From: an uncultured virus (IMG/VR IMGVR_UViG_3300049167_000097)
Lineage: Duplodnaviria; Heunggongvirae; Uroviricota; Caudoviricetes
Length of the DNA stretch: 64,000 nucleotides
Virus record (IMG/VR): IMGVR_UViG_3300049167_000097
Reading direction: 5' to 3' (one strand)
In this document: positions 1 through 64,000 of the stretch, one piece after another
Numbering within the stretch: position 1 is the first letter of the stretch
Layout: every line of letters begins with the position of its first letter
Notes under the pieces: generated by a model
The model's input: the letters and a program-made list of their open reading frames with translations, nothing else
Told to the model about the DNA's origin: nothing
Databases searched by the model: none
Position numbers and translations under genes: made by a program

Positions 1-33
1 CGAAGGTGCCGATGAGGCGGCCGGCGGAGAGAG

Positions 34-828
34 TCAGGCGGCGGTGAGCGGCTCGGGCTCGGGGTGCTCTTCGCGGATACCGGTGACGTGGTAGCGGCGA
101 ACGACCTGGGCGAGCGCTTCCCTCGACTTCGCTGTGAAGGCGTCCGGCGTGGTGGACATCCAGTCGATGTAGGGCAGGACCCTGGCGATCGCGGCGGCTG
201 CGCGGGCGGCGTCTTCGCGGGACCACCAGCCGGTGAAGAGGCGCCAGCCTGAGCCGGTGACGATCTGCCATTCCTCGCCGAAGAAGCCGTTGCCGGTAGC
301 ACGGAGGAACAGCCCGTCGACGTCGGTCTTGTAGGCGAGCTGCCAGTGCTGGCGGGGCTCGGGGTCGTCGCCTTCGTGACTGAGCATGAGGATCGGGACG
401 GCGCCCTGGGTGTCCGCGTCGAACGTGGTTCGCAGCAGGCAGGCGATGGCGATGCCGATGACGCGGTTCTGCTCGGTGTTGTCGAGGTCGTCGAACGGCT
501 TCCGGAACATGGCGTGGGCGAGGGGCTTGTGGAGCGGCTCGTGAGGCAGGAGACGGTCAGTGGTGGCGTTCGGCGAGTGGACGTAGGGCCGGTAGCCGGG
601 CGGCAGGTCCGGGTCCTCGTTCGGCTCCTGCGAGTCCTGGAAGGCGCGCCAGCCGTCGAGGAGTTCGCGGTGCTCGGCGGGGTCGAGGATGACGGCGAGG
701 CATTCGTTGCCCTTGGCGTCGAGGACGTTGCGGGTCATTCGGCGGCCGTTGTGCTCGCGGTCGCCGTCGTTGAGGAACTGGTCGAGGGCCTCGTTCGCCC
801 TGTCGAGGGGGAAGCTGATCTGTGTCAC
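34..828 (-). CDS. Hypothetical phage protein
   Basis: 264-aa ORF with AAGGAG RBS, in the leftward early operon. Confidence 0.7.
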   Translation of the reverse strand: MTQISFPLDRANEALDQFLNDGDREHNGRRMTRNVLDAKGNECLAVILDPAEHRELLDGWRAFQDSQEPNEDPDLPPGYRPYVHSPNATTDRLLPHEPLHKPLAHAMFRKPFDDLDNTEQNRVIGIAIACLLRTTFDADTQGAVPILMLSHEGDDPEPRQHWQLAYKTDVDGLFLRATGNGFFGEEWQIVTGSGWRLFTGWWSREDAARAAAAIARVLPYIDWMSTTPDAFTAKSREALAQVVRRYHVTGIREEHPEPEPLTAA

Positions 829-952
829 TGCTGCTCCTTCGTGGGATGCTGGTGAGCGGCGCCCCGCAACTTCGACTTGCGGGGCGTTGGGCTGCCGGGG
901 CGGCGGGGGCTGGCTCTCCGCCGGCCCGGCAGGTCTTCGAGGGCCGATGGGC

Positions 953-1387
953 TCAGGCCTCGCGAGGGCGCGGAACGTAGATGAGCGGGAGTTCCTGGGT
1001 CATCTCGCTGCTGTTGTCGCGGTACGGGACCGGGGACACGTAGGGCAGGACGACCTCGGGTGCGAAGGGCCGCACGAGTTGCGTGTCGACTGCGGTGATG
1101 CGCGGCCGGGCGTTGATGACGGCCTGGCGGAGGCGCTCTTTGTCGGCCGCGTCCCGAATCGCTCGCTGCTGCAGACGCTGCAGTTCGGCGACGGCGGCGT
1201 CCCGTTCGGCGGCCTTCGGTTCGATGTCGGCGAGCTGGGCCTCGAGGTCGGCGATGCGCCGGTCCTGGCGGGCTATGTACTGGGCGGCACCGACGAGCTG
1301 CTTGCGCTGCTGCTGGACGGTGTCCGCGGGGCTGGTGGCGCGGTGCTTGGCGTGAGGCCGGCTGAAGCCGGGTATTGCGATGCTCAC
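953..1387 (-). CDS. Hypothetical coiled-coil phage protein
   Basis: AAGGAG RBS; heptad-like segment RIADLEAQLADIE. Confidence 0.7.
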   Translation of the reverse strand: MSIAIPGFSRPHAKHRATSPADTVQQQRKQLVGAAQYIARQDRRIADLEAQLADIEPKAAERDAAVAELQRLQQRAIRDAADKERLRQAVINARPRITAVDTQLVRPFAPEVVLPYVSPVPYRDNSSEMTQELPLIYVPRPREA

Positions 1388-1483
1388 TGCTGCTCCTTGC
1401 GGGTCTTGCGGGTGGGCCAGAGGCTGGGGCCACCGCCATGGCGCAGAACGTGAGGCCGATGGCGGTGGCGACGATCAGGTAGC

Positions 1484-1675
1484 TCACGGGGTGTCGAGTC
1501 CGAGGGCGGCCAGAAGCTGGGCGCGGTCTTCGTCGTTGCGGGCTGCCTTGTCGATGGCGCGGCGGGCGGCGGCTCGCTCGGCGTCGGTGGTGCCGTAGAG
1601 GGCGATGTCGGCGCCGAGGATGTTGGGGTCCTCGCGGCGGATGCCGCCCGTGCGACGCTTCTTCGGCGGGGTCAT
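1484..1675 (-). CDS. Small hypothetical protein (MTPPKKRR...)
   Basis: ATGA start/stop overlap with upstream gene. Confidence 0.6.
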   Translation of the reverse strand: MTPPKKRRTGGIRREDPNILGADIALYGTTDAERAAARRAIDKAARNDEDRAQLLAALGLDTP

Positions 1676-1908
1676 GACGTCACCGCCTCGTCCTCGTATC
1701 CGCCGCCGAACTCCTCGTCGATGACAATCAGGCCGGCGAGGATCGAGTCGATCGTGTGCGGGTCCTTGACCCACTTGGGGACGCGCGGCTTAGTCAGTCC
1801 GAGTGCCCTCAAAAGCGGGCCGGCGACCTGCTCCTGCACGACCGACTCCGTGTCGGGCAGATGCGACAGCAGCTCCGACATGACCACCGTTTCGGTCCGC
1901 GGCGTCAT
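1672..1908 (-). CDS. Small hypothetical protein (MTPRTETVV...)
   Basis: ATGA coupling on both sides. Confidence 0.6.
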   Translation of the reverse strand: MTPRTETVVMSELLSHLPDTESVVQEQVAGPLLRALGLTKPRVPKWVKDPHTIDSILAGLIVIDEEFGGGYEDEAVTS

Positions 1909-2420
1909 GACGTCGCCTCGCCGACGTAACGGACATAGACACGATGCGCGCCGTCGACGGTCCGAGCTGCGGCCTCGTAAGCACCGGCGGGGCTGTACGC
2001 GGTGATCCCGGCGGACTTGATGAGCGCTGCCGTGTTTCTTGCGGTGGCGATCGACGGAGTGGCCTTGACGACGTTCCACTCGCCGGGTCGGCTTCTCAAC
2101 TCGGCTGCCATCAACTTGTGTTGCTCAGGCCAGGTCGGACGAGGAATCATGCTCCGCTCGGAGGGCTCGCGGACCGCTCCACGGCTGAGCTTGTCGGCCA
2201 TGCGCCCGACGGCTTCGGCCTTCGCCCGGTTCTCCCGGTTGGAGGTCCCGTACTCAGCGGCCTTCTTGGCGAGCCAGGCAATGATCTGAGCGTCCCGGCG
2301 GGCGACCACTTCGGCGTCGTGCAGGTCGAGGAGCCTCTCGGCCTGGGTCTTAGCGTCCTCGTCGTCGTGGCTGGGGATGCTCCACCACAGGAGGCTGGCA
2401 ATCCTCTGGCGGGCGTTCAT
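1905..2420 (-). CDS. Hypothetical protein (MNARQRIAS...)
   Basis: ATGA coupling on both sides. Confidence 0.65.
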   Translation of the reverse strand: MNARQRIASLLWWSIPSHDDEDAKTQAERLLDLHDAEVVARRDAQIIAWLAKKAAEYGTSNRENRAKAEAVGRMADKLSRGAVREPSERSMIPRPTWPEQHKLMAAELRSRPGEWNVVKATPSIATARNTAALIKSAGITAYSPAGAYEAAARTVDGAHRVYVRYVGEATS

Positions 2421-2653
2421 GCGGCCCTCCGCGGTCCTGCGGGCTGGATGCCGTCTTCCATGGCGACCTGCACGGCGATGTCGACCACGTCGGCCGGCGT
2501 CTCGTCGGGGAGCTGGCTGAGCAGCCCTTCCAGCACCGTCTGCAGTCGAGCGTGCGACTTGATCAGGTCCAGCCGGCCGCAGGTGTCCAGGTCTGGCACC
2601 GCGGCAAGCGCGTCTCGGCACCTCTTCACTTCGCCATCCACGAAGCGGTTCAT
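2417..2653 (-). CDS. Hypothetical protein (MNRFVDGEV...)
   Basis: ATGA coupling; this is the real 3' part of track ORF 2417..3373. Confidence 0.6.
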   Translation of the reverse strand: MNRFVDGEVKRCRDALAAVPDLDTCGRLDLIKSHARLQTVLEGLLSQLPDETPADVVDIAVQVAMEDGIQPAGPRRAA

Positions 2654-2976
2654 GCGGCACCGTCCTGGATCACGTCGACGTGGGTGAGGCAGATGCCGCC
2701 TGCGTAGCCCTCGACGGAAACCACGGGCTCGCCGTGACCGAGGATCCAGGCGGGGGTGCGGGTAACCGTCTCCAGCCGCTTGCACGGGTCGGGGCTCCCG
2801 AAGGTGCGCCCCTCTGCGACGCGCGTCTGGTGGGCAACTGCTACCGAGTGCTCCGGCCGGATGCCGGGGTACGCCATCACCGGAGTGCCGATCGGGTAGC
2901 GCTTGTTGAACTCGTCGGCCTTGCGCTGGCCTTCCGCCTTGTCGGCCGCGAGCTTGGCCTGGTACTTGGAGCTCAT
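2650..2976 (-). CDS. Hypothetical protein (MSSKYQAKL...FNKRYPIGTPV)
   Basis: ATGA coupling. Confidence 0.65.
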   Translation of the reverse strand: MSSKYQAKLAADKAEGQRKADEFNKRYPIGTPVMAYPGIRPEHSVAVAHQTRVAEGRTFGSPDPCKRLETVTRTPAWILGHGEPVVSVEGYAGGICLTHVDVIQDGAA

Positions 2977-3581
2977 GCCGCCACCGCCTGACGGGCGGCG
3001 TCGTACTGGCCGATGCCCCACACGATCGCGTGGCAGGCGAACAGGAACTCCCACGAGTAGTCCTCGAAGGACTGCTCCCACTCATCCGGGATCCGAAGCC
3101 TGAAGTCACCGTGATCGAACGAGGCGACCGCGTACTCGGCCGTCCCCCGGTACTCCAGGTTGTGCTCGTCGCTGTGCAGGATCTGCTGGTCAACAGCCGC
3201 GACCGCGCCCGGGAAGCGGGCCTCATGCGCGGCGGCCTCTTCGACCAGCCAGGCCCGGAACAGTTCTTCCGACCACGACTTGATGTCGCCCCGGCCGGCG
3301 GTGACCTTCTCCTGCCAGTAGCCCGGGTTGATGCCGCCGCTTGCGGTCCGGCGGAACAGGTCGAAGAGGTCATCCGTCGGGTAGACGGAGAAGGCGAAGC
3401 TGAAGCCGTCGCCGCGCACCATCAGGTTGTGCGGCCATGTCACCAGGTCGAAGCAGTAGAAGCCGCCGGCCGGGTTGGCGAAGGCGAGGTGCCGGTACAG
3501 GCCGTCCTCGTGCAGGACGGTCATCTCGTGACCGGCGGCTTCCCGCTTGAACCGGGCGGCGTCCTTTGCGTACTCGTTCAT
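2973..3581 (-). CDS. Conserved-looking phage hypothetical protein (HEMTVLHEDGLYRHL...INPGYWQEK)
   Basis: GGAGG RBS, ATGA coupling, globular composition. Confidence 0.7.
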   Translation of the reverse strand: MNEYAKDAARFKREAAGHEMTVLHEDGLYRHLAFANPAGGFYCFDLVTWPHNLMVRGDGFSFAFSVYPTDDLFDLFRRTASGGINPGYWQEKVTAGRGDIKSWSEELFRAWLVEEAAAHEARFPGAVAAVDQQILHSDEHNLEYRGTAEYAVASFDHGDFRLRIPDEWEQSFEDYSWEFLFACHAIVWGIGQYDAARQAVAA

Positions 3582-3964
3582 GCCTGGCCTCCGGCCTTGT
3601 GGTGGGCGTTCCATGCCTGGGTGTGGTCGGCGATCCGCTGGGCGAGCCACGCTTCCCACGTCGGGTCGCCGGACTCGGTGCCGCAGCAGTCGGACTGGCA
3701 GGCGAGCCGGGCGAACAGCGGGTCGGCCGGGTCGAGGAGGTGGGCCTGTTCGGCGCGGGAGCCGGCCGCGGTACGCACCTGCTCCTCCACGACCGGCAGC
3801 GGCACATCAAGGGCGGCGATCTGCGGCTGGTCGACACAGCGGACACACGACGTGTCCTCGCAGTCGTCGACGTGCAGCTCGGCGATGAACGGGATGCCGG
3901 ACGTCGGCAGCGACAGGAACTCGCGGGCAGTCAGCGGACGGCCGGACGGGATCGGGTTCGTCAT
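3578..3964 (-). CDS. Hypothetical Cys-containing protein
   Basis: Coupled ORF in operon. Confidence 0.6.
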   Translation of the reverse strand: MTNPIPSGRPLTAREFLSLPTSGIPFIAELHVDDCEDTSCVRCVDQPQIAALDVPLPVVEEQVRTAAGSRAEQAHLLDPADPLFARLACQSDCCGTESGDPTWEAWLAQRIADHTQAWNAHHKAGGQA

Positions 3965-4677
3965 CACGCACCGCCCGTCGACGCGGAGCAGCCGCAAAAG
4001 TGGGGGCACCGGTCGCAGTCCTGGCAGATCTCGTGCGGGCAGTGGCCACAGTCCAGGCGCCGGGCCAGCGGAATGCCGCAGCGGTGGGTCACGGAGGTGG
4101 CCGGATAGTCCCGCTCGATCTGCGCAAGCTGGGCCCGGAGGCTGTCGCCCTTGTCGATCGCCCGGAGGCGAAGGTCGTCCAGTCCGGCGACCTGCTTCTC
4201 CAGCTCGGCAACTCGGGTCTCGGCCTTCTCAGCGCGGTCGCGCCAGCGCTTCTTGCCGTCCTGGTGGTGCTGGATGTCGCGGCGCAGCTGCGGGAGCGTG
4301 TGCCGCTCGAGGTGACCGAGGTGGTCCTTGTAGCTGTCCAGCTCGGCGCGGAGGCGGTCGATCTCGGCGGCCTGCTCGGCGACCAGCGCCTCCAGCGTGC
4401 GGGTGTGCAGCAGGAGTTCGCGGACCTCGGCAACCAGGGCGGGCACGTCGGTGCGGGCGGCGGCGACGAATGCGGCGTCGGCGCGGTCCTGCTCCATGCT
4501 GGTTGCGCCTCGGCAGGTCTCACCGATCCACTCAGAGATCCCGGGCACGTACTCGGCGCCCTGGTAGATCTCCCAGGAGTCGGTGCACCACGGGCCGGGG
4601 GTCGCGGCGTTCGCGCGGGCCTCGATGGCGGCGAGCCACTGCTCACCGGTGGGCTGGGGTGCGGCCTGCTCGCTCAT
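3964..4677 (-). CDS. Ead/Ea22-like protein with coiled coil and Cys-rich C-terminus
   Basis: IEARANAATPGPW...DAAFVAAARTDVPALVAEVREL motif. Confidence 0.65.
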   Translation of the reverse strand: MSEQAAPQPTGEQWLAAIEARANAATPGPWCTDSWEIYQGAEYVPGISEWIGETCRGATSMEQDRADAAFVAAARTDVPALVAEVRELLLHTRTLEALVAEQAAEIDRLRAELDSYKDHLGHLERHTLPQLRRDIQHHQDGKKRWRDRAEKAETRVAELEKQVAGLDDLRLRAIDKGDSLRAQLAQIERDYPATSVTHRCGIPLARRLDCGHCPHEICQDCDRCPHFCGCSASTGGA

Positions 4678-4943
4678 GCCGCACCTCCGGCGCGGACCAT
4701 GAGTCGCGGGTCGTAGGCGGCGAGGACCTTGTTCGCACGAGCCAGACCGGCCAGCGCGTACTCGCGGTCGGTGCGGTCCTCGGCGTCGAGCAGCGCACCG
4801 AACGACGGGCGGTAGTGCAGGGCCTCGCGCTTCGCGCACTCGGCGTCGATCTCCGCCTGCAGCACGTGGACCGGCATGCAGCCGCCGATCAGAATCGCGA
4901 CCGCATCAGGCGTCTCCGCCAGCAGCTTCGGGAAGGTGATCAC
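4674..4943 (-). CDS. Hypothetical protein (paralog of 48252..48524)
   Basis: Coupled ORF; shared LARANxVLAAxDPRL motif. Confidence 0.6.
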   Translation of the reverse strand: MITFPKLLAETPDAVAILIGGCMPVHVLQAEIDAECAKREALHYRPSFGALLDAEDRTDREYALAGLARANKVLAAYDPRLMVRAGGAA

Positions 4944-5446
4944 TTCGCACCGCCCTTACCGTTGATGAGGCGGGCGATGGCCAGCGGGTGGGCGATGCAC
5001 CGGCAGGGAGCCTCGTCGCCGCACGTGGTGCAGAAGTCGCGCTCGTCGTGGCCGTCACAACCCTCACCGCAGTTGGGGCAGTCAGGAGTGTCGGCCTCGG
5101 TCTCGTAGTTCACGGCCGTCTGCTCCAGCCATTCGGCCAGTGCGGCGCCGACGGACGGCTGCATGAGGGCGATGTACTCGGCGTTCCACGGCTCGCGGAT
5201 GCCGCCGTACCCAGACCGGATGCGGCCCGACGCGACAACCTCGGACTCGACCGAGCCAGCCGGGTGGGCGTGGGAGTAGACGGCGCTCGTCGCCGTAGCG
5301 CGCGGCGACCAGACGGAGCTGGTGTGCCACGGGCTGTCGGTCGCGTGCTTGATGCGCTTGCGCAGCTTGGCGACAGCGGCGCGGATCTCGGCAACCGGGC
5401 GGGGTTCACCGGTTGATGCGGATGGAATGATGGACATCAGGTCCAC
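4940..5446 (-). CDS. Ead/Ea22-like protein with Cys-rich C-terminus
   Basis: ATDSPW...NAEYIALMQPSVGAALAEWL motif. Confidence 0.55.
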   Translation of the reverse strand: MDLMSIIPSASTGEPRPVAEIRAAVAKLRKRIKHATDSPWHTSSVWSPRATATSAVYSHAHPAGSVESEVVASGRIRSGYGGIREPWNAEYIALMQPSVGAALAEWLEQTAVNYETEADTPDCPNCGEGCDGHDERDFCTTCGDEAPCRCIAHPLAIARLINGKGGAK

Positions 5447-5524
5447 CTCTCTTCTTCGCGGATGGTGTGGGTGGATCAGGGGTCGTCCCGGGACTGGGGT
5501 TTCGGGGCGGCCCCACTTGCCGCT

Positions 5525-5833
5525 CTAGGCGGCGGACTTGAGCTGGCGGGTCTTGCGGCGGGGCCGGCGGGGACCGGAGCGGCCGTCGACCTTGTTGGCG
5601 CAGTAACCGGCGATCTCGGCGAGCTGAGAGTCGGAGAACTTCAGCTGGCCGGCCATGCGGGTGCAGGGGAATCGCGGTCCCTTGCTGCCGTCCTCGGGCC
5701 TGTTGACTCCGTCGCGCAGCCACTTCTGGCCACGCTTGTCCTCCGGGTCCTTCGGGTCGGAGAGTCCGAGTCGTTCGCAGGCCTGCTTGAGGTTGTGGAA
5801 GTTCTCGAGCACGAGGGCCTGGGGGGCGGCCAT
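5525..5833 (-). CDS. Putative excisionase / winged-HTH DNA-binding protein
   Basis: Small basic protein (LKQACERLG...WLRD...FPCTRMAGQLKFSDSQL) directly after cro-like gene. Confidence 0.55.
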   Translation of the reverse strand: MAAPQALVLENFHNLKQACERLGLSDPKDPEDKRGQKWLRDGVNRPEDGSKGPRFPCTRMAGQLKFSDSQLAEIAGYCANKVDGRSGPRRPRRKTRQLKSAA

Positions 5834-5834
5834 G

Positions 5835-6086
5835 TCATTCCTTTCGGTTGGGCTCTCTCTGGTCGAGGAGCTGGAGGTCGTGAAGCTGCACGTGGAGGGC
5901 GGTTCGGAGCGCCTTGTACGTGGGGGGTGTGAGGTTCTGCCGCGCTCTGGTCTCGAGCTGGCTCAGGTAGGGCCGGCTTATCCCGGCGGCGGCAGCGCAC
6001 TCGGCTTGACTCATGCCGAGCTCCTTACGGCGTGTGCGGATTGCCGCCCCTTTCACCAGGTAGGTGGTGGCTGGGGGTTCTTCCAT
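5835..6086 (-). CDS. Cro-like XRE HTH regulator
   Basis: IRTRRKELGMSQAECAAAAGISRPYLSQLE; divergent from repressor; TAGATT -10 just upstream suggests a leaderless mRNA. Confidence 0.85.
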   Translation of the reverse strand: MEEPPATTYLVKGAAIRTRRKELGMSQAECAAAAGISRPYLSQLETRARQNLTPPTYKALRTALHVQLHDLQLLDQREPNRKE

Positions 6087-6261
6087 GAGGAGAATCTAGC
6101 GGTGCCATCTAGAGGAAACTAGAGGAACTGAGGAGTAACTTACAGAAGTCTCTATTAGCCTCTAGGGCGCACATCAAGATGCGGCTAACCGCGCGTCAAG
6201 AACTGGCCACACAGAGAGACGCTGCTAGCGGTAGCTAGAAGTAGCTGGGATACTCCGGGGT
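6087..6261. promoter_or_regulatory. Lysis/lysogeny divergent switch with phased TAGAG/CTCTA repeats
   Basis: AT-richer intergenic region; TAGAG at 6110 and 6120, CTCTA at 6150 and 6160. Confidence 0.7.
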
Positions 6262-6714
6262 ATGGCTGCCCTAACCGACCGCGAAGCTCGCCAGCTCCAG
6301 CTGCTGGCCGAGCTCGTGACGCAGCGCCGACGCGCCCTCCGCTTCTCGAGCAAGGACAAGGCCGCCGACGCGTGCGGGCTCTCCCACATGCCGTACCGCA
6401 ACGTGGAAGCCGGCCGCCCTGTCAGCGCCGCCACCTACGCAAAGATCGAGCTCGCCTTCGAGATGAAGCCGGGCTCCTGTCAGGCAGTCCTCAACGGCAC
6501 GGACTCCATCACCCTGCTCGACGGCACGGAACTGATCGGCGGGGCACAGATCACACGTCCGACTCCGGAGCAGCTCACCGACGGCGCCCGACAAGCCGTC
6601 AACGTTGCCGCACGGATGACGGTCCCCGGACTGACACTCGGTCAGACCGATGAGCTCACCGAGCAGGTCGTGAAGGAACTGCAACGGCGCGGAATCATTC
6701 CCCCCGGCGCGTGA
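6262..6714 (+). CDS. Probable immunity repressor (XRE-like HTH)
   Basis: LAELVTQRRRAL..SKDKAADACGLSHMPYRNVEAG; upstream of integrase, divergent from cro. Confidence 0.7.
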   Translation: MAALTDREARQLQLLAELVTQRRRALRFSSKDKAADACGLSHMPYRNVEAGRPVSAATYAKIELAFEMKPGSCQAVLNGTDSITLLDGTELIGGAQITRPTPEQLTDGARQAVNVAARMTVPGLTLGQTDELTEQVVKELQRRGIIPPGA

Positions 6715-6867
6715 TCAGCGGGGATTCGCGTACAACCTTTCCGCCGTAACCGTTTCGTTATGGTTCAACGCGTGACTACTAGCTGACACCACCTGTCACA
6801 AGCGTGTTCGACGTGGCACGCTTTGTGACACCTGGAGGGGTTCTCCGCGAGTAGAGAAGGGGGACCT

Positions 6868-7065
6868 ATGAGCACAGTTGTCGAAGTAGACGTCGGGGCC
6901 GGCCATGAAGCGCATGCCCTCGAAGTCGATGGCGAGGAACTGTGTGTCCTAAGCCCCGCGGCAGCCAGTGATGCGGACATGAGAGCCCGCATACGCCGGA
7001 TGATGCGAGGAGTGGGACGGGACTGCGGAGAGTGTCGCGGCTGCATCGTGGGCACGGCACAGTAA
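6868..7065 (+). CDS. Small hypothetical protein between repressor and integrase
   Basis: GGGGGA RBS; C-terminal CxxCxxC. Confidence 0.55.
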   Translation: MSTVVEVDVGAGHEAHALEVDGEELCVLSPAAASDADMRARIRRMMRGVGRDCGECRGCIVGTAQ

Positions 7066-7143
7066 GCAGTCCAACGCGGAGTCAGGCGGCAGGGGTGCCC
7101 GCCGACTTCCGCACCCTCACCTCCTCCAGACAAGCGAGGGGCT

Positions 7144-8508
7144 ATGCCCTATCCAGAGAAGCGCGGGTCCGGCGCCACCCCGTGGCGTGTCCGCTGGGAC
7201 AGCGGACGAGTCAACCCGGAGACAGGCAAGAAGATCTACGACAGCCAATCCGGCTTCAAGACCCGGCCAGAGGCCTACGCATACGGCCTTGACCGTGAGT
7301 CGGACGTCCGCAACGACCGGTACATCAGCCGGCGCGACGGCTCCGTCCTCATGAAGGACTACGTCAAGGACTGGCTCGACGGCATCGACGTCGGCCACCT
7401 GAGAGAACGTCAATGCCGGTCCATGGCCAGGCTGTACATCGTGCCCCGCTGGGGTGAGACGACCGTTGGCGACATCAAGCCCTCCGCCTACCGGGCTTGG
7501 GAGAAGGAACTCCGCGCCCGGCCGAACGTCGGCGACGACTACGCGCGCGAGATCCTCGGCCTGTTCGCCATGATGATGGAAGACGCCGTCGACGACGAGC
7601 TACGCAAGGCCTCCCCCGTCAGTCACAAGCGGCGCCGCGGCAAGTACAAGAAGAAGCCGCGGGAGAAGAAGACCGACATGCGCATGGAGGACGTGCACCA
7701 GCTCGCACTCAACGCGCTCGTCTTCTGGGGCTTCCCGGGCTACGTGTTCGTGTGGACGATGGCGATGACCGGCATGCGGCCTGCAGAGCTGTACGCGCTG
7801 CGCAAGGAGTACTGCCACCCCGCCTGGCCCACGGCCGACCCGGACGAGGAGCGGCGCGAGGAGAGCCTGGCCCGCTACCGCGACGGCGAGGAGCCGATGC
7901 CGGCGATCCGGGTGCAGTACCAGCACCAGTGGAAAGACAGCGTGCTGACGCTGCTGCCGCCGAAGTACGACAGCTATCGCACGCTGGTCATCCCGCCGTT
8001 CCTGGCGGAGCTCCTCGAGGCGCTGTGCGCGTCGCACGAGTCTGAGTGGGTGTTCCCTTCAATCAATGGTGGGCCGCTGGCGAAGGCGAACTTCACCTAT
8101 CACTACTGGAGGAAGATCGCCGACGGGCAGGAGCCGCGGGAGCAGCGCCGTGGAGGGTGGCGCCCGCTGCCCGGCTGGCCGGCCGTGAAGGCTTACAAGG
8201 GCAAGCGGCTGTACCTGCTCCGACACGGGCACAAGGAGTGGTGTGACGAAGGCGGGGCCCGCAGGGTGGCGGTGGAGGGCCGTATGGGTCACGAGCTGCC
8301 CGGCGTCGAGGGTGTCTACAGCAACGTGACAAGCGCCATGGAGCGCGAGATCATGGACTTGCTGCAGCTGAAGTGGCAGCGGCACATCGTGACGTTGAGC
8401 ACAGACTGGGGGGCAACTTCTCCCAGTCCTCTCCCAGTTGATCTTTCGGTCTGGATGAAGACGCAGATCACAAAGGCGGAGAAGGTGCTCCGGCGAACTG
8501 GTTCATGA
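7144..8508 (+). CDS. int: Tyrosine integrase
   Basis: N-terminal arm-binding-like region (WRVRW...SGFKTRPEA), TGMRPAEL, YLLRHGH, RMGH...GVYS catalytic motifs. Confidence 0.92.
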   Translation: MPYPEKRGSGATPWRVRWDSGRVNPETGKKIYDSQSGFKTRPEAYAYGLDRESDVRNDRYISRRDGSVLMKDYVKDWLDGIDVGHLRERQCRSMARLYIVPRWGETTVGDIKPSAYRAWEKELRARPNVGDDYAREILGLFAMMMEDAVDDELRKASPVSHKRRRGKYKKKPREKKTDMRMEDVHQLALNALVFWGFPGYVFVWTMAMTGMRPAELYALRKEYCHPAWPTADPDEERREESLARYRDGEEPMPAIRVQYQHQWKDSVLTLLPPKYDSYRTLVIPPFLAELLEALCASHESEWVFPSINGGPLAKANFTYHYWRKIADGQEPREQRRGGWRPLPGWPAVKAYKGKRLYLLRHGHKEWCDEGGARRVAVEGRMGHELPGVEGVYSNVTSAMEREIMDLLQLKWQRHIVTLSTDWGATSPSPLPVDLSVWMKTQITKAEKVLRRTGS

Positions 8509-8745
8509 AATTCATCACTACGAAGAGCTTCATGCCGTTCGTGATCTACCGGATTCTGCTCGGAATCCTGCTGTACATCCTGGTGGGGACGGATGTGCTG
8601 AGCCCGCACGCGGGTGAGTCGGGGGACTGAGCGAGCAGTTCGCGCTCTATCACCGCCTGGCGGATGCTAGAGACTACTAGAGCGAATTAGAGGTAATTCG
8701 AAGCCTCTGGAGATGATCGTCTCCCATTCGTCTCCCACTCTCCCA
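8419..8745. other. Putative attP (core near TGGTTCATGAA 8499-8509, with arm-type repeats)
   Basis: TCTCCCA repeats at 8419, 8430, 8720, 8731 and 8739 flank the start of a host-gene fragment right after int. Confidence 0.75.
8499..8630 (+). pseudogene. uppP: 3' fragment of undecaprenyl-diphosphatase (replacement C-terminus carried at att)
   Basis: Translates as WFMKFITTKSFMPFVIYRILLGILLYILVGTDVLSPHAGESGD*, recognised as the C-terminus of Streptomyces BacA/UppP. Confidence 0.85.
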
Positions 8746-9027
8746 ACAGGAGAAGCCGGAGCACGGGAGACGCGTCAGGGCGGAGCGACCACCTGGAGGG
8801 GTGATACGTCGCTCCGCCCTGACTTCTTTGCTCAACGATTGCCATGTACACGCGTTACCGGCGGACTGGTCACTCGTTCGAGCGAGTTTGAGCATGAACC
8901 GATCAGGAGATAGCAAGACCGCCCGCCCGCCGCTATTGGGGTGCGCGGCAGGCGGGCGGCCGTTGTGCGACGTGAGCCAGCACCAGGCCCCGTCGGTCCG
9001 CGACCAGCTCGCCACCTATTGAAGCCA

Positions 9028-9047
9028 CTTTCGGCATATGCCGAAAG
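9028..9047. repeat. Perfect 20-bp palindrome
   Basis: CTTTCGGCAT|ATGCCGAAAG. Confidence 0.9.
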
Positions 9048-9054
9048 GGTCGGT

Positions 9055-9070
9055 TCGAACTAAGGTTCGG
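9055..9070. promoter_or_regulatory. LexA (SOS) box
   Basis: TCGAAC-TAAG-GTTCGG matches actinobacterial GAAC-N4-GTTC. Confidence 0.7.
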
Positions 9071-9152
9071 TTCATTTTATGATCATGAAAGTCAGCAGAA
9101 AGCGACCACTTGGGTACTGACCCATGATCGTCCCGGTCAGAGCGTTTGTCGA

Positions 9153-9392
9153 GTGCCCCGCCGCCGAACCCCACTCCCAGACTGGATCCACCCCCGACTC
9201 GTAGACCTCGGGCACAGGATCGCCACGCTGCGCCGCGACCGGGGCTACTCACAGGACGACCTCGCCGAACGAACCGGCCTCGAGCGGCGCAGCATCCAGC
9301 GCTACGAGAACGCGGTACGACCGCCGGGTGTCGCCGAACTTCTCCTCATCGCCGCCGCCCTCGACGTAGATGTGACTGATCTATTCGAGTAG
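9153..9392 (+). CDS. XRE-family HTH regulator
   Basis: RIATLRRDRGYSQDDLAERTGLERRSIQRYE. Confidence 0.85.
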   Translation: MPRRRTPLPDWIHPRLVDLGHRIATLRRDRGYSQDDLAERTGLERRSIQRYENAVRPPGVAELLLIAAALDVDVTDLFE

Positions 9393-9756
9393 ACACAAGC
9401 GCGAGGCCGTTCGTGCCACCACTGTGCGACTCGACGTAAATACGCCAGCCGCCCAGACTCCGGCCGTGGCGATCGAACTAACGGATGACCCTGGCGAGCT
9501 CCAGCGTGCGGCGGATGCGGCGCGGGCTGATGGACTTTACGGATGCCCGCCTAGTGAAAACCCTTGTCACATTGCCGATCCCGGCAAAGTGACTCATCTC
9601 CGCAGGTCGAGACGCTTTCTGGGCGCCCAGGAAGCGTGACAGCAGCAAGCCCCGCCGTCCGGTGCATCACGCCAGACGACGGGGCCAGGAGCAATCCCGC
9701 GCTTGCTCGGTGGGATCGATGTGCCCACGGTAACGCCGGCCACTGACAGTCCAGCG

Positions 9757-9951
9757 CTACGGCCACGTGGCCAGCTGCCGCCCGTCGGCCGCGGTCAGGG
9801 TGACGCTAGCGCCGGGCATGCTGCCGCGCTCGCCGATCCAGCTGAGCATCTTGTGGTCCGCCGTGCGCCGGTCCGCCCACCAGCCTTGCATCGTGGGCCT
9901 ACCGTCGATCGCGAAGACGAGGTGGTACCGCTGCGGGTCAGGCTCGGGCAT
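9757..9951 (-). CDS. Small hypothetical protein (RYHLVFAIDGRPTMQGWW)
   Basis: Globular composition in accessory cluster. Confidence 0.6.
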   Translation of the reverse strand: MPEPDPQRYHLVFAIDGRPTMQGWWADRRTADHKMLSWIGERGSMPGASVTLTAADGRQLATWP

Positions 9952-9990
9952 GACCCCAGGATCGCAGGTCACACCCCGACCGGCGTGGGG

Positions 9991-10305
9991 TTAGACGGAG
10001 GGGCGGCGCATCTGCTGCACCATCTCGTGCATCACCAACACACCCGGAGCGGACTGCGCCAGCTCGACTTTGAGCTGCCGGTCCAGGACGAATGCCATCT
10101 GAAGAGCCAGCGGCGTCCGGCGCGGGGCTCCCATCGCCTCGAGCTTGCCGCGCAGCTGCTTTGCCGCTTCCGCCATCACGGCCAGGGCGGTGTTCGCTTG
10201 GGCGGCCATCTGCTTGCGCAGTTCGGTTGGCTCGGGCGCGGGGTGCTCGTGCCGGTCCAGTTGCCGCAGGGCGCGCTCAGGGTTCGGGTACGGGCGGTAG
10301 GCCAT
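9991..10305 (-). CDS. Hypothetical protein (MAYRPYPN...)
   Basis: AAGGGGAG RBS. Confidence 0.55.
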   Translation of the reverse strand: MAYRPYPNPERALRQLDRHEHPAPEPTELRKQMAAQANTALAVMAEAAKQLRGKLEAMGAPRRTPLALQMAFVLDRQLKVELAQSAPGVLVMHEMVQQMRRPSV

Positions 10306-10357
10306 GACTCCCCTTCTCCTTGTGTGCCCCAAGGATGGCAGGCCTGGCCGACAGCAC

Positions 10358-10378
10358 TAGACTCGAACGCGTGTCCGA
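10358..10378 (+). promoter_or_regulatory. Leaderless promoter with LexA box over the start codon
   Basis: TAGACT -10 (10358-10363); TCGAAC-GCGT-GTCCGA (10363-10378); GTG at 10371. Confidence 0.7.
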
Positions 10379-10706
10379 GCTTCCGCCTGATCTCCCCCGC
10401 CTACGCACCCTGGAGACGTGGCTCCGGCTACAGCTTGAGTTCGTCCGGCGGGCCATCACGGCGGCTGAGCGGCAGGAGCAGGAACGGCTTCGGGGCGAGG
10501 CGCATCGGCCGCCCGTGCCGGACTGGACGCTCGAAACCGGCATCGGCGCCGACCACGCTCCGGTGTACGTGCACGTCGGCGGGTGTCACATGGCAGGCAA
10601 GCGGCAGAAGGCGGTCGGTCGGGAGCAGGCGTTGCGGGCGCTCGTCGATGGCGTCGAGGCATGCGGACACTGCCGGCCCGACACCGAGCTCGGCGTGCTG
10701 GAGTGA
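10371..10706 (+). CDS. DUF6233-like protein
   Basis: LPPDLPRL...VHVGGCHM...EACGHCRPDTELG motif. Confidence 0.75.
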   Translation: MSELPPDLPRLRTLETWLRLQLEFVRRAITAAERQEQERLRGEAHRPPVPDWTLETGIGADHAPVYVHVGGCHMAGKRQKAVGREQALRALVDGVEACGHCRPDTELGVLE

Positions 10707-10729
10707 GTGGTCGGGCGCAGCATGGACAG

Positions 10730-10951
10730 ATGAGTGCGCCCATCGTCGTGCACCGGCTGTCCGCTACTGGCGGCCGACGGGTGACCATGCGCCGGGGCGG
10801 GCGGGACGAGATCCTCGGCTTGGCCCACAGTGATCACGATCTGGTGGTGTTCCTCGAGAACGCTGGGATCTTGGACCCGGAGCCGCTCCTCGACGACACC
10901 ACGTGGGTGGAGTGGCGGGGCGGCCGGGCGCATCAGTGGGACGCGGCGTGA
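10730..10951 (+). CDS. Small hypothetical protein (PIVVHR..GGRRVT...ILGLAHS..VEWRGG)
   Basis: Typical Streptomyces small-protein sequence. Confidence 0.65.
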   Translation: MSAPIVVHRLSATGGRRVTMRRGGRDEILGLAHSDHDLVVFLENAGILDPEPLLDDTTWVEWRGGRAHQWDAA

Positions 10952-11065
10952 CGCAAATGCCGCCCCGCCTGCGGGATCCGTATGCGGTGACCTCCGGGAT
11001 GCGGGTGCCCGCCAGCTGGGTGACCCTGATGAAAGTGCCCTGTCCCCACGCATCAGGGAGGCCCC

Positions 11066-11341
11066 GTGATCATTGAGAAGCTGCATGAGAAAGGCTTCCG
11101 CAGCGAGCACGCCTACGCTGCAGCCTTCGCGTCGATCGGCCTGTCCATCGCCACCTGGGCCCTGTCGCTCAACGCCGAGCCCGGCGCTGGCGTCGCGCGA
11201 GCCGACCGATGGGGAATCTTCGTCGGCGAATGGGCGCCTACGTTCTTCGGCCTCGGGCTGGCGCTCTCCCACTACGAGCAGCAGGACGGCACGCTCACCG
11301 CGAGCGTCCACCCGCTCTATCCGGAACAGGAAGCCATGTAG
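11066..11341 (+). CDS. Small membrane protein
   Basis: GGAGG RBS, two hydrophobic segments, ADRWGIFVGEWAPTFF; followed by terminator. Confidence 0.75.
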   Translation: MIIEKLHEKGFRSEHAYAAAFASIGLSIATWALSLNAEPGAGVARADRWGIFVGEWAPTFFGLGLALSHYEQQDGTLTASVHPLYPEQEAM

Positions 11342-11344
11342 CAC

Positions 11345-11377
11345 AAAACGCCCGCCCCTCCTCGGGGCGGGCGTTTT
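11345..11377. terminator. Bidirectional intrinsic terminator
   Basis: AAAACGCCCGCCCC-N5-GGGGCGGGCGTTTT between convergent genes. Confidence 0.85.
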
Positions 11378-11433
11378 GGTTAACAGGCAGGCCCGACGCC
11401 AGTGTGGCACGAGGCGCCGACAGACGTCCCGCG

Positions 11434-11709
11434 CTAGAAGACCTGAACCTCGACCGACGCTGGAGCTGCGGGCACGTGGGCCTTATATGTCAACCGCTTC
11501 ACTGCTGACGCCGGAACGATCGTCACCGAGTACTCGGTCTGCCCTCCGTAAGCCGGGGCGTTGTTCTGCGGATCGATGTGAAGGAAACCACCCTCAACGG
11601 CCACCCGTACCGCCGTCAGACGGGCAAGGAGGTCGTGCTCGGCGCGAGGATTGGGCACAAGCCCGTCGTGCAGTTCGACGTCAGCGGTACGCCAGTTCAG
11701 TGTGCTCAT
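11434..11709 (-). CDS. Hypothetical protein (MSTLNWRTAD...)
   Basis: GGAG RBS; ends near terminator. Confidence 0.55.
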   Translation of the reverse strand: MSTLNWRTADVELHDGLVPNPRAEHDLLARLTAVRVAVEGGFLHIDPQNNAPAYGGQTEYSVTIVPASAVKRLTYKAHVPAAPASVEVQVF

Positions 11710-11814
11710 GTCGGCTCCGTGCAGGAAGGCGACCGGACTGGTCGCGGAGTTCGGCAAGAGTCGCACGAGGCACTGACAACCGACTCCCGAATCAGGCAAC
11801 TCCTGCACAGAACG

Positions 11815-12378
11815 CTACTGCCGTCCGGCGAAGGTCTCCTCGAGCACTGCCGCGATCCCGCGGTCATACCCGTCCCGAAGCGGTACCAGGTCTTTCCGGC
11901 CTGGGCCTGTCTTCGAGATGCCGAAGTACGCCTCGACGTGCTGCATTGGTGCACCGTCTTCCAGCACCGTGGCGATCGCCGCCCGACGGAGGTCGTGCAC
12001 GTCTACACCCAACTGGGCCTGGTGCATACGGTCCTGGAATACGCGGTGCACCATGTGCGGGATGCCCTGGGTCTTCAAGCCCAGGAGCAGCGGCTCCTCT
12101 GGAGCCGTCTCCTTGTCGCCCAGGTAGGCCTTGATGCGGTCAGCCGCCGATCGGGCGACCTGGATCGTGCGAGGCCGGCGCGCACCGCCCACCGTCAACT
12201 GCGGATCCTCGCCAGGTGACCAGTCCCGCACCAGCAGGCTCGTCATCTCCGACGGCCGCAGCCCAGCCAGCAGCATCAGTGATACGCCGGCATACAGCAG
12301 CGGATCATCCCTCGTCGCCTCCACCGCAGCACACGCCACAGAGGGCTCCACCAGAGGGCGTTCTACAGTCCTCACCAT
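11815..12378 (-). CDS. Truncated/degenerate tyrosine-recombinase catalytic domain
   Basis: AGLRPSE and HDLRR motifs; LGH replaced by FGI; no Tyr at the usual spacing; no N-terminal domain. Confidence 0.7.
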   Translation of the reverse strand: MVRTVERPLVEPSVACAAVEATRDDPLLYAGVSLMLLAGLRPSEMTSLLVRDWSPGEDPQLTVGGARRPRTIQVARSAADRIKAYLGDKETAPEEPLLLGLKTQGIPHMVHRVFQDRMHQAQLGVDVHDLRRAAIATVLEDGAPMQHVEAYFGISKTGPGRKDLVPLRDGYDRGIAAVLEETFAGRQ

Positions 12379-12452
12379 CCTGAGACCGTAGCGACCGGCA
12401 CGGGAGCAAGGGGGGAAACAGCGGAACGCCCTCCCGAAGGAGGAGCGCCCGG

Positions 12453-12638
12453 TTAGGTCAGTGGGCAGTCATGCTCAAAGGGCGGTTCAGGGATTGGGCA
12501 CCCGCACCATGGGCAGACCCGCTCACTGATCACCCGCATGAGGAAGTCGTAGTCGTCCAGCGGGTGGAGGGCACAGTAGGTGCTGCCCTTCACCGCCTCG
12601 TTCTGGCATCCGTCATCGACGTCGTACCTGCACTTCAT
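12453..12638 (-). CDS. Small Cys/His-rich protein
   Basis: AAGGAG RBS; C..C..YCALH..CPWCG..HDC. Confidence 0.5.
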   Translation of the reverse strand: MKCRYDVDDGCQNEAVKGSTYCALHPLDDYDFLMRVISERVCPWCGCPIPEPPFEHDCPLT

Positions 12639-12736
12639 GCCCGCTCCTTCGGGTTGGCGTCCCGAGCGGGGGCGTGTGTACGTCCGCCCGCCCGGAAATG
12701 CAAACCGTCGTGCAGACCAGCGCGCATAACGTCTTG

Positions 12737-13060
12737 TTAGGTGCCGCGCTCGCGCCGCTGTCGGGCGGCGAGGACATGGATGGCGAGCTTCGCCTCGTAC
12801 AAGGCGCGCCGCTGGTCGTATGTCAGGTGATGGGGCAGGAGTTCCACCTGCTCCCATGCTGCGCTGCGCAGCTGCCGGGCCAGTCGGACCTGCTCATGCC
12901 GTAGGGCGACCTTCAGGCCGGTGATGCTGGCATCCAGTTGCTTCAGTGCGGCCCGCTGCTTCTTCGGCAGTTTGTTCCGTGGAGTGGGTAGCTGTCGCTG
13001 CTTCCGCTCCTCCCAGCTCGGACCGCCGGTGACGAAGCGAACCCGCGGGCGACCGTTCAC
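12737..13060 (-). CDS. Hypothetical basic protein
   Basis: GTGA coupling to the recombinase gene. Confidence 0.55.
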   Translation of the reverse strand: MNGRPRVRFVTGGPSWEERKQRQLPTPRNKLPKKQRAALKQLDASITGLKVALRHEQVRLARQLRSAAWEQVELLPHHLTYDQRRALYEAKLAIHVLAARQRRERGT

Positions 13061-14088
13061 GGCCTCTCCTCGGGCTGGAGCCGCTCGGCGAGTCGGCTGG
13101 CGAGGGCGTAAGCGGGGTGGTTGTCAAGCTGTCGTCGGCGCCGGTTGTAGCGCTGAGTGGTGCGCGGGTCGGAGTGGGAGACGGCGTCCTGGACGTCTTG
13201 GAGGGGCACGCCGTTGGCGAGGTTGTCGGTGATGAACTGGTGCCGCAGGGTGTGAGGCTTGATGCTGGCGGCCTGGGGAAGGCCGGCTTGGCGGGCGAGG
13301 ACGCGGAGGTGCTTCCAGACTTCGGGCTGGGTCCAGCGCCGACCGGAGTCCGTCACGAAGAGGGGGCCGTCGGTGCGGTCGCCGAGGTAGGCGAGGATCG
13401 CTTCGAGGGCGAGCGGCGGGACGGGTGCGGGCCGCTTCTTGCCGCCCTTCTGGGTGAGGGGAAGGGTTCGGTGGCCGCGGTCGTAGCCGAGCTGGTCGGC
13501 GTTGAGGGAGAGGAGTTCGTCGACGCGGGCACCGGTGAGGTAGAGGAGCATGACGAGGGCGTAGGAGCGGGGCGCCCAGTCGCGGGCGGTCTCGACGAGC
13601 CGCATCGTCTCCTCCTCCGTCATCCCCTCTGTCGGCGAGTAGTCGGGGTCGACGTAGGGCCGGTTGACGGCGGCGAACGGGTCGCTGTCGACAGCTTGGA
13701 GGCGGGCGGCGTAGGTGTAGAAGCTCCCGGCGGCGGCGAGGGCTTGCGCCTGCGTCGTCTCGGCGGGCGGCTTGCCGGTGCGGGTGGGGGTCTTGGCGAG
13801 GTGCTTGGCGTAGGCGTCGGCGAGCGGCAGCTTCGCCCGGAGAGGGTGGACGGTGGTGGAGCGGGCGTACTCCTCCCACGCCTTGAAGGTGCGCACGTAA
13901 GCGCGCCTGGTGTGGCGGCTCTTTTGGCGGGCGATCCATCCTCCGGCGATGGTGGGCAGCGGGTCGCGGTCGCCGTAGATGGTGGTGAGGTGGTCGGCGA
14001 GTTGGCGGGCTTCGTCGGGCCAGTCGTCGCGGGGGTCGTGCCGGTCGGTCGACAGCTCCGCCGACGGACGCGGGACGAGGGCGGTCAC
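13057..14088 (-). CDS. XerC/D-like tyrosine recombinase (resolvase type)
   Basis: TGARVDE, QKGGK, PHTLRH, SHSDPRTTQRY; all catalytic residues present. Confidence 0.9.
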   Translation of the reverse strand: MTALVPRPSAELSTDRHDPRDDWPDEARQLADHLTTIYGDRDPLPTIAGGWIARQKSRHTRRAYVRTFKAWEEYARSTTVHPLRAKLPLADAYAKHLAKTPTRTGKPPAETTQAQALAAAGSFYTYAARLQAVDSDPFAAVNRPYVDPDYSPTEGMTEEETMRLVETARDWAPRSYALVMLLYLTGARVDELLSLNADQLGYDRGHRTLPLTQKGGKKRPAPVPPLALEAILAYLGDRTDGPLFVTDSGRRWTQPEVWKHLRVLARQAGLPQAASIKPHTLRHQFITDNLANGVPLQDVQDAVSHSDPRTTQRYNRRRRQLDNHPAYALASRLAERLQPEERP

Positions 14089-14444
14089 ACGTACTCTCCG
14101 GGCCGCAGGGGATGGTCACTGCCCGGACACGGGCCGCCTGCCCATTGAGCATGCGGCAGCGTGCACTTCACGCACCGCTGCACATGGTCCTCGCCCCACT
14201 GGAAGTCGTGCTCTTCACCCTCGTCCTCGTCGTCCTCCAGGGACGCGCCGTTCTCTACGTCCATGCGAGCGAGGATGGAGGTGAGCATGGCGCGAGCCAG
14301 ACGCGTCTCCTTGTCTTCGGTGACGGCCGTGATCATCGCGTCCTCGCGCATGACGCAGTTCTCGCGAATCGCCGTCTCGATGTACTCCAGGATCTCGCTG
14401 TAGGAGCCGGGGCCCTTGCTGTCCAGTCGATGCCTCATGCTCAC
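14085..14444 (-). CDS. Hypothetical protein
   Basis: GAGGAG RBS; coupled to recombinase. Confidence 0.6.
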   Translation of the reverse strand: MSMRHRLDSKGPGSYSEILEYIETAIRENCVMREDAMITAVTEDKETRLARAMLTSILARMDVENGASLEDDEDEGEEHDFQWGEDHVQRCVKCTLPHAQWAGGPCPGSDHPLRPGEYV

Positions 14445-14454
14445 ACACTCCTCA

Positions 14455-14482
14455 GTATTGGATAACTGTCATTATCAACCAT
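14455..14482. other. dif/Xer-like 11-6-11 recombination site
   Basis: GTATTGGATAA-CTGTCA-TTATCAACCAT just upstream of the Xer-like operon. Confidence 0.6.
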
Positions 14483-14546
14483 AGAGTTGCCGGGCGGAGG
14501 CAGTTCCCCCAAAGTGGCGAGGCACCCCTGAACACCCGGAGACCTC

Positions 14547-15110
14547 ATGAGCGAGACCAGTAACTCCCCACTCGGCTTCGAGCCGCCGATACCGCATCTC
14601 CTCGACGGCGTAGACGAGGACGAGCTGACGATCAACATGGGGCTTGGGCTCGTAGGACGGAAGGCCGCGGAAGCCGAGTACATCCTCCACGGCATCTACG
14701 TCCATCTCGTCCAGGCAGAGAAGGCATACACCGAACTAGCCGTTGCCACCGGAGGGAAGCTCGTCCAGCAGTGCAAGGTCGAGCTGGCGTCGGCCGCTCT
14801 CCCTGACTCGTGCAAGGAGTCGCTCAGCGATGACCTGGAGGCTGCAGACGAAGTATTCCGCCTCAGGAACCGTTACCTACACGGCTACTGGATCTACGAC
14901 GCCGAGTCGTACCAGTGGCTCACCTTGAAGGGCGCGCACGGGATGCAGCGGCCGGAGGTCACCTTCATCGAACCCCAGCACGTCTGGGAGCTGGCTGACC
15001 GGCTCCAGCATCTTTGCGATCGGCTGCTCCACTGGGACATTAGACACTTCGGCGAGCCGGCCGAGGATGACGACGGACATCAGGGCCTCGTCTCTCGGAA
15101 GACGATCTGA
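14547..15110 (+). CDS. Putative HEPN-like protein (moron)
   Basis: All-helical pattern with RNRYLH (RNxxxH) motif. Confidence 0.5.
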   Translation: MSETSNSPLGFEPPIPHLLDGVDEDELTINMGLGLVGRKAAEAEYILHGIYVHLVQAEKAYTELAVATGGKLVQQCKVELASAALPDSCKESLSDDLEAADEVFRLRNRYLHGYWIYDAESYQWLTLKGAHGMQRPEVTFIEPQHVWELADRLQHLCDRLLHWDIRHFGEPAEDDDGHQGLVSRKTI

Positions 15111-15123
15111 CCAGTGCTGGCTT

Positions 15124-15375
15124 CTACTCGCCCTGGGAAGGGTCCTTGACTGTGGCGTAGACCTCCGGCTCGGGATGCCCGGCAGGGAAGCGCCAGAGGT
15201 GCCGCTGCGCGTTGTACACCGCATCGGACTTGAACTGGTCTCCACCGCGGGACTTGCCTCCGCACGGGCAACACCAGTGCCAGAGCACTCCCTTGGTGGC
15301 GTAGTCACTCGGGACTGGCGCCGCTGGAGGTTGTGGCTCGCTGCCCCTCCGTGCGCGTCGAAGCCATCCGAGCAC
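15124..15375 (-). CDS. Small hypothetical protein (possible Zn finger)
   Basis: GGGGGAG RBS; CCPCG...H...H. Confidence 0.4.
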   Translation of the reverse strand: MLGWLRRARRGSEPQPPAAPVPSDYATKGVLWHWCCPCGGKSRGGDQFKSDAVYNAQRHLWRFPAGHPEPEVYATVKDPSQGE

Positions 15376-15653
15376 AGCAGCTCCCCCGCTCCCTGCGTCT
15401 ACCCCGCAGCTGGTTTGGCTCAGCCCCTGGGGGCGGCCACCGTGATACCGCATGTTATCGAGGGTCGCCCCGCTCAACCGGCAGCGCTCAGGGGAACGTT
15501 ATGCGCTATCCGGCGTCATGGGGGTTGGCTCGCACAACGCTCCGAAAACACAACGTCGATGCACACAGGGGACGCTGCTCACTCGGCCCCTGCGTCTATC
15601 CACCACTCCAACGCCATCTCACGGAGCGCGTCGGCTGAGCGAGAGGCGTCCCC

Positions 15654-16127
15654 TCATGCAGTGTCGGTGATGTCCAGCGTCCACCGCTGCTGGAAGCCGC
15701 CGAAGCTGCCGAGTCGGGTTGCGAGTGCCCGGAGAGCGGCATAGGCGTCGTCGCGCCGCTCGGGATTGCCATCCGTGATGTGCTGCGCACACGGTTCGAT
15801 CACATGCGTGGCGACGAGGCCGGGGCCGTCGTGATCGACGGTCGTTGCCCACCATCTGCAGCCAGCGCGTGTGAACTCAGTGAGCTGGTCTACGTCAGCC
15901 TTGATGCAGTGGCCGGCAATGCGGGCCTGGTGCATGGCGAGCCCGGCTCGACGGAACTCGCGGCCAAGGGTGCTGATTCCGCGGGGCGCGGCTGGCCGGT
16001 CGCGGACTGCCTTGGCGAGCTCAGAGAAGGAGTAGGGCGCGAAGGCGACGGGGAGATTGTCGACCAGCAAGGCGCGGGTCTGTGCGGTCTCGAAGAGGTC
16101 TGCCGCGCGGTCAAGGCTGTGAAGCAT
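15654..16127 (-). CDS. Hypothetical protein
   Basis: GAGGA RBS. Confidence 0.55.
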   Translation of the reverse strand: MLHSLDRAADLFETAQTRALLVDNLPVAFAPYSFSELAKAVRDRPAAPRGISTLGREFRRAGLAMHQARIAGHCIKADVDQLTEFTRAGCRWWATTVDHDGPGLVATHVIEPCAQHITDGNPERRDDAYAALRALATRLGSFGGFQQRWTLDITDTA

Positions 16128-16318
16128 GCTTTGTCCTCATGTTCGTTGGCCCCGCGCCACCGATCACTGTCCTCGCAGCGCACCCGTGCCACAATGCCAA
16201 CCGGTGTGAACAGGGTCACAAAACGAGCTCCAGTCGTGTCACGGCTTGATGACAGACCCGCCCGAGCCTTCGGGCCCAAGCACCCGTGCATCCCGTTCGG
16301 CGTGCCTAGTTGACGCGT

Positions 16319-16341
16319 TTGTCAGTCCTGGCCCCTACGCT
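16319..16341 (+). promoter_or_regulatory. RecA-NDp-like promoter (leaderless)
   Basis: TTGTCAGTC-N8-TACGCT; ATG at 16348. Confidence 0.5.
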
Positions 16342-16347
16342 CCCCGG

Positions 16348-16881
16348 ATGACTCCCGAGAACCTGATCGTGTCGGCAGCAGCCGTTCTCTCTGCCGCTGT
16401 CGCCATCTCCGTACCGTGGTTCGCCTTCCGGTATGCACTGCGGCAGGAACACTCCCGTTGGCTCCGAGAGCAGCGAGCGGCTCTCTACGCCGACATGCTC
16501 GTGGAGGCGCTTGCTGAGCAACAGTGGTGCCAGTACGTCATGGCCAGCGAGTCCACTCAGGCGATCTCCGACTTTGAGGACATGCGACTCCCTCGCCTTG
16601 AGCGTGCACGCCTCGGCGCTCGCGGAAGCTCGCTCGGCAGCAAGCAGGTCAACCGGTTGTTCAATGAGGTAGGCGCCGTCATCGGCCGCCTTCACATGGC
16701 CTACACCTTGGCGCAGGTCGACAGAGACACGGCCCAGATGCAGCTGCGCATATTGGCGGGCCAGGCCTTCGACCGCCTTGAAGCAGGGATCCGCGAGGAG
16801 TTGGATGCCGACCAGCCGCTCGCCCGCCCTTGGCTCAGGCGATCCGCTACGCCAGAAACCGGCCGGGTCACGGATCGGTGA
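16348..16881 (+). CDS. Membrane-anchored helical moron protein
   Basis: N-terminal TM segment LIVSAAAVLSAAVAISVPWFAF. Confidence 0.65.
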   Translation: MTPENLIVSAAAVLSAAVAISVPWFAFRYALRQEHSRWLREQRAALYADMLVEALAEQQWCQYVMASESTQAISDFEDMRLPRLERARLGARGSSLGSKQVNRLFNEVGAVIGRLHMAYTLAQVDRDTAQMQLRILAGQAFDRLEAGIREELDADQPLARPWLRRSATPETGRVTDR

Positions 16882-16947
16882 CGGTACGCACAGGCTCTCC
16901 GCATGCGGTCTAGCGTGTTCCGCTCTAGGCCAATCTTGGGGGGACAT

Positions 16948-17673
16948 ATGCGCGTTCGCGCTACCGCGGCTACGGCTGCCCTGCTTCTGGCCGCGCTCAC
17001 CGCCTGCGGTGGCAGTGAGGGCTCGAGCAGCAAGTCGCCAGCGAAGGGGAAGCCGTCGACTGCGCCGGCGGTGGATTGTTCGGATCAGAGTCTTAGCCAG
17101 GCGGAGTGGATGGAGCACTGCTCCGACGAGGGCGCCGGTACTGGCGGGGACGGGAAGGACACCGCGGCCCCGGAGACGAAGCCGATGCCGCTGGGGAAGA
17201 CGGTGGAGACGATCGGCTCGGAGAGCCCGGTCGACGGTGGTCCCGGCGGAGGAGGGCTCGAGGTCACGCCGACGACGATCGTGTACCAGAAGGAGGCCAT
17301 GGGGAACACGGCCCTCAACGGCACCTTCGCAATCATCACCGTGAAGGACAAGGCACCGAACGCAGTCGATGCTGCCGAGTCCGCCCCCGTCGAGGGCGGC
17401 GGCTGGCAGTGGATCACCCCGGACGGCCAGGCGCTGGACGAGGGCGACAACGAGGCCAGCAACATCACGCCGAACGGGTTCACCGGCGGCGGCACCATCA
17501 AAGCCGGCACCTGGGCATGGCGCACCGTCGCGTTCGACATCACCGAAGCCCAGCGCGGTGGCGTACTCCTGTACACCGACGGCAGCGGCCAGACGTTCCG
17601 CTGGCAGATGCCCGCTACCGAGAAGGGTCCCGAGCTTGCCTCCCTGAAGAAGGGCATGGAGGGCGAGTACTAG
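16948..17673 (+). CDS. Lipoprotein (superinfection-exclusion candidate)
   Basis: Signal peptide with LTAC lipobox; oriented against the lysis genes. Confidence 0.75.
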
Positions 17674-17691
17674 GCGCAGCAGTACCAGCCC

Positions 17692-18387
17692 TCATGGGTA
17701 CTGTCGACGGCTTGGCTCAAGGCCCATCGACAGCAGGCCCGGCCCTTCCGGGGTAGGCGACGGGGCAGGCGGTGCCCCATCACGCCGACACACCAAAGCG
17801 TCGGGATCATCGGGCGGGGGCTGGAGGCTGTACCCGTCGGGGCACGCTGGTCCGGCTGGGCCGCGCTCTCCCTGCTCCCCTCGGGGGCCCTGCTCGCCAC
17901 GTTCGCCCTGCGGACCGGCGGGGCCCTGTGGTCCTTCCGGTCCGGCTGGGCCCTGCTGCCCGTCGGCGCCGGGCTGACCGTCGTTTCCGTCCTGCCCTGA
18001 TTGCCCAGCCGCGCCGGGTGAGCCCGTCGGGCCCGGGTCTCCCGGTTCCCCGTCCTCCCCTGGTACGCCGGCCGGGCCGGGTGGTCCGGGGATTGGGACC
18101 GGTACCTCGGCCCGGTCCGGCAGGTCATCGACCGCCCGCGCCGGGTCCGGTGCGGCGGGTGTGTCGCCGCCCGCTTCAATCTGCGCCCGCAGGATCCTTA
18201 CGTCACCGGCCAGCGTGCTGACAGCCTCACCGCGCTTGTTGGCCTCGGCGGCGAGTTGGTCCGCTCGACTCGTTGCTGCATCTGTCTGGCCCCACATGAT
18301 GACCGCTGCTCCGGAGAGAGCTACGAGCCAGCACAGGAGCGCGATCCAGCGCCAGCGTCCAGCGAGGACGCGTACTGTGCGGGTCAC
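17692..18387 (-). CDS. Membrane-anchored collagen-like protein of the lysis cassette
   Basis: N-terminal TM, coiled coil, Gly-X-Y repeats. Confidence 0.85.
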
Positions 18388-18650
18388 GGTTCTCCTCCAA
18401 GGTTGATGACCTTCATGCGTAGGCGGGTGATCTCGACGAGATCCTCGTGCCGTTGAAGGTGGAGGGCAGCGAGTTCGGCCTGCGCGGCGGCTAGCTTCTC
18501 GTCGACTCGGTTCCGTTCCTCTTGGACTTGGTCAGTCACCGAGTTAAAGCGGGTCAGGGCGTTCTCTGAGCGCTTCCCGAGGTACGCCACCACGCCGCCG
18601 ACGACTGCGCCCACGCCAACGAGGAGGCTGCCGAGGGTGGTGGCGTCCAA
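18384..18650 (-). CDS. Small TM plus coiled-coil lysis-cassette protein
   Basis: One TM segment then coiled coil; follows holin. Confidence 0.7.
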
Positions 18651-18659
18651 CGGTGCTCC

Positions 18660-19043
18660 TTAGACGCCTTGAGGAGCGCCCGGCTTGATCGGGCTGGTCT
18701 GCTCCAGCTTCGTTTCGGAGAGGGGCGGGGTGAGCATGGAGCGTTCCACGATGGCGAGGACGGTTGCGATGCTGCCCATCCAGAGGGCCTGTCGGTCGGC
18801 GGACCAGTCGAGGCCGAGGCCGACGAACAACGACATGACTGCCTGCGCGGTCTGGAGGATCGCGGCGGCCCACGCCCCGGTCTTTACGATGATGGCCAGG
18901 AGGATGGCCACGACGCCGGCGGCGATGGCGTTGATGCCGGTCTGCACGCCTTCGGAGACATCGAGTTCGTAGCCGAGGAGCTTGACCGCAGCGGCAATCA
19001 TGCCGAGTAGGAGTGCGGGTTCACGTCCGAGCAGTCTGGTCAT
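18660..19043 (-). CDS. Probable holin
   Basis: GREPAL start, about 4 hydrophobic helices, downstream of endolysin. Confidence 0.7.
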   Translation of the reverse strand: MTRLLGREPALLLGMIAAAVKLLGYELDVSEGVQTGINAIAAGVVAILLAIIVKTGAWAAAILQTAQAVMSLFVGLGLDWSADRQALWMGSIATVLAIVERSMLTPPLSETKLEQTSPIKPGAPQGV

Positions 19044-19055
19044 ACCTGGTCCCTT

Positions 19056-19463
19056 CTAGACGGGTTGGGCGAGTTGGCGGCAGCCGATGACGGTGCCGGT
19101 GGAGTTGCGGACTTCCCGGTACGGGACGAGGAGGTCGGTGCGGCCCTGAGGTAGGAGGGCCAGCGCGACGACGAGGGAGACGACGTAGCGGACGCCGTCC
19201 TGCTTGCGTGGGACGTTCGCGCGGTGGCCGAACTCGACGAGTTCGATGCCGCCGCCCTGCGTGCCCAGCTCGATGGTCGAGAGCCGAGCCGGCTCGTCCT
19301 CTGGCTCGATGACCTTGACGAGGTGCAGCTCAAGGTCGTCGATGCCGTCCTCGCGCTCGTTGCTGTACAGCCGGATTGGGTGTGGGGTCAGATTGAGGAT
19401 CACGACGCGCCCCTCTCCGCCTGTCGCGCGAGCCAGCGTCGGATCGTCGTCGATGGCCGTCAT
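19056..19463 (-). CDS. Hypothetical protein (NLTPH motif)
   Basis: AGGAGG RBS. Confidence 0.65.
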   Translation of the reverse strand: MTAIDDDPTLARATGGEGRVVILNLTPHPIRLYSNEREDGIDDLELHLVKVIEPEDEPARLSTIELGTQGGGIELVEFGHRANVPRKQDGVRYVVSLVVALALLPQGRTDLLVPYREVRNSTGTVIGCRQLAQPV

Positions 19464-19650
19464 CGGCGCTTCCTCCTGGACCGGTATTTGCGGGTGGTGA
19501 CCTGCACGGTCCGGCGTGTGCGGATGTTGGTGACGACGTGCATCAGGGAGCGGTACACCTCGTCCTGCTGGAGCAGGATCATCTACTCGCCGATGCCCCT
19601 GAAATCAGCGGCCTGCGCGGGATCGGCCCGGAGATCAGTAGCGGAGCCGC

Positions 19651-20586
19651 TCATGCGACGACCTTGAAGCCGTAGCGCTTGCCGAGGCGGGTGAGGGAGT
19701 CTCGGCCGGGGATGCCGTCTGCGGCCCTGCCGGTGTAGCCGCCGCCAGCCTTGGAGCGCTGCCACTTGGCGTATGCGGCGACGGTGCTGGTGCCGAAGTG
19801 CCCGTCGGAGTAGGGCTTGGCGAGGAGGCCGGCGTCGACGAGGGCGGTTTCGACGATGCGGACACCCGTGTAGGTGACCGGGGTGCCGGAGCGGCCGGGG
19901 TCGGTCTTGGCTGCGGTGATGAGCCGGGAGAGGTCGACGGTGGGTGCCTTCGGCGGCGGCAGGGGGGCGGCTGGCGTGGTCGGTTTCGGAGTGGTGCCGA
20001 GGCGGCTGGCGATCCGGGTCCGCATGCTGTCCATCGAGAAGCCGCGGGGGTCGACCTTGCCGGGCTGCCACTCCTCGTGCCCGATGACCGACCGCTGCGA
20101 CCAGCCGTGGGCACGGCAGATCGCGGCCGCGGCCTTCTCGATCGCCTCCAACTGCGCCGCCGGCCACGGGTCTTTGCCGTCGCCGAGGTTGACGCACTCG
20201 AAGCCGTAGAAGTGGCGGTTGCCGTCGGTGTTGGCCTCGTTGTCGGCGGGCAGCGTCGCCGACTCGTTGATCACGGCCCGCAGCACGTCGTCGTCGCCGA
20301 GGCCGGCGTGGTTGGCCCGGCCGTTGCCGACCAGGTACACCGTCCCGTCCTTGGCGATGACGCCGTGGCACAGCGGGCCGGGCAGACTGGAGTGGCCGTT
20401 GTAGCAGAGCTCGACGGAGCTCGAGGTACCGGACGTGACGGTGTGATGGATCATCACGCCGTTGACCGGGCCCCAGGGGCCCTTGTGGTTGCGGTTGTTG
20501 GTCCGCCAAGACCGGTGTTCTACGACCTTGAGGCCCTCGTTGCGGAGGGCGCTGAGGAGTCTGTCGGCGCTGAATGGTGTGGCCAT
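19651..20586 (-). CDS. Endolysin: N-acetylmuramoyl-L-alanine amidase with PG-binding domain
   Basis: VMIHHT, GRANHAG, GFECVN, VIGHEEW..GKVDP; DGHFG...ADGIPG. Confidence 0.9.
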   Translation of the reverse strand: MATPFSADRLLSALRNEGLKVVEHRSWRTNNRNHKGPWGPVNGVMIHHTVTSGTSSSVELCYNGHSSLPGPLCHGVIAKDGTVYLVGNGRANHAGLGDDDVLRAVINESATLPADNEANTDGNRHFYGFECVNLGDGKDPWPAAQLEAIEKAAAAICRAHGWSQRSVIGHEEWQPGKVDPRGFSMDSMRTRIASRLGTTPKPTTPAAPLPPPKAPTVDLSRLITAAKTDPGRSGTPVTYTGVRIVETALVDAGLLAKPYSDGHFGTSTVAAYAKWQRSKAGGGYTGRAADGIPGRDSLTRLGKRYGFKVVA

Positions 20587-20631
20587 GAGTTCTCCTGCGG
20601 GTGGCGGGGGCGTCCCTCGCGAAACGCTTGA

Positions 20632-20678
20632 CCTTTGAATCATAGGTCAATGGGTCGGCTACGCCTACGAATCTAAGG
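20632..20678. promoter_or_regulatory. Paired 15-bp operator-like motifs in divergent lysis/cassette promoter
   Basis: CCTTTGAATCATAGG (20632) and CCTACGAATCTAAGG (20664). Confidence 0.65.
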
Positions 20679-20797
20679 TGATTGGGTATGCTCGGGGTTG
20701 TGAGGCCACACCGGTCGAGGCCTCGCCCCGCGGCGGGCCCGGCTGTGCGGGTCCGGCCCGCCGCCCTCAACCCGCACCACCCGCACACGGAGGCACC

Positions 20798-21838
20798 ATG
20801 TCCGAGCACTCCCACGCTCAGTTCCCCTACGCCGACGGTGACGTGACCGCCCTGGGGCCCGAGGTCTTCGCCGACAAGACCGGCAGCGTCATCTGCTGGA
20901 AGGGCGTGAACTACGTCCGTCAGGACGACTTGCACCAAGCCCACGAGCGCCGCCGGGCCAAGGAACAGCAGCTCGACGGCATCCGGCGAGCACTGTGCGA
21001 CATCGGTGCCATGACAGACGACGATCCGTACTCACACGCCGACCTGGAGGACGTCATTCGACGGCGTCCGGCCCGGCCCGCGACCGTCGAGGTTCAGGGT
21101 CGCTGCCCTGCCTGCAACGGCGGCTCATTGTTTCTGAGCGACGAGGGACACGTCGTTTGCACATGTCCAGACTGCCCAGCCCCCGGCGAAGCGGATGCCC
21201 TGCTGCACGGTAAGGAGTCAGTGCACGCGCTCGCCCAGCTTCTTGGTGGTGACGGACCTGCGCACGGCATGGCCCTCTGCCTCTCCGCCCACAAGCGCAG
21301 CGCTGCCGACGTGCGGCAGATGGCTGATGAAGAACTGCTCGCGGTCCCCGGACTCAACGAGGCGTCCCTCGCCCGGATCCGCGCGGCACTGCCTGCGCAG
21401 AAGCCCACTTCCTGTCTGCACGATGTCGAGATACGGGATGCGCGCGAGTACATGCGACTCGGCCACGAGCCGGGCCGGTCCTCCGGCACCATCTATCTAA
21501 CCGGCGACAAAGACAGTCGCCTCGTCATCGACGGTCAGTTGATGACCGTGTCGAGCGAGCACCCCGTAGTCGTGCAGCCCTTCTTCGACGGCGATGAGGG
21601 CGGCACAGTAACCGTCACGCTCGTCTGCAAGACCATCCTCGGGATCGATACAAGGGCTGGCACGCCACGACCGAAGCACGAGGGCGGTCGCCCATACAGC
21701 TACTCCGAGCTCGCTGCCGAGGGTTGGAACTTCTGCGAGGGGTGCCGCTCTTGGGGGCAGTGGTCGCCTGGCCAGCCTCACGACTGCTCGATGTCCCACA
21801 TGAAAGGCCCTGCGTCTACGGGGACGAGTGATGGCTGA
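20798..21838 (+). CDS. Multidomain protein: Zn-ribbon (DUF6085-like) plus RNAP alpha-CTD/HhH-like segment
   Basis: VQGRCPAC...VCTCPDCPAP; DEELLAVPGLNEASLARIRAAL. Confidence 0.6.
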   Translation: MSEHSHAQFPYADGDVTALGPEVFADKTGSVICWKGVNYVRQDDLHQAHERRRAKEQQLDGIRRALCDIGAMTDDDPYSHADLEDVIRRRPARPATVEVQGRCPACNGGSLFLSDEGHVVCTCPDCPAPGEADALLHGKESVHALAQLLGGDGPAHGMALCLSAHKRSAADVRQMADEELLAVPGLNEASLARIRAALPAQKPTSCLHDVEIRDAREYMRLGHEPGRSSGTIYLTGDKDSRLVIDGQLMTVSSEHPVVVQPFFDGDEGGTVTVTLVCKTILGIDTRAGTPRPKHEGGRPYSYSELAAEGWNFCEGCRSWGQWSPGQPHDCSMSHMKGPASTGTSDG

Positions 21839-22262
21839 GTCGCTGGAGGCCCGGGTCGCCGCAAAGGTGCGCCGGCTGCGCGAGGACCGCGGCTGGACGC
21901 AGGAGCAGCTGGCGACGGCGCTCGGCAAGAAGTCCGGCATCACGGTGTGGGGCCTCGAGAACGGGCGGCGCCACATCAACTTGGCCGACCTCGAAGCGCT
22001 CGCCGCACTGTTCGAAATCGCCCCAGAGGACTTCCTCGCCGAGCAGCCCGCTGGCGTGGCGACCGTGCCGGTCGATGCTCTAGACCGGCTGGTGCGGGTG
22101 GCGATGTGGGTGTCCCGCGGCCGGTCGATGGCATTCGCGCCGGATCCGCTGCTCGGCGGCGTCTACCCCGACGCGACCGCGCGGGCCGGTCTCGGACTCT
22201 TGGACGAAGCAGGACTCCTCGACGCCTACAAGCAGTCCGGACCGAGCGAGGGGAAGCCGTGA
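21831..22262 (+). CDS. XRE HTH regulator
   Basis: VRRLREDRGWTQEQLATALG...WGLENGRR. Confidence 0.85.
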   Translation: MAESLEARVAAKVRRLREDRGWTQEQLATALGKKSGITVWGLENGRRHINLADLEALAALFEIAPEDFLAEQPAGVATVPVDALDRLVRVAMWVSRGRSMAFAPDPLLGGVYPDATARAGLGLLDEAGLLDAYKQSGPSEGKP

Positions 22263-22666
22263 GCAGCAGCTACTACATCCTTTGCCTGTCCCACGATCCC
22301 GCCACTACCGTGCGCGAGTGCAGCACACCGGAGACGGCCGCAGCGGTTATCAAGGCCGGCATCGAGGCACACACCGGCTGCGACCTGCTCATCGAACGGG
22401 TTTCCGGCGGCCCCGTCGAGTACGGCTGCCCGCCCCACGACACGCGGCACGCCGGCCCGCACTGCTACCACCGGGACGTGGCGTGGGTTGACATCGAGTG
22501 GCTGCAACTTCTCGGCCGCGCTCACATCTCAACGGACCCAGGCGTGCAGGACGCCATCAAGCGGGGGCACTTCCGTTGCTGGACGCGGGACCGGCTTCAC
22601 CGGCTCCGCCACTCCCTCGGTACCGCCGAAGAGTTGGAGGTACGCCCGTGGGGTTGCGACGGCTAA
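22259..22666 (+). CDS. Hypothetical protein (SSSYYILCLSHDPA)
   Basis: GTGA coupling. Confidence 0.65.
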   Translation: MSSSYYILCLSHDPATTVRECSTPETAAAVIKAGIEAHTGCDLLIERVSGGPVEYGCPPHDTRHAGPHCYHRDVAWVDIEWLQLLGRAHISTDPGVQDAIKRGHFRCWTRDRLHRLRHSLGTAEELEVRPWGCDG

Positions 22667-22680
22667 GTGATGGGGAGCCG

Positions 22681-22995
22681 GTGCCGATCAATGCGCACGT
22701 CATTGAGTATGACGTGACACCAGGCCTGCCGCAGTGGATCAGTGAGCAGATCGACCAGGCGCAGGCGGCGGCAGAGATCGACTCCGCCGCAGATCGATGG
22801 TGCGCAGCACATCGAAAGATCCTCGAAGCGCATTCGCTCACGACGAGCGTCATCCCGCCCGGATACGGCGAGCACACGGCTGGCTTCGGCTGCGAGACCT
22901 GCCACAACTGGGACGGCATCACCGAAGGCAAGGGCAACTGCGCCACCATCCTCGCCCTCGCCGAAGGCTACGGACTCGACGAGGAGACGACGTGA
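22681..22995 (+). CDS. Hypothetical protein (DUF6221-like C-terminus)
   Basis: CAAHRKILEAH...CETC...CATILALAEGY. Confidence 0.55.
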   Translation: MPINAHVIEYDVTPGLPQWISEQIDQAQAAAEIDSAADRWCAAHRKILEAHSLTTSVIPPGYGEHTAGFGCETCHNWDGITEGKGNCATILALAEGYGLDEETT

Positions 22996-23354
22996 GCGAT
23001 TCCCCTTGCCCGTTCTGCGAGATCGTTGCTGGCCGTGCTCCAGCAGCCATTGTGCGCGAGTGGTCCGAGGCCATCGCCATCGTCCCGCTCAATCCTGTCG
23101 TCGACGGTCACATCTTGGTCATTCCCCGCGATCACGTCACCGACTTCGCCGACGGCCCCAGCACCGCAGCGGACACCATGCTGTGCGCCAGCCTCCTCGC
23201 GCGGGAGACCGAGTCACCCATGAACCTGATCACCAGCCGGGGCCGTGAGGCCACGCAGTCGGTGTTCCACCTGCACCTCCACCTCGTCCCGCGCGCCGAA
23301 AACGACGGTCTCGCCCTGCCCTGGTACTCCGGGCGGCAGAGGCGGTCGGCATGA
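22992..23354 (+). CDS. HIT-family nucleotide hydrolase
   Basis: CPFCEIV, GHILVIP, QSVFHLHLHLVPR (HxHxH). Confidence 0.9.
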   Translation: MSDSPCPFCEIVAGRAPAAIVREWSEAIAIVPLNPVVDGHILVIPRDHVTDFADGPSTAADTMLCASLLARETESPMNLITSRGREATQSVFHLHLHLVPRAENDGLALPWYSGRQRRSA

Positions 23355-23536
23355 CAGCGCCATGGCTCGTGCGGCAGACCGCCGGAGACGTGGTGCACAC
23401 GGCGCCCTTGGACGACGGCATCGTGCACGAGTTCACGACTGAGTGCCTCTGCGGGCTGACAGTGCTGCCCGTCGATGATGGCGGCATCGTCGTCCACCAC
23501 AGCCTGGATGCGCGCGAAGGGGCGGAGCAGTCGTGA
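23351..23536 (+). CDS. Small hypothetical protein
   Basis: ATGA coupling; CLCG...VVHHSLDARE. Confidence 0.6.
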   Translation: MTAPWLVRQTAGDVVHTAPLDDGIVHEFTTECLCGLTVLPVDDGGIVVHHSLDAREGAEQS

Positions 23537-23835
23537 CCGCAAAGCCCCTTGCCGTCGGCGACGTGATCCACGGCTTCGCATACGGCACCTTCGGCCGCGA
23601 CCACTTTCACTGCGTGAAGGTGGAAGCCGTCGGCCCCGACTGGATCGTCGCCCGCCACCCCGACAGCGAAATCCCCCGCCCGTACTTCGCCGCAGGACCG
23701 TACTCCCTCAGGCTCTGCCAACAGGCCCGCGACGAGGGCCACACAGTGCCCTACGGCGAGCCGCCCGAGCCGTGCCCACTCCAAAACCCTGCAGAATCAC
23801 TCACCACGTGGAGGGCATGCGATGGCGCAGGATGA
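23533..23835 (+). CDS. Hypothetical protein (GDVIHGFAYGTFGRD)
   Basis: GTGA coupling; last gene of plus-strand cassette. Confidence 0.6.
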   Translation: MTAKPLAVGDVIHGFAYGTFGRDHFHCVKVEAVGPDWIVARHPDSEIPRPYFAAGPYSLRLCQQARDEGHTVPYGEPPEPCPLQNPAESLTTWRACDGAG

Positions 23836-23919
23836 GCTCCGGACCTTTCGGCTCTTCGGCAAGCTGTACTGGTGGGATCGCGATGGCGGCCGGCTCGTCC
23901 TGCGGCGTGCGAAGTGGAT

Positions 23920-24171
23920 TCAGGAAGCCCGCACGACACGGACGGCAAGCTGCTGCCCGTAAGCGGCCCGGTACTGGTCGGGCGTCCACGCCTGCCCGGC
24001 CGCGAGGAAGACCGGGTCAAGGCGCGCCCCGCCCGGCATTTCCGTGTCCTCGATGACAGCCCAAGCGACGACGAGGCTCGCAGGCGGCACGCCCTCCACG
24101 TCCGCCCCCGCTGGCGCCGTGACCTGAACGGCCTGGCCCGGCGCCGCGGGAAGCATCGATTGGATCGTCAT
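23920..24171 (-). CDS. Hypothetical tail-associated protein
   Basis: ATGA coupling to tailspike. Confidence 0.6.
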   Translation of the reverse strand: MTIQSMLPAAPGQAVQVTAPAGADVEGVPPASLVVAWAVIEDTEMPGGARLDPVFLAAGQAWTPDQYRAAYGQQLAVRVVRAS

Positions 24172-25616
24172 GCGGTGGTGGACAGATTGCCGGTGGTGAT
24201 GCTGCCTGTCCCACCGAATTCGGTCTCCGCGACGCCCAAGGCGCCCTTGACGATCAGCACGTTGTTCGTGATCAGATTCGGGCCGGCGCCTCCGGACGCC
24301 TCCTCGCGGATCAGCCAGCCGGACTTGCCGGCCGTGGGTGAGGACGCGATCGAGTTGCCGGTGATCGAGTTATTCTTCGTGCCGAACTCCAAGTGGATGC
24401 CGGAAACCTGGCCGGTCAGCGTGCCGACCTCGCCCGGCGAGAAGATTGTGCAGGAGCTGACGACGTTGCCTGTCGCGGCGATGAACACACTGTCGCCTGC
24501 GGTCCCGTCGAAATTACACCCGACGATCTTTGTGGCCGAGCAGTCCTGAAGCCGAATCCCCTTCGTGTTGTTCGTGGCGCCCCCGACAAAGTTGCAGTCC
24601 GAGATGAACTGCGTGCCCGCCCGGTCGAGGATGCAGACCGCTGTCCCCCACGTCGTTCCGCCGGCCCCGCCGAGGAACTCAAAGTCGCAGGTCGTGATTT
24701 GGTTCTCGTCGGAGCTGTTGAGGTGAATGCCGCGGCCCGGTCCGGTGGAGGCCATGGACTCATCGAACAAGCAGTGGCTGATCCGGTTGTTATGCCCGAA
24801 GGCGCCGCCGTCCTGCCCGCCCAGGTAGAGGCAGTCGTCGCGGCAGGACGTGAAGTGGATGTTGTGGAACAAGGAGGCGACTGCTCCGGCGCCGTTGATG
24901 CCGCCCGAGTAGCCCGTGGTGCCCTGCTCCAGCGAATTTCCGTCGATCGTCATGTCGCGGACGATGACGCGCGTGTCCTCGCCGGTCATCTCAAAGATGA
25001 ACGTGTCCGCCCCACTGGCCAGCTTCAGGCGAGTCCCCCAGCCGGAGCCGGCGATCGTCAGGCCCTCCCCCGGCGGCAGGACGAGCGGCTCGCTGACGAT
25101 GTATTCCCCGGCCGGTATGTACAGGGTGGTCCGCGCTGTTGCTGCCGCGGTCACGGCCGCCTGGAGGGCGGCTGTGTCGTCGGTCGTTCCGTCGCCGACA
25201 GCTCCGTAGGCGTCGGCGGTGGCGATGACCCAGTCCACGATGTGCGGCAGCTTGCCTGGGTCGATCGCACCGTCCGGATTGAGCTTGAGCCAGCCGTCGG
25301 GCTGGTTCGCCAGGTCGAGGAAGTCGGCGAGGAGCTCGCCGAGGTTGGTGGCGGTCATGGCGTAGCGGCGGCCGTAGCCGAAGTCGGCGTACAGCTGGGT
25401 GACGTCGTCTGGGCCGTAGAAGGCCACGGCGCCGTCGCTGTCCGCGGTGACACCCGTCGTGGGGTTGCCGGACAGGTCGGTCAGGTCTGTGAGCTGTGTG
25501 CCGCCGGTACGGTCGGTCCACACGGTGCCTGCGGCGCCGGGCCTCAGCATGAGCTGCGTGCCGACGCGTTCCATGGCGTAGTCGCTCGGGCTGCCACCGA
25601 AGTGATACCTGGGCAT
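24168..25616 (-). CDS. Tailspike/receptor-binding protein with pectate-lyase-like beta-helix
   Basis: YGAVGDGTTDDTAALQAA...LYIPAGEY, then Asn/Ile/Gly beta-helix repeats. Confidence 0.8.
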   Translation of the reverse strand: MPRYHFGGSPSDYAMERVGTQLMLRPGAAGTVWTDRTGGTQLTDLTDLSGNPTTGVTADSDGAVAFYGPDDVTQLYADFGYGRRYAMTATNLGELLADFLDLANQPDGWLKLNPDGAIDPGKLPHIVDWVIATADAYGAVGDGTTDDTAALQAAVTAAATARTTLYIPAGEYIVSEPLVLPPGEGLTIAGSGWGTRLKLASGADTFIFEMTGEDTRVIVRDMTIDGNSLEQGTTGYSGGINGAGAVASLFHNIHFTSCRDDCLYLGGQDGGAFGHNNRISHCLFDESMASTGPGRGIHLNSSDENQITTCDFEFLGGAGGTTWGTAVCILDRAGTQFISDCNFVGGATNNTKGIRLQDCSATKIVGCNFDGTAGDSVFIAATGNVVSSCTIFSPGEVGTLTGQVSGIHLEFGTKNNSITGNSIASSPTAGKSGWLIREEASGGAGPNLITNNVLIVKGALGVAETEFGGTGSITTGNLSTTA

Positions 25617-25635
25617 GTGATTGTCCTTTCGGCGG

Positions 25636-26658
25636 TCAGGCCAGCCAGAGAGAGCCGTCGATGGTCAGCTCGCTACCCGCGCGCATCTCGTAGGGCGCGC
25701 CGTTCTTCAGGGTCTGAATGTTGACGGGTGCGTCGGCTCCGTTGCCGTCGGCCGTCGGGTAGCGGAAGGACGAAATTTTCGTCGTGGACTCGTCCGGCAG
25801 GATGAGCGCCATGCCCTGTACTCCGAAGCGGCCCGCGACGGGGAACTTCTCGGTGTAGATCCAGGGCAGCAGGCTCCGGTGAGCTGCCGTCGCCGGGTAC
25901 GCCGGCGGCAGGGACACCTGCAGGGGCTGGTCAATGTTCGCGGGGTTCACTGTCGGCGCCAGGTGGATGGTGAGGTGGGCGCGCTTGCCCATGACTTGGA
26001 GCCGCCCGATGTTCACGGCCCCGGTGCCCCAGTTGATGGCGGTGCCACCTGCGGTCCACACCGGGGTCCACGTGATCTCTTCCGCTCCGCCGCTGGCGAG
26101 CCACTTCCAGTCGACTCCGTCACCGACGTACAGGCTCGTGCCCTCGACGAGGAGCTGGCTCTTGATGGACGGTCGCCGGCCGCCAGGTACCGAGGGCACC
26201 GCGCCACGGTCGGTGAACCACCTTCGATCCTGCACGTTGGCGGCGGTGACCACAGATGAGCCAGCCGCGACGGTGCACTGGGCGAGGGGGATCTCGTAGA
26301 TTCCGCCCTCGTCGGAGTCCAGGGTGGGCGCGACGCTGCCGCCGGTCTTGTACACGGCGATGACTTCGTTCTCGCTCATGTCGCAGCGGAGGACAACCAT
26401 GTCGACTCGGGCGGATGTGCCCGCGTTGGGGGCGACACCCAGATTGAGCACTGCGTCGTTCTTGTAGTAGAAGCCGTTGACGAACGCCTCCCCCACGGCG
26501 ACCGCGACCGTGGCTGCTCCGCTGCCGGTGACCTTGAGAGCCGGAGAGCCATACTCCTCGGCGTGGACGCCGTCGATGCCCCAACGGCGCGCCATGCGGG
26601 ACCACTGGGCCTGGGTGGCGATCGGGGAGCCGTCGAACGGCGCGCTGAACTGGGCCAT
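25636..26658 (-). CDS. Minor tail/baseplate protein
   Basis: Position after hub; ARVDMVVLR...YEIPLAQ. Confidence 0.75.
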   Translation of the reverse strand: MAQFSAPFDGSPIATQAQWSRMARRWGIDGVHAEEYGSPALKVTGSGAATVAVAVGEAFVNGFYYKNDAVLNLGVAPNAGTSARVDMVVLRCDMSENEVIAVYKTGGSVAPTLDSDEGGIYEIPLAQCTVAAGSSVVTAANVQDRRWFTDRGAVPSVPGGRRPSIKSQLLVEGTSLYVGDGVDWKWLASGGAEEITWTPVWTAGGTAINWGTGAVNIGRLQVMGKRAHLTIHLAPTVNPANIDQPLQVSLPPAYPATAAHRSLLPWIYTEKFPVAGRFGVQGMALILPDESTTKISSFRYPTADGNGADAPVNIQTLKNGAPYEMRAGSELTIDGSLWLA

Positions 26659-27824
26659 TAGGCAGCCTTCCTTGTCTTGAGGCGCCCCACGTCCTTCTTG
26701 ACCTGGGCGATGTACCGGTAGATGCGGGCGACGGTGTTCTCGCCGTTCTCGGCTCCGACCGACGCTTTGACGGTGACGCCTTCGGCTGTGCTCGAGAGCG
26801 TGACTTCACGGACGACGTCGGTGATCCAGGTGGAGCGGACTTGCGCTGCGACGGTGTCGCCGACGCCGTAGTCGCGGCCGTACTGCAACTGTGGGATGTC
26901 GATCGGGGAGATGGCCAGGCTGCCCTTCCCGGCACCGTTGGTGAGGGCCTCTTCGGCGGCCTGGTCCATCTGTGCGATCAGGTCGACGGATGCTGTGTCG
27001 ACGCTCGTGAGGTCGATGAACTGCTCGACGACGAGCGTCGGGTAGAGCGGGTCGACGCGGTCGTAGATGGCGCAGGCTCGCGGGGAGGACTGTCCGCCGG
27101 CCACGACGACGGCCCGGGTGCAGGTTGGGCGGGTGGTCGTGTAGGAAGCATCGCTGAGGTTGCCGAGCCCGAAGGAGAAACGGGCGGTGCCGCTGCGGTC
27201 GACAGGCTCGTAGACCTGGAACTGGAGTGCTCCTCCGACTTGGACTACGCGGAAGCCCAACGCTGCCGCGCCACCGATGTCCTGGAGAACCGGCATGAGT
27301 CCGTCAAACTGCTGCACCTCCCGGGTCACGGCAGGGCCGTGGCCGCCGTCAGCGGCCAGTGTGAGCAGAGGGTGCTTGCGGTCGACCAGTGCGCCTGGGC
27401 CGGCGTTCAGGTTCACCAGGGTGCGCATCGCGGTCTCCGCCGCCACTGCTTCGATCTTGTACACGGTGTCGGCCTGCGAGCCGATCGCCGCGGTGGGAGC
27501 AGGCCAGCAGGTGTACTGGGCGAGGAGCGCCGTGTCCGACACTCCGGTGACGGTCAACTTCCCTGCTCCGGCATCGCTCTCCGAGCGCGACCAGTCGACA
27601 GAGCTGATCGGCCCCGAGTCGATCGTCACGCCGGCCGGGGTCTGGATGATGAGCCCGTTGCCCTCGTCAAGCAGGTCCGCCTTAGCGGAGTCGGCGGAGA
27701 TCTCCAGCGTGTAAGCGCCGATGGCGTTGAAGCGCGGGATCAGGCTGAGGCTGGTGTAGTCGTCGACTTGGCCGATCCGCTCGAGTGCGGGATTGCGGAC
27801 GTAGACGAGCAGGGGTGAGCCCAT
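26658..27824 (-). CDS. Siphovirus Gp37-like tail hub protein
   Basis: Position after Dit; YGRDYGVGDTV motif. Confidence 0.8.
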   Translation of the reverse strand: MGSPLLVYVRNPALERIGQVDDYTSLSLIPRFNAIGAYTLEISADSAKADLLDEGNGLIIQTPAGVTIDSGPISSVDWSRSESDAGAGKLTVTGVSDTALLAQYTCWPAPTAAIGSQADTVYKIEAVAAETAMRTLVNLNAGPGALVDRKHPLLTLAADGGHGPAVTREVQQFDGLMPVLQDIGGAAALGFRVVQVGGALQFQVYEPVDRSGTARFSFGLGNLSDASYTTTRPTCTRAVVVAGGQSSPRACAIYDRVDPLYPTLVVEQFIDLTSVDTASVDLIAQMDQAAEEALTNGAGKGSLAISPIDIPQLQYGRDYGVGDTVAAQVRSTWITDVVREVTLSSTAEGVTVKASVGAENGENTVARIYRYIAQVKKDVGRLKTRKAA

Positions 27825-27836
27825 TTGGTGTCCTCC

Positions 27837-28769
27837 TCACGCGGCCAGGTAGCGGAGCTGGTAGGTCATGCGGACGCGGGTGTCGCTCGTTGAGCCGGTC
27901 ACGGACAGTTCGAGGTCGTTCAGGTCAGGGGCGAGGGCCCACATCGATGAGTCGTCGGACAGGTCCGGCCACAGGTTCGTGCTGTCGTTGAGGAGGGCGG
28001 TCTGTCGGCGTTCGCGGGTGTCGATGACGATCGTGTCCGGCGCGGTGATGGTCCGGGTGAGGGTGAGGGTCTGGCCTGTCGTCACGTTGGTGAGGGTGAT
28101 TGCGGTGGCGGGGCCGTTGATCGTCCACACGGGGTAGGCGTCGTCGTCACCGGAGTTGTCGACGGTGACTTCGCCGAGTACCTGGGAGGCGCCGACGGTG
28201 AGCGGCAGGATCGGGAAGAACTCGGACCCGGTCTCGGTCTGCCAGGTGTGGCTGATCTCGCTGCCGAGCCAGTACGGGGACGGGCATGCGAAGGTGAGCG
28301 CGGTCTGGCACCAGCGCGCGCCGGCCGCGTCGCGGGTCTCGTCGCCCTCAAGGCCGTCGGTGTACAGGGCCTGGATGGTGCGGGTGGCGCCGTCGGGCTG
28401 TGTGAGCGTGAGCGTGCCCGGGCCGCGCTTGGGGTTGAGGGAGCGGATGAGGGCCCGTCGGCGCTCCAGATAGGCGGCGCGTGAGTCCTGCGCCCAGAAT
28501 GCGACGGGGATGACGATGTCCTTGCCCTGGGCGCGGACCTGTCGGATGGCGTAGCCGTCGATGCCTGGGGACTCGTCTCGCGTGACGGCGTAGGTGGGCA
28601 TGTCCAGGCCGCGCGGGCCTGGCGGAACTGTCCAGCCTCGCTCCCAGTCCGTGAACAGGGTGACCCTGCCGGAGGGGTCGGTGTAGGAGAGGGACGGCAT
28701 CTCCTGGAGCCGCTGAGGCCACTCCCACGGCGGCGGCTCGGGCACGAACGGCTTGACGAGGATGGGCAT
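27837..28769 (-). CDS. Distal tail protein (Dit)
   Basis: Directly after TMP; NSGDDDAYPVWTINGP. Confidence 0.8.
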   Translation of the reverse strand: MPILVKPFVPEPPPWEWPQRLQEMPSLSYTDPSGRVTLFTDWERGWTVPPGPRGLDMPTYAVTRDESPGIDGYAIRQVRAQGKDIVIPVAFWAQDSRAAYLERRRALIRSLNPKRGPGTLTLTQPDGATRTIQALYTDGLEGDETRDAAGARWCQTALTFACPSPYWLGSEISHTWQTETGSEFFPILPLTVGASQVLGEVTVDNSGDDDAYPVWTINGPATAITLTNVTTGQTLTLTRTITAPDTIVIDTRERRQTALLNDSTNLWPDLSDDSSMWALAPDLNDLELSVTGSTSDTRVRMTYQLRYLAA

Positions 28770-28770
28770 G

Positions 28771-31700
28771 TCAGGCTCCCGTCATGGCGGGCCGGTGGAG
28801 CATGTCGTCCATGGCGAGGGCGTCGAGGATGCTGCGGCGGGAGGCGACTTCGCGGACGGCCGCGGTGTAGTGCAGGTGGCGGTCGCTGTTGATCTGGGTC
28901 TGCCGGATGTCGGTTCGGGAGACGTTCGCCGCGGTGGTGGAGCGCACCATGCGGGCCATGCTGGCGGCGGCAGCTGCGGCCTGCGGAGTCGCGGCCTGCA
29001 TGCCGCGGGCGAAACCCTGGACCGTGAACTGGCCAAGCTGGGCGAACACCTGACTCGGGCTCTTGATCTTCAGGGCCTTCTTGATGGCGTCCTGGATCTT
29101 CCTTGCCAGGGACGACATAGCGTCCGTGATCGCCTTCTCCTGGGCCTTCAGCCCGGACAGGAACCCTTGCCCGCTCTGGGTGCCTGCGTCGTACATGGCG
29201 TTCGCCGCGGCCTGGCCGTAGCCCGTCGCTGCCTTTCCGATCTGCGCCTGCACCGCGTTGAGGTCCCGCAGTTGGGCGTCGGTCGCCTTCACCAGCGCGG
29301 CGGCATACGGCGCGCCCTGGTCGGGGCCGGCCTGGATGATCTGCCCGAGGAGTTCCTTGGAGAGGCCCCGCTTGCCGAGCGTGGCCACGTTCTTCGAGAA
29401 GGCGTTCAGCTGCCCCAGGCGGACCTTGAGGCCGCTGATGATGCCCTCAGTCCCGAAAGGCTGGCCGGAGTTGGGCAGGCCGGTGAGGCTGGTGAAGTTG
29501 GCGGCGTTGCCGCTTGTCTCCTTGGCGAAGTCGGTGGCCTGCGTGATCGTGGCGCGGATCTTGTCCCGCTGGTCGGCGAGCTTCTTCAGCGCCGTGTTCT
29601 GTGTGGCGACCTGCTTCAACAGCTTGTCGTCGAGGGTGGTCTTGACGCCCTTGAACGCGGTCTTCAGGGCGTCGGCGACCTTCGTCATCGCTGCGTCGAT
29701 CTGCGACGCGGTGCCGCTGAGCTGCTGGAGGAACGTGCCGCCGATGCTGGCGGCGATCGGGCCGGTGTCGATGTTCTTGCCGCCGACCCGGATGACGCCG
29801 CCGGCCGCGTAGCCGCCGCGGCGGCCACGGCTGATCAGCGTGCCGCCTCCAACGATGCCGCCCAGCGCGTATCCGCCGCGACGGTCGTAGGCGGCCGACA
29901 AGGATCCGTACCGGGAGAGGGCGTAGCGCATGGAGGCATAGATGTTGGCCATCGGGTCGATCGAGACGCCGTACATGAAGGGGCCGGTGCTCTTGTACCG
30001 GCCTGCGTGGGCGCGGAAAGTCGGTCCGATGACCTGCATCAGGCCCACGGAGGGTGTGCCGTTGACCCAGTTGATGTCATTGCGGTTGACCGCCCGCGGG
30101 TTTCCGCCGGACTCCTGGTTCATGCGGCGCAGGGTCGTGTTGACCATGTTGAGGGACTGGCCGACCTGCCCGAGAGCTTGCTGCACGATGCCGCGCCACC
30201 GCTGAACGCCGCTGCCGGTGTCGCCGGTGTCGCCTTCGAGGTAGCGCATCGGGTCGACTGACTGGCCGTTGATGCGGGCCTCGAGGTGGAGGTGCGGGCC
30301 GGTCGTGTTGCCGGTGGCGCCGACCCGGCCGATCTGCTCGCCGCGCTTCACGGTGTCGGATGCCTTGGCGAGCATGGCGGACATGTGGGCGTAGAGCGAC
30401 GACAGGCCGCCCCCGTGGTTGACCTCGATGTGCTGTCCGTAGGCGCCGGTGTTGACGGCCTTGCGGACGATGCCTGAGTCGACGGCCCGTACCGGTGTGC
30501 CGGTCTTGGCAGGGAAGTCGAGGCCGGTGTGCCGGCCCGAGCTCCACATGGAGCCGCGCTTCCCGAACGGGGTGCCATACGGGGCGGATACGGGCTTGAG
30601 CCAGTCGCCTGTGCCTTCGGCGATGTCCTTGCCTCGGATGAAGTCGATGGTCTTGTCGATGAGGCCGATCGGCATCTGCCCGATGAGGCCGGGGAAGGTG
30701 TTCTTGTCGGCTCCGAGGGCTTTGCTGATGCCGGACTTGACGGGCTTGAACGCGGCTTCGGCGAGGTCTGCGAGGCCTCCGCGGACGACGTCGGCGCCCT
30801 TGCCGAGGGCTTTGGAGACGCCGGATGCGATTCCGGAGCCGATGTCGGACAGGCCGCCGAAGATGCCGCCTTCGGCGAAGCCCCGGAACTGGCTCAGGCT
30901 GCGTCCCGCCATGGCGGCAGCATTCACGGCGTGGAGGCGGGCCCGCTCATACGGGTCGCGCATGGCCTCCGACACGTAGACGCCCTCGCCGCGGCGCATG
31001 GGTACGAGCTGGTCGTCGCCGTCGCGCCACGTGGAGAAGCCGGGCAGGATGCCGCCTCGTGCGAAGCCCTTCGGGACCGGCATGGCCTTCAGGTCCGGCA
31101 CACCCGGGATCTTGGCGGCGGTCTTGTTCCAGACGCTGACGATGCCCTTGTTGTAGACGGTCTCGATCCAGAACTTCACCGGGCTCTTGACGAGGTTCTT
31201 GATGCCCTCCCAGATCTTCCCGAGGCCCTCCTTCACCTTGTCGAAGGCGTCCGTCAGGCCTCCGGCGAACTTGTCGAAGCCCTTCTGGACGAAGTCCCAT
31301 GCGGCGCGGGCCTTGTCCTTGATCCCGCCCCAGAGGGCCTCCCACTTCTCAACGATCTTGTCTTTGATCCAGGTGAAGATCTCGACGGCCTTGTCGCGGA
31401 GATCGGAAAACCACTGCAGGGCCCCGTTGACGATGTCGGGAATGATCGAGTGGCCCAGCAGAATGTCGAAGAGCCACTGGAACTTCTCGACGATCCACAC
31501 CACACCGTCGCTGACCGCCTTCACGAACCCGGTGATCCAGCCGACCACAGTGACGATGATCGGCAGCAGGAACCCCAGCGCTCCGCCGAGCACGGTCACC
31601 AGCAGCGTCGCGATCTCCGTGATGACCGGCATCAGCGGCGTCAGGATCTGGAGCAGCAACTGCGTCAGGGGCGGCAGCAGCTGGAGCACGGCCATGACGA

Positions 31701-34700
31701 CCTGCACGATCGCTGGGATCAGCGGCGTGAGTTCCGGCAGCAGTTCGGCGAACATGCCGACGACAGCCGCCAGGATCGGCGCCAGGGCGTTGACGGCCTC
31801 GACAAGGATCTGGCCGAGCAGCCCGCCCATTTCCGTGATGACGGGCGTGAGTGGCACGAGGATGGCGACGAGCAGATCAGCAAGGATGGTGACGATCTGC
31901 ACGAACAGCGGGATCAGCGGCGTGATGGCAGGCAGGAGCGCATTCAGCGCCTGCACGAAGATCGTGGCGAAGGTACCGGCCAGGAGGGCGACCAGGTCGA
32001 TCAGCGGTTTGATCGCTGGTTCCAGGGCCTTGAACGTGTCGGAGATGAGCTTGCCGATGAGTTCCACGACCGGGATCAGGGCGGTGATCACGGTGGTCAG
32101 CGGTCCGGCGAGCGCGGACACCAGCTGCACGATCACGTTGACGACCGTTGCGAGAATCGGCGCCAGGGCTGTGACGATCGCGCCGATCAGCTGACCGATC
32201 GGGGCGAGCAGCGGCGTGATGGCGGTGATGATGCCGATCAGCGCGTTGCCGAGGATGTCGATCACAGGCAGCAACGCGGTGATGATCGGCATCAGGGCTT
32301 GCCCGAGTGCCTCGGCAAGCCGGGCCAGGACCGGGCCCAACGCCTGGGCCAGTGCCGTGACCGTAGGGGCGAGCGCGGCGAGGAGCGGCAGGACCGCCTG
32401 GATGACCGCGCCCAGCACGCCCGCGATCAGGGTGGCGATTGCCTGCACCGCGGTGAAGATCGAGCGGAGTGCGGCCTGCACCTCGGGCAGGGCGGTGATG
32501 CGGCGGATCTCGGCGAGAGCCTCACCGATGACTGCGAAGAAGTCTCCGCCGGCGTCGGCTGCCGCGCCCATGACGTTCTTCAGGATGCCGAACAGGTCTC
32601 CGAGGACTTTCCCGAAGGCGACCGCGACGTCGAGGGCTGTGCTGATTGCCTCCTCGAGGGCGCCGGATTCCAGGCCGGCGGACAGCTTCGCCATGATGCG
32701 GTCCATCGCGGACCCGGCCCCGGCGGTCATCCTGTCCCATGCCGGGCCTGCGGCGACGGTGAGCTGCGCGAGCCCAGTGACGATCTGCCCGGGGATGCGG
32801 GACATGTTGTTGAGGCCGTTGTTGACGACGTCGAAGGCGCCCTGGAGTTGGCCGGTCTTCTCCAGGTTGGAGACCGCCGTGAGAGCGTTCCGGCCCATCA
32901 GGTTCAGCTCGCCTGCCGCGCCGACGAAACCGGCTCGCACTGTGGGGAGGATCTGCCCGCCGACCTGCTGGAGCCTGGTGCCGAGCCCGGCGAACAGGGC
33001 GTCCTGTACGTCAAGGCGCATGTCTCGCCAAGCGGGGGCCATTGCCTGCAGTACGCCGACGAACTGGCGGGCGTTCGGCGACAGTTTGGCGATGGCGGTG
33101 TCGAGCTTGCTGACCTGCGTGGCCGCGGCGAGTTGGGCGTCGGCCACGGCTCGGGTGGCGTCCGCGACGGCCCGGTGTGCGTCCTCGAGGCCGCGCTGCT
33201 GCTCCGCGACTTGTTCGTTCGCGGCTCGGATCCGTTCCTGCGCCTGTACGACCGCGTCGCTTCCTGCGACGCCGGCCTTGTTCGCGGCGGCGGTGTCTAT
33301 CTGGAGCCGCTTCTGCTGCCGGGTCTGCTCTTCCGCTGCGGCGCGTGCCCGCTGCAGGGCGAGGTCGGCCTGCTGGATCTGCAGTTGCGTGGCGGCGGGG
33401 TCGGTGCGTGTCTTCTGCAGGTCGAGTTCGGCCTGTTCGACGTCTAGGGCGGCCTGCTTCTGGTCCAGTGCACCTTGCCGGAGGCGTTGGTTCATGTCTT
33501 CGAGGTCGCGGGTGGCCTGGCGGCGTGCTGCCGAGAGTTCGGCCTGCGCCTGGCGAGCTGCGCGCTGTGCCTGCGACAGGCTCCGCTCGGCATCGGCGAC
33601 GCCGCGCTGGGCGTTCGCCAGGTTCCGCTGAGCGGACTCGACCTGCCGGGTCGCCGTTGCTGCGGCCTTCGACTCGGCGGAGGTGTCAGCGAAGGCGGCC
33701 TTGATGGCGTCGCCGACGCCGCTCGCACCGAGCTTGATCGCCCCGAACGCGGTCGCCAGCGTCAGGACGGCGGGTGCGGCAGTGGCGGCCAGTGGTCCCA
33801 TCTGGGCTATTGCCGAGCCCAGCGCGGCAAGTTGCGGTGTGGCCAGCAGCGCTGCGCCGGCGAGCGTGGCGATGCGGCTGCTGAACATGCCGATCCCGGC
33901 TGCGCCGCCTCCGCTGGAGCCGAGGTTGCCTAGTGCTCCGGTGAGCGCGGCGAGGCCGAGTGTCCGGACCCGGACGCTCATGGTGCGGTCGCGCGTGAGG
34001 AACGTCAGTGCCGTGTTCGCGGCTGCGGTGTCCGCGCGGGCGGTAATGCCGACCTGGCGGCGGCGTGTCAGGTTCGCCAGGTCGTTGGCGGCGACCCTGG
34101 TGTCTACGTCCGCGCCGATCCGGACGCGACGGTTGCGGATCAGGTTCTGGATCTCGTTCGCTGCAACCCGGGTGTCGACGGTGGCGCGGATGTTGACGAC
34201 GCGGTCCTTGCACAGCTTGTCGAGGGCTGTCTCAACACGTTTGGATGCGGCGTCATTGATCGTGGGGACGATGTCGACTTCAGCTGCGGCGTCGCGTGTG
34301 AGCTTCTTCAGGGCGGTGTCGGCTGCTGCTGTGTCAAGGGAGACCTTGACGTTGATCGTGCGGTCGGCGGTGAGCTTGTCGAGCGCCTTCTTGGCGGTGT
34401 CGTCGTCGAGATCGAAGTCGATCGAGATGGTGCGGTCGGCTGTGAGCTTGTCGAGCTTGGTCTTGGCTGCCTTCTCGGCCTTGTCGTCGATCTCGGCCGT
34501 GATCTTGACGGTGCGGGCCTTGGTCAGTCGGTCGAGCTTGGCCAAGGCCAATGTGTCCTGGAGGTCGACCCCGACGCGCACGGTCGGTGTCGCGGAGGCG
34601 AGCTTGCGGCGGATCCCGTCGAGGATCTCATCGCCGGCGGTCTCGCCAGCCAGGCGTGCGGGCTGGCGGACTGCCTTGGGCAGCTGGACGCGGAGGACGT

Positions 34701-34767
34701 CGCCGAAGTTTGACGTGTCGGGGATCAGTGATACCCGGGTGCGTCCGACGACGGTGGGCTCCGCCAT
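28771..34767 (-). CDS. Tape measure protein with M23 peptidase and lytic transglycosylase domains
   Basis: 1998 aa; amphipathic repeats; HTGLD...YAHM...GPHLH; QESGGN...SVGLMQV. Confidence 0.93.
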   Translation of the reverse strand: MAEPTVVGRTRVSLIPDTSNFGDVLRVQLPKAVRQPARLAGETAGDEILDGIRRKLASATPTVRVGVDLQDTLALAKLDRLTKARTVKITAEIDDKAEKAAKTKLDKLTADRTISIDFDLDDDTAKKALDKLTADRTINVKVSLDTAAADTALKKLTRDAAAEVDIVPTINDAASKRVETALDKLCKDRVVNIRATVDTRVAANEIQNLIRNRRVRIGADVDTRVAANDLANLTRRRQVGITARADTAAANTALTFLTRDRTMSVRVRTLGLAALTGALGNLGSSGGGAAGIGMFSSRIATLAGAALLATPQLAALGSAIAQMGPLAATAAPAVLTLATAFGAIKLGASGVGDAIKAAFADTSAESKAAATATRQVESAQRNLANAQRGVADAERSLSQAQRAARQAQAELSAARRQATRDLEDMNQRLRQGALDQKQAALDVEQAELDLQKTRTDPAATQLQIQQADLALQRARAAAEEQTRQQKRLQIDTAAANKAGVAGSDAVVQAQERIRAANEQVAEQQRGLEDAHRAVADATRAVADAQLAAATQVSKLDTAIAKLSPNARQFVGVLQAMAPAWRDMRLDVQDALFAGLGTRLQQVGGQILPTVRAGFVGAAGELNLMGRNALTAVSNLEKTGQLQGAFDVVNNGLNNMSRIPGQIVTGLAQLTVAAGPAWDRMTAGAGSAMDRIMAKLSAGLESGALEEAISTALDVAVAFGKVLGDLFGILKNVMGAAADAGGDFFAVIGEALAEIRRITALPEVQAALRSIFTAVQAIATLIAGVLGAVIQAVLPLLAALAPTVTALAQALGPVLARLAEALGQALMPIITALLPVIDILGNALIGIITAITPLLAPIGQLIGAIVTALAPILATVVNVIVQLVSALAGPLTTVITALIPVVELIGKLISDTFKALEPAIKPLIDLVALLAGTFATIFVQALNALLPAITPLIPLFVQIVTILADLLVAILVPLTPVITEMGGLLGQILVEAVNALAPILAAVVGMFAELLPELTPLIPAIVQVVMAVLQLLPPLTQLLLQILTPLMPVITEIATLLVTVLGGALGFLLPIIVTVVGWITGFVKAVSDGVVWIVEKFQWLFDILLGHSIIPDIVNGALQWFSDLRDKAVEIFTWIKDKIVEKWEALWGGIKDKARAAWDFVQKGFDKFAGGLTDAFDKVKEGLGKIWEGIKNLVKSPVKFWIETVYNKGIVSVWNKTAAKIPGVPDLKAMPVPKGFARGGILPGFSTWRDGDDQLVPMRRGEGVYVSEAMRDPYERARLHAVNAAAMAGRSLSQFRGFAEGGIFGGLSDIGSGIASGVSKALGKGADVVRGGLADLAEAAFKPVKSGISKALGADKNTFPGLIGQMPIGLIDKTIDFIRGKDIAEGTGDWLKPVSAPYGTPFGKRGSMWSSGRHTGLDFPAKTGTPVRAVDSGIVRKAVNTGAYGQHIEVNHGGGLSSLYAHMSAMLAKASDTVKRGEQIGRVGATGNTTGPHLHLEARINGQSVDPMRYLEGDTGDTGSGVQRWRGIVQQALGQVGQSLNMVNTTLRRMNQESGGNPRAVNRNDINWVNGTPSVGLMQVIGPTFRAHAGRYKSTGPFMYGVSIDPMANIYASMRYALSRYGSLSAAYDRRGGYALGGIVGGGTLISRGRRGGYAAGGVIRVGGKNIDTGPIAASIGGTFLQQLSGTASQIDAAMTKVADALKTAFKGVKTTLDDKLLKQVATQNTALKKLADQRDKIRATITQATDFAKETSGNAANFTSLTGLPNSGQPFGTEGIISGLKVRLGQLNAFSKNVATLGKRGLSKELLGQIIQAGPDQGAPYAAALVKATDAQLRDLNAVQAQIGKAATGYGQAAANAMYDAGTQSGQGFLSGLKAQEKAITDAMSSLARKIQDAIKKALKIKSPSQVFAQLGQFTVQGFARGMQAATPQAAAAAASMARMVRSTTAANVSRTDIRQTQINSDRHLHYTAAVREVASRRSILDALAMDDMLHRPAMTGA

Positions 34768-34781
34768 GCTGCCCTCCCCTC

Positions 34782-35276
34782 CTACGCGTTCTCGAGCTCG
34801 CGAATTTTTGCGGCCCAGTGGTCGAGCTCTGCCTGATCGCCTGGTGTCCAGCCGGGCGAGTACTGGTTGAGGAGCGCCTCGCTGTACGCGACGCCTGCCG
34901 CTTCGAGTTCGGTCTGCCGATCGTCGATGTCACGGGCTGGCGCGTCGATGCTGTCCATGTCCGGCGGATTGCCCTTGAGGTGGGCAATCCACAAGATTCG
35001 GATCATGAGGAGGAGCGCGTTGTAGGAGGCGGCGTGGAGGTAGGTGTCCTGTGTCCAGCGCCGGTCGTCGACGTCTCCTGCTTCGGCGGCTTTGGTGGCG
35101 GAGTCCTCGGGCATGGCGTCGACCAGGTCGCGTAGTTCGGCCCAGTTCATCGTGCCTTCGCCCCAGGACATGGCCCAGAACTCTTCTAGGCGGCGGCCGG
35201 GGTAGTAGCGCTGGATGTCGGCGCGGACGGCTCCGGGGTGCTCTCGGAGGAGGGCGAGGAGCCTGAGCCTTCCCCC
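34782..35276 (-). CDS. Tail assembly chaperone GT extension (-1 frameshift frame)
   Basis: -1 frame after GGGGGAA reads RLRLLALLREHPGAVRADIQRYY...MSWGEG to stop at 34782. Confidence 0.8.
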   Translation of the reverse strand, partial: GGRLRLLALLREHPGAVRADIQRYYPGRRLEEFWAMSWGEGTMNWAELRDLVDAMPEDSATKAAEAGDVDDRRWTQDTYLHAASYNALLLMIRILWIAHLKGNPPDMDSIDAPARDIDDRQTELEAAGVAYSEALLNQYSPGWTPGDQAELDHWAAKIRELENA

Positions 35277-35599
35277 GCAGTGGTGCCCGCCTGCCCGTCC
35301 ATCTCCTCGATGATCTCCTTGAGTTCGCCGACGGTGAGCTTTGCGACCTTCACGAGCCGGTCGAAGGCGTCCTGCGGGCTGGCGATCTCGCGGAGGACGT
35401 TGAGGTTGGCGTTTCCACCCTTCTCCTCGACCTCCTCGATGACCTCGAGCGGCCAGTTGTCCTGGACGGGGAACGTGCAGGTCTCCTCGTAGCCGTGCTC
35501 GTTCTCGAAGACGATGTCGACGAACTGGAGCTTCGCGGCGTGGGCGCGCTGGGCGCGCATCTGCTGGAGACGGATGACCTTACGGTTGGGCTTCGACAT
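35186..35599 (-). CDS. Tail assembly chaperone G
   Basis: Between MTP and TMP; slippery site 35270-35276. Confidence 0.85.
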   Translation of the reverse strand: MSKPNRKVIRLQQMRAQRAHAAKLQFVDIVFENEHGYEETCTFPVQDNWPLEVIEEVEEKGGNANLNVLREIASPQDAFDRLVKVAKLTVGELKEIIEEMDGQAGTTAGEGSGSSPSSESTPEPSAPTSSATTPAAA

Positions 35600-35617
35600 G
35601 GGAGAGCGTCCTTCACT

Positions 35618-35695
35618 TGGGCAGGGGCGGGGCGGGAGCTATGCAGGTGGCCTGTCGTGCCGCCCCCGCCCAGGAGATGAGCGCGACAGGCCACC
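35618..35695 (-). other. Predicted pseudoknot/alternative RNA structure in MTP-TAC intergenic region
   Basis: 12-bp stem 35646-57/35684-95 and crossing 13-bp stem 35618-30/35660-72. Confidence 0.55.
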
Positions 35696-35704
35696 AGTCG
35701 GGGG

Positions 35705-36295
35705 TTACGGCGTCGGGAGTTCGACCTCGGTGATGAAGTGCTGCACAGACTGGGCACCGCCCGGTGCGGCGAGCGCCGTGAACGTCAGCTCGTAGTTCGA
35801 GGAGTCCTCAGCGGAGTGCTTGCGCGCGCCGCGGTCGGAGACGCCGGTGCGGGCGATCATGATGCGGTGGCGCTTGCCGCCGTAGATGACGTCCAGGCCG
35901 AGTGCGATCTCCACTGTGTCCTGCGTCGATCCGGAGCCGAAGCTGACGAACTGCTTCGTTGCCGGCGGCCCTACCGCAGCGGCCGTCGAGGTCATGTTGG
36001 CCATCTGCACTTGGTAGTAAAGGGACAGCAGACGGGCGGTGGTCTCGCGGAACGTCAGCTTGAACGTCTGGGTGCGCTTGCGCGCGAGGTCGACGACGGG
36101 CGCGTCCTCTCCCCATGCGTCGAGCTGGGTCCGCTCCTCGGCCATGGCCTCCTCGAGGCCGTCCGGGGTGATGAACCCCATGTCGACGAACCCGGTGGGC
36201 CAAGCCACTTCGGGCCCGGTGGGAAAGGTCGTACCGACTTCGGCGGCGTAGGCCTTGCCCGCTACACCGACGATGATGTTGTCAGAGTCGCCCAC
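35705..36295 (-). CDS. Major tail protein
   Basis: Position; DMGFITPDGL...DAWG motif. Confidence 0.85.
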   Translation of the reverse strand: MGDSDNIIVGVAGKAYAAEVGTTFPTGPEVAWPTGFVDMGFITPDGLEEAMAEERTQLDAWGEDAPVVDLARKRTQTFKLTFRETTARLLSLYYQVQMANMTSTAAAVGPPATKQFVSFGSGSTQDTVEIALGLDVIYGGKRHRIMIARTGVSDRGARKHSAEDSSNYELTFTALAAPGGAQSVQHFITEVELPTP

Positions 36296-36305
36296 GACGG
36301 GCCTC

Positions 36306-36737
36306 CTAGCTTGTCGGGAGGGGTGGGCGAACGCTCATCCCCAGGATCATGCCGACGCGGAACACGTCGGCGTTGAGGTCTTCTGGACGGTCTTGCGGGC
36401 CGGTCTCCTGACTGATCCGAGTGACCTCACCGCCGGGCGTGGCCTGGTTGGGCAGCAGTTCCCAGACATCGCAGACCCGGATGGCCAACCGCATCGCGGC
36501 ACCGTCTGTGGCTGCGTAGCAGTCGACGGAAAGGCGAGGGTTGTCCCGAGTGGCGGGGTCGCTCCAGCCGCGCATGTCCCTGGTGCCGCCGACTCGGAGC
36601 ACCCTGACGGCGGGCAGCACGGCGTTCAGCGCCACGCCTTCGGGCAGCCTCCCTGTGACGTGCACTCCGTCCAGGGCGGCGGCGAGGAGGTCGATGGCGA
36701 CCTGCTTGCCGTCGAGGTCGGTCAGCGGCGTGGTCAT
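36306..36737 (-). CDS. Tail terminator protein
   Basis: Position; VRVLRVGG...SVDCYA. Confidence 0.7.
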   Translation of the reverse strand: MTTPLTDLDGKQVAIDLLAAALDGVHVTGRLPEGVALNAVLPAVRVLRVGGTRDMRGWSDPATRDNPRLSVDCYAATDGAAMRLAIRVCDVWELLPNQATPGGEVTRISQETGPQDRPEDLNADVFRVGMILGMSVRPPLPTS

Positions 36738-36739
36738 GG

Positions 36740-36934
36740 CTACTTGCCTGCGGCCTTGGCCGGCTCGCTGCCGGTCGTCGGGGCCTTGGGCGCGGGCGCA
36801 GCCTTCGGGGCGGTCTCGGCGAGTTCGCCGAATCCCTTCCAGCGGTGGACCTCGTCGGCGGGGATTTCGATCACGTCGCCGGGCATCTGCTTGCCTCGGG
36901 GGAACGTGAGCCGCATCTTGACGGTGTCAGTCAT
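36740..36934 (-). CDS. Small hypothetical protein
   Basis: AAGGAGG RBS. Confidence 0.6.
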   Translation of the reverse strand: MTDTVKMRLTFPRGKQMPGDVIEIPADEVHRWKGFGELAETAPKAAPAPKAPTTGSEPAKAAGK

Positions 36935-37151
36935 TGTGGGCCTCCTTGGGGGTGTCGTCTCCGGGCCGGACAACGCCCTCGTCGAGGAGCCTTGCGACGA
37001 CCGCGATCATCAGGTTCTTGTTCTGGTCCGGTACGTCGGTCCAGGGCTTCCGGGAGGCTTCACGGGTCTCGTAGCCGTGCGAGGGTGCGAGATCCTCATA
37101 CGCCTCGTGGAAGCGGCGAGCGATGCCTTCGGCCGTACCTGGATCAGACAT
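36927..37151 (-). CDS. Small hypothetical protein
   Basis: AGGAGG RBS. Confidence 0.55.
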   Translation of the reverse strand: MSDPGTAEGIARRFHEAYEDLAPSHGYETREASRKPWTDVPDQNKNLMIAVVARLLDEGVVRPGDDTPKEAHND

Positions 37152-37470
37152 CGTGATCGCCTCCTGAGGCGTCGAGAGCGTGGGACATCGTGTGGTGGGG
37201 GCGGTGGATCGCCTTGCCATGTCGATCCCGCTGCGTGGTGCCGTGCTCGACGTAGTAGGAGTGCTCTGCGTCAGCGTCGACGTGCCACGTGCCGTCCGGG
37301 TCTGGCTCATCCACGAGGTGGATCAGGTCCCTGAATTCGCCTGTGTAGACAGGTGCCGTGGCCTTGGCGATGTCCTCGACCCGCTGCATGCGGCCACGGA
37401 AGTCGTCCATCACCTGGGGCGTGAGGGGCAGTGCCGCAATGGCGTCTTCGAAGATTTCGACGTCGGTCAT
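37144..37470 (-). CDS. HK97 gp10-like tail completion protein
   Basis: AKATAPVYTG...YVEHGT motif. Confidence 0.7.
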   Translation of the reverse strand: MTDVEIFEDAIAALPLTPQVMDDFRGRMQRVEDIAKATAPVYTGEFRDLIHLVDEPDPDGTWHVDADAEHSYYVEHGTTQRDRHGKAIHRPHHTMSHALDASGGDHDV

Positions 37471-37805
37471 CCGGCTACCTCCAGCAGGCGAATGACCTGG
37501 CCGGACAGGCGGCCGGCTTCCTGGGTGTCGTCGGGGACGCCGTCGACTTCCCAGGTGCGGCCGTCCCACTCGACCCGCTGCCACTCCGACACCTTCGGGG
37601 CGCGGCGCGGCATGACCAGCTCGGCAGTGGTGACGGTCTGGTCCTTGGCTTCCTTCGACTCGCGGGAGCTCGTGTAGTCGACTGTGCAACCCGAGACGGG
37701 AGTTCGGGAGGCGTGCTCCCAGTCCCGCACTTCGGCGTTGTAGTCGCCCACGATCAGCGGCGCGTCCAGCAGCACCACCGCCTGGCGTCCGATCGGCCCC
37801 GGCAT
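37467..37805 (-). CDS. Head-tail stopper protein
   Basis: RVEWDGRTWEVDGVP; position. Confidence 0.7.
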   Translation of the reverse strand: MPGPIGRQAVVLLDAPLIVGDYNAEVRDWEHASRTPVSGCTVDYTSSRESKEAKDQTVTTAELVMPRRAPKVSEWQRVEWDGRTWEVDGVPDDTQEAGRLSGQVIRLLEVAG

Positions 37806-38188
37806 CAACCCACCACCACCGGATAGATGGTGAGCAGACCGGCGTTCCGCAGCACATCGGCTGCGGCCGGCGCCAGGCGCGGAGTCTTCGCAGACCCGCC
37901 GCTTCCGCTGCTGCGGGCGAAGCGACTGTAGGACCGTTTGCCTGTCGACTCGGACTGGATATCCGAGCGTGCGCCCGTCTCGTCGTCGCCCTCCATCACC
38001 CAATGCACCTGCCGCACGCACGCCTTGGCGAGCACGGCCTGCACCCCGGGGTCGTCCACGTCGTAGGCGACCCCGTGAAGGGCGGTGTCGATCCGGTCCG
38101 AGGCCAGCTCGAGCAGGCGCACCGCATTCGCGGGCGCCGGCTCAGGGTCGAGCCAGTCCTCAAGCTGGGAGACGGTCGCGTAGGCCAC
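37805..38188 (-). CDS. Head-tail adaptor
   Basis: MAYATVSQL...LLELASDRID; position. Confidence 0.75.
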   Translation of the reverse strand: MAYATVSQLEDWLDPEPAPANAVRLLELASDRIDTALHGVAYDVDDPGVQAVLAKACVRQVHWVMEGDDETGARSDIQSESTGKRSYSRFARSSGSGGSAKTPRLAPAAADVLRNAGLLTIYPVVVG

Positions 38189-38191
38189 TGG

Positions 38192-38776
38192 CTACTCCTG
38201 CTCCTCGGGCTGCTCGCTTTCGCGGGCGTCCTCGACGACCTGGGCGTAGTCCTGGCACTCCTGCTTGGTGGCGTCCTTCGCCTGCTCGGGATCCATACCG
38301 AGAGCGATGGCGTAGGTCCGCCAGTCGGCGACCTTGGCGTTCGCGGCAGGCTTGTCGGGGAGTTCCGTGGCCGGCGTGGCCGGAGAGTCCGGGTCGTCGT
38401 TCGGCACCGGCGCCTGGACGTCCTCGCCGAGAGCCTCCTCGTGCGCTGCCACCCACTCCTGCAGCTGGGTCAGGGTGAGCGAGTAGGCGTGGTCAGCCAG
38501 CAGTCCGAGAGAAACCGCGTAGGTGGCCCACTCCTTAGCCGACGCCCCCTCAGCGGGCTTCTCGCCCACGGGCGGCTTGGTGCCGATCCGGTCGGCGGTC
38601 TTGGCCTCGGCTCCGTCTACGACGACGAGGCTCTTGTCCCCCGCCTCCACGTTCGGCGCGTCGCCCTTGGCGGGTACGAGCTGGCCGCGGGCGATCTGCT
38701 TGGCCATCTCCCCGGACGGCGGGTCGTCGAGATGCAGGCGCATCCCGCCCGTTCCGATGTACTCGCGGCGCCCCAT
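38192..38776 (-). CDS. Hypothetical head-region protein with two internal repeats
   Basis: KPAEGASAKEWATYA / KPAANAKVADWRTYA. Confidence 0.65.
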   Translation of the reverse strand: MGRREYIGTGGMRLHLDDPPSGEMAKQIARGQLVPAKGDAPNVEAGDKSLVVVDGAEAKTADRIGTKPPVGEKPAEGASAKEWATYAVSLGLLADHAYSLTLTQLQEWVAAHEEALGEDVQAPVPNDDPDSPATPATELPDKPAANAKVADWRTYAIALGMDPEQAKDATKQECQDYAQVVEDARESEQPEEQE

Positions 38777-39153
38777 CAGTACGCCTTGGGGAGCTTGAAG
38801 ACGGTGATGGTGCCGGTGGTGCCGGCCGCGAAGTCGACGTACAGCTTCGTGCCCTGCTGCTGGAACCGGGCAGACGTGAACGGGCCGATGAACTGCTTGC
38901 CGGAGGTGGCGGCCACGGTGACCGCGAGGTCGCCCTGGCCGGCCATCCACGACTGGACGCCGCTGCCAGCCTTGACGGTGACGACCTTGTCGGTGCCCGC
39001 CGTGTTGGCGACGCGGATGAGGGTGCGCTCGGGGTCGGCGTTCTCGATGACGACGCCGTTGGTGACGAGCGTCGCGTCGATCGTGGTCCCGGCCGGGTCG
39101 GAGAGGTTCGAGTTCGGGGCGAGGTTGCTGTAGGCGACTGCTGTGCGAGGCAT
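38776..39153 (-). CDS. Putative head decoration protein
   Basis: Beta-rich 125 aa directly after capsid gene. Confidence 0.55.
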   Translation of the reverse strand: MPRTAVAYSNLAPNSNLSDPAGTTIDATLVTNGVVIENADPERTLIRVANTAGTDKVVTVKAGSGVQSWMAGQGDLAVTVAATSGKQFIGPFTSARFQQQGTKLYVDFAAGTTGTITVFKLPKAY

Positions 39154-39187
39154 GGGTGTACTCCCAGATCAGATGAGGCGACGAGGA

Positions 39188-40045
39188 TCACGCCGGGTTG
39201 ACGAACGCGACCGCAATCCCGGTCGGGCGCAGAAGCTTCGCGCCGTACACGTGCAGGCCGCGGATGGCGTCAGCGATCGTCGCCTGCAGTCGCAGCGCCT
39301 CGGTCTCGAGGATCTGCTCGGCATAGGTGATCGCACCGGGGTAGCCGGCCTGGATGACCTGGGTGTCACCGGACGGGTTGGGGGTGTTGTTGGACTCGAG
39401 GATGTCGAATCCCGCAGCTCGTCCGACGAAGCCGTTGCGGAGGCCCTCGGTGGTGGCGGATGCGTCGGCGCGGACGAACCGGTCGTCGTTCAGGAGAGAG
39501 CCGTGGAACTCGGGGCTGACGACGACGTAGCGGCCTTCCCTGGGTACGTTCTTGCGGTTGAGCTTGGTGCGCAGCGGCACGAGCACCTTGCTGTAGGCGT
39601 CGGTCGGCGTCGTGTACGTGTCGATCGGGGAACCGGTGGAGCCGAGGACGTTGTCGGCGGCAACGCCGGTGTAGAGGCTGGCAACGTAGGCGTCGGCCTT
39701 GTCGCGGAGGCCATAGGCCGCGTTCTGAGCCATCTGCTGCATGGGGCTCATGAGGGCCTGGGCCTTGTCGACGTCGTCGAGCTTGAATGCGAACGCCTTG
39801 GCCTGGTCGATGACGAGGTCGGTGCCGGCCGTTTCGACGTCCTCGTAGTTGAGGGTGTCCCCGGAGTCGTAGTCGAAGATCGTCGGGTCGCCGATGGTCG
39901 TGATGTGAACCGACTGGCCTCGGCTGGTGATCTCGCCTTGGTAGTTCGTGTTCACGAGCTGCGGCTGCGCGTACACCAGGCTGCTGCGGAGGGCCACGAG
40001 AGTCTGGGCAGACCAGATCTCGGGCTTGAAGTTGTTGATCGACAA
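39188..40045 (-). CDS. Major capsid protein
   Basis: FKPEIWS...NYQGEI...GFDILESNN...RGLHVYGAK. Confidence 0.9.
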   Translation of the reverse strand: MSINNFKPEIWSAQTLVALRSSLVYAQPQLVNTNYQGEITSRGQSVHITTIGDPTIFDYDSGDTLNYEDVETAGTDLVIDQAKAFAFKLDDVDKAQALMSPMQQMAQNAAYGLRDKADAYVASLYTGVAADNVLGSTGSPIDTYTTPTDAYSKVLVPLRTKLNRKNVPREGRYVVVSPEFHGSLLNDDRFVRADASATTEGLRNGFVGRAAGFDILESNNTPNPSGDTQVIQAGYPGAITYAEQILETEALRLQATIADAIRGLHVYGAKLLRPTGIAVAFVNPA

Positions 40046-40064
40046 CGGAGGCTCCTAGGAGGCG

Positions 40065-40841
40065 TCAGCCGCTCCCGAGGTAGGCGTTGAGCCTGCCCTC
40101 TTCCACGGCCTGCGTGATCTGCTCGGGGGTCATGCGGTCCACGTCCGCCTTCGTCAGCTGCCGCTTGCCGCCACCTGCTCCGTCCATCGGCGCGCCACCC
40201 GCGGGGGTCGGCTCCTCCTTCGGCTCGGGCTTCTTGGCCGCGAGCTTCGGGTTCGAGTCCACTGCCGCCTTCACGGCCTTCTCGACTGCGCCGGCGAAGT
40301 CGCCGGCAGCCGGGTCGAGCTTGGCGATGGCGTTGGCGAAGGCGCGGGAGTCGAGGAGGGCGTCGGGGTCGCCGCCGTGCGTTCCGGCGGTCTTGTAGAC
40401 GGCGAGTTCGACAGCGGTCTGGCGGGCGCGATCGTCGGACGCCTTAGTCCGGGTCTGCTCCTCGGCCAGCTGCTTGGCGAGCTCTTCGGGGGTGGGCGGC
40501 TTCGCTTCGTCGGTCTCGATGCCGAAGGCGGCGGCGACCTTCTTCATGAAGGCGGCCTGGTCGTCTGCGGCTTTTTTCTCTGCGGCTTCGCGCTTGGCCT
40601 TCTCGTTCGCGACGTCACCGCGGAGGTTCTCGACGAGCTTTTCGAAGCGGGCGGGGTCGAAGTCGCCTTCGAACTTGGGCGCCTTGGCCTTGGGTTCAGC
40701 GGCGGGCTCTGACGGTTCAGCGGGTACTGCGGATGCGGCCGGCTCTGGCTGGGCCGGTGCGGTGCCTTCGGGCTGGGGCGGCGTGTCCGGCTGGCTGCTG
40801 GGGTCCGCGGGCGTGCTCTCGGGCTGGGCGGGGGTCGACAT
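40065..40841 (-). CDS. Capsid scaffolding protein
   Basis: Pro-rich N-terminus, coiled coil, DPDALLDSRAF; upstream of MCP. Confidence 0.8.
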   Translation of the reverse strand: MSTPAQPESTPADPSSQPDTPPQPEGTAPAQPEPAASAVPAEPSEPAAEPKAKAPKFEGDFDPARFEKLVENLRGDVANEKAKREAAEKKAADDQAAFMKKVAAAFGIETDEAKPPTPEELAKQLAEEQTRTKASDDRARQTAVELAVYKTAGTHGGDPDALLDSRAFANAIAKLDPAAGDFAGAVEKAVKAAVDSNPKLAAKKPEPKEEPTPAGGAPMDGAGGGKRQLTKADVDRMTPEQITQAVEEGRLNAYLGSG

Positions 40842-40930
40842 CGGTGCCTCCTTGGGCGGCCTACGCGGGGTGTGCGGCGCCTTGTCCGCTACGCGTTGAC
40901 CCAGATGTTAACCCTGAACCTGCTTCAATG

Positions 40931-40976
40931 CTGCACAATCAAAGGTCGTAGCGCAAGATATCCTTTGAATCAAAGG
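40931..40976. promoter_or_regulatory. Paired operator-like motifs in divergent head/packaging promoter
   Basis: CTGCACAATCAAAGG (40931) and palindromic CCTTTGAATCAAAGG (40962). Confidence 0.65.
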
Positions 40977-40987
40977 AACGGGGGTGG

Positions 40988-41863
40988 GTGGTGGTAGCCA
41001 GCAGCAACCGGATCGCCGACGTGGCGCGCCGACTCCCCCCAGCGCTACGACGCCTCGAGCAGCAGTCCGCCATGGATGCCACCCGCCCCCTCGCCGAAGC
41101 CCTACGAACAGCGCTGCAGGAAGCGGTCCAGGCATGGATTCGCGAGACCAAGCAGCACGAACACGCCCCAAGGCCTGCGGCTTTGGAGCGGCTCATCCAG
41201 CTCATCAAGCGCGCGCTGGCACGTGCCTTCGCCGGGACAGGCCGTCAGGCGCAGCGGGACATCGAGCGAGCGGCCTTCAACGCAGCCCAGCTATCCGCAC
41301 GACAGACGGCATCCATCGCGGCCGCAATGCGAGGCGAGCCCACTCCCCCAGTGACGCCGACCATCGGGCCCGAGGCTGCCGCAGCAGCACGCGCCGTACC
41401 TGCCGCCGTGGAGGAAGAGCACACCAGCGCCCTCGCCCTCCTCACCGCCACCACACTCACGGCCCTCGGACTCGCAGGCGTCCACGCCGTTTTCCAGCGA
41501 GCGCGCCGCGCGGTCACCCGCATCGGCCGGGCACTTGCCGTGGCGACCACCAGTGCCGCAGCGCATGCTGCTCGAGCCGTCGCCGCCGTGATCAGCCCCA
41601 CCGTCCGGCTCCTCTGGGTTGCCGAGCCGGGCGCCTGCCCGGCTTGCGCCGCCTACGCCGGCCGCTCTATTCGTCCCGGCCGTAAATTCCCCGGCGGTCT
41701 GTCGCTCGATCCGCAGCGCACTGTCTTCGACACCCCGATCGCCGGACCACCGCGCCACCCGCACTGCCGCTGTGTCCTCATCCCCTGGCTGCCTGGCTGG
41801 CCTGTGGACGGCACGCCCCTGCCCACGCTGCTCCGGCGGCACGCACGCACTGGAGTCCGCTGA
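40988..41863 (+). CDS. MuF/SPP1 gp7-like minor head protein
   Basis: WVAEPGACPAC...PPRHPHCRC. Confidence 0.75.
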   Translation: MVVASSNRIADVARRLPPALRRLEQQSAMDATRPLAEALRTALQEAVQAWIRETKQHEHAPRPAALERLIQLIKRALARAFAGTGRQAQRDIERAAFNAAQLSARQTASIAAAMRGEPTPPVTPTIGPEAAAAARAVPAAVEEEHTSALALLTATTLTALGLAGVHAVFQRARRAVTRIGRALAVATTSAAAHAARAVAAVISPTVRLLWVAEPGACPACAAYAGRSIRPGRKFPGGLSLDPQRTVFDTPIAGPPRHPHCRCVLIPWLPGWPVDGTPLPTLLRRHARTGVR

Positions 41864-42399
41864 TGCCTGGACGTCCCGTCACCCAAGAAGACCGTGACCG
41901 AGTCGCCGAGCTCCATGCCGAAGGCAAGGGCCGCAACGACATCGCCGACATCATGGACCGCAGCGGAAGCACCATCAGCCGCATCGCGGCCAGCTTCGAC
42001 CCGCCCCTTAGTTTCGAGCGCGGTCCTGAAGTCGCTGCCGCCACGGCCGCACGCAAGTCCGACCTCGCCGCCCTGCGTGCCGACTTGGCGTTCAACCTCA
42101 CCGTCGACGCCGACAAGCTCCGCCGCCAGATGTGGGAGGAGACGACCGTCTACAGCTTCGGCGGCAAAGAGAACACCTACAACTCCGAGGTCTTCGATGA
42201 GGCGCCGGCCGCTGAGAAGCGGGCCCTCATGGGCGCCGCGGGCATGGCCATCGACCGCAGCCTGAAGTTGGAGCCGATCGAGCAGAGCAGCGGCCTTGAG
42301 GGCGCGAAGTCGATGCTCGGCAGCCTGGGCGAGGCGATGGTGGCCTGGTCGCAGCGACAGGACACGGAGGACGCTGCGGCTGAGGATTCCGAGGCGTAG
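41863..42399 (+). CDS. terS: Terminase small subunit (HTH)
   Basis: N-terminal HTH, directly upstream of TerL. Confidence 0.7.
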   Translation: MPGRPVTQEDRDRVAELHAEGKGRNDIADIMDRSGSTISRIAASFDPPLSFERGPEVAAATAARKSDLAALRADLAFNLTVDADKLRRQMWEETTVYSFGGKENTYNSEVFDEAPAAEKRALMGAAGMAIDRSLKLEPIEQSSGLEGAKSMLGSLGEAMVAWSQRQDTEDAAAEDSEA

Positions 42400-42401
42400 C
42401 G

Positions 42402-43652
42402 GTGCTGGACACGCTGCCGCTGTCCCGGAAGCAGATCCGGTCGATCGCGGAGTCGACAACGAAGATCTCCTGCTGGGAAGGGGCGATCCGGTCCGGGAAG
42501 ACGATCGCCTCCCTCCTCAAGTGGCTGATCTTCGTGGCCAATGCGCCGACGACGGGCGAGCTGGTCATCATCGGCAAGACCGCCCAGACCATCCACCGAA
42601 ACCTGTTCCTGCCGCTCCAGGACCCGGCGCTGTTCGGCGACCTCAGCAAGCTGATCCACTACACGCCCGGCGCTCCCACGGCGACGATCCTGGGCCGGGT
42701 CATCCACGTCATCGGCGCCAACGACGCCAAATCCGAGCCGAAGATCCGAGGCATGACCCTGTGCGGCGCCTACGTCGACGAGGTCACGCTGGTGCCGCAG
42801 GTGTTCTTCGAGCAGCTCCTCGGCCGCATGTCCGTGCGCGGAGCACAACTGTTCTGCACGACCAACCCAGACAATCCGGCTCACTGGTTCATGCGGGACT
42901 GGCTGTCCCAGGAGGGCAAGAAGCCCCTCCGCCGGTTCAGCTTCACGATCGACGACAACCCGTTCCTCGACCCCGACTACGTGCGCGACATCAAGGCAAT
43001 GCACGAGGGCCTCTTCTACCGCAGGTTCATCCTCGGCGAATGGGTCGCAGCCGAGGGCGCCATCTACGACTCCTGGGACCGGGAGCGGCACATCGTCAAG
43101 GCGCTCCCCAAGGCCGGCATCCACCGCTGGATCAGCCTCGGCGTCGACTACGGCACGGCGAACCCGTTCCACGCCGTCCTCATCGGCCTGGGCGCGGACC
43201 GCAAGCTGTACGCCGCTGCGGACTGGCGCTACGACTCACGCCAGCACAAGAAGCAGCTCACCGATGCCGAGTACTCGCAGCGGATGCGGGCTTGGCTGGG
43301 CGAGGTTCCGGGGATCGGCGCGGTCCGGCCGCAGTTCATCACCGTCGATCCGAGCGCGGCGTCGTTCAGTACCCAGCTGCGTCGGGACAAGCTGCGGCCG
43401 ACTGCAGCCAAGAACGACGTCATGGACGGCATCCGCACAGTCAGCTCGCTGCTGGCCGCGAACAAGCTCCTCGTCCACGCCTCCTGCAAAGACTTGATCA
43501 CCGAGATCGGCGGCTACTCGTGGGACGACAAGGCCGCCCTCCGCGGCGAAGAGCGCCCCATCAAGGTCGCCGACCACGGCGTCGACGCCCTCCGCTACGC
43601 CATCTTCACCACCCGAGCCCTGTGGCAGCGCCAGCTCGCCCTGGCCGCCTGA
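42402..43652 (+). CDS. terL: Terminase large subunit
   Basis: EGAIRSGKT, YVDE, TTNPD, GVDYG, DHGVDALRY. Confidence 0.93.
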   Translation: MLDTLPLSRKQIRSIAESTTKISCWEGAIRSGKTIASLLKWLIFVANAPTTGELVIIGKTAQTIHRNLFLPLQDPALFGDLSKLIHYTPGAPTATILGRVIHVIGANDAKSEPKIRGMTLCGAYVDEVTLVPQVFFEQLLGRMSVRGAQLFCTTNPDNPAHWFMRDWLSQEGKKPLRRFSFTIDDNPFLDPDYVRDIKAMHEGLFYRRFILGEWVAAEGAIYDSWDRERHIVKALPKAGIHRWISLGVDYGTANPFHAVLIGLGADRKLYAAADWRYDSRQHKKQLTDAEYSQRMRAWLGEVPGIGAVRPQFITVDPSAASFSTQLRRDKLRPTAAKNDVMDGIRTVSSLLAANKLLVHASCKDLITEIGGYSWDDKAALRGEERPIKVADHGVDALRYAIFTTRALWQRQLALAA

Positions 43653-43668
43653 CCGAGAGGAACCTGTC

Positions 43669-45369
43669 ATGCCGCTGCCCCCGTCCGGGAAGACCCCGTG
43701 GCCCCCGCCGCAGCTCGCCGTGCCGCATGCCGACATGGCGACGTGGCACGCCTGGTACTCCGGCGACACAGACCATCTGGCACAGGTGTACGGCGGGGTG
43801 GGTGTGTCCACCAATCCGACCGCCCGCGCGTTCTTCGATTTGAACAAGCCGTCGCAGTACCGGGGCGGCCTCGTGGGCAAGGTCGCGCGCATGTTCTGGG
43901 GTCAACCGGTCTCCCCTGGGCAGCCGGCAGCGAAACTCCATGTGCCGATCGCGGCTGACATCGCGGAGATGTCGGCAAATCTGATGTGGTCGGACGTGCC
44001 GCGAGTCACGGTGGATGCCGACTCGACAGACAAGACGACGGCAGCATCAACCTCAGCGCAGCTGAAGCGGTACCTGGATGACCGTGGTCACGCGAAGATG
44101 CGCGAAGGCTCCGAAATCAACTCAGGCCTCGGCGGCGCCTATTACCGGGTCGTGTGGGACAAGACCATCCAGGAGCGGCCGTGGATGGACGTCCTCTACC
44201 CGGACGCCGTCGTACCAGAGTGGCGGTGGGGCCGACTCGCCGCGGCAACGGTGTGGCGTGAGCTTGAGCCGCAGACCGACGCGTCGGAGATTTGGAGGCT
44301 CCTTGAGCGGCACGAGCCTGGCAGCATCGAGTACGGCCTGTACCGAGGCGACATCGACACCCTCGGCATGCAGATGGCCCTGTCGGATCATCCGGACAGC
44401 GAATACCTGGTGAAGCGGGTCAACGCCCAGGGCAAGCAGGCAACGGGCATCTCCCGGCTGCTCATCTCGCACACCCCGAATATTCTCCCCAACCGGCTGT
44501 GGCACGGCATCCCAAACACGGAGCCGCTCGGCCGCTCCGACTACGCCGGCGTCGAACCCATCATGGACGCCCTCGACGAAAGCTGGACGTCGTGGATGCG
44601 GGACCTGCGCCTGGGAAAGGCCCGGCTGCTGGTTCCGCAGTCGATGCTCGAGACGGACGGCCCAGGCTCCGGTGGCGTCCTCGACCTGGACAGGGAGGTG
44701 CTGATGCAACTCAACATGCTCGACGAGGGCGGCGACGCCGCTTCCATCAAGGAAGTCCAGTTCGACATCCGTGTCGAAGAGCACGAACGGACCTGCAAGG
44801 CACTCCGCCGGCAGATCCTCTCAAGCGCCGGGTACAGCGCCCAGTCGTTCGGCGACGAAGGCACGGTGGCGGTTACTGCGACCGAGGTGGCTGCCCGCAA
44901 GGAGGAGTCGCTGACGACCCGCGGCCTGAAGATCCTGTACGAGCGGCCGGGTCTGCTGGAGCGGCTGACGACCATGATGATGGTGGACGTGAAGCACTGC
45001 GGCGCAAAGGGTGTCGACCCTGCCGCGGAGTTGACGGCGTCATGGCCGGACGCGATACAGCCGGACCCGGAGGCCACAGCACGGGCGCTGTCGCTGCTGG
45101 AGTCGGCTGGCGCGATCTCCACTTGGATGAAGGTGCGCCGCCTCAATCCGGAGTGGGACGACACGGAGATCGCGGCCGAAGTCCAGCGGATCCGCGAGGA
45201 CAAGACGCACGCGGTCCCGGCTGGTGACCCCTTCAACGCCCGCAGGGGCCGACTGGACGAAGAAGAAGACGCCCCGGCCGCCGAAGACGACGACGAAGCA
45301 GGCGCCGACGAAGGCCTGGACGACGAGCAGAGGGGCGGGGGCTCGCCTGTGGAGAAGGAAGCCGCCTAA
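43669..45369 (+). CDS. Portal protein
   Basis: After TerL; LGRSDY...DALDE, TATEV motifs. Confidence 0.88.
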   Translation: MPLPPSGKTPWPPPQLAVPHADMATWHAWYSGDTDHLAQVYGGVGVSTNPTARAFFDLNKPSQYRGGLVGKVARMFWGQPVSPGQPAAKLHVPIAADIAEMSANLMWSDVPRVTVDADSTDKTTAASTSAQLKRYLDDRGHAKMREGSEINSGLGGAYYRVVWDKTIQERPWMDVLYPDAVVPEWRWGRLAAATVWRELEPQTDASEIWRLLERHEPGSIEYGLYRGDIDTLGMQMALSDHPDSEYLVKRVNAQGKQATGISRLLISHTPNILPNRLWHGIPNTEPLGRSDYAGVEPIMDALDESWTSWMRDLRLGKARLLVPQSMLETDGPGSGGVLDLDREVLMQLNMLDEGGDAASIKEVQFDIRVEEHERTCKALRRQILSSAGYSAQSFGDEGTVAVTATEVAARKEESLTTRGLKILYERPGLLERLTTMMMVDVKHCGAKGVDPAAELTASWPDAIQPDPEATARALSLLESAGAISTWMKVRRLNPEWDDTEIAAEVQRIREDKTHAVPAGDPFNARRGRLDEEEDAPAAEDDDEAGADEGLDDEQRGGGSPVEKEAA

Positions 45370-45613
45370 CGGCGGCGGGCTCCTCGACGGGCGGGGAGGC
45401 TGCGGTAGCCGGTTGTGTTGCCGTAGCTGCGCTTACGGGCGCGAGCCCACCTATGAGCGAAGCGCTGTTTCGTCGCGTACATCCAGCGCCATTGCGCTCG
45501 GGATCGCACCCGTCCGGTTCGTCGTGTCATGGTTTACCTCCTTCGCCTGCAGTCTGCCCCGTGGCCGCTGCCGGGCACGTCGATGCCCGCCCCGGCCAGG
45601 GGGCGGGCATCGG

Positions 45614-48600
45614 TCAGGCTGCTGCGGGGCGGTGCTCCTCGACGAGCTTGCGGACCCAGGCCGGCCACTCGTCCGGCTGGTCGAGGTAGTCGGGGTGCAC
45701 GAAAGCCATCGGGTCCTCGCCTCCGGTCAGCATGTAGGTGATGCCAGTGACTTCGGAGACGGTCTTGATGTCGCCGTCCGTGGGGTTCTCGCGGGTCTTG
45801 TAGTTGATGGCCAACTCGGCGACCTTCACCATGATCGGGTATTCGGGATGGTGCCCCATGTCGATGGTGGCGTTGTCGCTGTCGATGCGCAGTCGGACGC
45901 CGGTTTCGCTGGTGCGGCACATAAGGCTGCTGGTGATCACGTCTGCTCCTTGGTGTTGCAGTACATGGTCAGGCAGTCGTCGGTGCTGGCGCACTGGTCG
46001 ATGGTGCCGGTCGGGAGGACGTGGCTGGCGGTGATGACGATCCATCCGCCGCCGGGTCGAGAGACGATCAGTTCGTCGCCAGTGGTCTGCTCCCGATGTT
46101 CGGAAAGAAGCTGGCGGATCGTCGCCCTATCCAGGTTCACGTTCGCGTGGTCGGCGGTCATGCGGGGAATACCTCCGGATGCGCATCTTTCCAGTCCGTC
46201 CAGTGCTTCATCGGCTCGTCGCCGATGGTGTGGACGCGGTCCATGACCTGCTCGAGCGTCAATGGACCAAGCTTCCGATCAGCGAAGTTCGGCGGATCGG
46301 GGACGAACGTCGGTCCGTAGGTCCACGAGCAGCGCCGGTATCCCCAGTCGTCCGTCGCGTACTTGATGAAGACGATGGTGTTCCAGCCGGAGTCGACATC
46401 GAGGGGCCGCTGATCCATTTTTCGGGCGTAGCCCTCGTTGCCGAACCAGTAGTGGCGGTGCTCCTGCAAGAAGGAGGCCAGCATGTTGGCCTCTGCATCG
46501 GTCGGGCGCTCGGCGCTGGAGAACGGCCACGGCGGGGACCAGTCGCTGCCGGTGTCGGCGTTGGTCCCCAGGTAGGCAGCGACGTAATGCCAGCTCGGGT
46601 TGAAGCTGCGGACGACAGGGATCCGGAGGGAGGTCAGGGGGTCGTTTTCCACAGCGTCGGTTCCGAACGGCCAGGTCGTTGTGGTCATGGCTTCTGCCTT
46701 TCTGCCCGCCTAGCGTGCATGCGGTCTTTGATCTGCTGAGGGGTGAGCTGTTCCCAGGTGTGCCAGCAGGCTGGCGGTTTCCACTGCTGGCAGTGCTGGC
46801 GTTGTTCGATGCCGCACCAGCGGCAGCCGTTCGGTGCGGTCATTCGGCGACTTTCTCCCAGGTGTGGCCGGTGCCGTCGTCGCAGTCGCCGTGGTGGTCG
46901 GCGGGCTGCCAGCAGTAGACCTCGCTGCCGGTGGCGGGCTGGATGTCCATGCCTGGGCACCGGTTGTGTGCGGTCCAGGGGAGGGAGTCGATGTCGTCCT
47001 GTCGACGTTGCTCTTCGGCTTCTCGCGCCCTTCGGGTTTCCCAGCCTTTACGGGAGCGGGCTTTGCGGCTGGCGATGGCGTCGGGGCGGTTGAAGCGTTC
47101 GAGTCGTTCACGCTCGCGTTCTGCCGCGAGCAGGTCCATGGCCTCATCGAGCGCCATGAACATGGTCCACATGGGATCAGTCATCGCCGGGCTCCTCCCG
47201 TTCTCCCCACCAGCGGTCCCAGGCGGCGGCTTCGCGGGTGGTCTCTTCCCACGGCGGCAGCGGCGCCGGCGCCGGGTCACCACGGCGTGTCCCCCGTCGG
47301 CTCGCGGCGGTTGCGCGGGATGCCCCAGCGGAGCTCGTCGAGCCGGGCTTGGATGCGCATCCAGGGGCGGCAGCCGTCGGTCTTGCAGTCGGCGCAGTAC
47401 GGTTCGCCGCTCTCCCCGGTGTGGTCGGCTGCCCATGCGGTGGTGGCGTGATAGACGGCGGAGGCGGCGCTGAGGCGGTCGGCCCGGCGGGCGAGCATTC
47501 TGGCGAGCACCTGCGCCGCGGTGGGCTGCTCCCAGGAGTGCATGCCCTTGGACTTCACGTAGGACCGGCCGTGATGGCTGCGCTCCTCCCCGCACCAGCG
47601 GCATGCGAACGGCGAAGCGATCGTGCGGAGCCTCATCGCTGCTCCCAGTACTCGCAGTTGATGATGGGCTGGTCCAGCGACTCGGGCCCGTCTTCGTGGC
47701 AGCAGGCTTCGGGCCAGGAGTCGCATCCGCAGTCGTAGCCGGGGTGGCACTGGTGGCTGGACCAGCGTTCTTCCTGGTGCCAGCGGCAGGTCTTGCAGCC
47801 TCGCGCGGCGGGGTTCTGCCAGCAGCGGGCCATGTGTTGTTCGACTCGGTCACGACGGGCTCGGGTGTAGCGCCGACAATGGGGGCACTGGTGCCGGGTC
47901 ACGACGATCGGCATCGGAAGGTCGACGGCGGTCATGCGCTTCCCGCCAGCAGGTAGGGGTGCCGGGAGCGCGGTCCGCGCCGCTCAACTCGCCACCCGGC
48001 TTCGGTCAGGGTGGAGGCGTAGGCGTCGACCATGCGGTGCCGTTCGGCCGCAAGGTCATCGTCGCTGGCGCGGTCCGGGTCGAGCAGGTCCGGTGACGGA
48101 GTCATGTGGGAGACGCGCGCCCGGCCGTCCCTTCCCGGCACGACGCTGAAGCCCGGGGTCACGCTGGCTCCGTTTCCGTTCTTCCCGACACGCTGGTGAT
48201 GCAGGGCGAGCAAGGCGACGGCGTCCTCGCAGATCGTGCTCATCGGTTCTCCTATCGGTGGTTGGGGAGGTCTGCCCAGGTGTGGATGAGGCGGGGGTCG
48301 TGGGCCGCGAGGACACGATTGGCGCGGGCGAGCCGCTGGTGGAGGTGACCGCCAGCTTCCATCCGCACTTCGAGCGGGCAGACGGCGTGGATGCGGGACG
48401 TCAGCAGTCGGCCACATGTGGCCGCTTCGGCGACCGCCGCCCGGACGGGTCGGGGAAGCAGGCGGCCGACCAGGTCGGCCACCGCATCGGGCACCGGCAC
48501 AGGGAGCGTCGGGCGGGCGATCACGTCAGTCCTCGTCCTCGTAGTCCCACGTGATGCTGCGGTGGTGCTCCGCAACGTTGGACGTGGTGCCGTCGTCCCA

Positions 48601-49458
48601 CCGGACGGCCTTGATGTCGTCGTACCGGCCGCCGATCGCGGTGATCGTGCCGCCGATCTTCTGCGTGCCCTCGTCGTCGAGGTATCCGTAGATGCGGGCG
48701 AAGAGCATGGCTTCTCCTGAGGGTCGCGAGGTGGTCACGTGAGGAAGGAGGGGTTACGGGTACCAGTGGCCGGCGTTGTTGCGGCGGCGGCGGACGGTCA
48801 TCTGGCCCCAGGGACCCGGGGTCGGAGAGGGGTATTCGACGAGGCGCCAAACCGCCAGGTCGCCGTCACGGTGCGGCTGGCATGGGCTCGACCAGGTCAC
48901 CGGGCGGTAGTCGTACACGTACCGCTCATCCAAGGCGCACCGGGCGAGCCCAAGGTTCGGGCTGTAGAGGTGTCCACGGTCGAACGTCGCCGGGACGCTG
49001 GATGTGGGAAGCAGGGTCAGATCGGCCACTGCGATCTGCGTCTGGTGCGCCGTGTAGTTGGTCTAGGCGGCCTCCGTGTACGCGGCCTGGTAGAAGGCCG
49101 GGCGGGCGAGGTGCTTGGTCTGCTTGTAGCTGGCCAGTCCGACGTAGAGGGCGATGTCGAAGGGGCTGTACACGGCGACGTGGATCCATCGGCCGGTGGT
49201 GCGGTGGCGTGCCCAGACCATCAGGGGCTGCTGCTCGTTGGCGGCGACGTATGCCTTCTTCACGTGGCGGCCGTACCAGGACTGGTAGCCGTCCTTGAGG
49301 TCGCTTGCGCCGAGGCGGGTGAGGACGTCGCCGGTGCGGATCAGCTCGCCGGCGTCGACGAGGAGGGCGACGATGCCGGAGAGGCAGCGGTAGCCGAGGG
49401 CCTTGGCGGTGCCGAGTGCGGCGCGGATGGCCTGGCGGCGGGCGGCGGTGCGGATCAT
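45614..49458 (-). CDS. Operon of about 12 small hypothetical genes (45614-45940, 45937-46161, 46158-46688, 46685-46843, 46840-47184, 47277-47636, 47633-47935, 47932-48243, 48252-48524, 48526-48708, 48754-49029, 49063-49458), several Cys/His-rich
   Basis: Same strand, 4-nt start/stop overlaps and RBSs. Confidence 0.6.
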
Positions 49459-49480
49459 CGGGACTCCCTCTCGGGTCGCT

Positions 49481-49553
49481 CTGTGTATATACACAGGCTA
49501 GCCCCTAGTGCATATACACGGCAACCCCTAGAGTGAAACGCATGCATATACAG
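49481..49553. promoter_or_regulatory. Operator repeats in divergent promoter
   Basis: Perfect palindrome CTGTGTATATACACAG (49481-96) plus GTGCATATACAC (49508) and ATGCATATACAG (49542). Confidence 0.7.
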
Positions 49554-49568
49554 GACTACGCTGGCCCA

Positions 49569-49793
49569 ATGGCCAAGCAGAACACCGAAGGGCACACCCC
49601 CCTACGCCCGCTCCGCATCCCAGACGACGAGTGGGAAGCCCTCGGCAAAGCCGTCGGCGACCGCAACCGCACCCGCCTCATCCGCGAGTACATCCGCTGG
49701 CACCTGCGCTGGCCCGGCAACACCCAGCCCACCCGCGCAGCCGAACAGGTCGGCGGCCCAGGCATCAGCAAGAAGACTGAGGAGTCCGCATGA
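49569..49793 (+). CDS. Ribbon-helix-helix-like regulator
   Basis: TPLRPLRIPDDEWEALG...RTRLIREYIRW. Confidence 0.65.
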   Translation: MAKQNTEGHTPLRPLRIPDDEWEALGKAVGDRNRTRLIREYIRWHLRWPGNTQPTRAAEQVGGPGISKKTEESA

Positions 49794-50152
49794 CCTCCAA
49801 CCTGCTGGCATTCCTGCGGGCCCGCTTCGCGGAGGACCGCGCATTAGCGTCGGCCGCTCTGTCACTCGCACCGTCGGGCTGGTCCGCGCATCCGTCCCGT
49901 GAAAGTACGGACGACACGGATCGCGTCGTGTCCGGCGTTGATCGCGAAATCGCCCTCTACATGCACCGCCTGGAACCTCGCCGCTATCTCGCTGAAATCG
50001 ACGCCAAGGCTCGGACTTTGGTGCGCTGCGAGGAGGAACTACTGGCCGGCATCCCGCGCCTCACGCACTTCGTAAAGCAGACGGTGCGGGAGATGGCGCT
50101 CCCATACTCCGACCATCCCGACTACCAGGCAGCGGTAGCCTCCTTCGACTGA
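49790..50152 (+). CDS. DUF6221-like protein
   Basis: LLAFLRARFAED...PRRYLAEIDAK...ALPYSDHPDY. Confidence 0.75.
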   Translation: MTSNLLAFLRARFAEDRALASAALSLAPSGWSAHPSRESTDDTDRVVSGVDREIALYMHRLEPRRYLAEIDAKARTLVRCEEELLAGIPRLTHFVKQTVREMALPYSDHPDYQAAVASFD

Positions 50153-50194
50153 TTCCAGCACCACCACTCCCCCGTAGGCGGCAGACTGCCGTTC

Positions 50195-50383
50195 ATGGCG
50201 GTGAGCTACATGGTGCGTGGCAGGACCGAGGCGGAGTGCCGGGCGGCTCTCGATGAACTGTGCGAGCGGCTCGGGGCCCGTCCGACTCTGTGGCCGTCGG
50301 CCCGGTTCGGTCACGGCTGGATTGCACGCGCTGAACGCAGCACGGCCCCGGACCAGACGGTCCGGGGCCTCGTCGCGCAGTAG
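50195..50383 (+). CDS. Small hypothetical protein
   Basis: 62-aa ORF. Confidence 0.5.
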   Translation: MAVSYMVRGRTEAECRAALDELCERLGARPTLWPSARFGHGWIARAERSTAPDQTVRGLVAQ

Positions 50384-50394
50384 GAGCCGGCTGT

Positions 50395-50571
50395 TCAGTC
50401 GTCGTCGCCAAGGCTGACGATGAGCACTTTGACCTTTCCCGACGTGGACAGTTCGGCGTACACGTTCCTGCTGCCGTCAACGCCATTCGACCGGGCTTGT
50501 TCCACGAACGCCGCGAGCTCGTCGAACGTCATGTCCTTGTCCTCGCCGCTGTATCTCAACTCGAGTGCCAT
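50395..50571 (-). CDS. Small hypothetical protein (MALELRYSGEDKDMTFDELAAFVEQAR...)
   Basis: 58-aa ORF read by hand, below track cutoff. Confidence 0.5.
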   Translation of the reverse strand: MALELRYSGEDKDMTFDELAAFVEQARSNGVDGSRNVYAELSTSGKVKVLIVSLGDDD

Positions 50572-50587
50572 GCCGCAAGTCTGGCGA

Positions 50588-51175
50588 TCAAGACAGGAAC
50601 GGTGGGCCGTATTTGCGAACTAGAGCGTCAATGTGCGCGAGCAGGTCGTCGCCGGGGAGGTACCACTCGTGATGGTGGTGGAGGTGCTTGAACCGTCTTT
50701 GACGCTGACGCTCGATCGTTTCGTCGCCCGGTTCGGTAGCGAGCACCTTCTCGGCTTCGAGCTCCATTGCGCGCACCCGAAGCCGGGTGCTGGTGCCAAT
50801 CTTGATGAGTCCGCCGCGGAGGACGTAGTACACGACGGGTGCATGCCTAGCGACTCTCCTGGGGGCTCTGATCCGGTCGCCAAATTGGCGGCGCCGTGTG
50901 CTGTGGCTCGAGTTGAGGAAGCGCTCGACCTCGAGGGTGCCGGCCAGGGGGCCGAGAAGGCTGGCTGCGGCCTTCTCGTGTTCGAGACAGAAGCGGAGTG
51001 GTTCCTTGGTGACAGCGACGGTGCGGCAGTCGCCGTAGGAACAGCGTCGGACGGAGTCGGGTTGTAGGACGACTTCGACGGCAGAACTACATCCGCAACG
51101 GAAGGCGTTGCGGCCTGCCGAGCCGTCGGTTGACATGAAGCGTGTGCAGCAGCATTTCACTGCAATTTTGACCAT
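50588..51175 (-). CDS. T5orf172/GIY-YIG-like domain protein with Cys-rich N-terminus
   Basis: VVYYV..GLIKIGTS..R...EPG...E...F.HL...EWY. Confidence 0.65.
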   Translation of the reverse strand: MVKIAVKCCCTRFMSTDGSAGRNAFRCGCSSAVEVVLQPDSVRRCSYGDCRTVAVTKEPLRFCLEHEKAAASLLGPLAGTLEVERFLNSSHSTRRRQFGDRIRAPRRVARHAPVVYYVLRGGLIKIGTSTRLRVRAMELEAEKVLATEPGDETIERQRQRRFKHLHHHHEWYLPGDDLLAHIDALVRKYGPPFLS

Positions 51176-51221
51176 GTCGGCATCTTGATGCCAGGCACTG
51201 ACAGTCCCTAGCAAATGGGTG

Positions 51222-51248
51222 AGGCCCCGACCAGAACGGTCGGGGCCT
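51222..51248. terminator. Intrinsic terminator hairpin
   Basis: AGGCCCCGACC-N5-GGTCGGGGCCT. Confidence 0.7.
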
Positions 51249-51269
51249 TCTGCCTCCCTCGTATGGCTT

Positions 51270-51623
51270 TCAGAGGGGAAGGTGGTCTGGGTATGGCTGG
51301 CGTTCGTGGTGTACGCCCCAGCTTCGGATCCAGTACCAGGTGAATGGGAAGTCGTGGATGCCGAGCTCGATGAGGGCAACTGCTCGGTGGTGGCCGTCGG
51401 CGACGTAGGCGTCGTCGGGGTAGCGGTCATTGACGCCGATGATGATGGGCTTCTTGAGGCCGTCCCGTGGGATGGATGCCTTGAGCTGGTCGACGATGGC
51501 TCGATCCTTGTCGCGCCGTTCGAACCTCTGGTGCGCGTCGGCCCATTTGCGGTATTCGGTGGGGCGGACCTGCTGGTCGTTCAGGAGGCTGGTCCGCATC
51601 CTGCCGACCCAGAGGCGGCTCAC
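51270..51623 (-). CDS. Stand-alone ParB/Srx-like N-terminal domain protein
   Basis: LKASIPRDGLKKPIII...VADGHHRAVAL. Confidence 0.65.
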   Translation of the reverse strand: MSRLWVGRMRTSLLNDQQVRPTEYRKWADAHQRFERRDKDRAIVDQLKASIPRDGLKKPIIIGVNDRYPDDAYVADGHHRAVALIELGIHDFPFTWYWIRSWGVHHERQPYPDHLPL

Positions 51624-52396
51624 CGGGCGTACCAGCGGGGTTCATGGTCACCGGCCGCGCCGAGGATCTGGAAGGCGATTTCCTGTGTGTCGAGGCCTTC
51701 CTTCTTTGCCTGTTCGATGAGCTGGTCGGCGAGTTTGCTGCTGCCGCGTCCGAGGAGTCCGCCGCGCTGGAGCTGGCGGCCGGCTTCGGCGATCTGCTGC
51801 GGTGTGGGCTTGGGCATGATGCGTCCTTTCAGGATGCAGTGACGCGGGCTCGGCGGTGCATGCGGGTGTCTTCGCCGCGGCTTATCGGCGGGTCGGGGCG
51901 GCGTCCGTTGCTGTGGAAGTCGCCGGGTGCGGTGCCCTGGTAGGGGCGTCCTTCGGGTTGGGGTCGTCGGCTGTCGCCGTCGCGGGCGTCACGGCCGGGC
52001 TTCTCGTCCGGGTTCCAGGTCACAGGCGCCCCTTGGTGCTGCGGATGCCGTACTGCTGGCGGATTTCGGTGGGGGTGAGTGACCAGCTTTCGGGGCCGGT
52101 GGTCGGGTAGTAGACGGGTTCTCCGTGGCGGCCGGGTCCTGCGGTGGGTTCCCAGGTGTCGCCGTTGCCGTCGGTGATCTGGGCGGGGAAGTCGGGCATG
52201 GCGTTTCCTTTCAGGTCTGGACTGTCCAGCGGCCGTTGCCGCCGCGGATGGTGAAGCCGGGGCCGCTGATCCGGCTGGGGGTGACGGTGCCGATGCCGAG
52301 CTGGTCTATGCGGGCGAGGAGGTCGGCGATCTGTGCGGCGTATTCGGCGGCCTGCTGCTCTCGGCGGCGGAGGTCTTCGGGCTTTCCGGTGAACAT
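51620..52396 (-). CDS. Four micro-ORFs (51620-51817, 51829-52023, 52020-52199, 52211-52396)
   Basis: Three have AAAGGA RBSs; one coupled by ATGA-type overlap. Confidence 0.6.
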
Positions 52397-52407
52397 GCGG
52401 ATTCCTT

Positions 52408-52887
52408 TCAGTGCAGGTTGGCGGCGGTGTTGAGCATGCGGATGACGGTGTCGGGGTTGGTCTGGGCGTCGTTCCACGAGGGGAGGGTGTCTGCCTGGAA
52501 GTGCTGCTGAATGACGTCGAGGAGGCGGGCGCAGGCGTCGTCGGCGCGCCCGCGGTCGGGGCCGGCGGCGGCTCGGATGGCTTCGACGGCGCACACGGCG
52601 CCCTGCTCGTCTCGGAGGCCGCCGCGGGTCCAGCCGCGTGCACGAATGACGTTGATGGCGGCGAGGAATACGGCGGCGAGCGGACAGCCCTGGGGCTGCG
52701 GGGCGAGGGCGGGCAGATCCACAAACTCCAGCTCCACAACCGGCGAGTTGGGCTGGTGGGCGGTGTTCACGTCGAAGCGGAGCTGGGCCTGCTCGAGACG
52801 GAGGGTCATCGACGCGTCCGCGATGGCGAGGCGCGTGTCGAGGTCGACTTGGGTCGGGGTTGCGGTGCGGGTGAGGGTCGTGGTCAT
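52408..52887 (-). CDS. DUF6197-like protein
   Basis: RGWTRG...GAVCAVEAI...PSWND. Confidence 0.65.
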   Translation of the reverse strand: MTTTLTRTATPTQVDLDTRLAIADASMTLRLEQAQLRFDVNTAHQPNSPVVELEFVDLPALAPQPQGCPLAAVFLAAINVIRARGWTRGGLRDEQGAVCAVEAIRAAAGPDRGRADDACARLLDVIQQHFQADTLPSWNDAQTNPDTVIRMLNTAANLH

Positions 52888-52968
52888 GTCGTGGTGCTCC
52901 GGTGGTCTGGGGACTGTCGGGCGGGCGAGGGGCGCTCCGTGTGCTGGCAGGCCGGGGAGCGCCCCCGG

Positions 52969-53370
52969 TCACCAGAAGCTGCGCTTACTCCGGCCGCTGG
53001 CCTGGTCGTTGCGCAGGTTCTGCTTCTCGAGTTCGCGGATCTCGCGCGCGTTGAGGTGCCGGTTCTGCTTCCGGTCGAGTGGTCCGGCGACCTGGGGCCC
53101 GGGGGTAGCGACGTTGCGGACACCCTTGGGCTTCTCGGTGTAGACGGGCCCTTCACGGAGGACGAGGCCCTCGACGGACAGCGAGCCGGAGATCATCCAG
53201 CCGGGCATGAGCGGGTGCCGGTAGGACACCGTGTACTCGGAGTACAGGTGGCTGTCCTCGTAGGGTGCGAGGTTGGTGGCGACCTTCTTCAGGACGTACA
53301 GCTTCTGGCCCTCGCGGACCTCTCGGTCGGCGCGCTTGGCGTCTCGCTTAGTGCGCTGGTACACGGTCAT
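52969..53370 (-). CDS. Hypothetical basic protein
   Basis: TAAGGAG RBS. Confidence 0.65.
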   Translation of the reverse strand: MTVYQRTKRDAKRADREVREGQKLYVLKKVATNLAPYEDSHLYSEYTVSYRHPLMPGWMISGSLSVEGLVLREGPVYTEKPKGVRNVATPGPQVAGPLDRKQNRHLNAREIRELEKQNLRNDQASGRSKRSFW

Positions 53371-53410
53371 CAGGTTCTCCTTAGAGTCGGGATGTTTCGT
53401 GCATTTCGGG

Positions 53411-53562
53411 TGCTAGACGGCGCGGCTGTGCCGCTAAGCCGCAGGTCAGGGGTGCTAGGGGGCCTGCTATCGGGTGGTCAGGTAGCACTCGGCTAGCAGG
53501 CGCGACCAGAGGACGTAGCGGCCCTGACCTGCGGGTTAGCAGGCTCGACCACCTCGATAGCA
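53411..53562. repeat. Phased inverted YGCTA/TAGCR repeat locus (clt-like) downstream of traB
   Basis: YGCTA at 53411, 53432, 53453, 53465; TAGCR at 53483, 53494, 53516, 53537, 53558; IR GCAGGTCAGGG/CCCTGACCTGC. Confidence 0.7.
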
Positions 53563-53571
53563 GGGGGCATA

Positions 53572-55701
53572 TCAGGTCAAAGAGTTCAGGGCTTCGAGCT
53601 TGTATCCGCGGGGGTTCTTCTCACCGTCGAGCGCGCCGAGCTGCACCGGGGAGCCGGCGCCCGCGTCGCGGAGCAGGGCCTTCAGCCGGTCGGCCGTCAG
53701 GTCTCCATAGGCTGTCGGGTCGTGCTCAGCAAGCGCCGCTACGAGGGCCTCAGTGCGCATGCGGTCGACGCCGCGCTTCCGGTACAGATCCGCGGCGTCT
53801 GCAGCCGCGACCTCAGCTTCGGTCCCAGTACTGGCCGTCTCGCCCGGCACGGCATCGCAAAGACGCAGCAGCTGCGCCCAGCTGAGGAGTTTGACCGGCG
53901 CCTCCTTTTTGAGGTTGCCGTCGTTGTCGTACTGCGGCTCGACGTACTCGGGCAGGTCAACATGAGCCATCGCGTCGAGGCTGTCCTGATCAGGATCGAG
54001 AAGGCCAGCAGCAAGACGCTCGGCCGCCAGCTTCCGCAGGACAGCAGAAGGCGTCTCATGAATGGCGTACTCGATCGGCTCGTCGGGCCTTCCAGGCACG
54101 CCCTGGATGTAGATGTGCCCGGCGTCCTTCGAGTCGGTCTGGGTGGCTGGCGAGAGACGGTGAGGCAGCCACCCTTCCCTGACGGAGTCGTCACCGAAGA
54201 CAGCACGGGTGTCGCCGACCTTGCAAGGACCGACGCCCTTGAGGGCGACCATCTGGGCGAAGTTCTCCCCCAGGTACAGCTTCGTGCCGCCCTGCGCCGC
54301 GATCTCCACCTCGATGAGCTCCTTGCGGCCGACGAGCAGGAGGTCGAACGCGAGGCGTTTCGCCAGGTCGGAACCCTTCGGGAACTCGTCGAAGTAGATC
54401 GTGATGGCGGGGTGCGTGGGGGTAGCGATCCACTTCTTACCCATGCCGAGCTTCTTGCGGAGCCTGGCGCGGGCCTTGGACATGACGAGGAAGAAAAGTA
54501 GGACGGCTTCGATCTGCTCGTTGCTGCGTGCGGTGATCCGGACGGCGTCGTAGAGGTCTTCTAGGCCGTCGCCGTGCGGGTCAAGGTCGATGGTGATGTT
54601 GTCGCGGCATGCCGTCGTGCCTTCGGCGAGGGCCTGGAGGATGCCGGTCTTGCCGCCTCCGGATGCGGCGACCCAAAGGCCCATGACGCCGGCGAGGTTG
54701 ATGTCGAGGGGGTCGCCGCCAACGGATGTGCCGATACGGAAGGAGTCGTTGATGGACAGGGACTTGGGTGCCCGGTAGGGCATGGCGGGAGCGGTGGCGA
54801 AGGGGTCGCCTTGAACGAGTCGGAGAACGGCACACGCCCGACGTTCGATCATGGGCTGGGGGCGGACACCGTTCGTCGGCAGATCGAAGCGAGTCTCGAG
54901 GTCGCCCGCAACCTTGATGACGTCCTCAGGGGTGCCTTCGGAGACGCGGATTACGCACTGCCAGCCCCACGGCTGCCGCTGCATGCTGGAGACCTCGGCG
55001 ACGGGGACGCGCTCGGCCAGCAGGGCGAGAAGCACGCATGCCGATGCCTGCGCGGGCGTCTCAGCCAGGGCCAGTGGGAACGGTTCGGCGCCTTCGGGCA
55101 ACTGGTCAACGGTCATGCCGTCGCCTGTCGAGGAGCTGCCGACGGCGAGGGCAGGAGAGCCAGCCGGCAGACCGGAGCACACGGCTGGCCGACCGTTCCA
55201 CGCGCCGGTGATGTAGCCGGCGAGGCCGATGGCTAGGTCGACCCACAGGCCGCCGACAGCGAGGCCAACTGTGCTGCTGGCGCCGATGACGCTTGCCCAG
55301 GCAGCAGACTTGCCGGTGTAGATGAGGCGGTGGCGCAGGTAGTCGGACCGCCGCTGCCGGACGGTGTCCTTGAGTTTGGTCTCTTCGTCGACCTTGTCCT
55401 TGGCGCCCTTCAGGGCCTTGCGGGCGGAGCAGATCATCTGCGGGTAGTCGTCGCGGTAGCCGTCGATCCAAGCGCGGCCGATGTTGGCGTAGCCGCGGGG
55501 CACCCACGGGAGGTAGCCCCGGTTGTCGGCGACGTGGCGCTTCGCGGCCTTGAGGCGTGCGGTCTGGGACTCGATCCATGCGGGGCGGGCCTTCTCGACC
55601 TGGTGCTCGACGACCGTGCCCTCGACAACGTCAGGCAAGTCTTCGACAAGGCTGAGCGCCGGCCGGACGACGGCCTGCTCGGTGTACGGGGCGGTGGTCA
55701 C
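53572..55701 (-). CDS. traB: TraB/TraSA-like FtsK/SpoIIIE DNA translocase
   Basis: TM segments, Walker A AASGGGKT, Walker B IYFDE, C-terminal wHTH-like domain ending NPRGY. Confidence 0.75.
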   Translation of the reverse strand: MTTAPYTEQAVVRPALSLVEDLPDVVEGTVVEHQVEKARPAWIESQTARLKAAKRHVADNRGYLPWVPRGYANIGRAWIDGYRDDYPQMICSARKALKGAKDKVDEETKLKDTVRQRRSDYLRHRLIYTGKSAAWASVIGASSTVGLAVGGLWVDLAIGLAGYITGAWNGRPAVCSGLPAGSPALAVGSSSTGDGMTVDQLPEGAEPFPLALAETPAQASACVLLALLAERVPVAEVSSMQRQPWGWQCVIRVSEGTPEDVIKVAGDLETRFDLPTNGVRPQPMIERRACAVLRLVQGDPFATAPAMPYRAPKSLSINDSFRIGTSVGGDPLDINLAGVMGLWVAASGGGKTGILQALAEGTTACRDNITIDLDPHGDGLEDLYDAVRITARSNEQIEAVLLFFLVMSKARARLRKKLGMGKKWIATPTHPAITIYFDEFPKGSDLAKRLAFDLLLVGRKELIEVEIAAQGGTKLYLGENFAQMVALKGVGPCKVGDTRAVFGDDSVREGWLPHRLSPATQTDSKDAGHIYIQGVPGRPDEPIEYAIHETPSAVLRKLAAERLAAGLLDPDQDSLDAMAHVDLPEYVEPQYDNDGNLKKEAPVKLLSWAQLLRLCDAVPGETASTGTEAEVAAADAADLYRKRGVDRMRTEALVAALAEHDPTAYGDLTADRLKALLRDAGAGSPVQLGALDGEKNPRGYKLEALNSLT

Positions 55702-57023
55702 TTCGACTCCTCAGAGGCGGTGGCGCGGGAAGGTGCGGCGGTGCGTTCGAGGCGCGCCTGCGTTCGAGCAAGCTGGCTCGGCGGCGGCGCGTCGCCAGGA
55801 CGTCGGCGGGGTGGCGTGCCGCCGTTGTTACGGCGTCCGTCGGGGGCGTTCGGGTCGCGCTTCGTGTGAGCAGGTCGATGGGAATTGATCAGCGAAAACG
55901 AGCCCACGATCGGCGTTTCGGTAGCGGTCCGCATACGAGCCTCAGCGGCGCGTGACTGGGCTTCGATTTCGGCGGTGATTCCGACAAGCTTTGAGCCGGT
56001 AACGCGGTACCAGGCGTCGGACCAGATCTGCTCTGTCACGTACTCCGAACCGCGGGCGGAGCGCAGCGCGTCGGCAACCGACCAGACGTCGGGGTGGTGC
56101 TGCTTGCGGTCGGCGTCGCGGCGCTTCTGCTCCTCGCGGGCGCGTGACTCCGCGAGCTGCCTGGCGGCCTCCGCGGCGTGTTCGGCGTCCCGCTTTTCGC
56201 GCTGCGCCTTCTCACGAGCGGCGTCGGCCTCGTCCTTGGACCGGTCGGCTGCTCGACGCTCCCGCCATGACGGGATGCCGTCGGCCTTCTGAGCGATGCC
56301 GTGCTCGTAGGCCATGAGGACGATCGGCCCGCCAAGGGAGGCGATGGCCCCGATCAGGCCGGCGTTGAACCCGATCTCCGACTTGGTCAGGCCGCCGTGC
56401 AGGTTGATCGCTGCGGCGATGGAGGCGGAGACCATGATGCCGACCCGGTACGGGGCGACGTCCCTACGGTGAGCGACGGCCCACGCGGCACCGAGCGCGA
56501 GCACCAGTGCGAGGCCTTCAAGGAGGATGGGCGCCGCGAGGAGGAACTTCCGCGCCGGGTCCCAGAAGTGGAGCAGCTGCACCGGAGCCGCAATCACAAG
56601 GCCGACGGCGTAGATGCCGCGGGCGCCCCACTTCCACAGGTTCTCACTGCGCTCCTGCTCCTCGGCGCGTGCGGCTTCCTCGGCGGCCGCGTCGGCTGCT
56701 GCCTTCTCGGCCTTCTCCCGCTCGGCGTTGGCCTTGGCGGTCTTCTCAGCCTGCTCCGCGATGTAGCGATCGTGCGCAGCCTGATCCTTCTCCTGCTTCA
56801 GACGGGCTCGGTCGTTGGCGAGGCGTTGCTTGGTCGCCTCCTCGACGGCGAGGATCTCGGCGGCCTTGGCCTCCCCTTCGGCCTTGATGCGGAGGGCTTC
56901 GGCTTCGGCTTCGGCGCGGGTCCGGATGGCGTCCGCCTCGGCGATCGCAACCGGGTCGAACCGCGTTTCGGCGACGGCGTGCCCGTTGACCTTCTCGATG
57001 GCGGAGGTGCTCACGACGATCAA
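55698..57023 (-). CDS. SpdB-like coiled-coil multi-TM protein
   Basis: Long coiled coils around about 4 TM helices; GTGA-coupled to traB. Confidence 0.6.
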   Translation of the reverse strand: MIVVSTSAIEKVNGHAVAETRFDPVAIAEADAIRTRAEAEAEALRIKAEGEAKAAEILAVEEATKQRLANDRARLKQEKDQAAHDRYIAEQAEKTAKANAEREKAEKAAADAAAEEAARAEEQERSENLWKWGARGIYAVGLVIAAPVQLLHFWDPARKFLLAAPILLEGLALVLALGAAWAVAHRRDVAPYRVGIMVSASIAAAINLHGGLTKSEIGFNAGLIGAIASLGGPIVLMAYEHGIAQKADGIPSWRERRAADRSKDEADAAREKAQREKRDAEHAAEAARQLAESRAREEQKRRDADRKQHHPDVWSVADALRSARGSEYVTEQIWSDAWYRVTGSKLVGITAEIEAQSRAAEARMRTATETPIVGSFSLINSHRPAHTKRDPNAPDGRRNNGGTPPRRRPGDAPPPSQLARTQARLERTAAPSRATASEESK

Positions 57024-57035
57024 TCCCTTCGGCGG

Positions 57036-57260
57036 TTAGGCGTGCTGGCGGTGGCGCGGGGCGGGGATGCGGATGGTCCGCGGGGGCTGCTGCTGGCTGA
57101 GCCACTGGTCGATGACGAACGCGGCGGCGACGAGGAGGACGAGCCCAATGCGGGTTCCGGGCGGCGGGGTGAGGCCGAACAGCCAGGCCAGGCCGGCGAC
57201 GAGGACGGCGACTCGGGCCCGGTGGGCGATGGCGGTCAGGTCGAGGATCATGACGGTCAC
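57036..57260 (-). CDS. Small 2-TM protein (Spd-like)
   Basis: Two hydrophobic helices upstream of spdB-like gene. Confidence 0.55.
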   Translation of the reverse strand: MTVMILDLTAIAHRARVAVLVAGLAWLFGLTPPPGTRIGLVLLVAAAFVIDQWLSQQQPPRTIRIPAPRHRQHA

Positions 57261-59062
57261 CGCTCCGGGGTAGTGCGCCGGTACTGGTCAAGCTCGAACG
57301 GGTGGATCCCCGCCTCACGGGCGGCGTTGAAGTTGGTCCGTGCGATCGCGACGTCGGCCTGGGACGGCTTGGTGCCGTTCTCGTAGTGATCGACCATCTC
57401 GTCGGCGGATGCTGCGGCCTGGCGTGCGAGATGCTCACGCTGATTCATTGGGGTTCTCCTTCACTGGTCGGGGCGGGCGGTCTGGCCGGTTCTCCTCACC
57501 GCCCGTGCGAGACGGGCGGATCGGGCAGCCGGTCAGTGGCCGCAGGTGCCGTTCACGCAGGGGACGTTGCAGTGGCCGCACGATTCGTCGCACTTCTCCA
57601 GGTAGCGGCCGAGGGTGGCCTTCGAGATCGCCTTGGCGGCCTTGATGCCCTTCTCGCCAGCGAGCTTCTTGCCGGTGTTGTGGAGGGCGTCGACGGTGCT
57701 GTCGAGCAGGTCATCGATCTTCTGTCGGGGCACTGGGTCCTCCTTCCTTCGGGTTCGGTAGCTGGTCAGGCGGCGAGGTCGGCGAGGAGCTGGGTGCCGT
57801 GGACGATGTCGTGGCCGGCGATGAGGGCCTCGACGCGGCGGAGTTCGAGCTCGTCGCCGTTGTGCAGGGCCCATGCGTGGCGGGCGGTGAGCTCGCGGCG
57901 TGCTTCCTGCTCGGCCTCGTAGGCGTCGAGGTCGGCGGCGGAGATGAGGCGGAGGGACATGGGGGTGCTCCTTCGAATCGGTGCGGGATGGTTGGGTGCC
58001 GGGGCGTGGGGCGCGGGGGTTGGAGTCCACGCCCCGGCGGTCGGGGGGCTACCTGCGGCGGTAGCAGCGGACGTCGGCGGCGGTGGTGCCGTCCGCGGCG
58101 GCCCGGTCGAGCTGCTGGTGCGCGGCCCGGATCTCCGCCTCGGACGGGTGCGGGCCCTCGCGGTTCAGGTGGGCGACGACCTTGTCGACGGACGCGGCGA
58201 GGGCTTCGGCGGTGGTCTTGGGCATGGCTGTGAACCTTCCGGTGGTCAAGCGGATGGATTGGTGAGCCGCGCTGACGGGGGCGGGGGTGGTCACCCGCCA
58301 GCGCGGCGGTCATGGGAGTCAGGCGAAACCACCGGCCTGCTTCTCGCAGGACACGGCCTCGGCGCGGCAGGTGGTGGCGAGGTCGTCCTTGCCGTCCCGC
58401 TGCGCCTGGTCGGCGATGTCGCGCCACTCCTGAGCCTTGGCGAGGAGCTGGTCTCCGGTGAGTGCAGGCATGACGATTCCCTTCAGGGCAGTGAAAGCGA
58501 GGGGGTGAGGGTGCCTCGGGCGTGGGGCGCGGGATGGGGACACGCCCGAGGCGGTCTAGCGGCGCGCGGTCAGTGCGCAGTCGCGGAGGTACTTCGCCTG
58601 CTCGATCGCGGCCTGCGCTTCACGCGCGGCTTCCTGGGCGCGGCGGGTCTGCTCGGCGAGCTGGGCGTCCGCGGCAGCTTTGGCCTCGGCGGCGGCCTTG
58701 GCTTCGTCGGTCGTCATGACGTCACCAGCCCATGGCCGGCTGCTCGGCGTGAGCGGCAGCCGCTTCGAAGGCGAGCCGGGCGGACTCCTGGTACAGGAGC
58801 AGCGAGCCGGCGGACGGGTGCTGGGGGTTGGAGGCAATCTCCGCGGCGCGGGCGGCAATGCCTTCGGCGCGGTGCTGCTCCTCGTAGGCGAATGCCTGGG
58901 CGGTCATGGTCACCAGCCCCGGATCGCGATGGCGCGGCGTCGGGCGGGGGTGCCGGCGGGCGGGAGTGGCGGGTACACGGTCTGCTCGACCATGACGCCG
59001 GCCTTGATGCGGCCCGAGACGAGCGGGCGGCGCGTGTCCGTGGCCTTCTGCTGGCTGGTCAT
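57257..59062 (-). CDS. Array of micro-ORFs (57257-57448, 57533-57733, 57766-57960, 58049-58225, 58319-58471, 58556-58717, 58722-58913, 58910-59062)
   Basis: 50-66 aa each, same strand, RBSs or overlaps. Confidence 0.6.
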
Positions 59063-59289
59063 CACGCCACCGCCTTAGCGCCTGGGGTAACGACGCGGGC
59101 CCTGAGGAAGCGGTCGACCGAGTCGGCCGAGACCCGAAAGCGGGAGCGGTCTCCGCTGCCGATGTCGATGGCTTCGAGGTGGCCAGCGTGGATCAGTTCT
59201 CGCACGTACTGGGAGGTGGAGCCAATGCGGCTGGCTGCCTCTCCTGTGGTGATGAAGCCGCTCTTGGGAGCGGCGGGCGTGGACGTCAT
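59062..59289 (-). CDS. Excisionase-family HTH protein
   Basis: ITTGEAASRIG....VRELIHAGHLEAI..G..RFRV. Confidence 0.8.
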   Translation of the reverse strand: MTSTPAAPKSGFITTGEAASRIGSTSQYVRELIHAGHLEAIDIGSGDRSRFRVSADSVDRFLRARVVTPGAKAVA

Positions 59290-59338
59290 TGGGTGCTCCC
59301 ATGCAGTCGGCTGGGCTGACGACTACATAGAAGCAGAG

Positions 59339-59370
59339 TGCTCTAGAGCAAGGCAAGGAGCACTAGAGCA
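59339..59370. promoter_or_regulatory. Palindromic operator pair (probable GntR site)
   Basis: TGCTCTAGAGCA (59339-50) and AGCACTAGAGCA (59359-70). Confidence 0.7.
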
Positions 59371-59435
59371 ATCATTGCTGTTTCAAGACAGCGAAAAGCC
59401 CCCACCCGGGAGGGCGGGGGCCAGGAAGTGGCAGG

Positions 59436-60200
59436 TCAGGAGGAGAAGTCGTACCGAAAGAGATACTTGGAGGCGTCCAGAACCATTCGATTGATCTCGA
59501 CGACCCGATCGGACGCGTCACGGGCATAGCGCACCAGCTCCACCACGGGAGCGGCCGGGGACAGGCCGAGATCCTCCACCTCGGCTGGCAACGCCTTGCG
59601 GCAGCGGAGGTCTTCGCGGAACTTGACCGGCTTGTGCCCAGCCTCCTCCAGCTGCTTGTACGTTCCGCCGGGACCGGTGTCGACCTGCGTGATGCGAGTC
59701 CCGCGCGCGAGATCCTCAGGAATGAAGGCGATAGACCTCATGAGCGGCACGCCGTCGAGGAGGTACCGCCGGTCCCGACGACAGACCAGATCGCCTTCCT
59801 CAATTTCGAGGGCGGTAGCCACGTCAACGTCGGCCGGCAGCTGCTCAACCTGCACACCGTCCGGGACGAGTCGTCGATCCTCGACATCGACGTCCCAGAT
59901 GGACTTGCCAGATCCCCACTGCTCCGACGAGAGGCGCCGTAGGCCGTTCCTCACGATGGGCCGCCACTCCAGGACAAACCAGCCCGAGTTCTTGCGCGAC
60001 TCGATGACACCTTCGTCACGCAAGCTGGCCAGCGCCTGCCGGACTGTCATGACCGAACTGGTGAGGTGCGAGTACTGCTCGAGGAGCTTTCGCTCGGAAG
60101 CGAGCTTGTTCTTGGGGGCGAACTCGCCTTCATCGATGCGCCTACGCAGGTCGTCGGCGATCTCCATGTACTTGTGCTGCTCGCCGGTTCTGCGCGGCAC
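59436..60200 (-). CDS. GntR/UTRA (KorSA/TraR-like) repressor
   Basis: YMEIADDLRRRI...LASE...TVRQALASLRDEG; C-terminal UTRA-like region; GGGAGG RBS before GTG 60200. Confidence 0.88.
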   Translation of the reverse strand: MPRRTGEQHKYMEIADDLRRRIDEGEFAPKNKLASERKLLEQYSHLTSSVMTVRQALASLRDEGVIESRKNSGWFVLEWRPIVRNGLRRLSSEQWGSGKSIWDVDVEDRRLVPDGVQVEQLPADVDVATALEIEEGDLVCRRDRRYLLDGVPLMRSIAFIPEDLARGTRITQVDTGPGGTYKQLEEAGHKPVKFREDLRCRKALPAEVEDLGLSPAAPVVELVRYARDASDRVVEINRMVLDASKYLFRYDFSS

Positions 60201-60221
60201 GTGACCTCCCTCTGACGTATG

Positions 60222-60315
60222 CATCTAGAGCAACGCTACCCGCTGTAGTGCACAGGCCGTGAGTCTGGCCCTGTCGCGCCCCGACGAGCGGCTAGCCATA
60301 AATTGCTCTAGAGCG
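60222..60315. promoter_or_regulatory. Further copies of the CTAGAG operator upstream of GntR gene
   Basis: CATCTAGAGCA (60222) and TGCTCTAGAGCG (60304). Confidence 0.65.
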
Positions 60316-60700
60316 CTACGGTTCTTGTAGTCGATGCGTCACAACACACGTTCGACGGCCCATTCGGCATGCCCGAGAGGAACCGCATGACCTTCGGATT
60401 CGCCACGACGGAGAGCAGCGGTCCCGCCCGCTACTTCAAGCCGCTTCCACCTTTGGCCAATGATTGGCCGCGCGAATGCGAGTGGAGCGCGACGAATCCT
60501 ATCGGGCCAGGCAAATCCACGATCGGTGCAGGTGGTAGACCCCTGGACTCCCGGTCTTGATCTGCACAGTGCAGGTTGGCGGGCGGCCTAATGTCGTCGC
60601 CCAGAACGCGAACGGCCGGACGGGTGCAACCGTCCGGCCTGTTGGACCAGCGGGTGCAACCGCTGATCATCACCGTCACTCCACCAGAGAGAAGGCTCTC

Positions 60701-61045
60701 GTGACTCTACTGCAAGAAGCCCCTGTCGTCTCTGCTCCGCTCCCTCCTGCAGCGCAGGCCTGCCCGTCGTGGTGCACGGAGCGCACTTCGTCAGTACATC
60801 GGTTCGCCGCGGCGGGTACAGCGCACTTCTCTGCACAGACCGTTCTGCCGAATCCGCGGCCGCTGCCAGATGAGACCCCGGCGCTGCTGCGCGCGGAGCT
60901 GTACCAGGACGCCCTCGGCGGGGTGCAGCTGTTCGTGCAGGGCGAGACGACGGTCGATCTATCACCGGTCGAGGCGGATGTCCTGATCGCTCAAGCGCAG
61001 GGATTCGTAGACACGCTGCGCATCCTGCGCCGACAGATGCACTGA
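60701..61045 (+). CDS. DUF6907-like hypothetical protein
   Basis: ACPSWC...H motif; followed by hairpin. Confidence 0.55.
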   Translation: MTLLQEAPVVSAPLPPAAQACPSWCTERTSSVHRFAAAGTAHFSAQTVLPNPRPLPDETPALLRAELYQDALGGVQLFVQGETTVDLSPVEADVLIAQAQGFVDTLRILRRQMH

Positions 61046-61060
61046 CACCCAACCGCACGA

Positions 61061-61090
61061 GAGGCCCCCGCCATCTGGCGGGGGCTTCTT
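61061..61090 (+). terminator. Intrinsic terminator
   Basis: GCCCCCGCCA-TC-TGGCGGGGGC-TTCTT. Confidence 0.75.
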
Positions 61091-61153
61091 CGCGCTCTGC
61101 TGAATGTCGGGTTCCGCAGGCATGCTGTTGGGTCGGCGTAGAAGGGGACGGTC

Positions 61154-61486
61154 GTGTACGCGTGTCCGCAGTGTGGGGAGTCGGGCCAGGTGCTGCATCT
61201 GCCGGCGTTTTGGAAGAGCCTGTCGCAGGATGCCGAGTTGAAGCGGGAGCTGGCGCAGCCGCCGGAGTACGCGGCGCGCTGGCTGATACCGGTGGGCCTG
61301 GTCGCGTTCGGCATATTTGTGATCGTGTCGGGTGATCCGCTGGGTCTGCTGCTCCTCGCCGCGGGCGGGGCGTCGGGCTGGTGGATGCACCGCTCCACTG
61401 GGGTCGCCCGTGAGGCGCGGGAGCGGTGGGAGCGGCTCATGTACTGCCGGACCTGCCCTGCTCAGTTCGAGCCCGGCAAGGCGTGA
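61154..61486 (+). CDS. Membrane protein with split Zn ribbon
   Basis: CPQC...2 TM...CRTC. Confidence 0.65.
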   Translation: MYACPQCGESGQVLHLPAFWKSLSQDAELKRELAQPPEYAARWLIPVGLVAFGIFVIVSGDPLGLLLLAAGGASGWWMHRSTGVAREARERWERLMYCRTCPAQFEPGKA

Positions 61487-61538
61487 GCTGATCCGCTTGG
61501 ACGGTCGGCTCGACTGGGACGACAACCCGACCACCCGT

Positions 61539-61618
61539 TCGCACCGGTGTTCGACTCGTCACGTTCCGTCTCAGCCTTCACCCGGCCTCTTCACGCTGTC
61601 AGTGCTGGTCGCTACGGT
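61539..61618 (+). promoter_or_regulatory. SOS-like box plus RecA-NDp-like promoter upstream of TA pair
   Basis: TCGCAC-CGGT-GTTCGA (61539-54); TGTCAGTG-N8-TACGGT (61597-618). Confidence 0.55.
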
Positions 61619-61718
61619 GTAGCCATCTGGGGTTCTCTCGCCCAACCACAGACCCGCCGTCCGCACCACAGGGGGGGCGCTTAACCTACTGTGGAAGGCG
61701 AGACGAAAGGGGGCAGTC

Positions 61719-62174
61719 ATGGGAAACGCGCACGACGTCGCTGCTTACATCCTGTCCAAGACAGGACCGCTGTCGGCGATGAAGCTGCAGAAGCTCTGCT
61801 ACTACTCTCAGGCGTGGTCCCTTGTGTGGGATGAGCAGCCGCTGTTCTCCGAGCGCATCGAGGCCTGGCAGAACGGCCCGGTCGTCCGCTCTCTGTATGC
61901 GAGCCACCGAGGTCAGTACACGGTCACTGAATGGCCGCAGGGTGACCCGCAAGCACTCACACCAGATCAGCGGGCGACCATCAGCGCCGTGATCGATGCC
62001 TACGCGAAACTGACTGCCCAGCAACTCAGCGACCTCACTCACAGTGAAGGACCCTGGATCGAAGCGCGCGCCGGCGTGCCGCTCGGCGAGCGGAGCGACG
62101 CTGAGATCAGCCAGGCGTCCATGCAGCGCTTTTACGCTTCACTGGCAGACCGAAGCGACACGGAGAGTGTCTGA
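61719..62174 (+). CDS. Panacea/SocA (DUF4065) antitoxin
   Basis: DVAAYIL...MKLQKLCYYSQAW...IEAWQNGPV...LSDLTHSEGPW. Confidence 0.9.
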   Translation: MGNAHDVAAYILSKTGPLSAMKLQKLCYYSQAWSLVWDEQPLFSERIEAWQNGPVVRSLYASHRGQYTVTEWPQGDPQALTPDQRATISAVIDAYAKLTAQQLSDLTHSEGPWIEARAGVPLGERSDAEISQASMQRFYASLADRSDTESV

Positions 62175-62194
62175 GCACTTCCTCAGGGGGGTTC

Positions 62195-62692
62195 GTGGGG
62201 GGCAAGGCCAAGGGCTCCAACAAGCGCGTTCCGCAAGCTGCCGTCCCGGACGCTCCGGACCGCACACCGCGGCGGCTTCTCGGTGTCGCCACGGCTGGCG
62301 AGCTGGACGAGCAGCATCCTGTGTGGCGCACCTCGCTACTTGATCGTGAACACGCAGGTTCGTGGTCGTGGGCGATCACTGATGCCACGCTCCTCAAGAT
62401 CGTTGATCTCCTGTCGGAGATGGAGCGCCTGACCTGGCGTGAGATACGCCAGCAGCAAACCGGCGGTCGGCGTAGGGGCGCGAAGCACAAGCCCATTCCG
62501 CGGGACCACCTGTGCAAGGAGGCCCAGGACCGCCTTGAAGAGCTGGAGCTCGATGACTTTGAGGAGCTCTTCCGCTTCCGAACGGGGAATATGGAGCGCT
62601 TGTGGGGGGTGCTCTCCAATGAGAACCCGCGGGTGTTCTATCCGATCTGGTGGGACGCAGACCACAGGGTCTGTCCGAGCAAAGATCAGTGA
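62195..62692 (+). CDS. Probable cognate toxin (RelE-like fold inferred)
   Basis: Directly downstream of Panacea gene; LFRFR...RLWG...FYPIWWDADH. Confidence 0.6.
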   Translation: MGGKAKGSNKRVPQAAVPDAPDRTPRRLLGVATAGELDEQHPVWRTSLLDREHAGSWSWAITDATLLKIVDLLSEMERLTWREIRQQQTGGRRRGAKHKPIPRDHLCKEAQDRLEELELDDFEELFRFRTGNMERLWGVLSNENPRVFYPIWWDADHRVCPSKDQ

Positions 62693-62730
62693 GGGCCTGG
62701 CCGCTATGACGGTGGCTTGAGTACGCGCAG

Positions 62731-62762
62731 AAGCCCCCGACCATGACGGTTGGGGGGCTTTC
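62731..62762 (+). terminator. Intrinsic terminator
   Basis: AAGCCCCCGACC...GGTTGGGGGGCTTT. Confidence 0.65.
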
Positions 62763-62776
62763 TCGTTGTACAGGTC

Positions 62777-62923
62777 ATGGATGAGCGTGTTCCGCTGGTG
62801 ACCGAGGACGAGGCGCGGAAGGTGACTGCGCTGCTGCTGGCCTGGGGGTCGGACAATCCGGATCTCGCCGTGGAGGCGGATCGGATGGCGCACGACCTGG
62901 CACTCAGGCTGCCGGCGGAGTAG
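62777..62923 (+). CDS. 48-aa hypothetical protein
   Basis: MDERVPLVTEDEARKV...LRLPAE*, read by hand. Confidence 0.4.
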   Translation: MDERVPLVTEDEARKVTALLLAWGSDNPDLAVEADRMAHDLALRLPAE

Positions 62924-62925
62924 GG

Positions 62926-63291
62926 CTAGGCCTGCTCGGGGTCTTGGTTGTAGCGATGGATGGCTCTGATCTGAATCTCGATGATCTGCTGCTGTTCGCT
63001 GGTGAGGTCGCGGAACATGTCGATGATTCGGGCTTCGAGGTCCGGGCTGCTCGGGCCGGGGAGGCGTCGGCCGGCTGCGGCAAATACGTCCTGTTGCGAG
63101 ACCCCAAGGACTTCCGCGAGCTTCTGCAGTGTCTCTCGGCCTGGGCCTCGTCCGGTGCCCCGTTTGCGAGTCACCCAGCTGCTGACGGCCGAGGGAGAGA
63201 TGCCGACGCGGCGGGCGATCTCGCTCTGGCTGAGCTCGGGGCGCTGGTCTTGGATCCGGCGGATCAGTGCTGCAAGGTCTTCGTCGCCCAT
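62926..63291 (-). CDS. XRE HTH repressor-like protein
   Basis: LSQSEIARRVGISPSAVSSWV; GGAGG RBS. Confidence 0.85.
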   Translation of the reverse strand: MGDEDLAALIRRIQDQRPELSQSEIARRVGISPSAVSSWVTRKRGTGRGPGRETLQKLAEVLGVSQQDVFAAAGRRLPGPSSPDLEARIIDMFRDLTSEQQQIIEIQIRAIHRYNQDPEQA

Positions 63292-63473
63292 GTGGTCCTC
63301 CGTGGTGCGGTGACGGGTCACGATAGCTCTGGCTGCAGCCAGCACCAGCGGAGAGCGTGTAGCCGTTGCTGGTTCTCTCCTCCAGGCGACGGCTGCTCGT
63401 GGCGGGGTGTGCCGCGTTCGGGGACGGGGCGCGGTGTCGATCGCGGTGGGGCTCCTTCGTGCGGCAGGGCGGG

Positions 63474-63710
63474 TTAGGCGCTGTGGCAGGTGCAGTGGCA
63501 GGCGACGCCGGTGAACTTCTGCGTGATGGGGCAGCGCCTGTGGAGGTGTTCGACCCAGGCGGGCAGGTGCGGGTTTTCGGGGTGTCGGATGGTGGCGGCG
63601 TCGACGACGCGGGCGGTTTCGCAGGCGGTGGACAGGTAGCTGCGGAGGAGGAGCAGTGCGAGGACGTCGTCGGGAAGCCGGTCGCTGGCGGGGGTGGGCG
63701 GGGTGGTCAC
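63474..63710 (-). CDS. Small Cys/His-rich protein
   Basis: YLSTAC...CHCTCH; GTGA coupling. Confidence 0.6.
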   Translation of the reverse strand: MTTPPTPASDRLPDDVLALLLLRSYLSTACETARVVDAATIRHPENPHLPAWVEHLHRRCPITQKFTGVACHCTCHSA

Positions 63711-63937
63711 GGCTGCTCCTCGGTGTCGACGAGTTGGATGCCGATGACGAGTCGCATGCCGCACAGCGTGAGGATGCGGTCCGCCCACTGGAGGGGCATC
63801 GGCGCCCGTCCGGTGATCATCTGATTCGTGTGCTTGGTGCTGAGGCCGAGCCGGCGTGATGCTTCGGCCTGACTGATGCCAGTCCGCTCGAGAGCAGCCC
63901 GGACTTGCACACGCAGGTCTTCCTCAGCGCCAGTCAC
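63707..63937 (-). CDS. XRE HTH protein
   Basis: GISQAEASRRLGLSTKHTNQMITG. Confidence 0.8.
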   Translation of the reverse strand: MTGAEEDLRVQVRAALERTGISQAEASRRLGLSTKHTNQMITGRAPMPLQWADRILTLCGMRLVIGIQLVDTEEQP

Positions 63938-64000
63938 GGCTGCTCCTGGTACAGCGGTTCGGTGGCGAGGTGGGGCCGGAGGATGGCGAGGGCGCGGTCG

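Follow-up and report, generated by a model that had tools for sequence, protein, structure and literature searches.

Whether a tailed phage can own the machinery with which Streptomyces plasmids move double-stranded DNA between hyphae is the question raised by a block of minus-strand genes at 51.3–60.3 kb of the DNA analysed here, a 64-kb stretch from an uncultured virus that is referred to as the window. From the sequence alone, a first-pass annotation had placed siphovirus head, tail and lysis genes in one element with this block, in which it listed a GntR-UTRA regulator, an Xis-like HTH protein, an SpdB-like membrane protein, an FtsK-type ATPase and a repeat locus, and it had interpreted the whole as a candidate conjugative prophage. 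The observation is confirmed, all listed items being present where they had been placed, and the interpretation is partly supported. The lysis and virion module spans 18660..45369 and comprises holin and endolysin genes (18660-20643) as the lysis part of the same element, tail genes including those for a tail fibre, a Gp37-like protein, Dit, a 1998-aa tape measure and the tail tube (24168-36737), the capsid gene (39188-40045), and terS, TerL and portal genes on the plus strand (41863-45369), besides terminator, adaptor and scaffold-like genes. We consider it reasonably probable that the window represents a temperate Streptomyces siphovirus in which a plasmid-type dsDNA-transfer cassette is an integral and conserved part of the non-structural backbone.

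A TraB-like pump, its repeat array and its neighbours

The block contains the gene of a 709-aa TraB-like dsDNA translocase of the FtsK fold (53572..55701, minus strand), with N-terminal helices, a membrane anchor at residues 136-165, an FtsK alpha/beta motor and a C-terminal helical-winged domain of about 80 residues. Its Walker A (GGGKT, 348-352) and Walker B (DE, 438-439) motifs are invariant across 31 aligned homologues of 57-77% identity, and it matches the family phrog_12531, 'FtsK/SpoIIIE-like', with an E-value of 5e-68. The AlphaFold model has a core of residues 190-470 with pLDDT values of 70-89, and for the ATPase Foldseek ranked FtsK motor domains first (6t8o, 6t8g, 2ius and 2iut; E 1e-12 to 4e-11, approximately 410 columns, TM by target 0.56-0.66) and the conjugation coupling protein TcpA next. 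The TraB-like assignment is upheld by this architecture, by the structural matches to FtsK motors and by homology to an FtsK-like protein of the plasmid pFP1; it does not extend to Pfam PF01580, which is detected in 11 of 30 distant relatives and which the window ATPase, in contrast to pSVH1/pSAM2-type systems, does not match even at E 10. None of the homologues is named TraB in any source. For the C-terminal domain, Foldseek returned nothing significant (best E 0.26), and the best VIA-align score (Z 6.3) is too low to rule out a common arrangement; TubR is among these weak matches at Z 5.3.

Directly after the ATPase gene follows a clt-like repeat locus (53389..53562), and the repeats reported in the first-pass annotation are thus real. 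Nine YGCTA words, five forward and four reverse relative to the ATPase gene and spaced by 21, 21, 12, 18, 11, 22, 21 and 21 bp, surround a 25-nt inverted repeat (53433-53457 / 53516-53540); these are 9 of the 86 such words of the window, concentrated in one 170-bp stretch, while other non-overlapping 170-bp bins hold three at most. All 34 relatives examined have an array of this layout within 260 bp after the gene, built from a hexamer that differs between lineages and is present in 3-11 copies, and the only locus with a divergent ATPase C-terminal domain (L025) differs in its repeated word as well. The layout is like that of the experimentally defined clt of pWTY27, which is reported to consist of 16 bp inside the traA 3' end and the adjoining 159 bp with TraA-bound direct and inverted repeats (PMC3583192).

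The start of the ATPase gene is overlapped by the stop of a gene for a 441-aa membrane protein (55698..57023, minus strand), for which hydropathy predicts four transmembrane (TM) segments at residues 136-239 flanked by Ala/Glu/Arg-rich coiled regions. A homologue is present in 35 of 48 related loci, and nearly all loci have a multi-TM ORF upstream of the ATPase gene. Of the earlier SpdB-like label, the four-TM protein and its homology to a pFP1 protein hold; the name SpdB itself derives from position and family only, as none of 20 family members matches Pfam DUF2637 at E ≤ 0.01 and no Spd model was matched. Next to it is encoded a 74-aa protein with two hydrophobic segments by hydropathy (57036..57260, minus strand; GC3 0.95; homologue in 4/48 loci). 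On the other side of the pump gene, a conserved 133-aa protein (52969..53370, minus strand; GC3 0.90), which found no match in Pfam and PHROGs searches, begins right behind the repeat locus, and a DUF6197 protein (52408..52887, minus strand; PF19698 E 4.9e-19) is a conserved companion of the transfer gene; each of the two has homologues in 44 of the 48 loci.

An FtsK-like protein in a phage could also perform a phage-specific task other than DNA export, such as resolution or segregation of replicated genomes, partition of a prophage maintained as an episome whose centromere would be the array, takeover of the host, or keeping out DNA that enters the cell. The fold is common to chromosome-segregation FtsK and HerA-type defence ATPases, in PHROGs the family belongs to the category 'moron, auxiliary metabolic gene and host takeover', and phased repeats bound by winged helices are also typical of centromeres, to which the weak TubR match may be added. 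However, the membrane anchor, the overlapping gene of the multi-TM partner and the control by a GntR protein correspond gene for gene to a plasmid transfer cassette, and close homologues are found on small conjugative-type plasmids; we regard such a task as improbable.

Correspondence with plasmid transfer loci

The closest precedents are the tra locus of pFP1 and the plasmid-phage pZL12. In the Streptomyces theta-type plasmid pFP1 (NC_006912.1) a GntR gene, small ORFs, a multi-TM protein and a large membrane FtsK-like ATPase follow each other in the same order as in the window. We take the FtsK-like gene to be the functional traB of pFP1 (Zhang et al. 2008). Its 870-aa ORF aligns with residues 206-708 of the window ATPase, covering the motor and the C-terminal domain (blastp E 2e-52, 32% identity), and the protein encoded just upstream (23300-24742) matches the 441-aa protein over the TM core (blastp E 1e-8) and a profile of 20 members of its family over 173 columns (hhalign probability 99.3%, E 2.7e-20). 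pFP1 differs in that it is a plasmid, whose 39 kb include ParA, a replication locus of its own and the gene of a MobF relaxase but no virion genes; its ATPase, at 870 aa, has an additional N-terminal FtsK-gamma domain, and the genes downstream of it are not common to the window. Together, these results support the view that the ATPase, its membrane neighbour, the GntR gene and the clt-like array form a complete plasmid-type transfer cassette. Further afield, 46 Streptomyces/Kitasatospora plasmids match the ATPase at E ≤ 1e-5, and homologues of 35-37% identity reside on Streptomyces plasmids of 24-28 kb, which are too small for a virion module.

The rolling-circle and small theta plasmids pSVH1, pIJ101, pJV1 and pWTY27 and AICEs such as pSAM2 are reported to have likewise a membrane-anchored FtsK-like pump, theirs of about 690-770 aa, a clt whose direct and inverted repeats, located at the 3' end of the pump gene or immediately beyond it, are bound by the C-terminal winged helix of the pump, and membrane Spd partners together with a GntR-family repressor (PMC3583192, PMC4447253, PMC2440964). 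The relation to this classical TraB type is remote: tblastn matches, to 'FtsK/SpoIIIE domain-containing protein' genes of five actinomycete plasmids (four Streptomyces, one Nocardia; 7-175 kb), have E-values of 2e-7 to 3e-2 and 24-29% identity and cover at most residues 232-516. Moreover, the host element of the cassette measures at least 64 kb and has a full virion module, compared with 9-24 kb for pSVH1/pSAM2-type elements, and in contrast to these no Rep or Nudix/Pif gene was recognised in it, so that after transfer the element would have to establish itself by integration or through replication genes that escaped recognition.

A siphovirus virion module likewise occurs together with a conjugal transfer locus in pZL12/phiZL12 and its relatives, which include pSLE1, syntenic with pZL12 (PMC4487206), and the circular plasmids CP046906, CP109440, CP107843 and CP107973. 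The window TerL is 86-90% identical to the TerL of two pZL12-like plasmids, its 26-45 kb region has approximately 76% DNA identity to all four circular ones, and CP046906 carries a GntR gene, a 'conjugal transfer protein' gene and then a DUF6197 gene in the same slot by the terminase side. However, the pZL12-type elements are extrachromosomal plasmids of about 86-93 kb with ParAB, whereas the window has an integrase and an uppP att core and its relatives are integrated. Their transfer gene is also not homologous to the window ATPase (none among 59 plasmid records matched at E ≤ 1), and from the cassette only GntR aligns, with 27% identity. To our knowledge, no FtsK/TraB-type dsDNA cassette is present in Phi1207.3, a prophage of Streptococcus pyogenes and thus of a different phylum. 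Conjugative transfer of this prophage is reported (PMC4260502).

The block within the integration ends of the phage

The first-pass annotation had seen no separate integrase, rep gene or att boundary beside the block, and this is borne out: none of the ORFs scanned at 45.4-64 kb matched an integrase or Rep family, and the best direct repeats flanking the block reached a bit score of 30.7, which is no excess over the 27.0-30.7 of five shuffles. The only integrase marking an end of the element is a 454-aa phage integrase outside the reported interval (7144..8508, plus strand; phrog_1 E 1e-34), a homologue of which terminates provirus G002 and another of which lies 185 bp from attR in a relative from S. 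rishiriensis. In the latter, a single pair of direct repeats, 103 bp long and 98% identical, bounds a 64.9-kb element that contains genes for lysis, tail, head and portal as well as the TraB block, Xis, GntR and the integrase; in G002, HTH and integrase homologues stand at opposite ends with the TraB block within. The synteny comparison in related prophages that the first-pass annotation had proposed thus places the block inside the att pair and, more generally, next to portals: SPP1-type portals are found 6-23 kb from the TraB homologue in 5/5 IMG/VR proviruses and in 9/10 genomes, and the position of the block between portal and GntR is the same in the window, G001, G002 and G005.

These data bear on whether the block might be what is left of an independent AICE or plasmid that came to lie within or next to a prophage. 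GntR, an Xis-type HTH protein and an FtsK-like Tra protein are described as the usual AICE set (PMC2440964), and phages are mosaic, the virion module of the window being unrelated to those of G001, G002, G003 and G005. Against this stand the lack of an integrase, Rep or att-like repeat flanking the block, the single att pair around both modules in S. rishiriensis, the shared slot, the proximity of the portal and the full length of the ATPase with its invariant catalytic motifs. Since the cassette lies inside the att ends of a relative and is conserved beside portals, the case for a remnant fails, and we assign it very little probability.

The att core (8499..8644, plus strand) holds the last 39 codons of an uppP/bacA-type gene (8511-8630). 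This 3' fragment bears out part of the integration at an uppP attP that had been proposed: it is present immediately behind the integrase gene, although its match to PF02673 (BacA) is weak (E 0.04, covering only positions 238-257 of the 257 in the profile). In soil runs a depth peak and loose ends occur at 8498/8499 and 8644, and Logan contigs break at a core of about 145 bp that is also present in host uppP copies. Because the int-attP-HTH junction derives from a soil-metagenome contig and Logan contigs break at this shared core, a free circular state is not established, and the attP-like junction could be an assembly path.

Control of the cassette and possible modes of DNA transfer

At the right end of the block lies the gene of a GntR/UTRA-family regulator (59436..60224, minus strand; PF00392 E 1.9e-15, PF07702 E 6.3e-21, phrog_10724 E 1.2e-43), which has homologues in 20/48 related loci; a GntR gene also heads the transfer genes in pFP1 and in the pZL12-like plasmid CP046906. 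The protein is likely the Kor/TraR-type repressor of the cassette; of the former KorSA designation the GntR/UTRA family is retained, whereas the name itself had come from position and family. Candidate operators are copies of the palindrome TTGCTCTAGAGCA, two between the GntR start and a divergent gene at 60369 (60220-60233 and 60303-60316) and two in tandem directly upstream of the Xis-like gene, where they might control the transfer operon (59338-59351 and 59358-59371). With up to two mismatches the palindrome occurs in the whole 64 kb only at the tandem pair and at 60303-60316, the copy at 60220-60233 having three, and between the tandem pair and the GntR gene lies a terminator-like hairpin (59415-59398, minus strand). 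The first gene of the operon encodes a 75-aa excisionase-type HTH protein (59062..59289, minus strand; TIGR01764 E 4.3e-9, above cut-off; PF12728 HTH_17 E 1.6e-5; phrog_66 E 2e-6) with homologues in 5/48 loci. It is followed on the same strand by six small ORFs of 51-81 aa, most with high GC3 (58910-59065, 58722-58913, 58319-58543, 58049-58294, 57766-57960 and 57257-57448), which gave no above-cut-off family match in Pfam, PHROGs and TIGRFAM searches and are poorly conserved (homologues in 0-1/48 loci).

In the mechanism that we propose, the GntR repressor would bind the TTGCTCTAGAGCA palindromes and silence its own region and the leftward operon; once repression is lifted, the operon would yield the excisionase-type protein, small proteins, two membrane proteins and the pump. 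Held in the membrane by its anchor, the pump would assemble into an FtsK-type ring, dock with its C-terminal winged-helix-like domain on the phased YGCTA words that follow its gene, just as TraB binds clt, and drive the phage genome, excised as a circle, in double-stranded form into an adjacent hypha or compartment, with the four-TM partner aiding passage across walls and septa in the manner of Spd proteins. In the recipient, the phage integrase would put the genome into the uppP 3' end. In pSVH1, transfer is reported to require traB, and intramycelial spreading the spd genes, all under the control of the GntR-type TraR (PMC4447253). As pump, membrane partner, array and repressor all lie inside the phage's own integration ends, spread without virions may occur.

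The role of plasmid Spd-type partners in intramycelial spreading would also suit a cassette that acts inside one mycelium. During lysogenisation or in the lytic cycle, such a cassette would carry phage genomes through septal cross-walls or into spores, and not from strain to strain. Lytic Streptomyces phages of the BE cluster (NootNoot, Paradiddles, Jay2Jay), which would gain nothing from conjugation, retain a homologous motor and N-terminal region of the same phrog_12531 (among 89 phage records with a match, the top-ranked align over residues 50-574 at about 33% identity, E ~1e-61), and papers of one laboratory on Streptomyces-phage FtsK-like genes tie these only loosely to development or replication. 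In the 131-kb lytic genome of NootNoot the pump gene stands alone among tRNA genes, without membrane partner, GntR and C-terminal domain; a lone homologue in lytic phages of about 130 kb means that the pump can serve phages other than by conjugation. The full cassette with clt-like array, C-terminal domain, GntR and Xis, however, is shared with conjugative plasmids and absent from the lytic phages, and action confined to one mycelium appears to us unlikely, if less so than a task apart from export. Plasmid machinery does both jobs, and this possibility therefore overlaps with the favoured reading of a plasmid-type transfer cassette more than it excludes it.

At the left edge of the interval, a 117-aa protein (51270..51623, minus strand) weakly resembles the ParB N-terminal region (ParB-like phrog_1033 and phrog_723, E 1e-5 to 4e-5; TIGR00180 E 0.0024, below cut-off) and has homologues in 7/48 related loci.

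A plasmid-type transfer block in a phage genome

The block at 51270-60315 is a real and conserved plasmid-type cassette with a predicted function in dsDNA transfer, and it lies within a temperate Streptomyces siphovirus lineage. In kind, such a cassette is known from the tra loci of the pFP1 type (pFP1 is a Streptomyces plasmid), from the Streptomyces plasmid-phage pZL12 and from AICEs; here it is placed in an integrating phage, and in the literature outside subscription journals no description of a TraB-type cassette inside a Streptomyces prophage was found.

Genes were called by third-position G+C in the window, which has a G+C content of 64-72%, and were then scanned with Pfam, PHROGs and NCBIfam. 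The analysis bears out the contents described in the first-pass annotation, i.e., a GntR-UTRA regulator, an Xis-like HTH protein, a membrane protein, an FtsK-type ATPase and a repeat locus together with siphovirus genes. From 60224 down to about 51270 the block is encoded entirely on the minus strand. The gene of the GntR/UTRA regulator (59436-60224, minus strand) ends in a terminator-like hairpin, and the palindrome TTGCTCTAGAGCA is present in two copies upstream of it and in two further copies before the next, Xis-like gene, while it is absent from the rest of the 64 kb at up to two mismatches. This next gene is the first of the operon; its 75-aa HTH product belongs to the excisionase family (TIGR01764, above cut-off). 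Further along come six small, poorly conserved ORFs and the genes for a 74-aa protein with two transmembrane (TM) segments and for a four-TM protein of 441 aa (55698-57023, minus strand), the stop of the latter gene being overlapped by the ATPase gene (53572-55701, minus strand). The labels SpdB and KorSA used for genes of the block are analogies. A scan for sigma-70-type promoters, which is uninformative for Streptomyces, gave no site in 53.3-60.5 kb. Replication genes of the RepSA, RepAM or Prim-Pol type had no family match among approximately 90 ORFs scanned with Pfam and PHROGs and 15 scanned with NCBIfam, many of these ORFs being matchless altogether. To the right of the GntR gene, the plus strand encodes a DUF6907 protein (60557-61045), a protein with a SocA/Panacea antitoxin domain (61719-62174; PF13274, E 9e-20) and, also within 60557-62692, a phrog_8366 protein.

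The 709-aa ATPase contains a Walker A motif (GGGKT, residues 348-352) and a Walker B motif (DE, residues 438-439), both invariant in 31 sequences, and a hydrophobic stretch at residues 136-165 in the Kyte-Doolittle profile that forms its anchor. The structural model places helices at residues 104-141 and 151-169 and reaches pLDDT values of 70-89 in the core (residues 190-470) and near 88 in the C-terminal domain (residues 630-709). A structure search of 53572-55701 had been suggested in the first-pass annotation; in Foldseek, the best matches of the model are FtsK motor domains (E 1e-12 to 4e-11, about 410 columns, TM-score by target 0.56-0.66), followed by the conjugation coupling protein TcpA and then by EccC/EssC and HerA. 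In PHROGs the protein belongs to phrog_12531 (E 5e-68). Pfam up to E 10, PF01580 included, and NCBIfam gave no match, and phmmer against PDB sequences returned a chance match only (E 0.67). The earlier designation as a TraB-like ATPase thus stands with respect to the FtsK-type motor, the membrane anchor and the homology to pFP1 (E 2e-52), but PF01580 is unmatched. A profile of 31 homologues retrieved only 306 relatives at E <= 0.001 from 1.84 billion representative proteins. Among 30 distant relatives scanned from the 150 listed, 11 contain PF01580 and five an N-terminal FtsK-gamma domain; therefore, the family grades into ordinary FtsK/Tra proteins. Modeled alone, the C-terminal domain reaches a pLDDT of 85. 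Foldseek found nothing for it at E <= 0.001, and the top 50 VIA-align matches (Z 5.0-6.3) include many winged-helix/wHTH domains, all below Z 8 and none significant.

Directly 3' of the ATPase gene lies a repeat array (53389-53562); the 200-bp stretch that separates the ATPase stop from the following gene contains YGCTA nine times, together with an inverted repeat of 25 nt. The whole window contains 86 YGCTA words, with at most three in any other non-overlapping bin of 170 bp. Spaced by 21, 21, 12, 18, 11, 22, 21, and 21 bp, i.e., by roughly one or two helical turns, the words surround the inverted repeat, five in one orientation and four in the opposite one. This resembles clt, which for pWTY27, pJV1 and pIJ101 is described in PMC3583192 as a non-coding stretch at the tra 3' end with direct and inverted repeats; in pWTY27, clt comprises the traA 3' end and the adjacent 159 bp, contains repeats of both kinds and is bound by TraA, a protein of 688 aa with two TM segments at residues 68-124 (PMC3583192). 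Of the 48 related loci, 34 entered an array survey; most of the remaining 14 are duplicates of genome loci or contigs that are short or truncated. All 34 carry a hexamer array of 3-11 copies within 260 bp 3' of the gene, in 33 of them with a word of the same type (CTGCTC, CTGATC, CTGCTA, CTGGTC or TGCTCG), and the inverted pair GCAGGTCA...TGACCTGC is conserved in the loci whose array sequence was inspected. The sole deviating locus, L025 (11900-12400), has the word CCCGGA/CGGACA and encodes an ATPase whose C-terminal 80 residues are clearly divergent. The word resembles the TraB recognition sequence of pSVH1, GACCCGGA. A divergent C-terminus combined with a different word is what the clt/TraB model predicts, although this is one natural case and no test.

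The siphovirus genes and the ends of the element

The siphovirus gene set of the window is complete according to Pfam, PHROGs and NCBIfam. Holin and endolysin genes lie at 18660-20643, and the minus strand encodes tail fibre, Gp37-like protein, Dit, a 1998-aa tape measure protein, chaperone, tail tube, terminator and adaptors (24168-38950), followed by the capsid (39188-40045) and a scaffold-like gene (40065-40841). The terS-like gene, TerL and an SPP1-type portal are found on the plus strand (41863-45369). In this unusually split late region, the terS-like/TerL/portal genes are divergent from the scaffold/capsid/tail genes, the two groups lying on either side of 40841-41863. The tape measure protein (28771-34767) combines a peptidase domain of the M23 family (E 2.6e-31) with an SLT transglycosylase domain, and a 49-nt repeat occurs in six copies within 31608-32295, in the region of its gene.

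A phage integrase gene (7144-8508; phrog_1, E 1e-34) is directly followed by the last 39 codons of an uppP/bacA-type gene (8511-8630), for which the Pfam match is weak (E 0.04) and covers the final 20 profile positions. Of the attP within uppP that had been proposed earlier, the uppP 3' fragment directly after the integrase is thus present, albeit with this weak score, but the attP-like junction of the window may be an assembly path. The window sequence is present in soil metagenome data according to a sequencing-run search. An exact 25-nt search of IMG/VR gave no match. In four soil runs, Logan contigs of the 5-12 kb region end at 8513 and restart at 8596, and none of those listed spans 8513-8596. 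The depth of the uppP core (8499-8644) is increased 3- to 10-fold in four soil metagenome runs, and at 8498/8499 and 8644 there are loose contig ends that continue into different sequence, as expected of host uppP copies; therefore, host uppP copies or integrated forms coexist with the window sequence in soil. Whether assembly path or real attP, the int-uppP junction represents the ends of the element. tRNA genes are absent from the window.

A second tyrosine recombinase, Xer-like and of the XerC/D type, is encoded at 13057-14088 on the minus strand (PF00589, E 4e-26, with an N-terminal SAM-like domain). It is accompanied by a small ORF on either side (region 12737-14444) and is separated from the att core by about 4.4 kb; a copy with 91% identity is located near the start of the IMG/VR provirus G001. 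The recombinase may serve in dimer resolution, in inversion or as part of a second integration system.

Conservation of the block in prophages and plasmids

Relatives of the ATPase with 59-78% identity were found in 26 Streptomyces genome loci and 22 IMG/VR contigs, and at least 332 protein clusters match it. TraB is not the source-given name of any of the 120 homologues listed. Within 10 kb on either side of the homologue in these 48 loci, the DUF6197 gene and the 133-aa gene were each present in 44, the four-TM gene in 35, the GntR gene in 20 and the Xis-like gene in five. A multi-TM ORF precedes the ATPase gene in nearly all loci; that of the window, with four TM segments and overlapping the ATPase start, occupies a Spd-like position.

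Of four complete IMG/VR proviruses compared, three (G001, G002 and G005) start with homologues of the window genes at 9153-10706, and the integrase of the window has a homologue at the end of G002; therefore, the window corresponds to this layout after circular permutation at the integrase/uppP junction. The TraB block lies inside these proviruses, 9-10 kb from the portal. The Streptomyces rishiriensis genome, which holds G002, contains a 103-bp direct repeat (98% identical; 400838-400940 and 465678-465780) that overlaps the 3' end of an acyl-CoA dehydrogenase gene, with no tRNA gene at these att sites. The repeat pair bounds an element of 64.9 kb that contains lysis, tail, head and portal genes, the TraB block, Xis, GntR and integrase. 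As judged from the window and this relative, terminase, portal, capsid, tail tube, tape measure, Dit, lysis genes and integrase belong to a single att-bounded element. An SPP1-type portal is present in five of five proviruses, and in nine of ten genomes the contig with the TraB homologue also encodes a portal, at a distance of 6-23 kb; for one of the nine the contig number differs from the record name, but its two portals are spaced exactly as its two TraB loci. The sole portal match of the tenth genome is on a differently numbered contig. The synteny comparison proposed in the first-pass annotation hence places the block near the portal in relatives and inside the att ends in S. rishiriensis. 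A Streptomyces acidicola contig carries the prophage region with TraB homologue and portal twice (L004, 50402-72201; L008, 140283-162082), exactly 89,881 bp apart, which could be a duplication or two tandem lysogens.

The block could also have been an independent AICE. AICEs have a size of about 9-24 kb and no virion genes, whereas the window element spans at least 64 kb with a full head, tail and lysis set. AICE-like features in the window are the GntR regulator, the excisionase and the FtsK-fold Tra, and AICEs are described to encode a GntR- or XRE-family regulator, an excisionase and an FtsK-domain Tra (PMC2440964; PMC3218068). The integrase (7144-8508) with the uppP 3' fragment just downstream is likewise AICE-like, but it marks the ends of the phage itself and is 45 kb away from the block. 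As had been stated before, family scans and repeat comparison found no integrase, Rep-family gene or att-like repeat beside the block, and the att pair of S. rishiriensis encloses block and virion genes together, on which grounds an independent AICE origin is rejected.

In tblastn against 72,556 plasmids, the ATPase matched 46 records at E <= 1e-5, 44 from Streptomyces and two from Kitasatospora, including plasmids of 24-28 kb and pFP1. The gene order of pFP1 comprises GntR, three small ORFs, a 480-aa membrane protein and an 870-aa FtsK-like ORF, which is missing from the PLSDB table. This ORF, the only FtsK-like one of pFP1, is 32% identical to the window ATPase in an alignment that starts at residue 206 and extends to the C-terminus (E 2e-52); it is probably the functional traB of Zhang et al. 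2008, in whose work the traB translocase is reportedly the major functional transfer gene of pFP1. A profile of 20 members of the four-TM family matches the pFP1 membrane protein with 99.3% probability (E 2.7e-20). The latter is annotated as 'DUF2637 domain-containing', while none of the 20 members matches PF10935 (DUF2637) or a Spd-type family of Pfam at E <= 0.01. Two adjacent genes and their regulatory context are thus shared with a conjugative plasmid. For pSVH1, PMC4447253 describes that transfer needs traB, that spreading and pocks need the spd genes, and that TraR is of the GntR type. Five actinomycete plasmids of 7-175 kb carry canonical genes annotated as 'FtsK/SpoIIIE domain-containing', and these show only remote similarity to the ATPase (E 2e-7 to 3e-2). 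Megablast found no match of 51.0-60.4 kb in phages or of 46-64 kb in plasmids.

Possible significance and other phages with transfer genes

Phages and conjugative elements are usually treated as separate routes of gene flow, and to our knowledge pZL12 is the single Streptomyces plasmid that does both. The phage lineage described here integrates, occurs in many Streptomyces species and has a dsDNA pump cassette of the plasmid type as a retained part of its genome. With predicted pump, docking site, partner and repressor, it represents a compact dsDNA-transfer module that is directly testable. If the cassette works, these phages could spread from hypha to hypha and from strain to strain with no need for particles, evade extracellular defences as well as resistance at the receptor level, and lysogenise a whole mycelium from one entry point, and the unexplained 'FtsK-like' genes of Streptomyces phages would be explained.

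Of the cassette, lytic phages of the BE cluster (131 kb) carry the pump alone. In NootNoot, this homologue of 605 aa (73794-75611) is encoded among tRNA genes and beside the terminase region; unlike the window cassette, it has no partner, GntR gene or C-terminal domain. A speculative reading, to which we give a rather low probability, is that Streptomyces phages of this group use two infection routes, i.e., virions and a virion-free pumping of the excised dsDNA genome through hyphal walls and septa by the TraB/clt/membrane-partner cassette, with one GntR-controlled operon switching both excision and pump. The cassette would then resemble a movement protein in a multicellular host, and the lone pump of the BE cluster would be a stripped-down version for crossing septa in the course of infection.

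The virion genes of the window have their own plasmid relatives. In the proviruses G001, G002, G003, and G005, which are relatives of the window's backbone, tblastn found no match to the virion proteins of the window save weak matches to a few. The window TerL is 86-90% identical to that of CP109440 and CP046906, circular Streptomyces plasmids of about 88-91 kb, and 62% identical to that of CP107843 and CP107973; moreover, 26000-45400 has about 76% DNA identity with NZ_CP046906.1, NZ_CP109440.1, NZ_CP107843.1 and NZ_CP107973.1 (circular, 88-93 kb). These four plasmids look like plasmid-phages of the pZL12 type. CP046906 carries a type III PKS gene, and such a gene is described for pZL12 and pSLE1 (PMC4487206). 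Beside its terminase side, NZ_CP046906.1 (33874-38173) encodes GntR, small ORFs, a 368-aa 'conjugal transfer protein' and DUF6197. This transfer gene has no homology to the window ATPase, and DUF6197, which is found beside both, thus accompanies two non-homologous transfer genes. Related virion modules are thus combined, at the same position, with two different transfer cassettes, once in a plasmid-prophage and once in an integrating phage.
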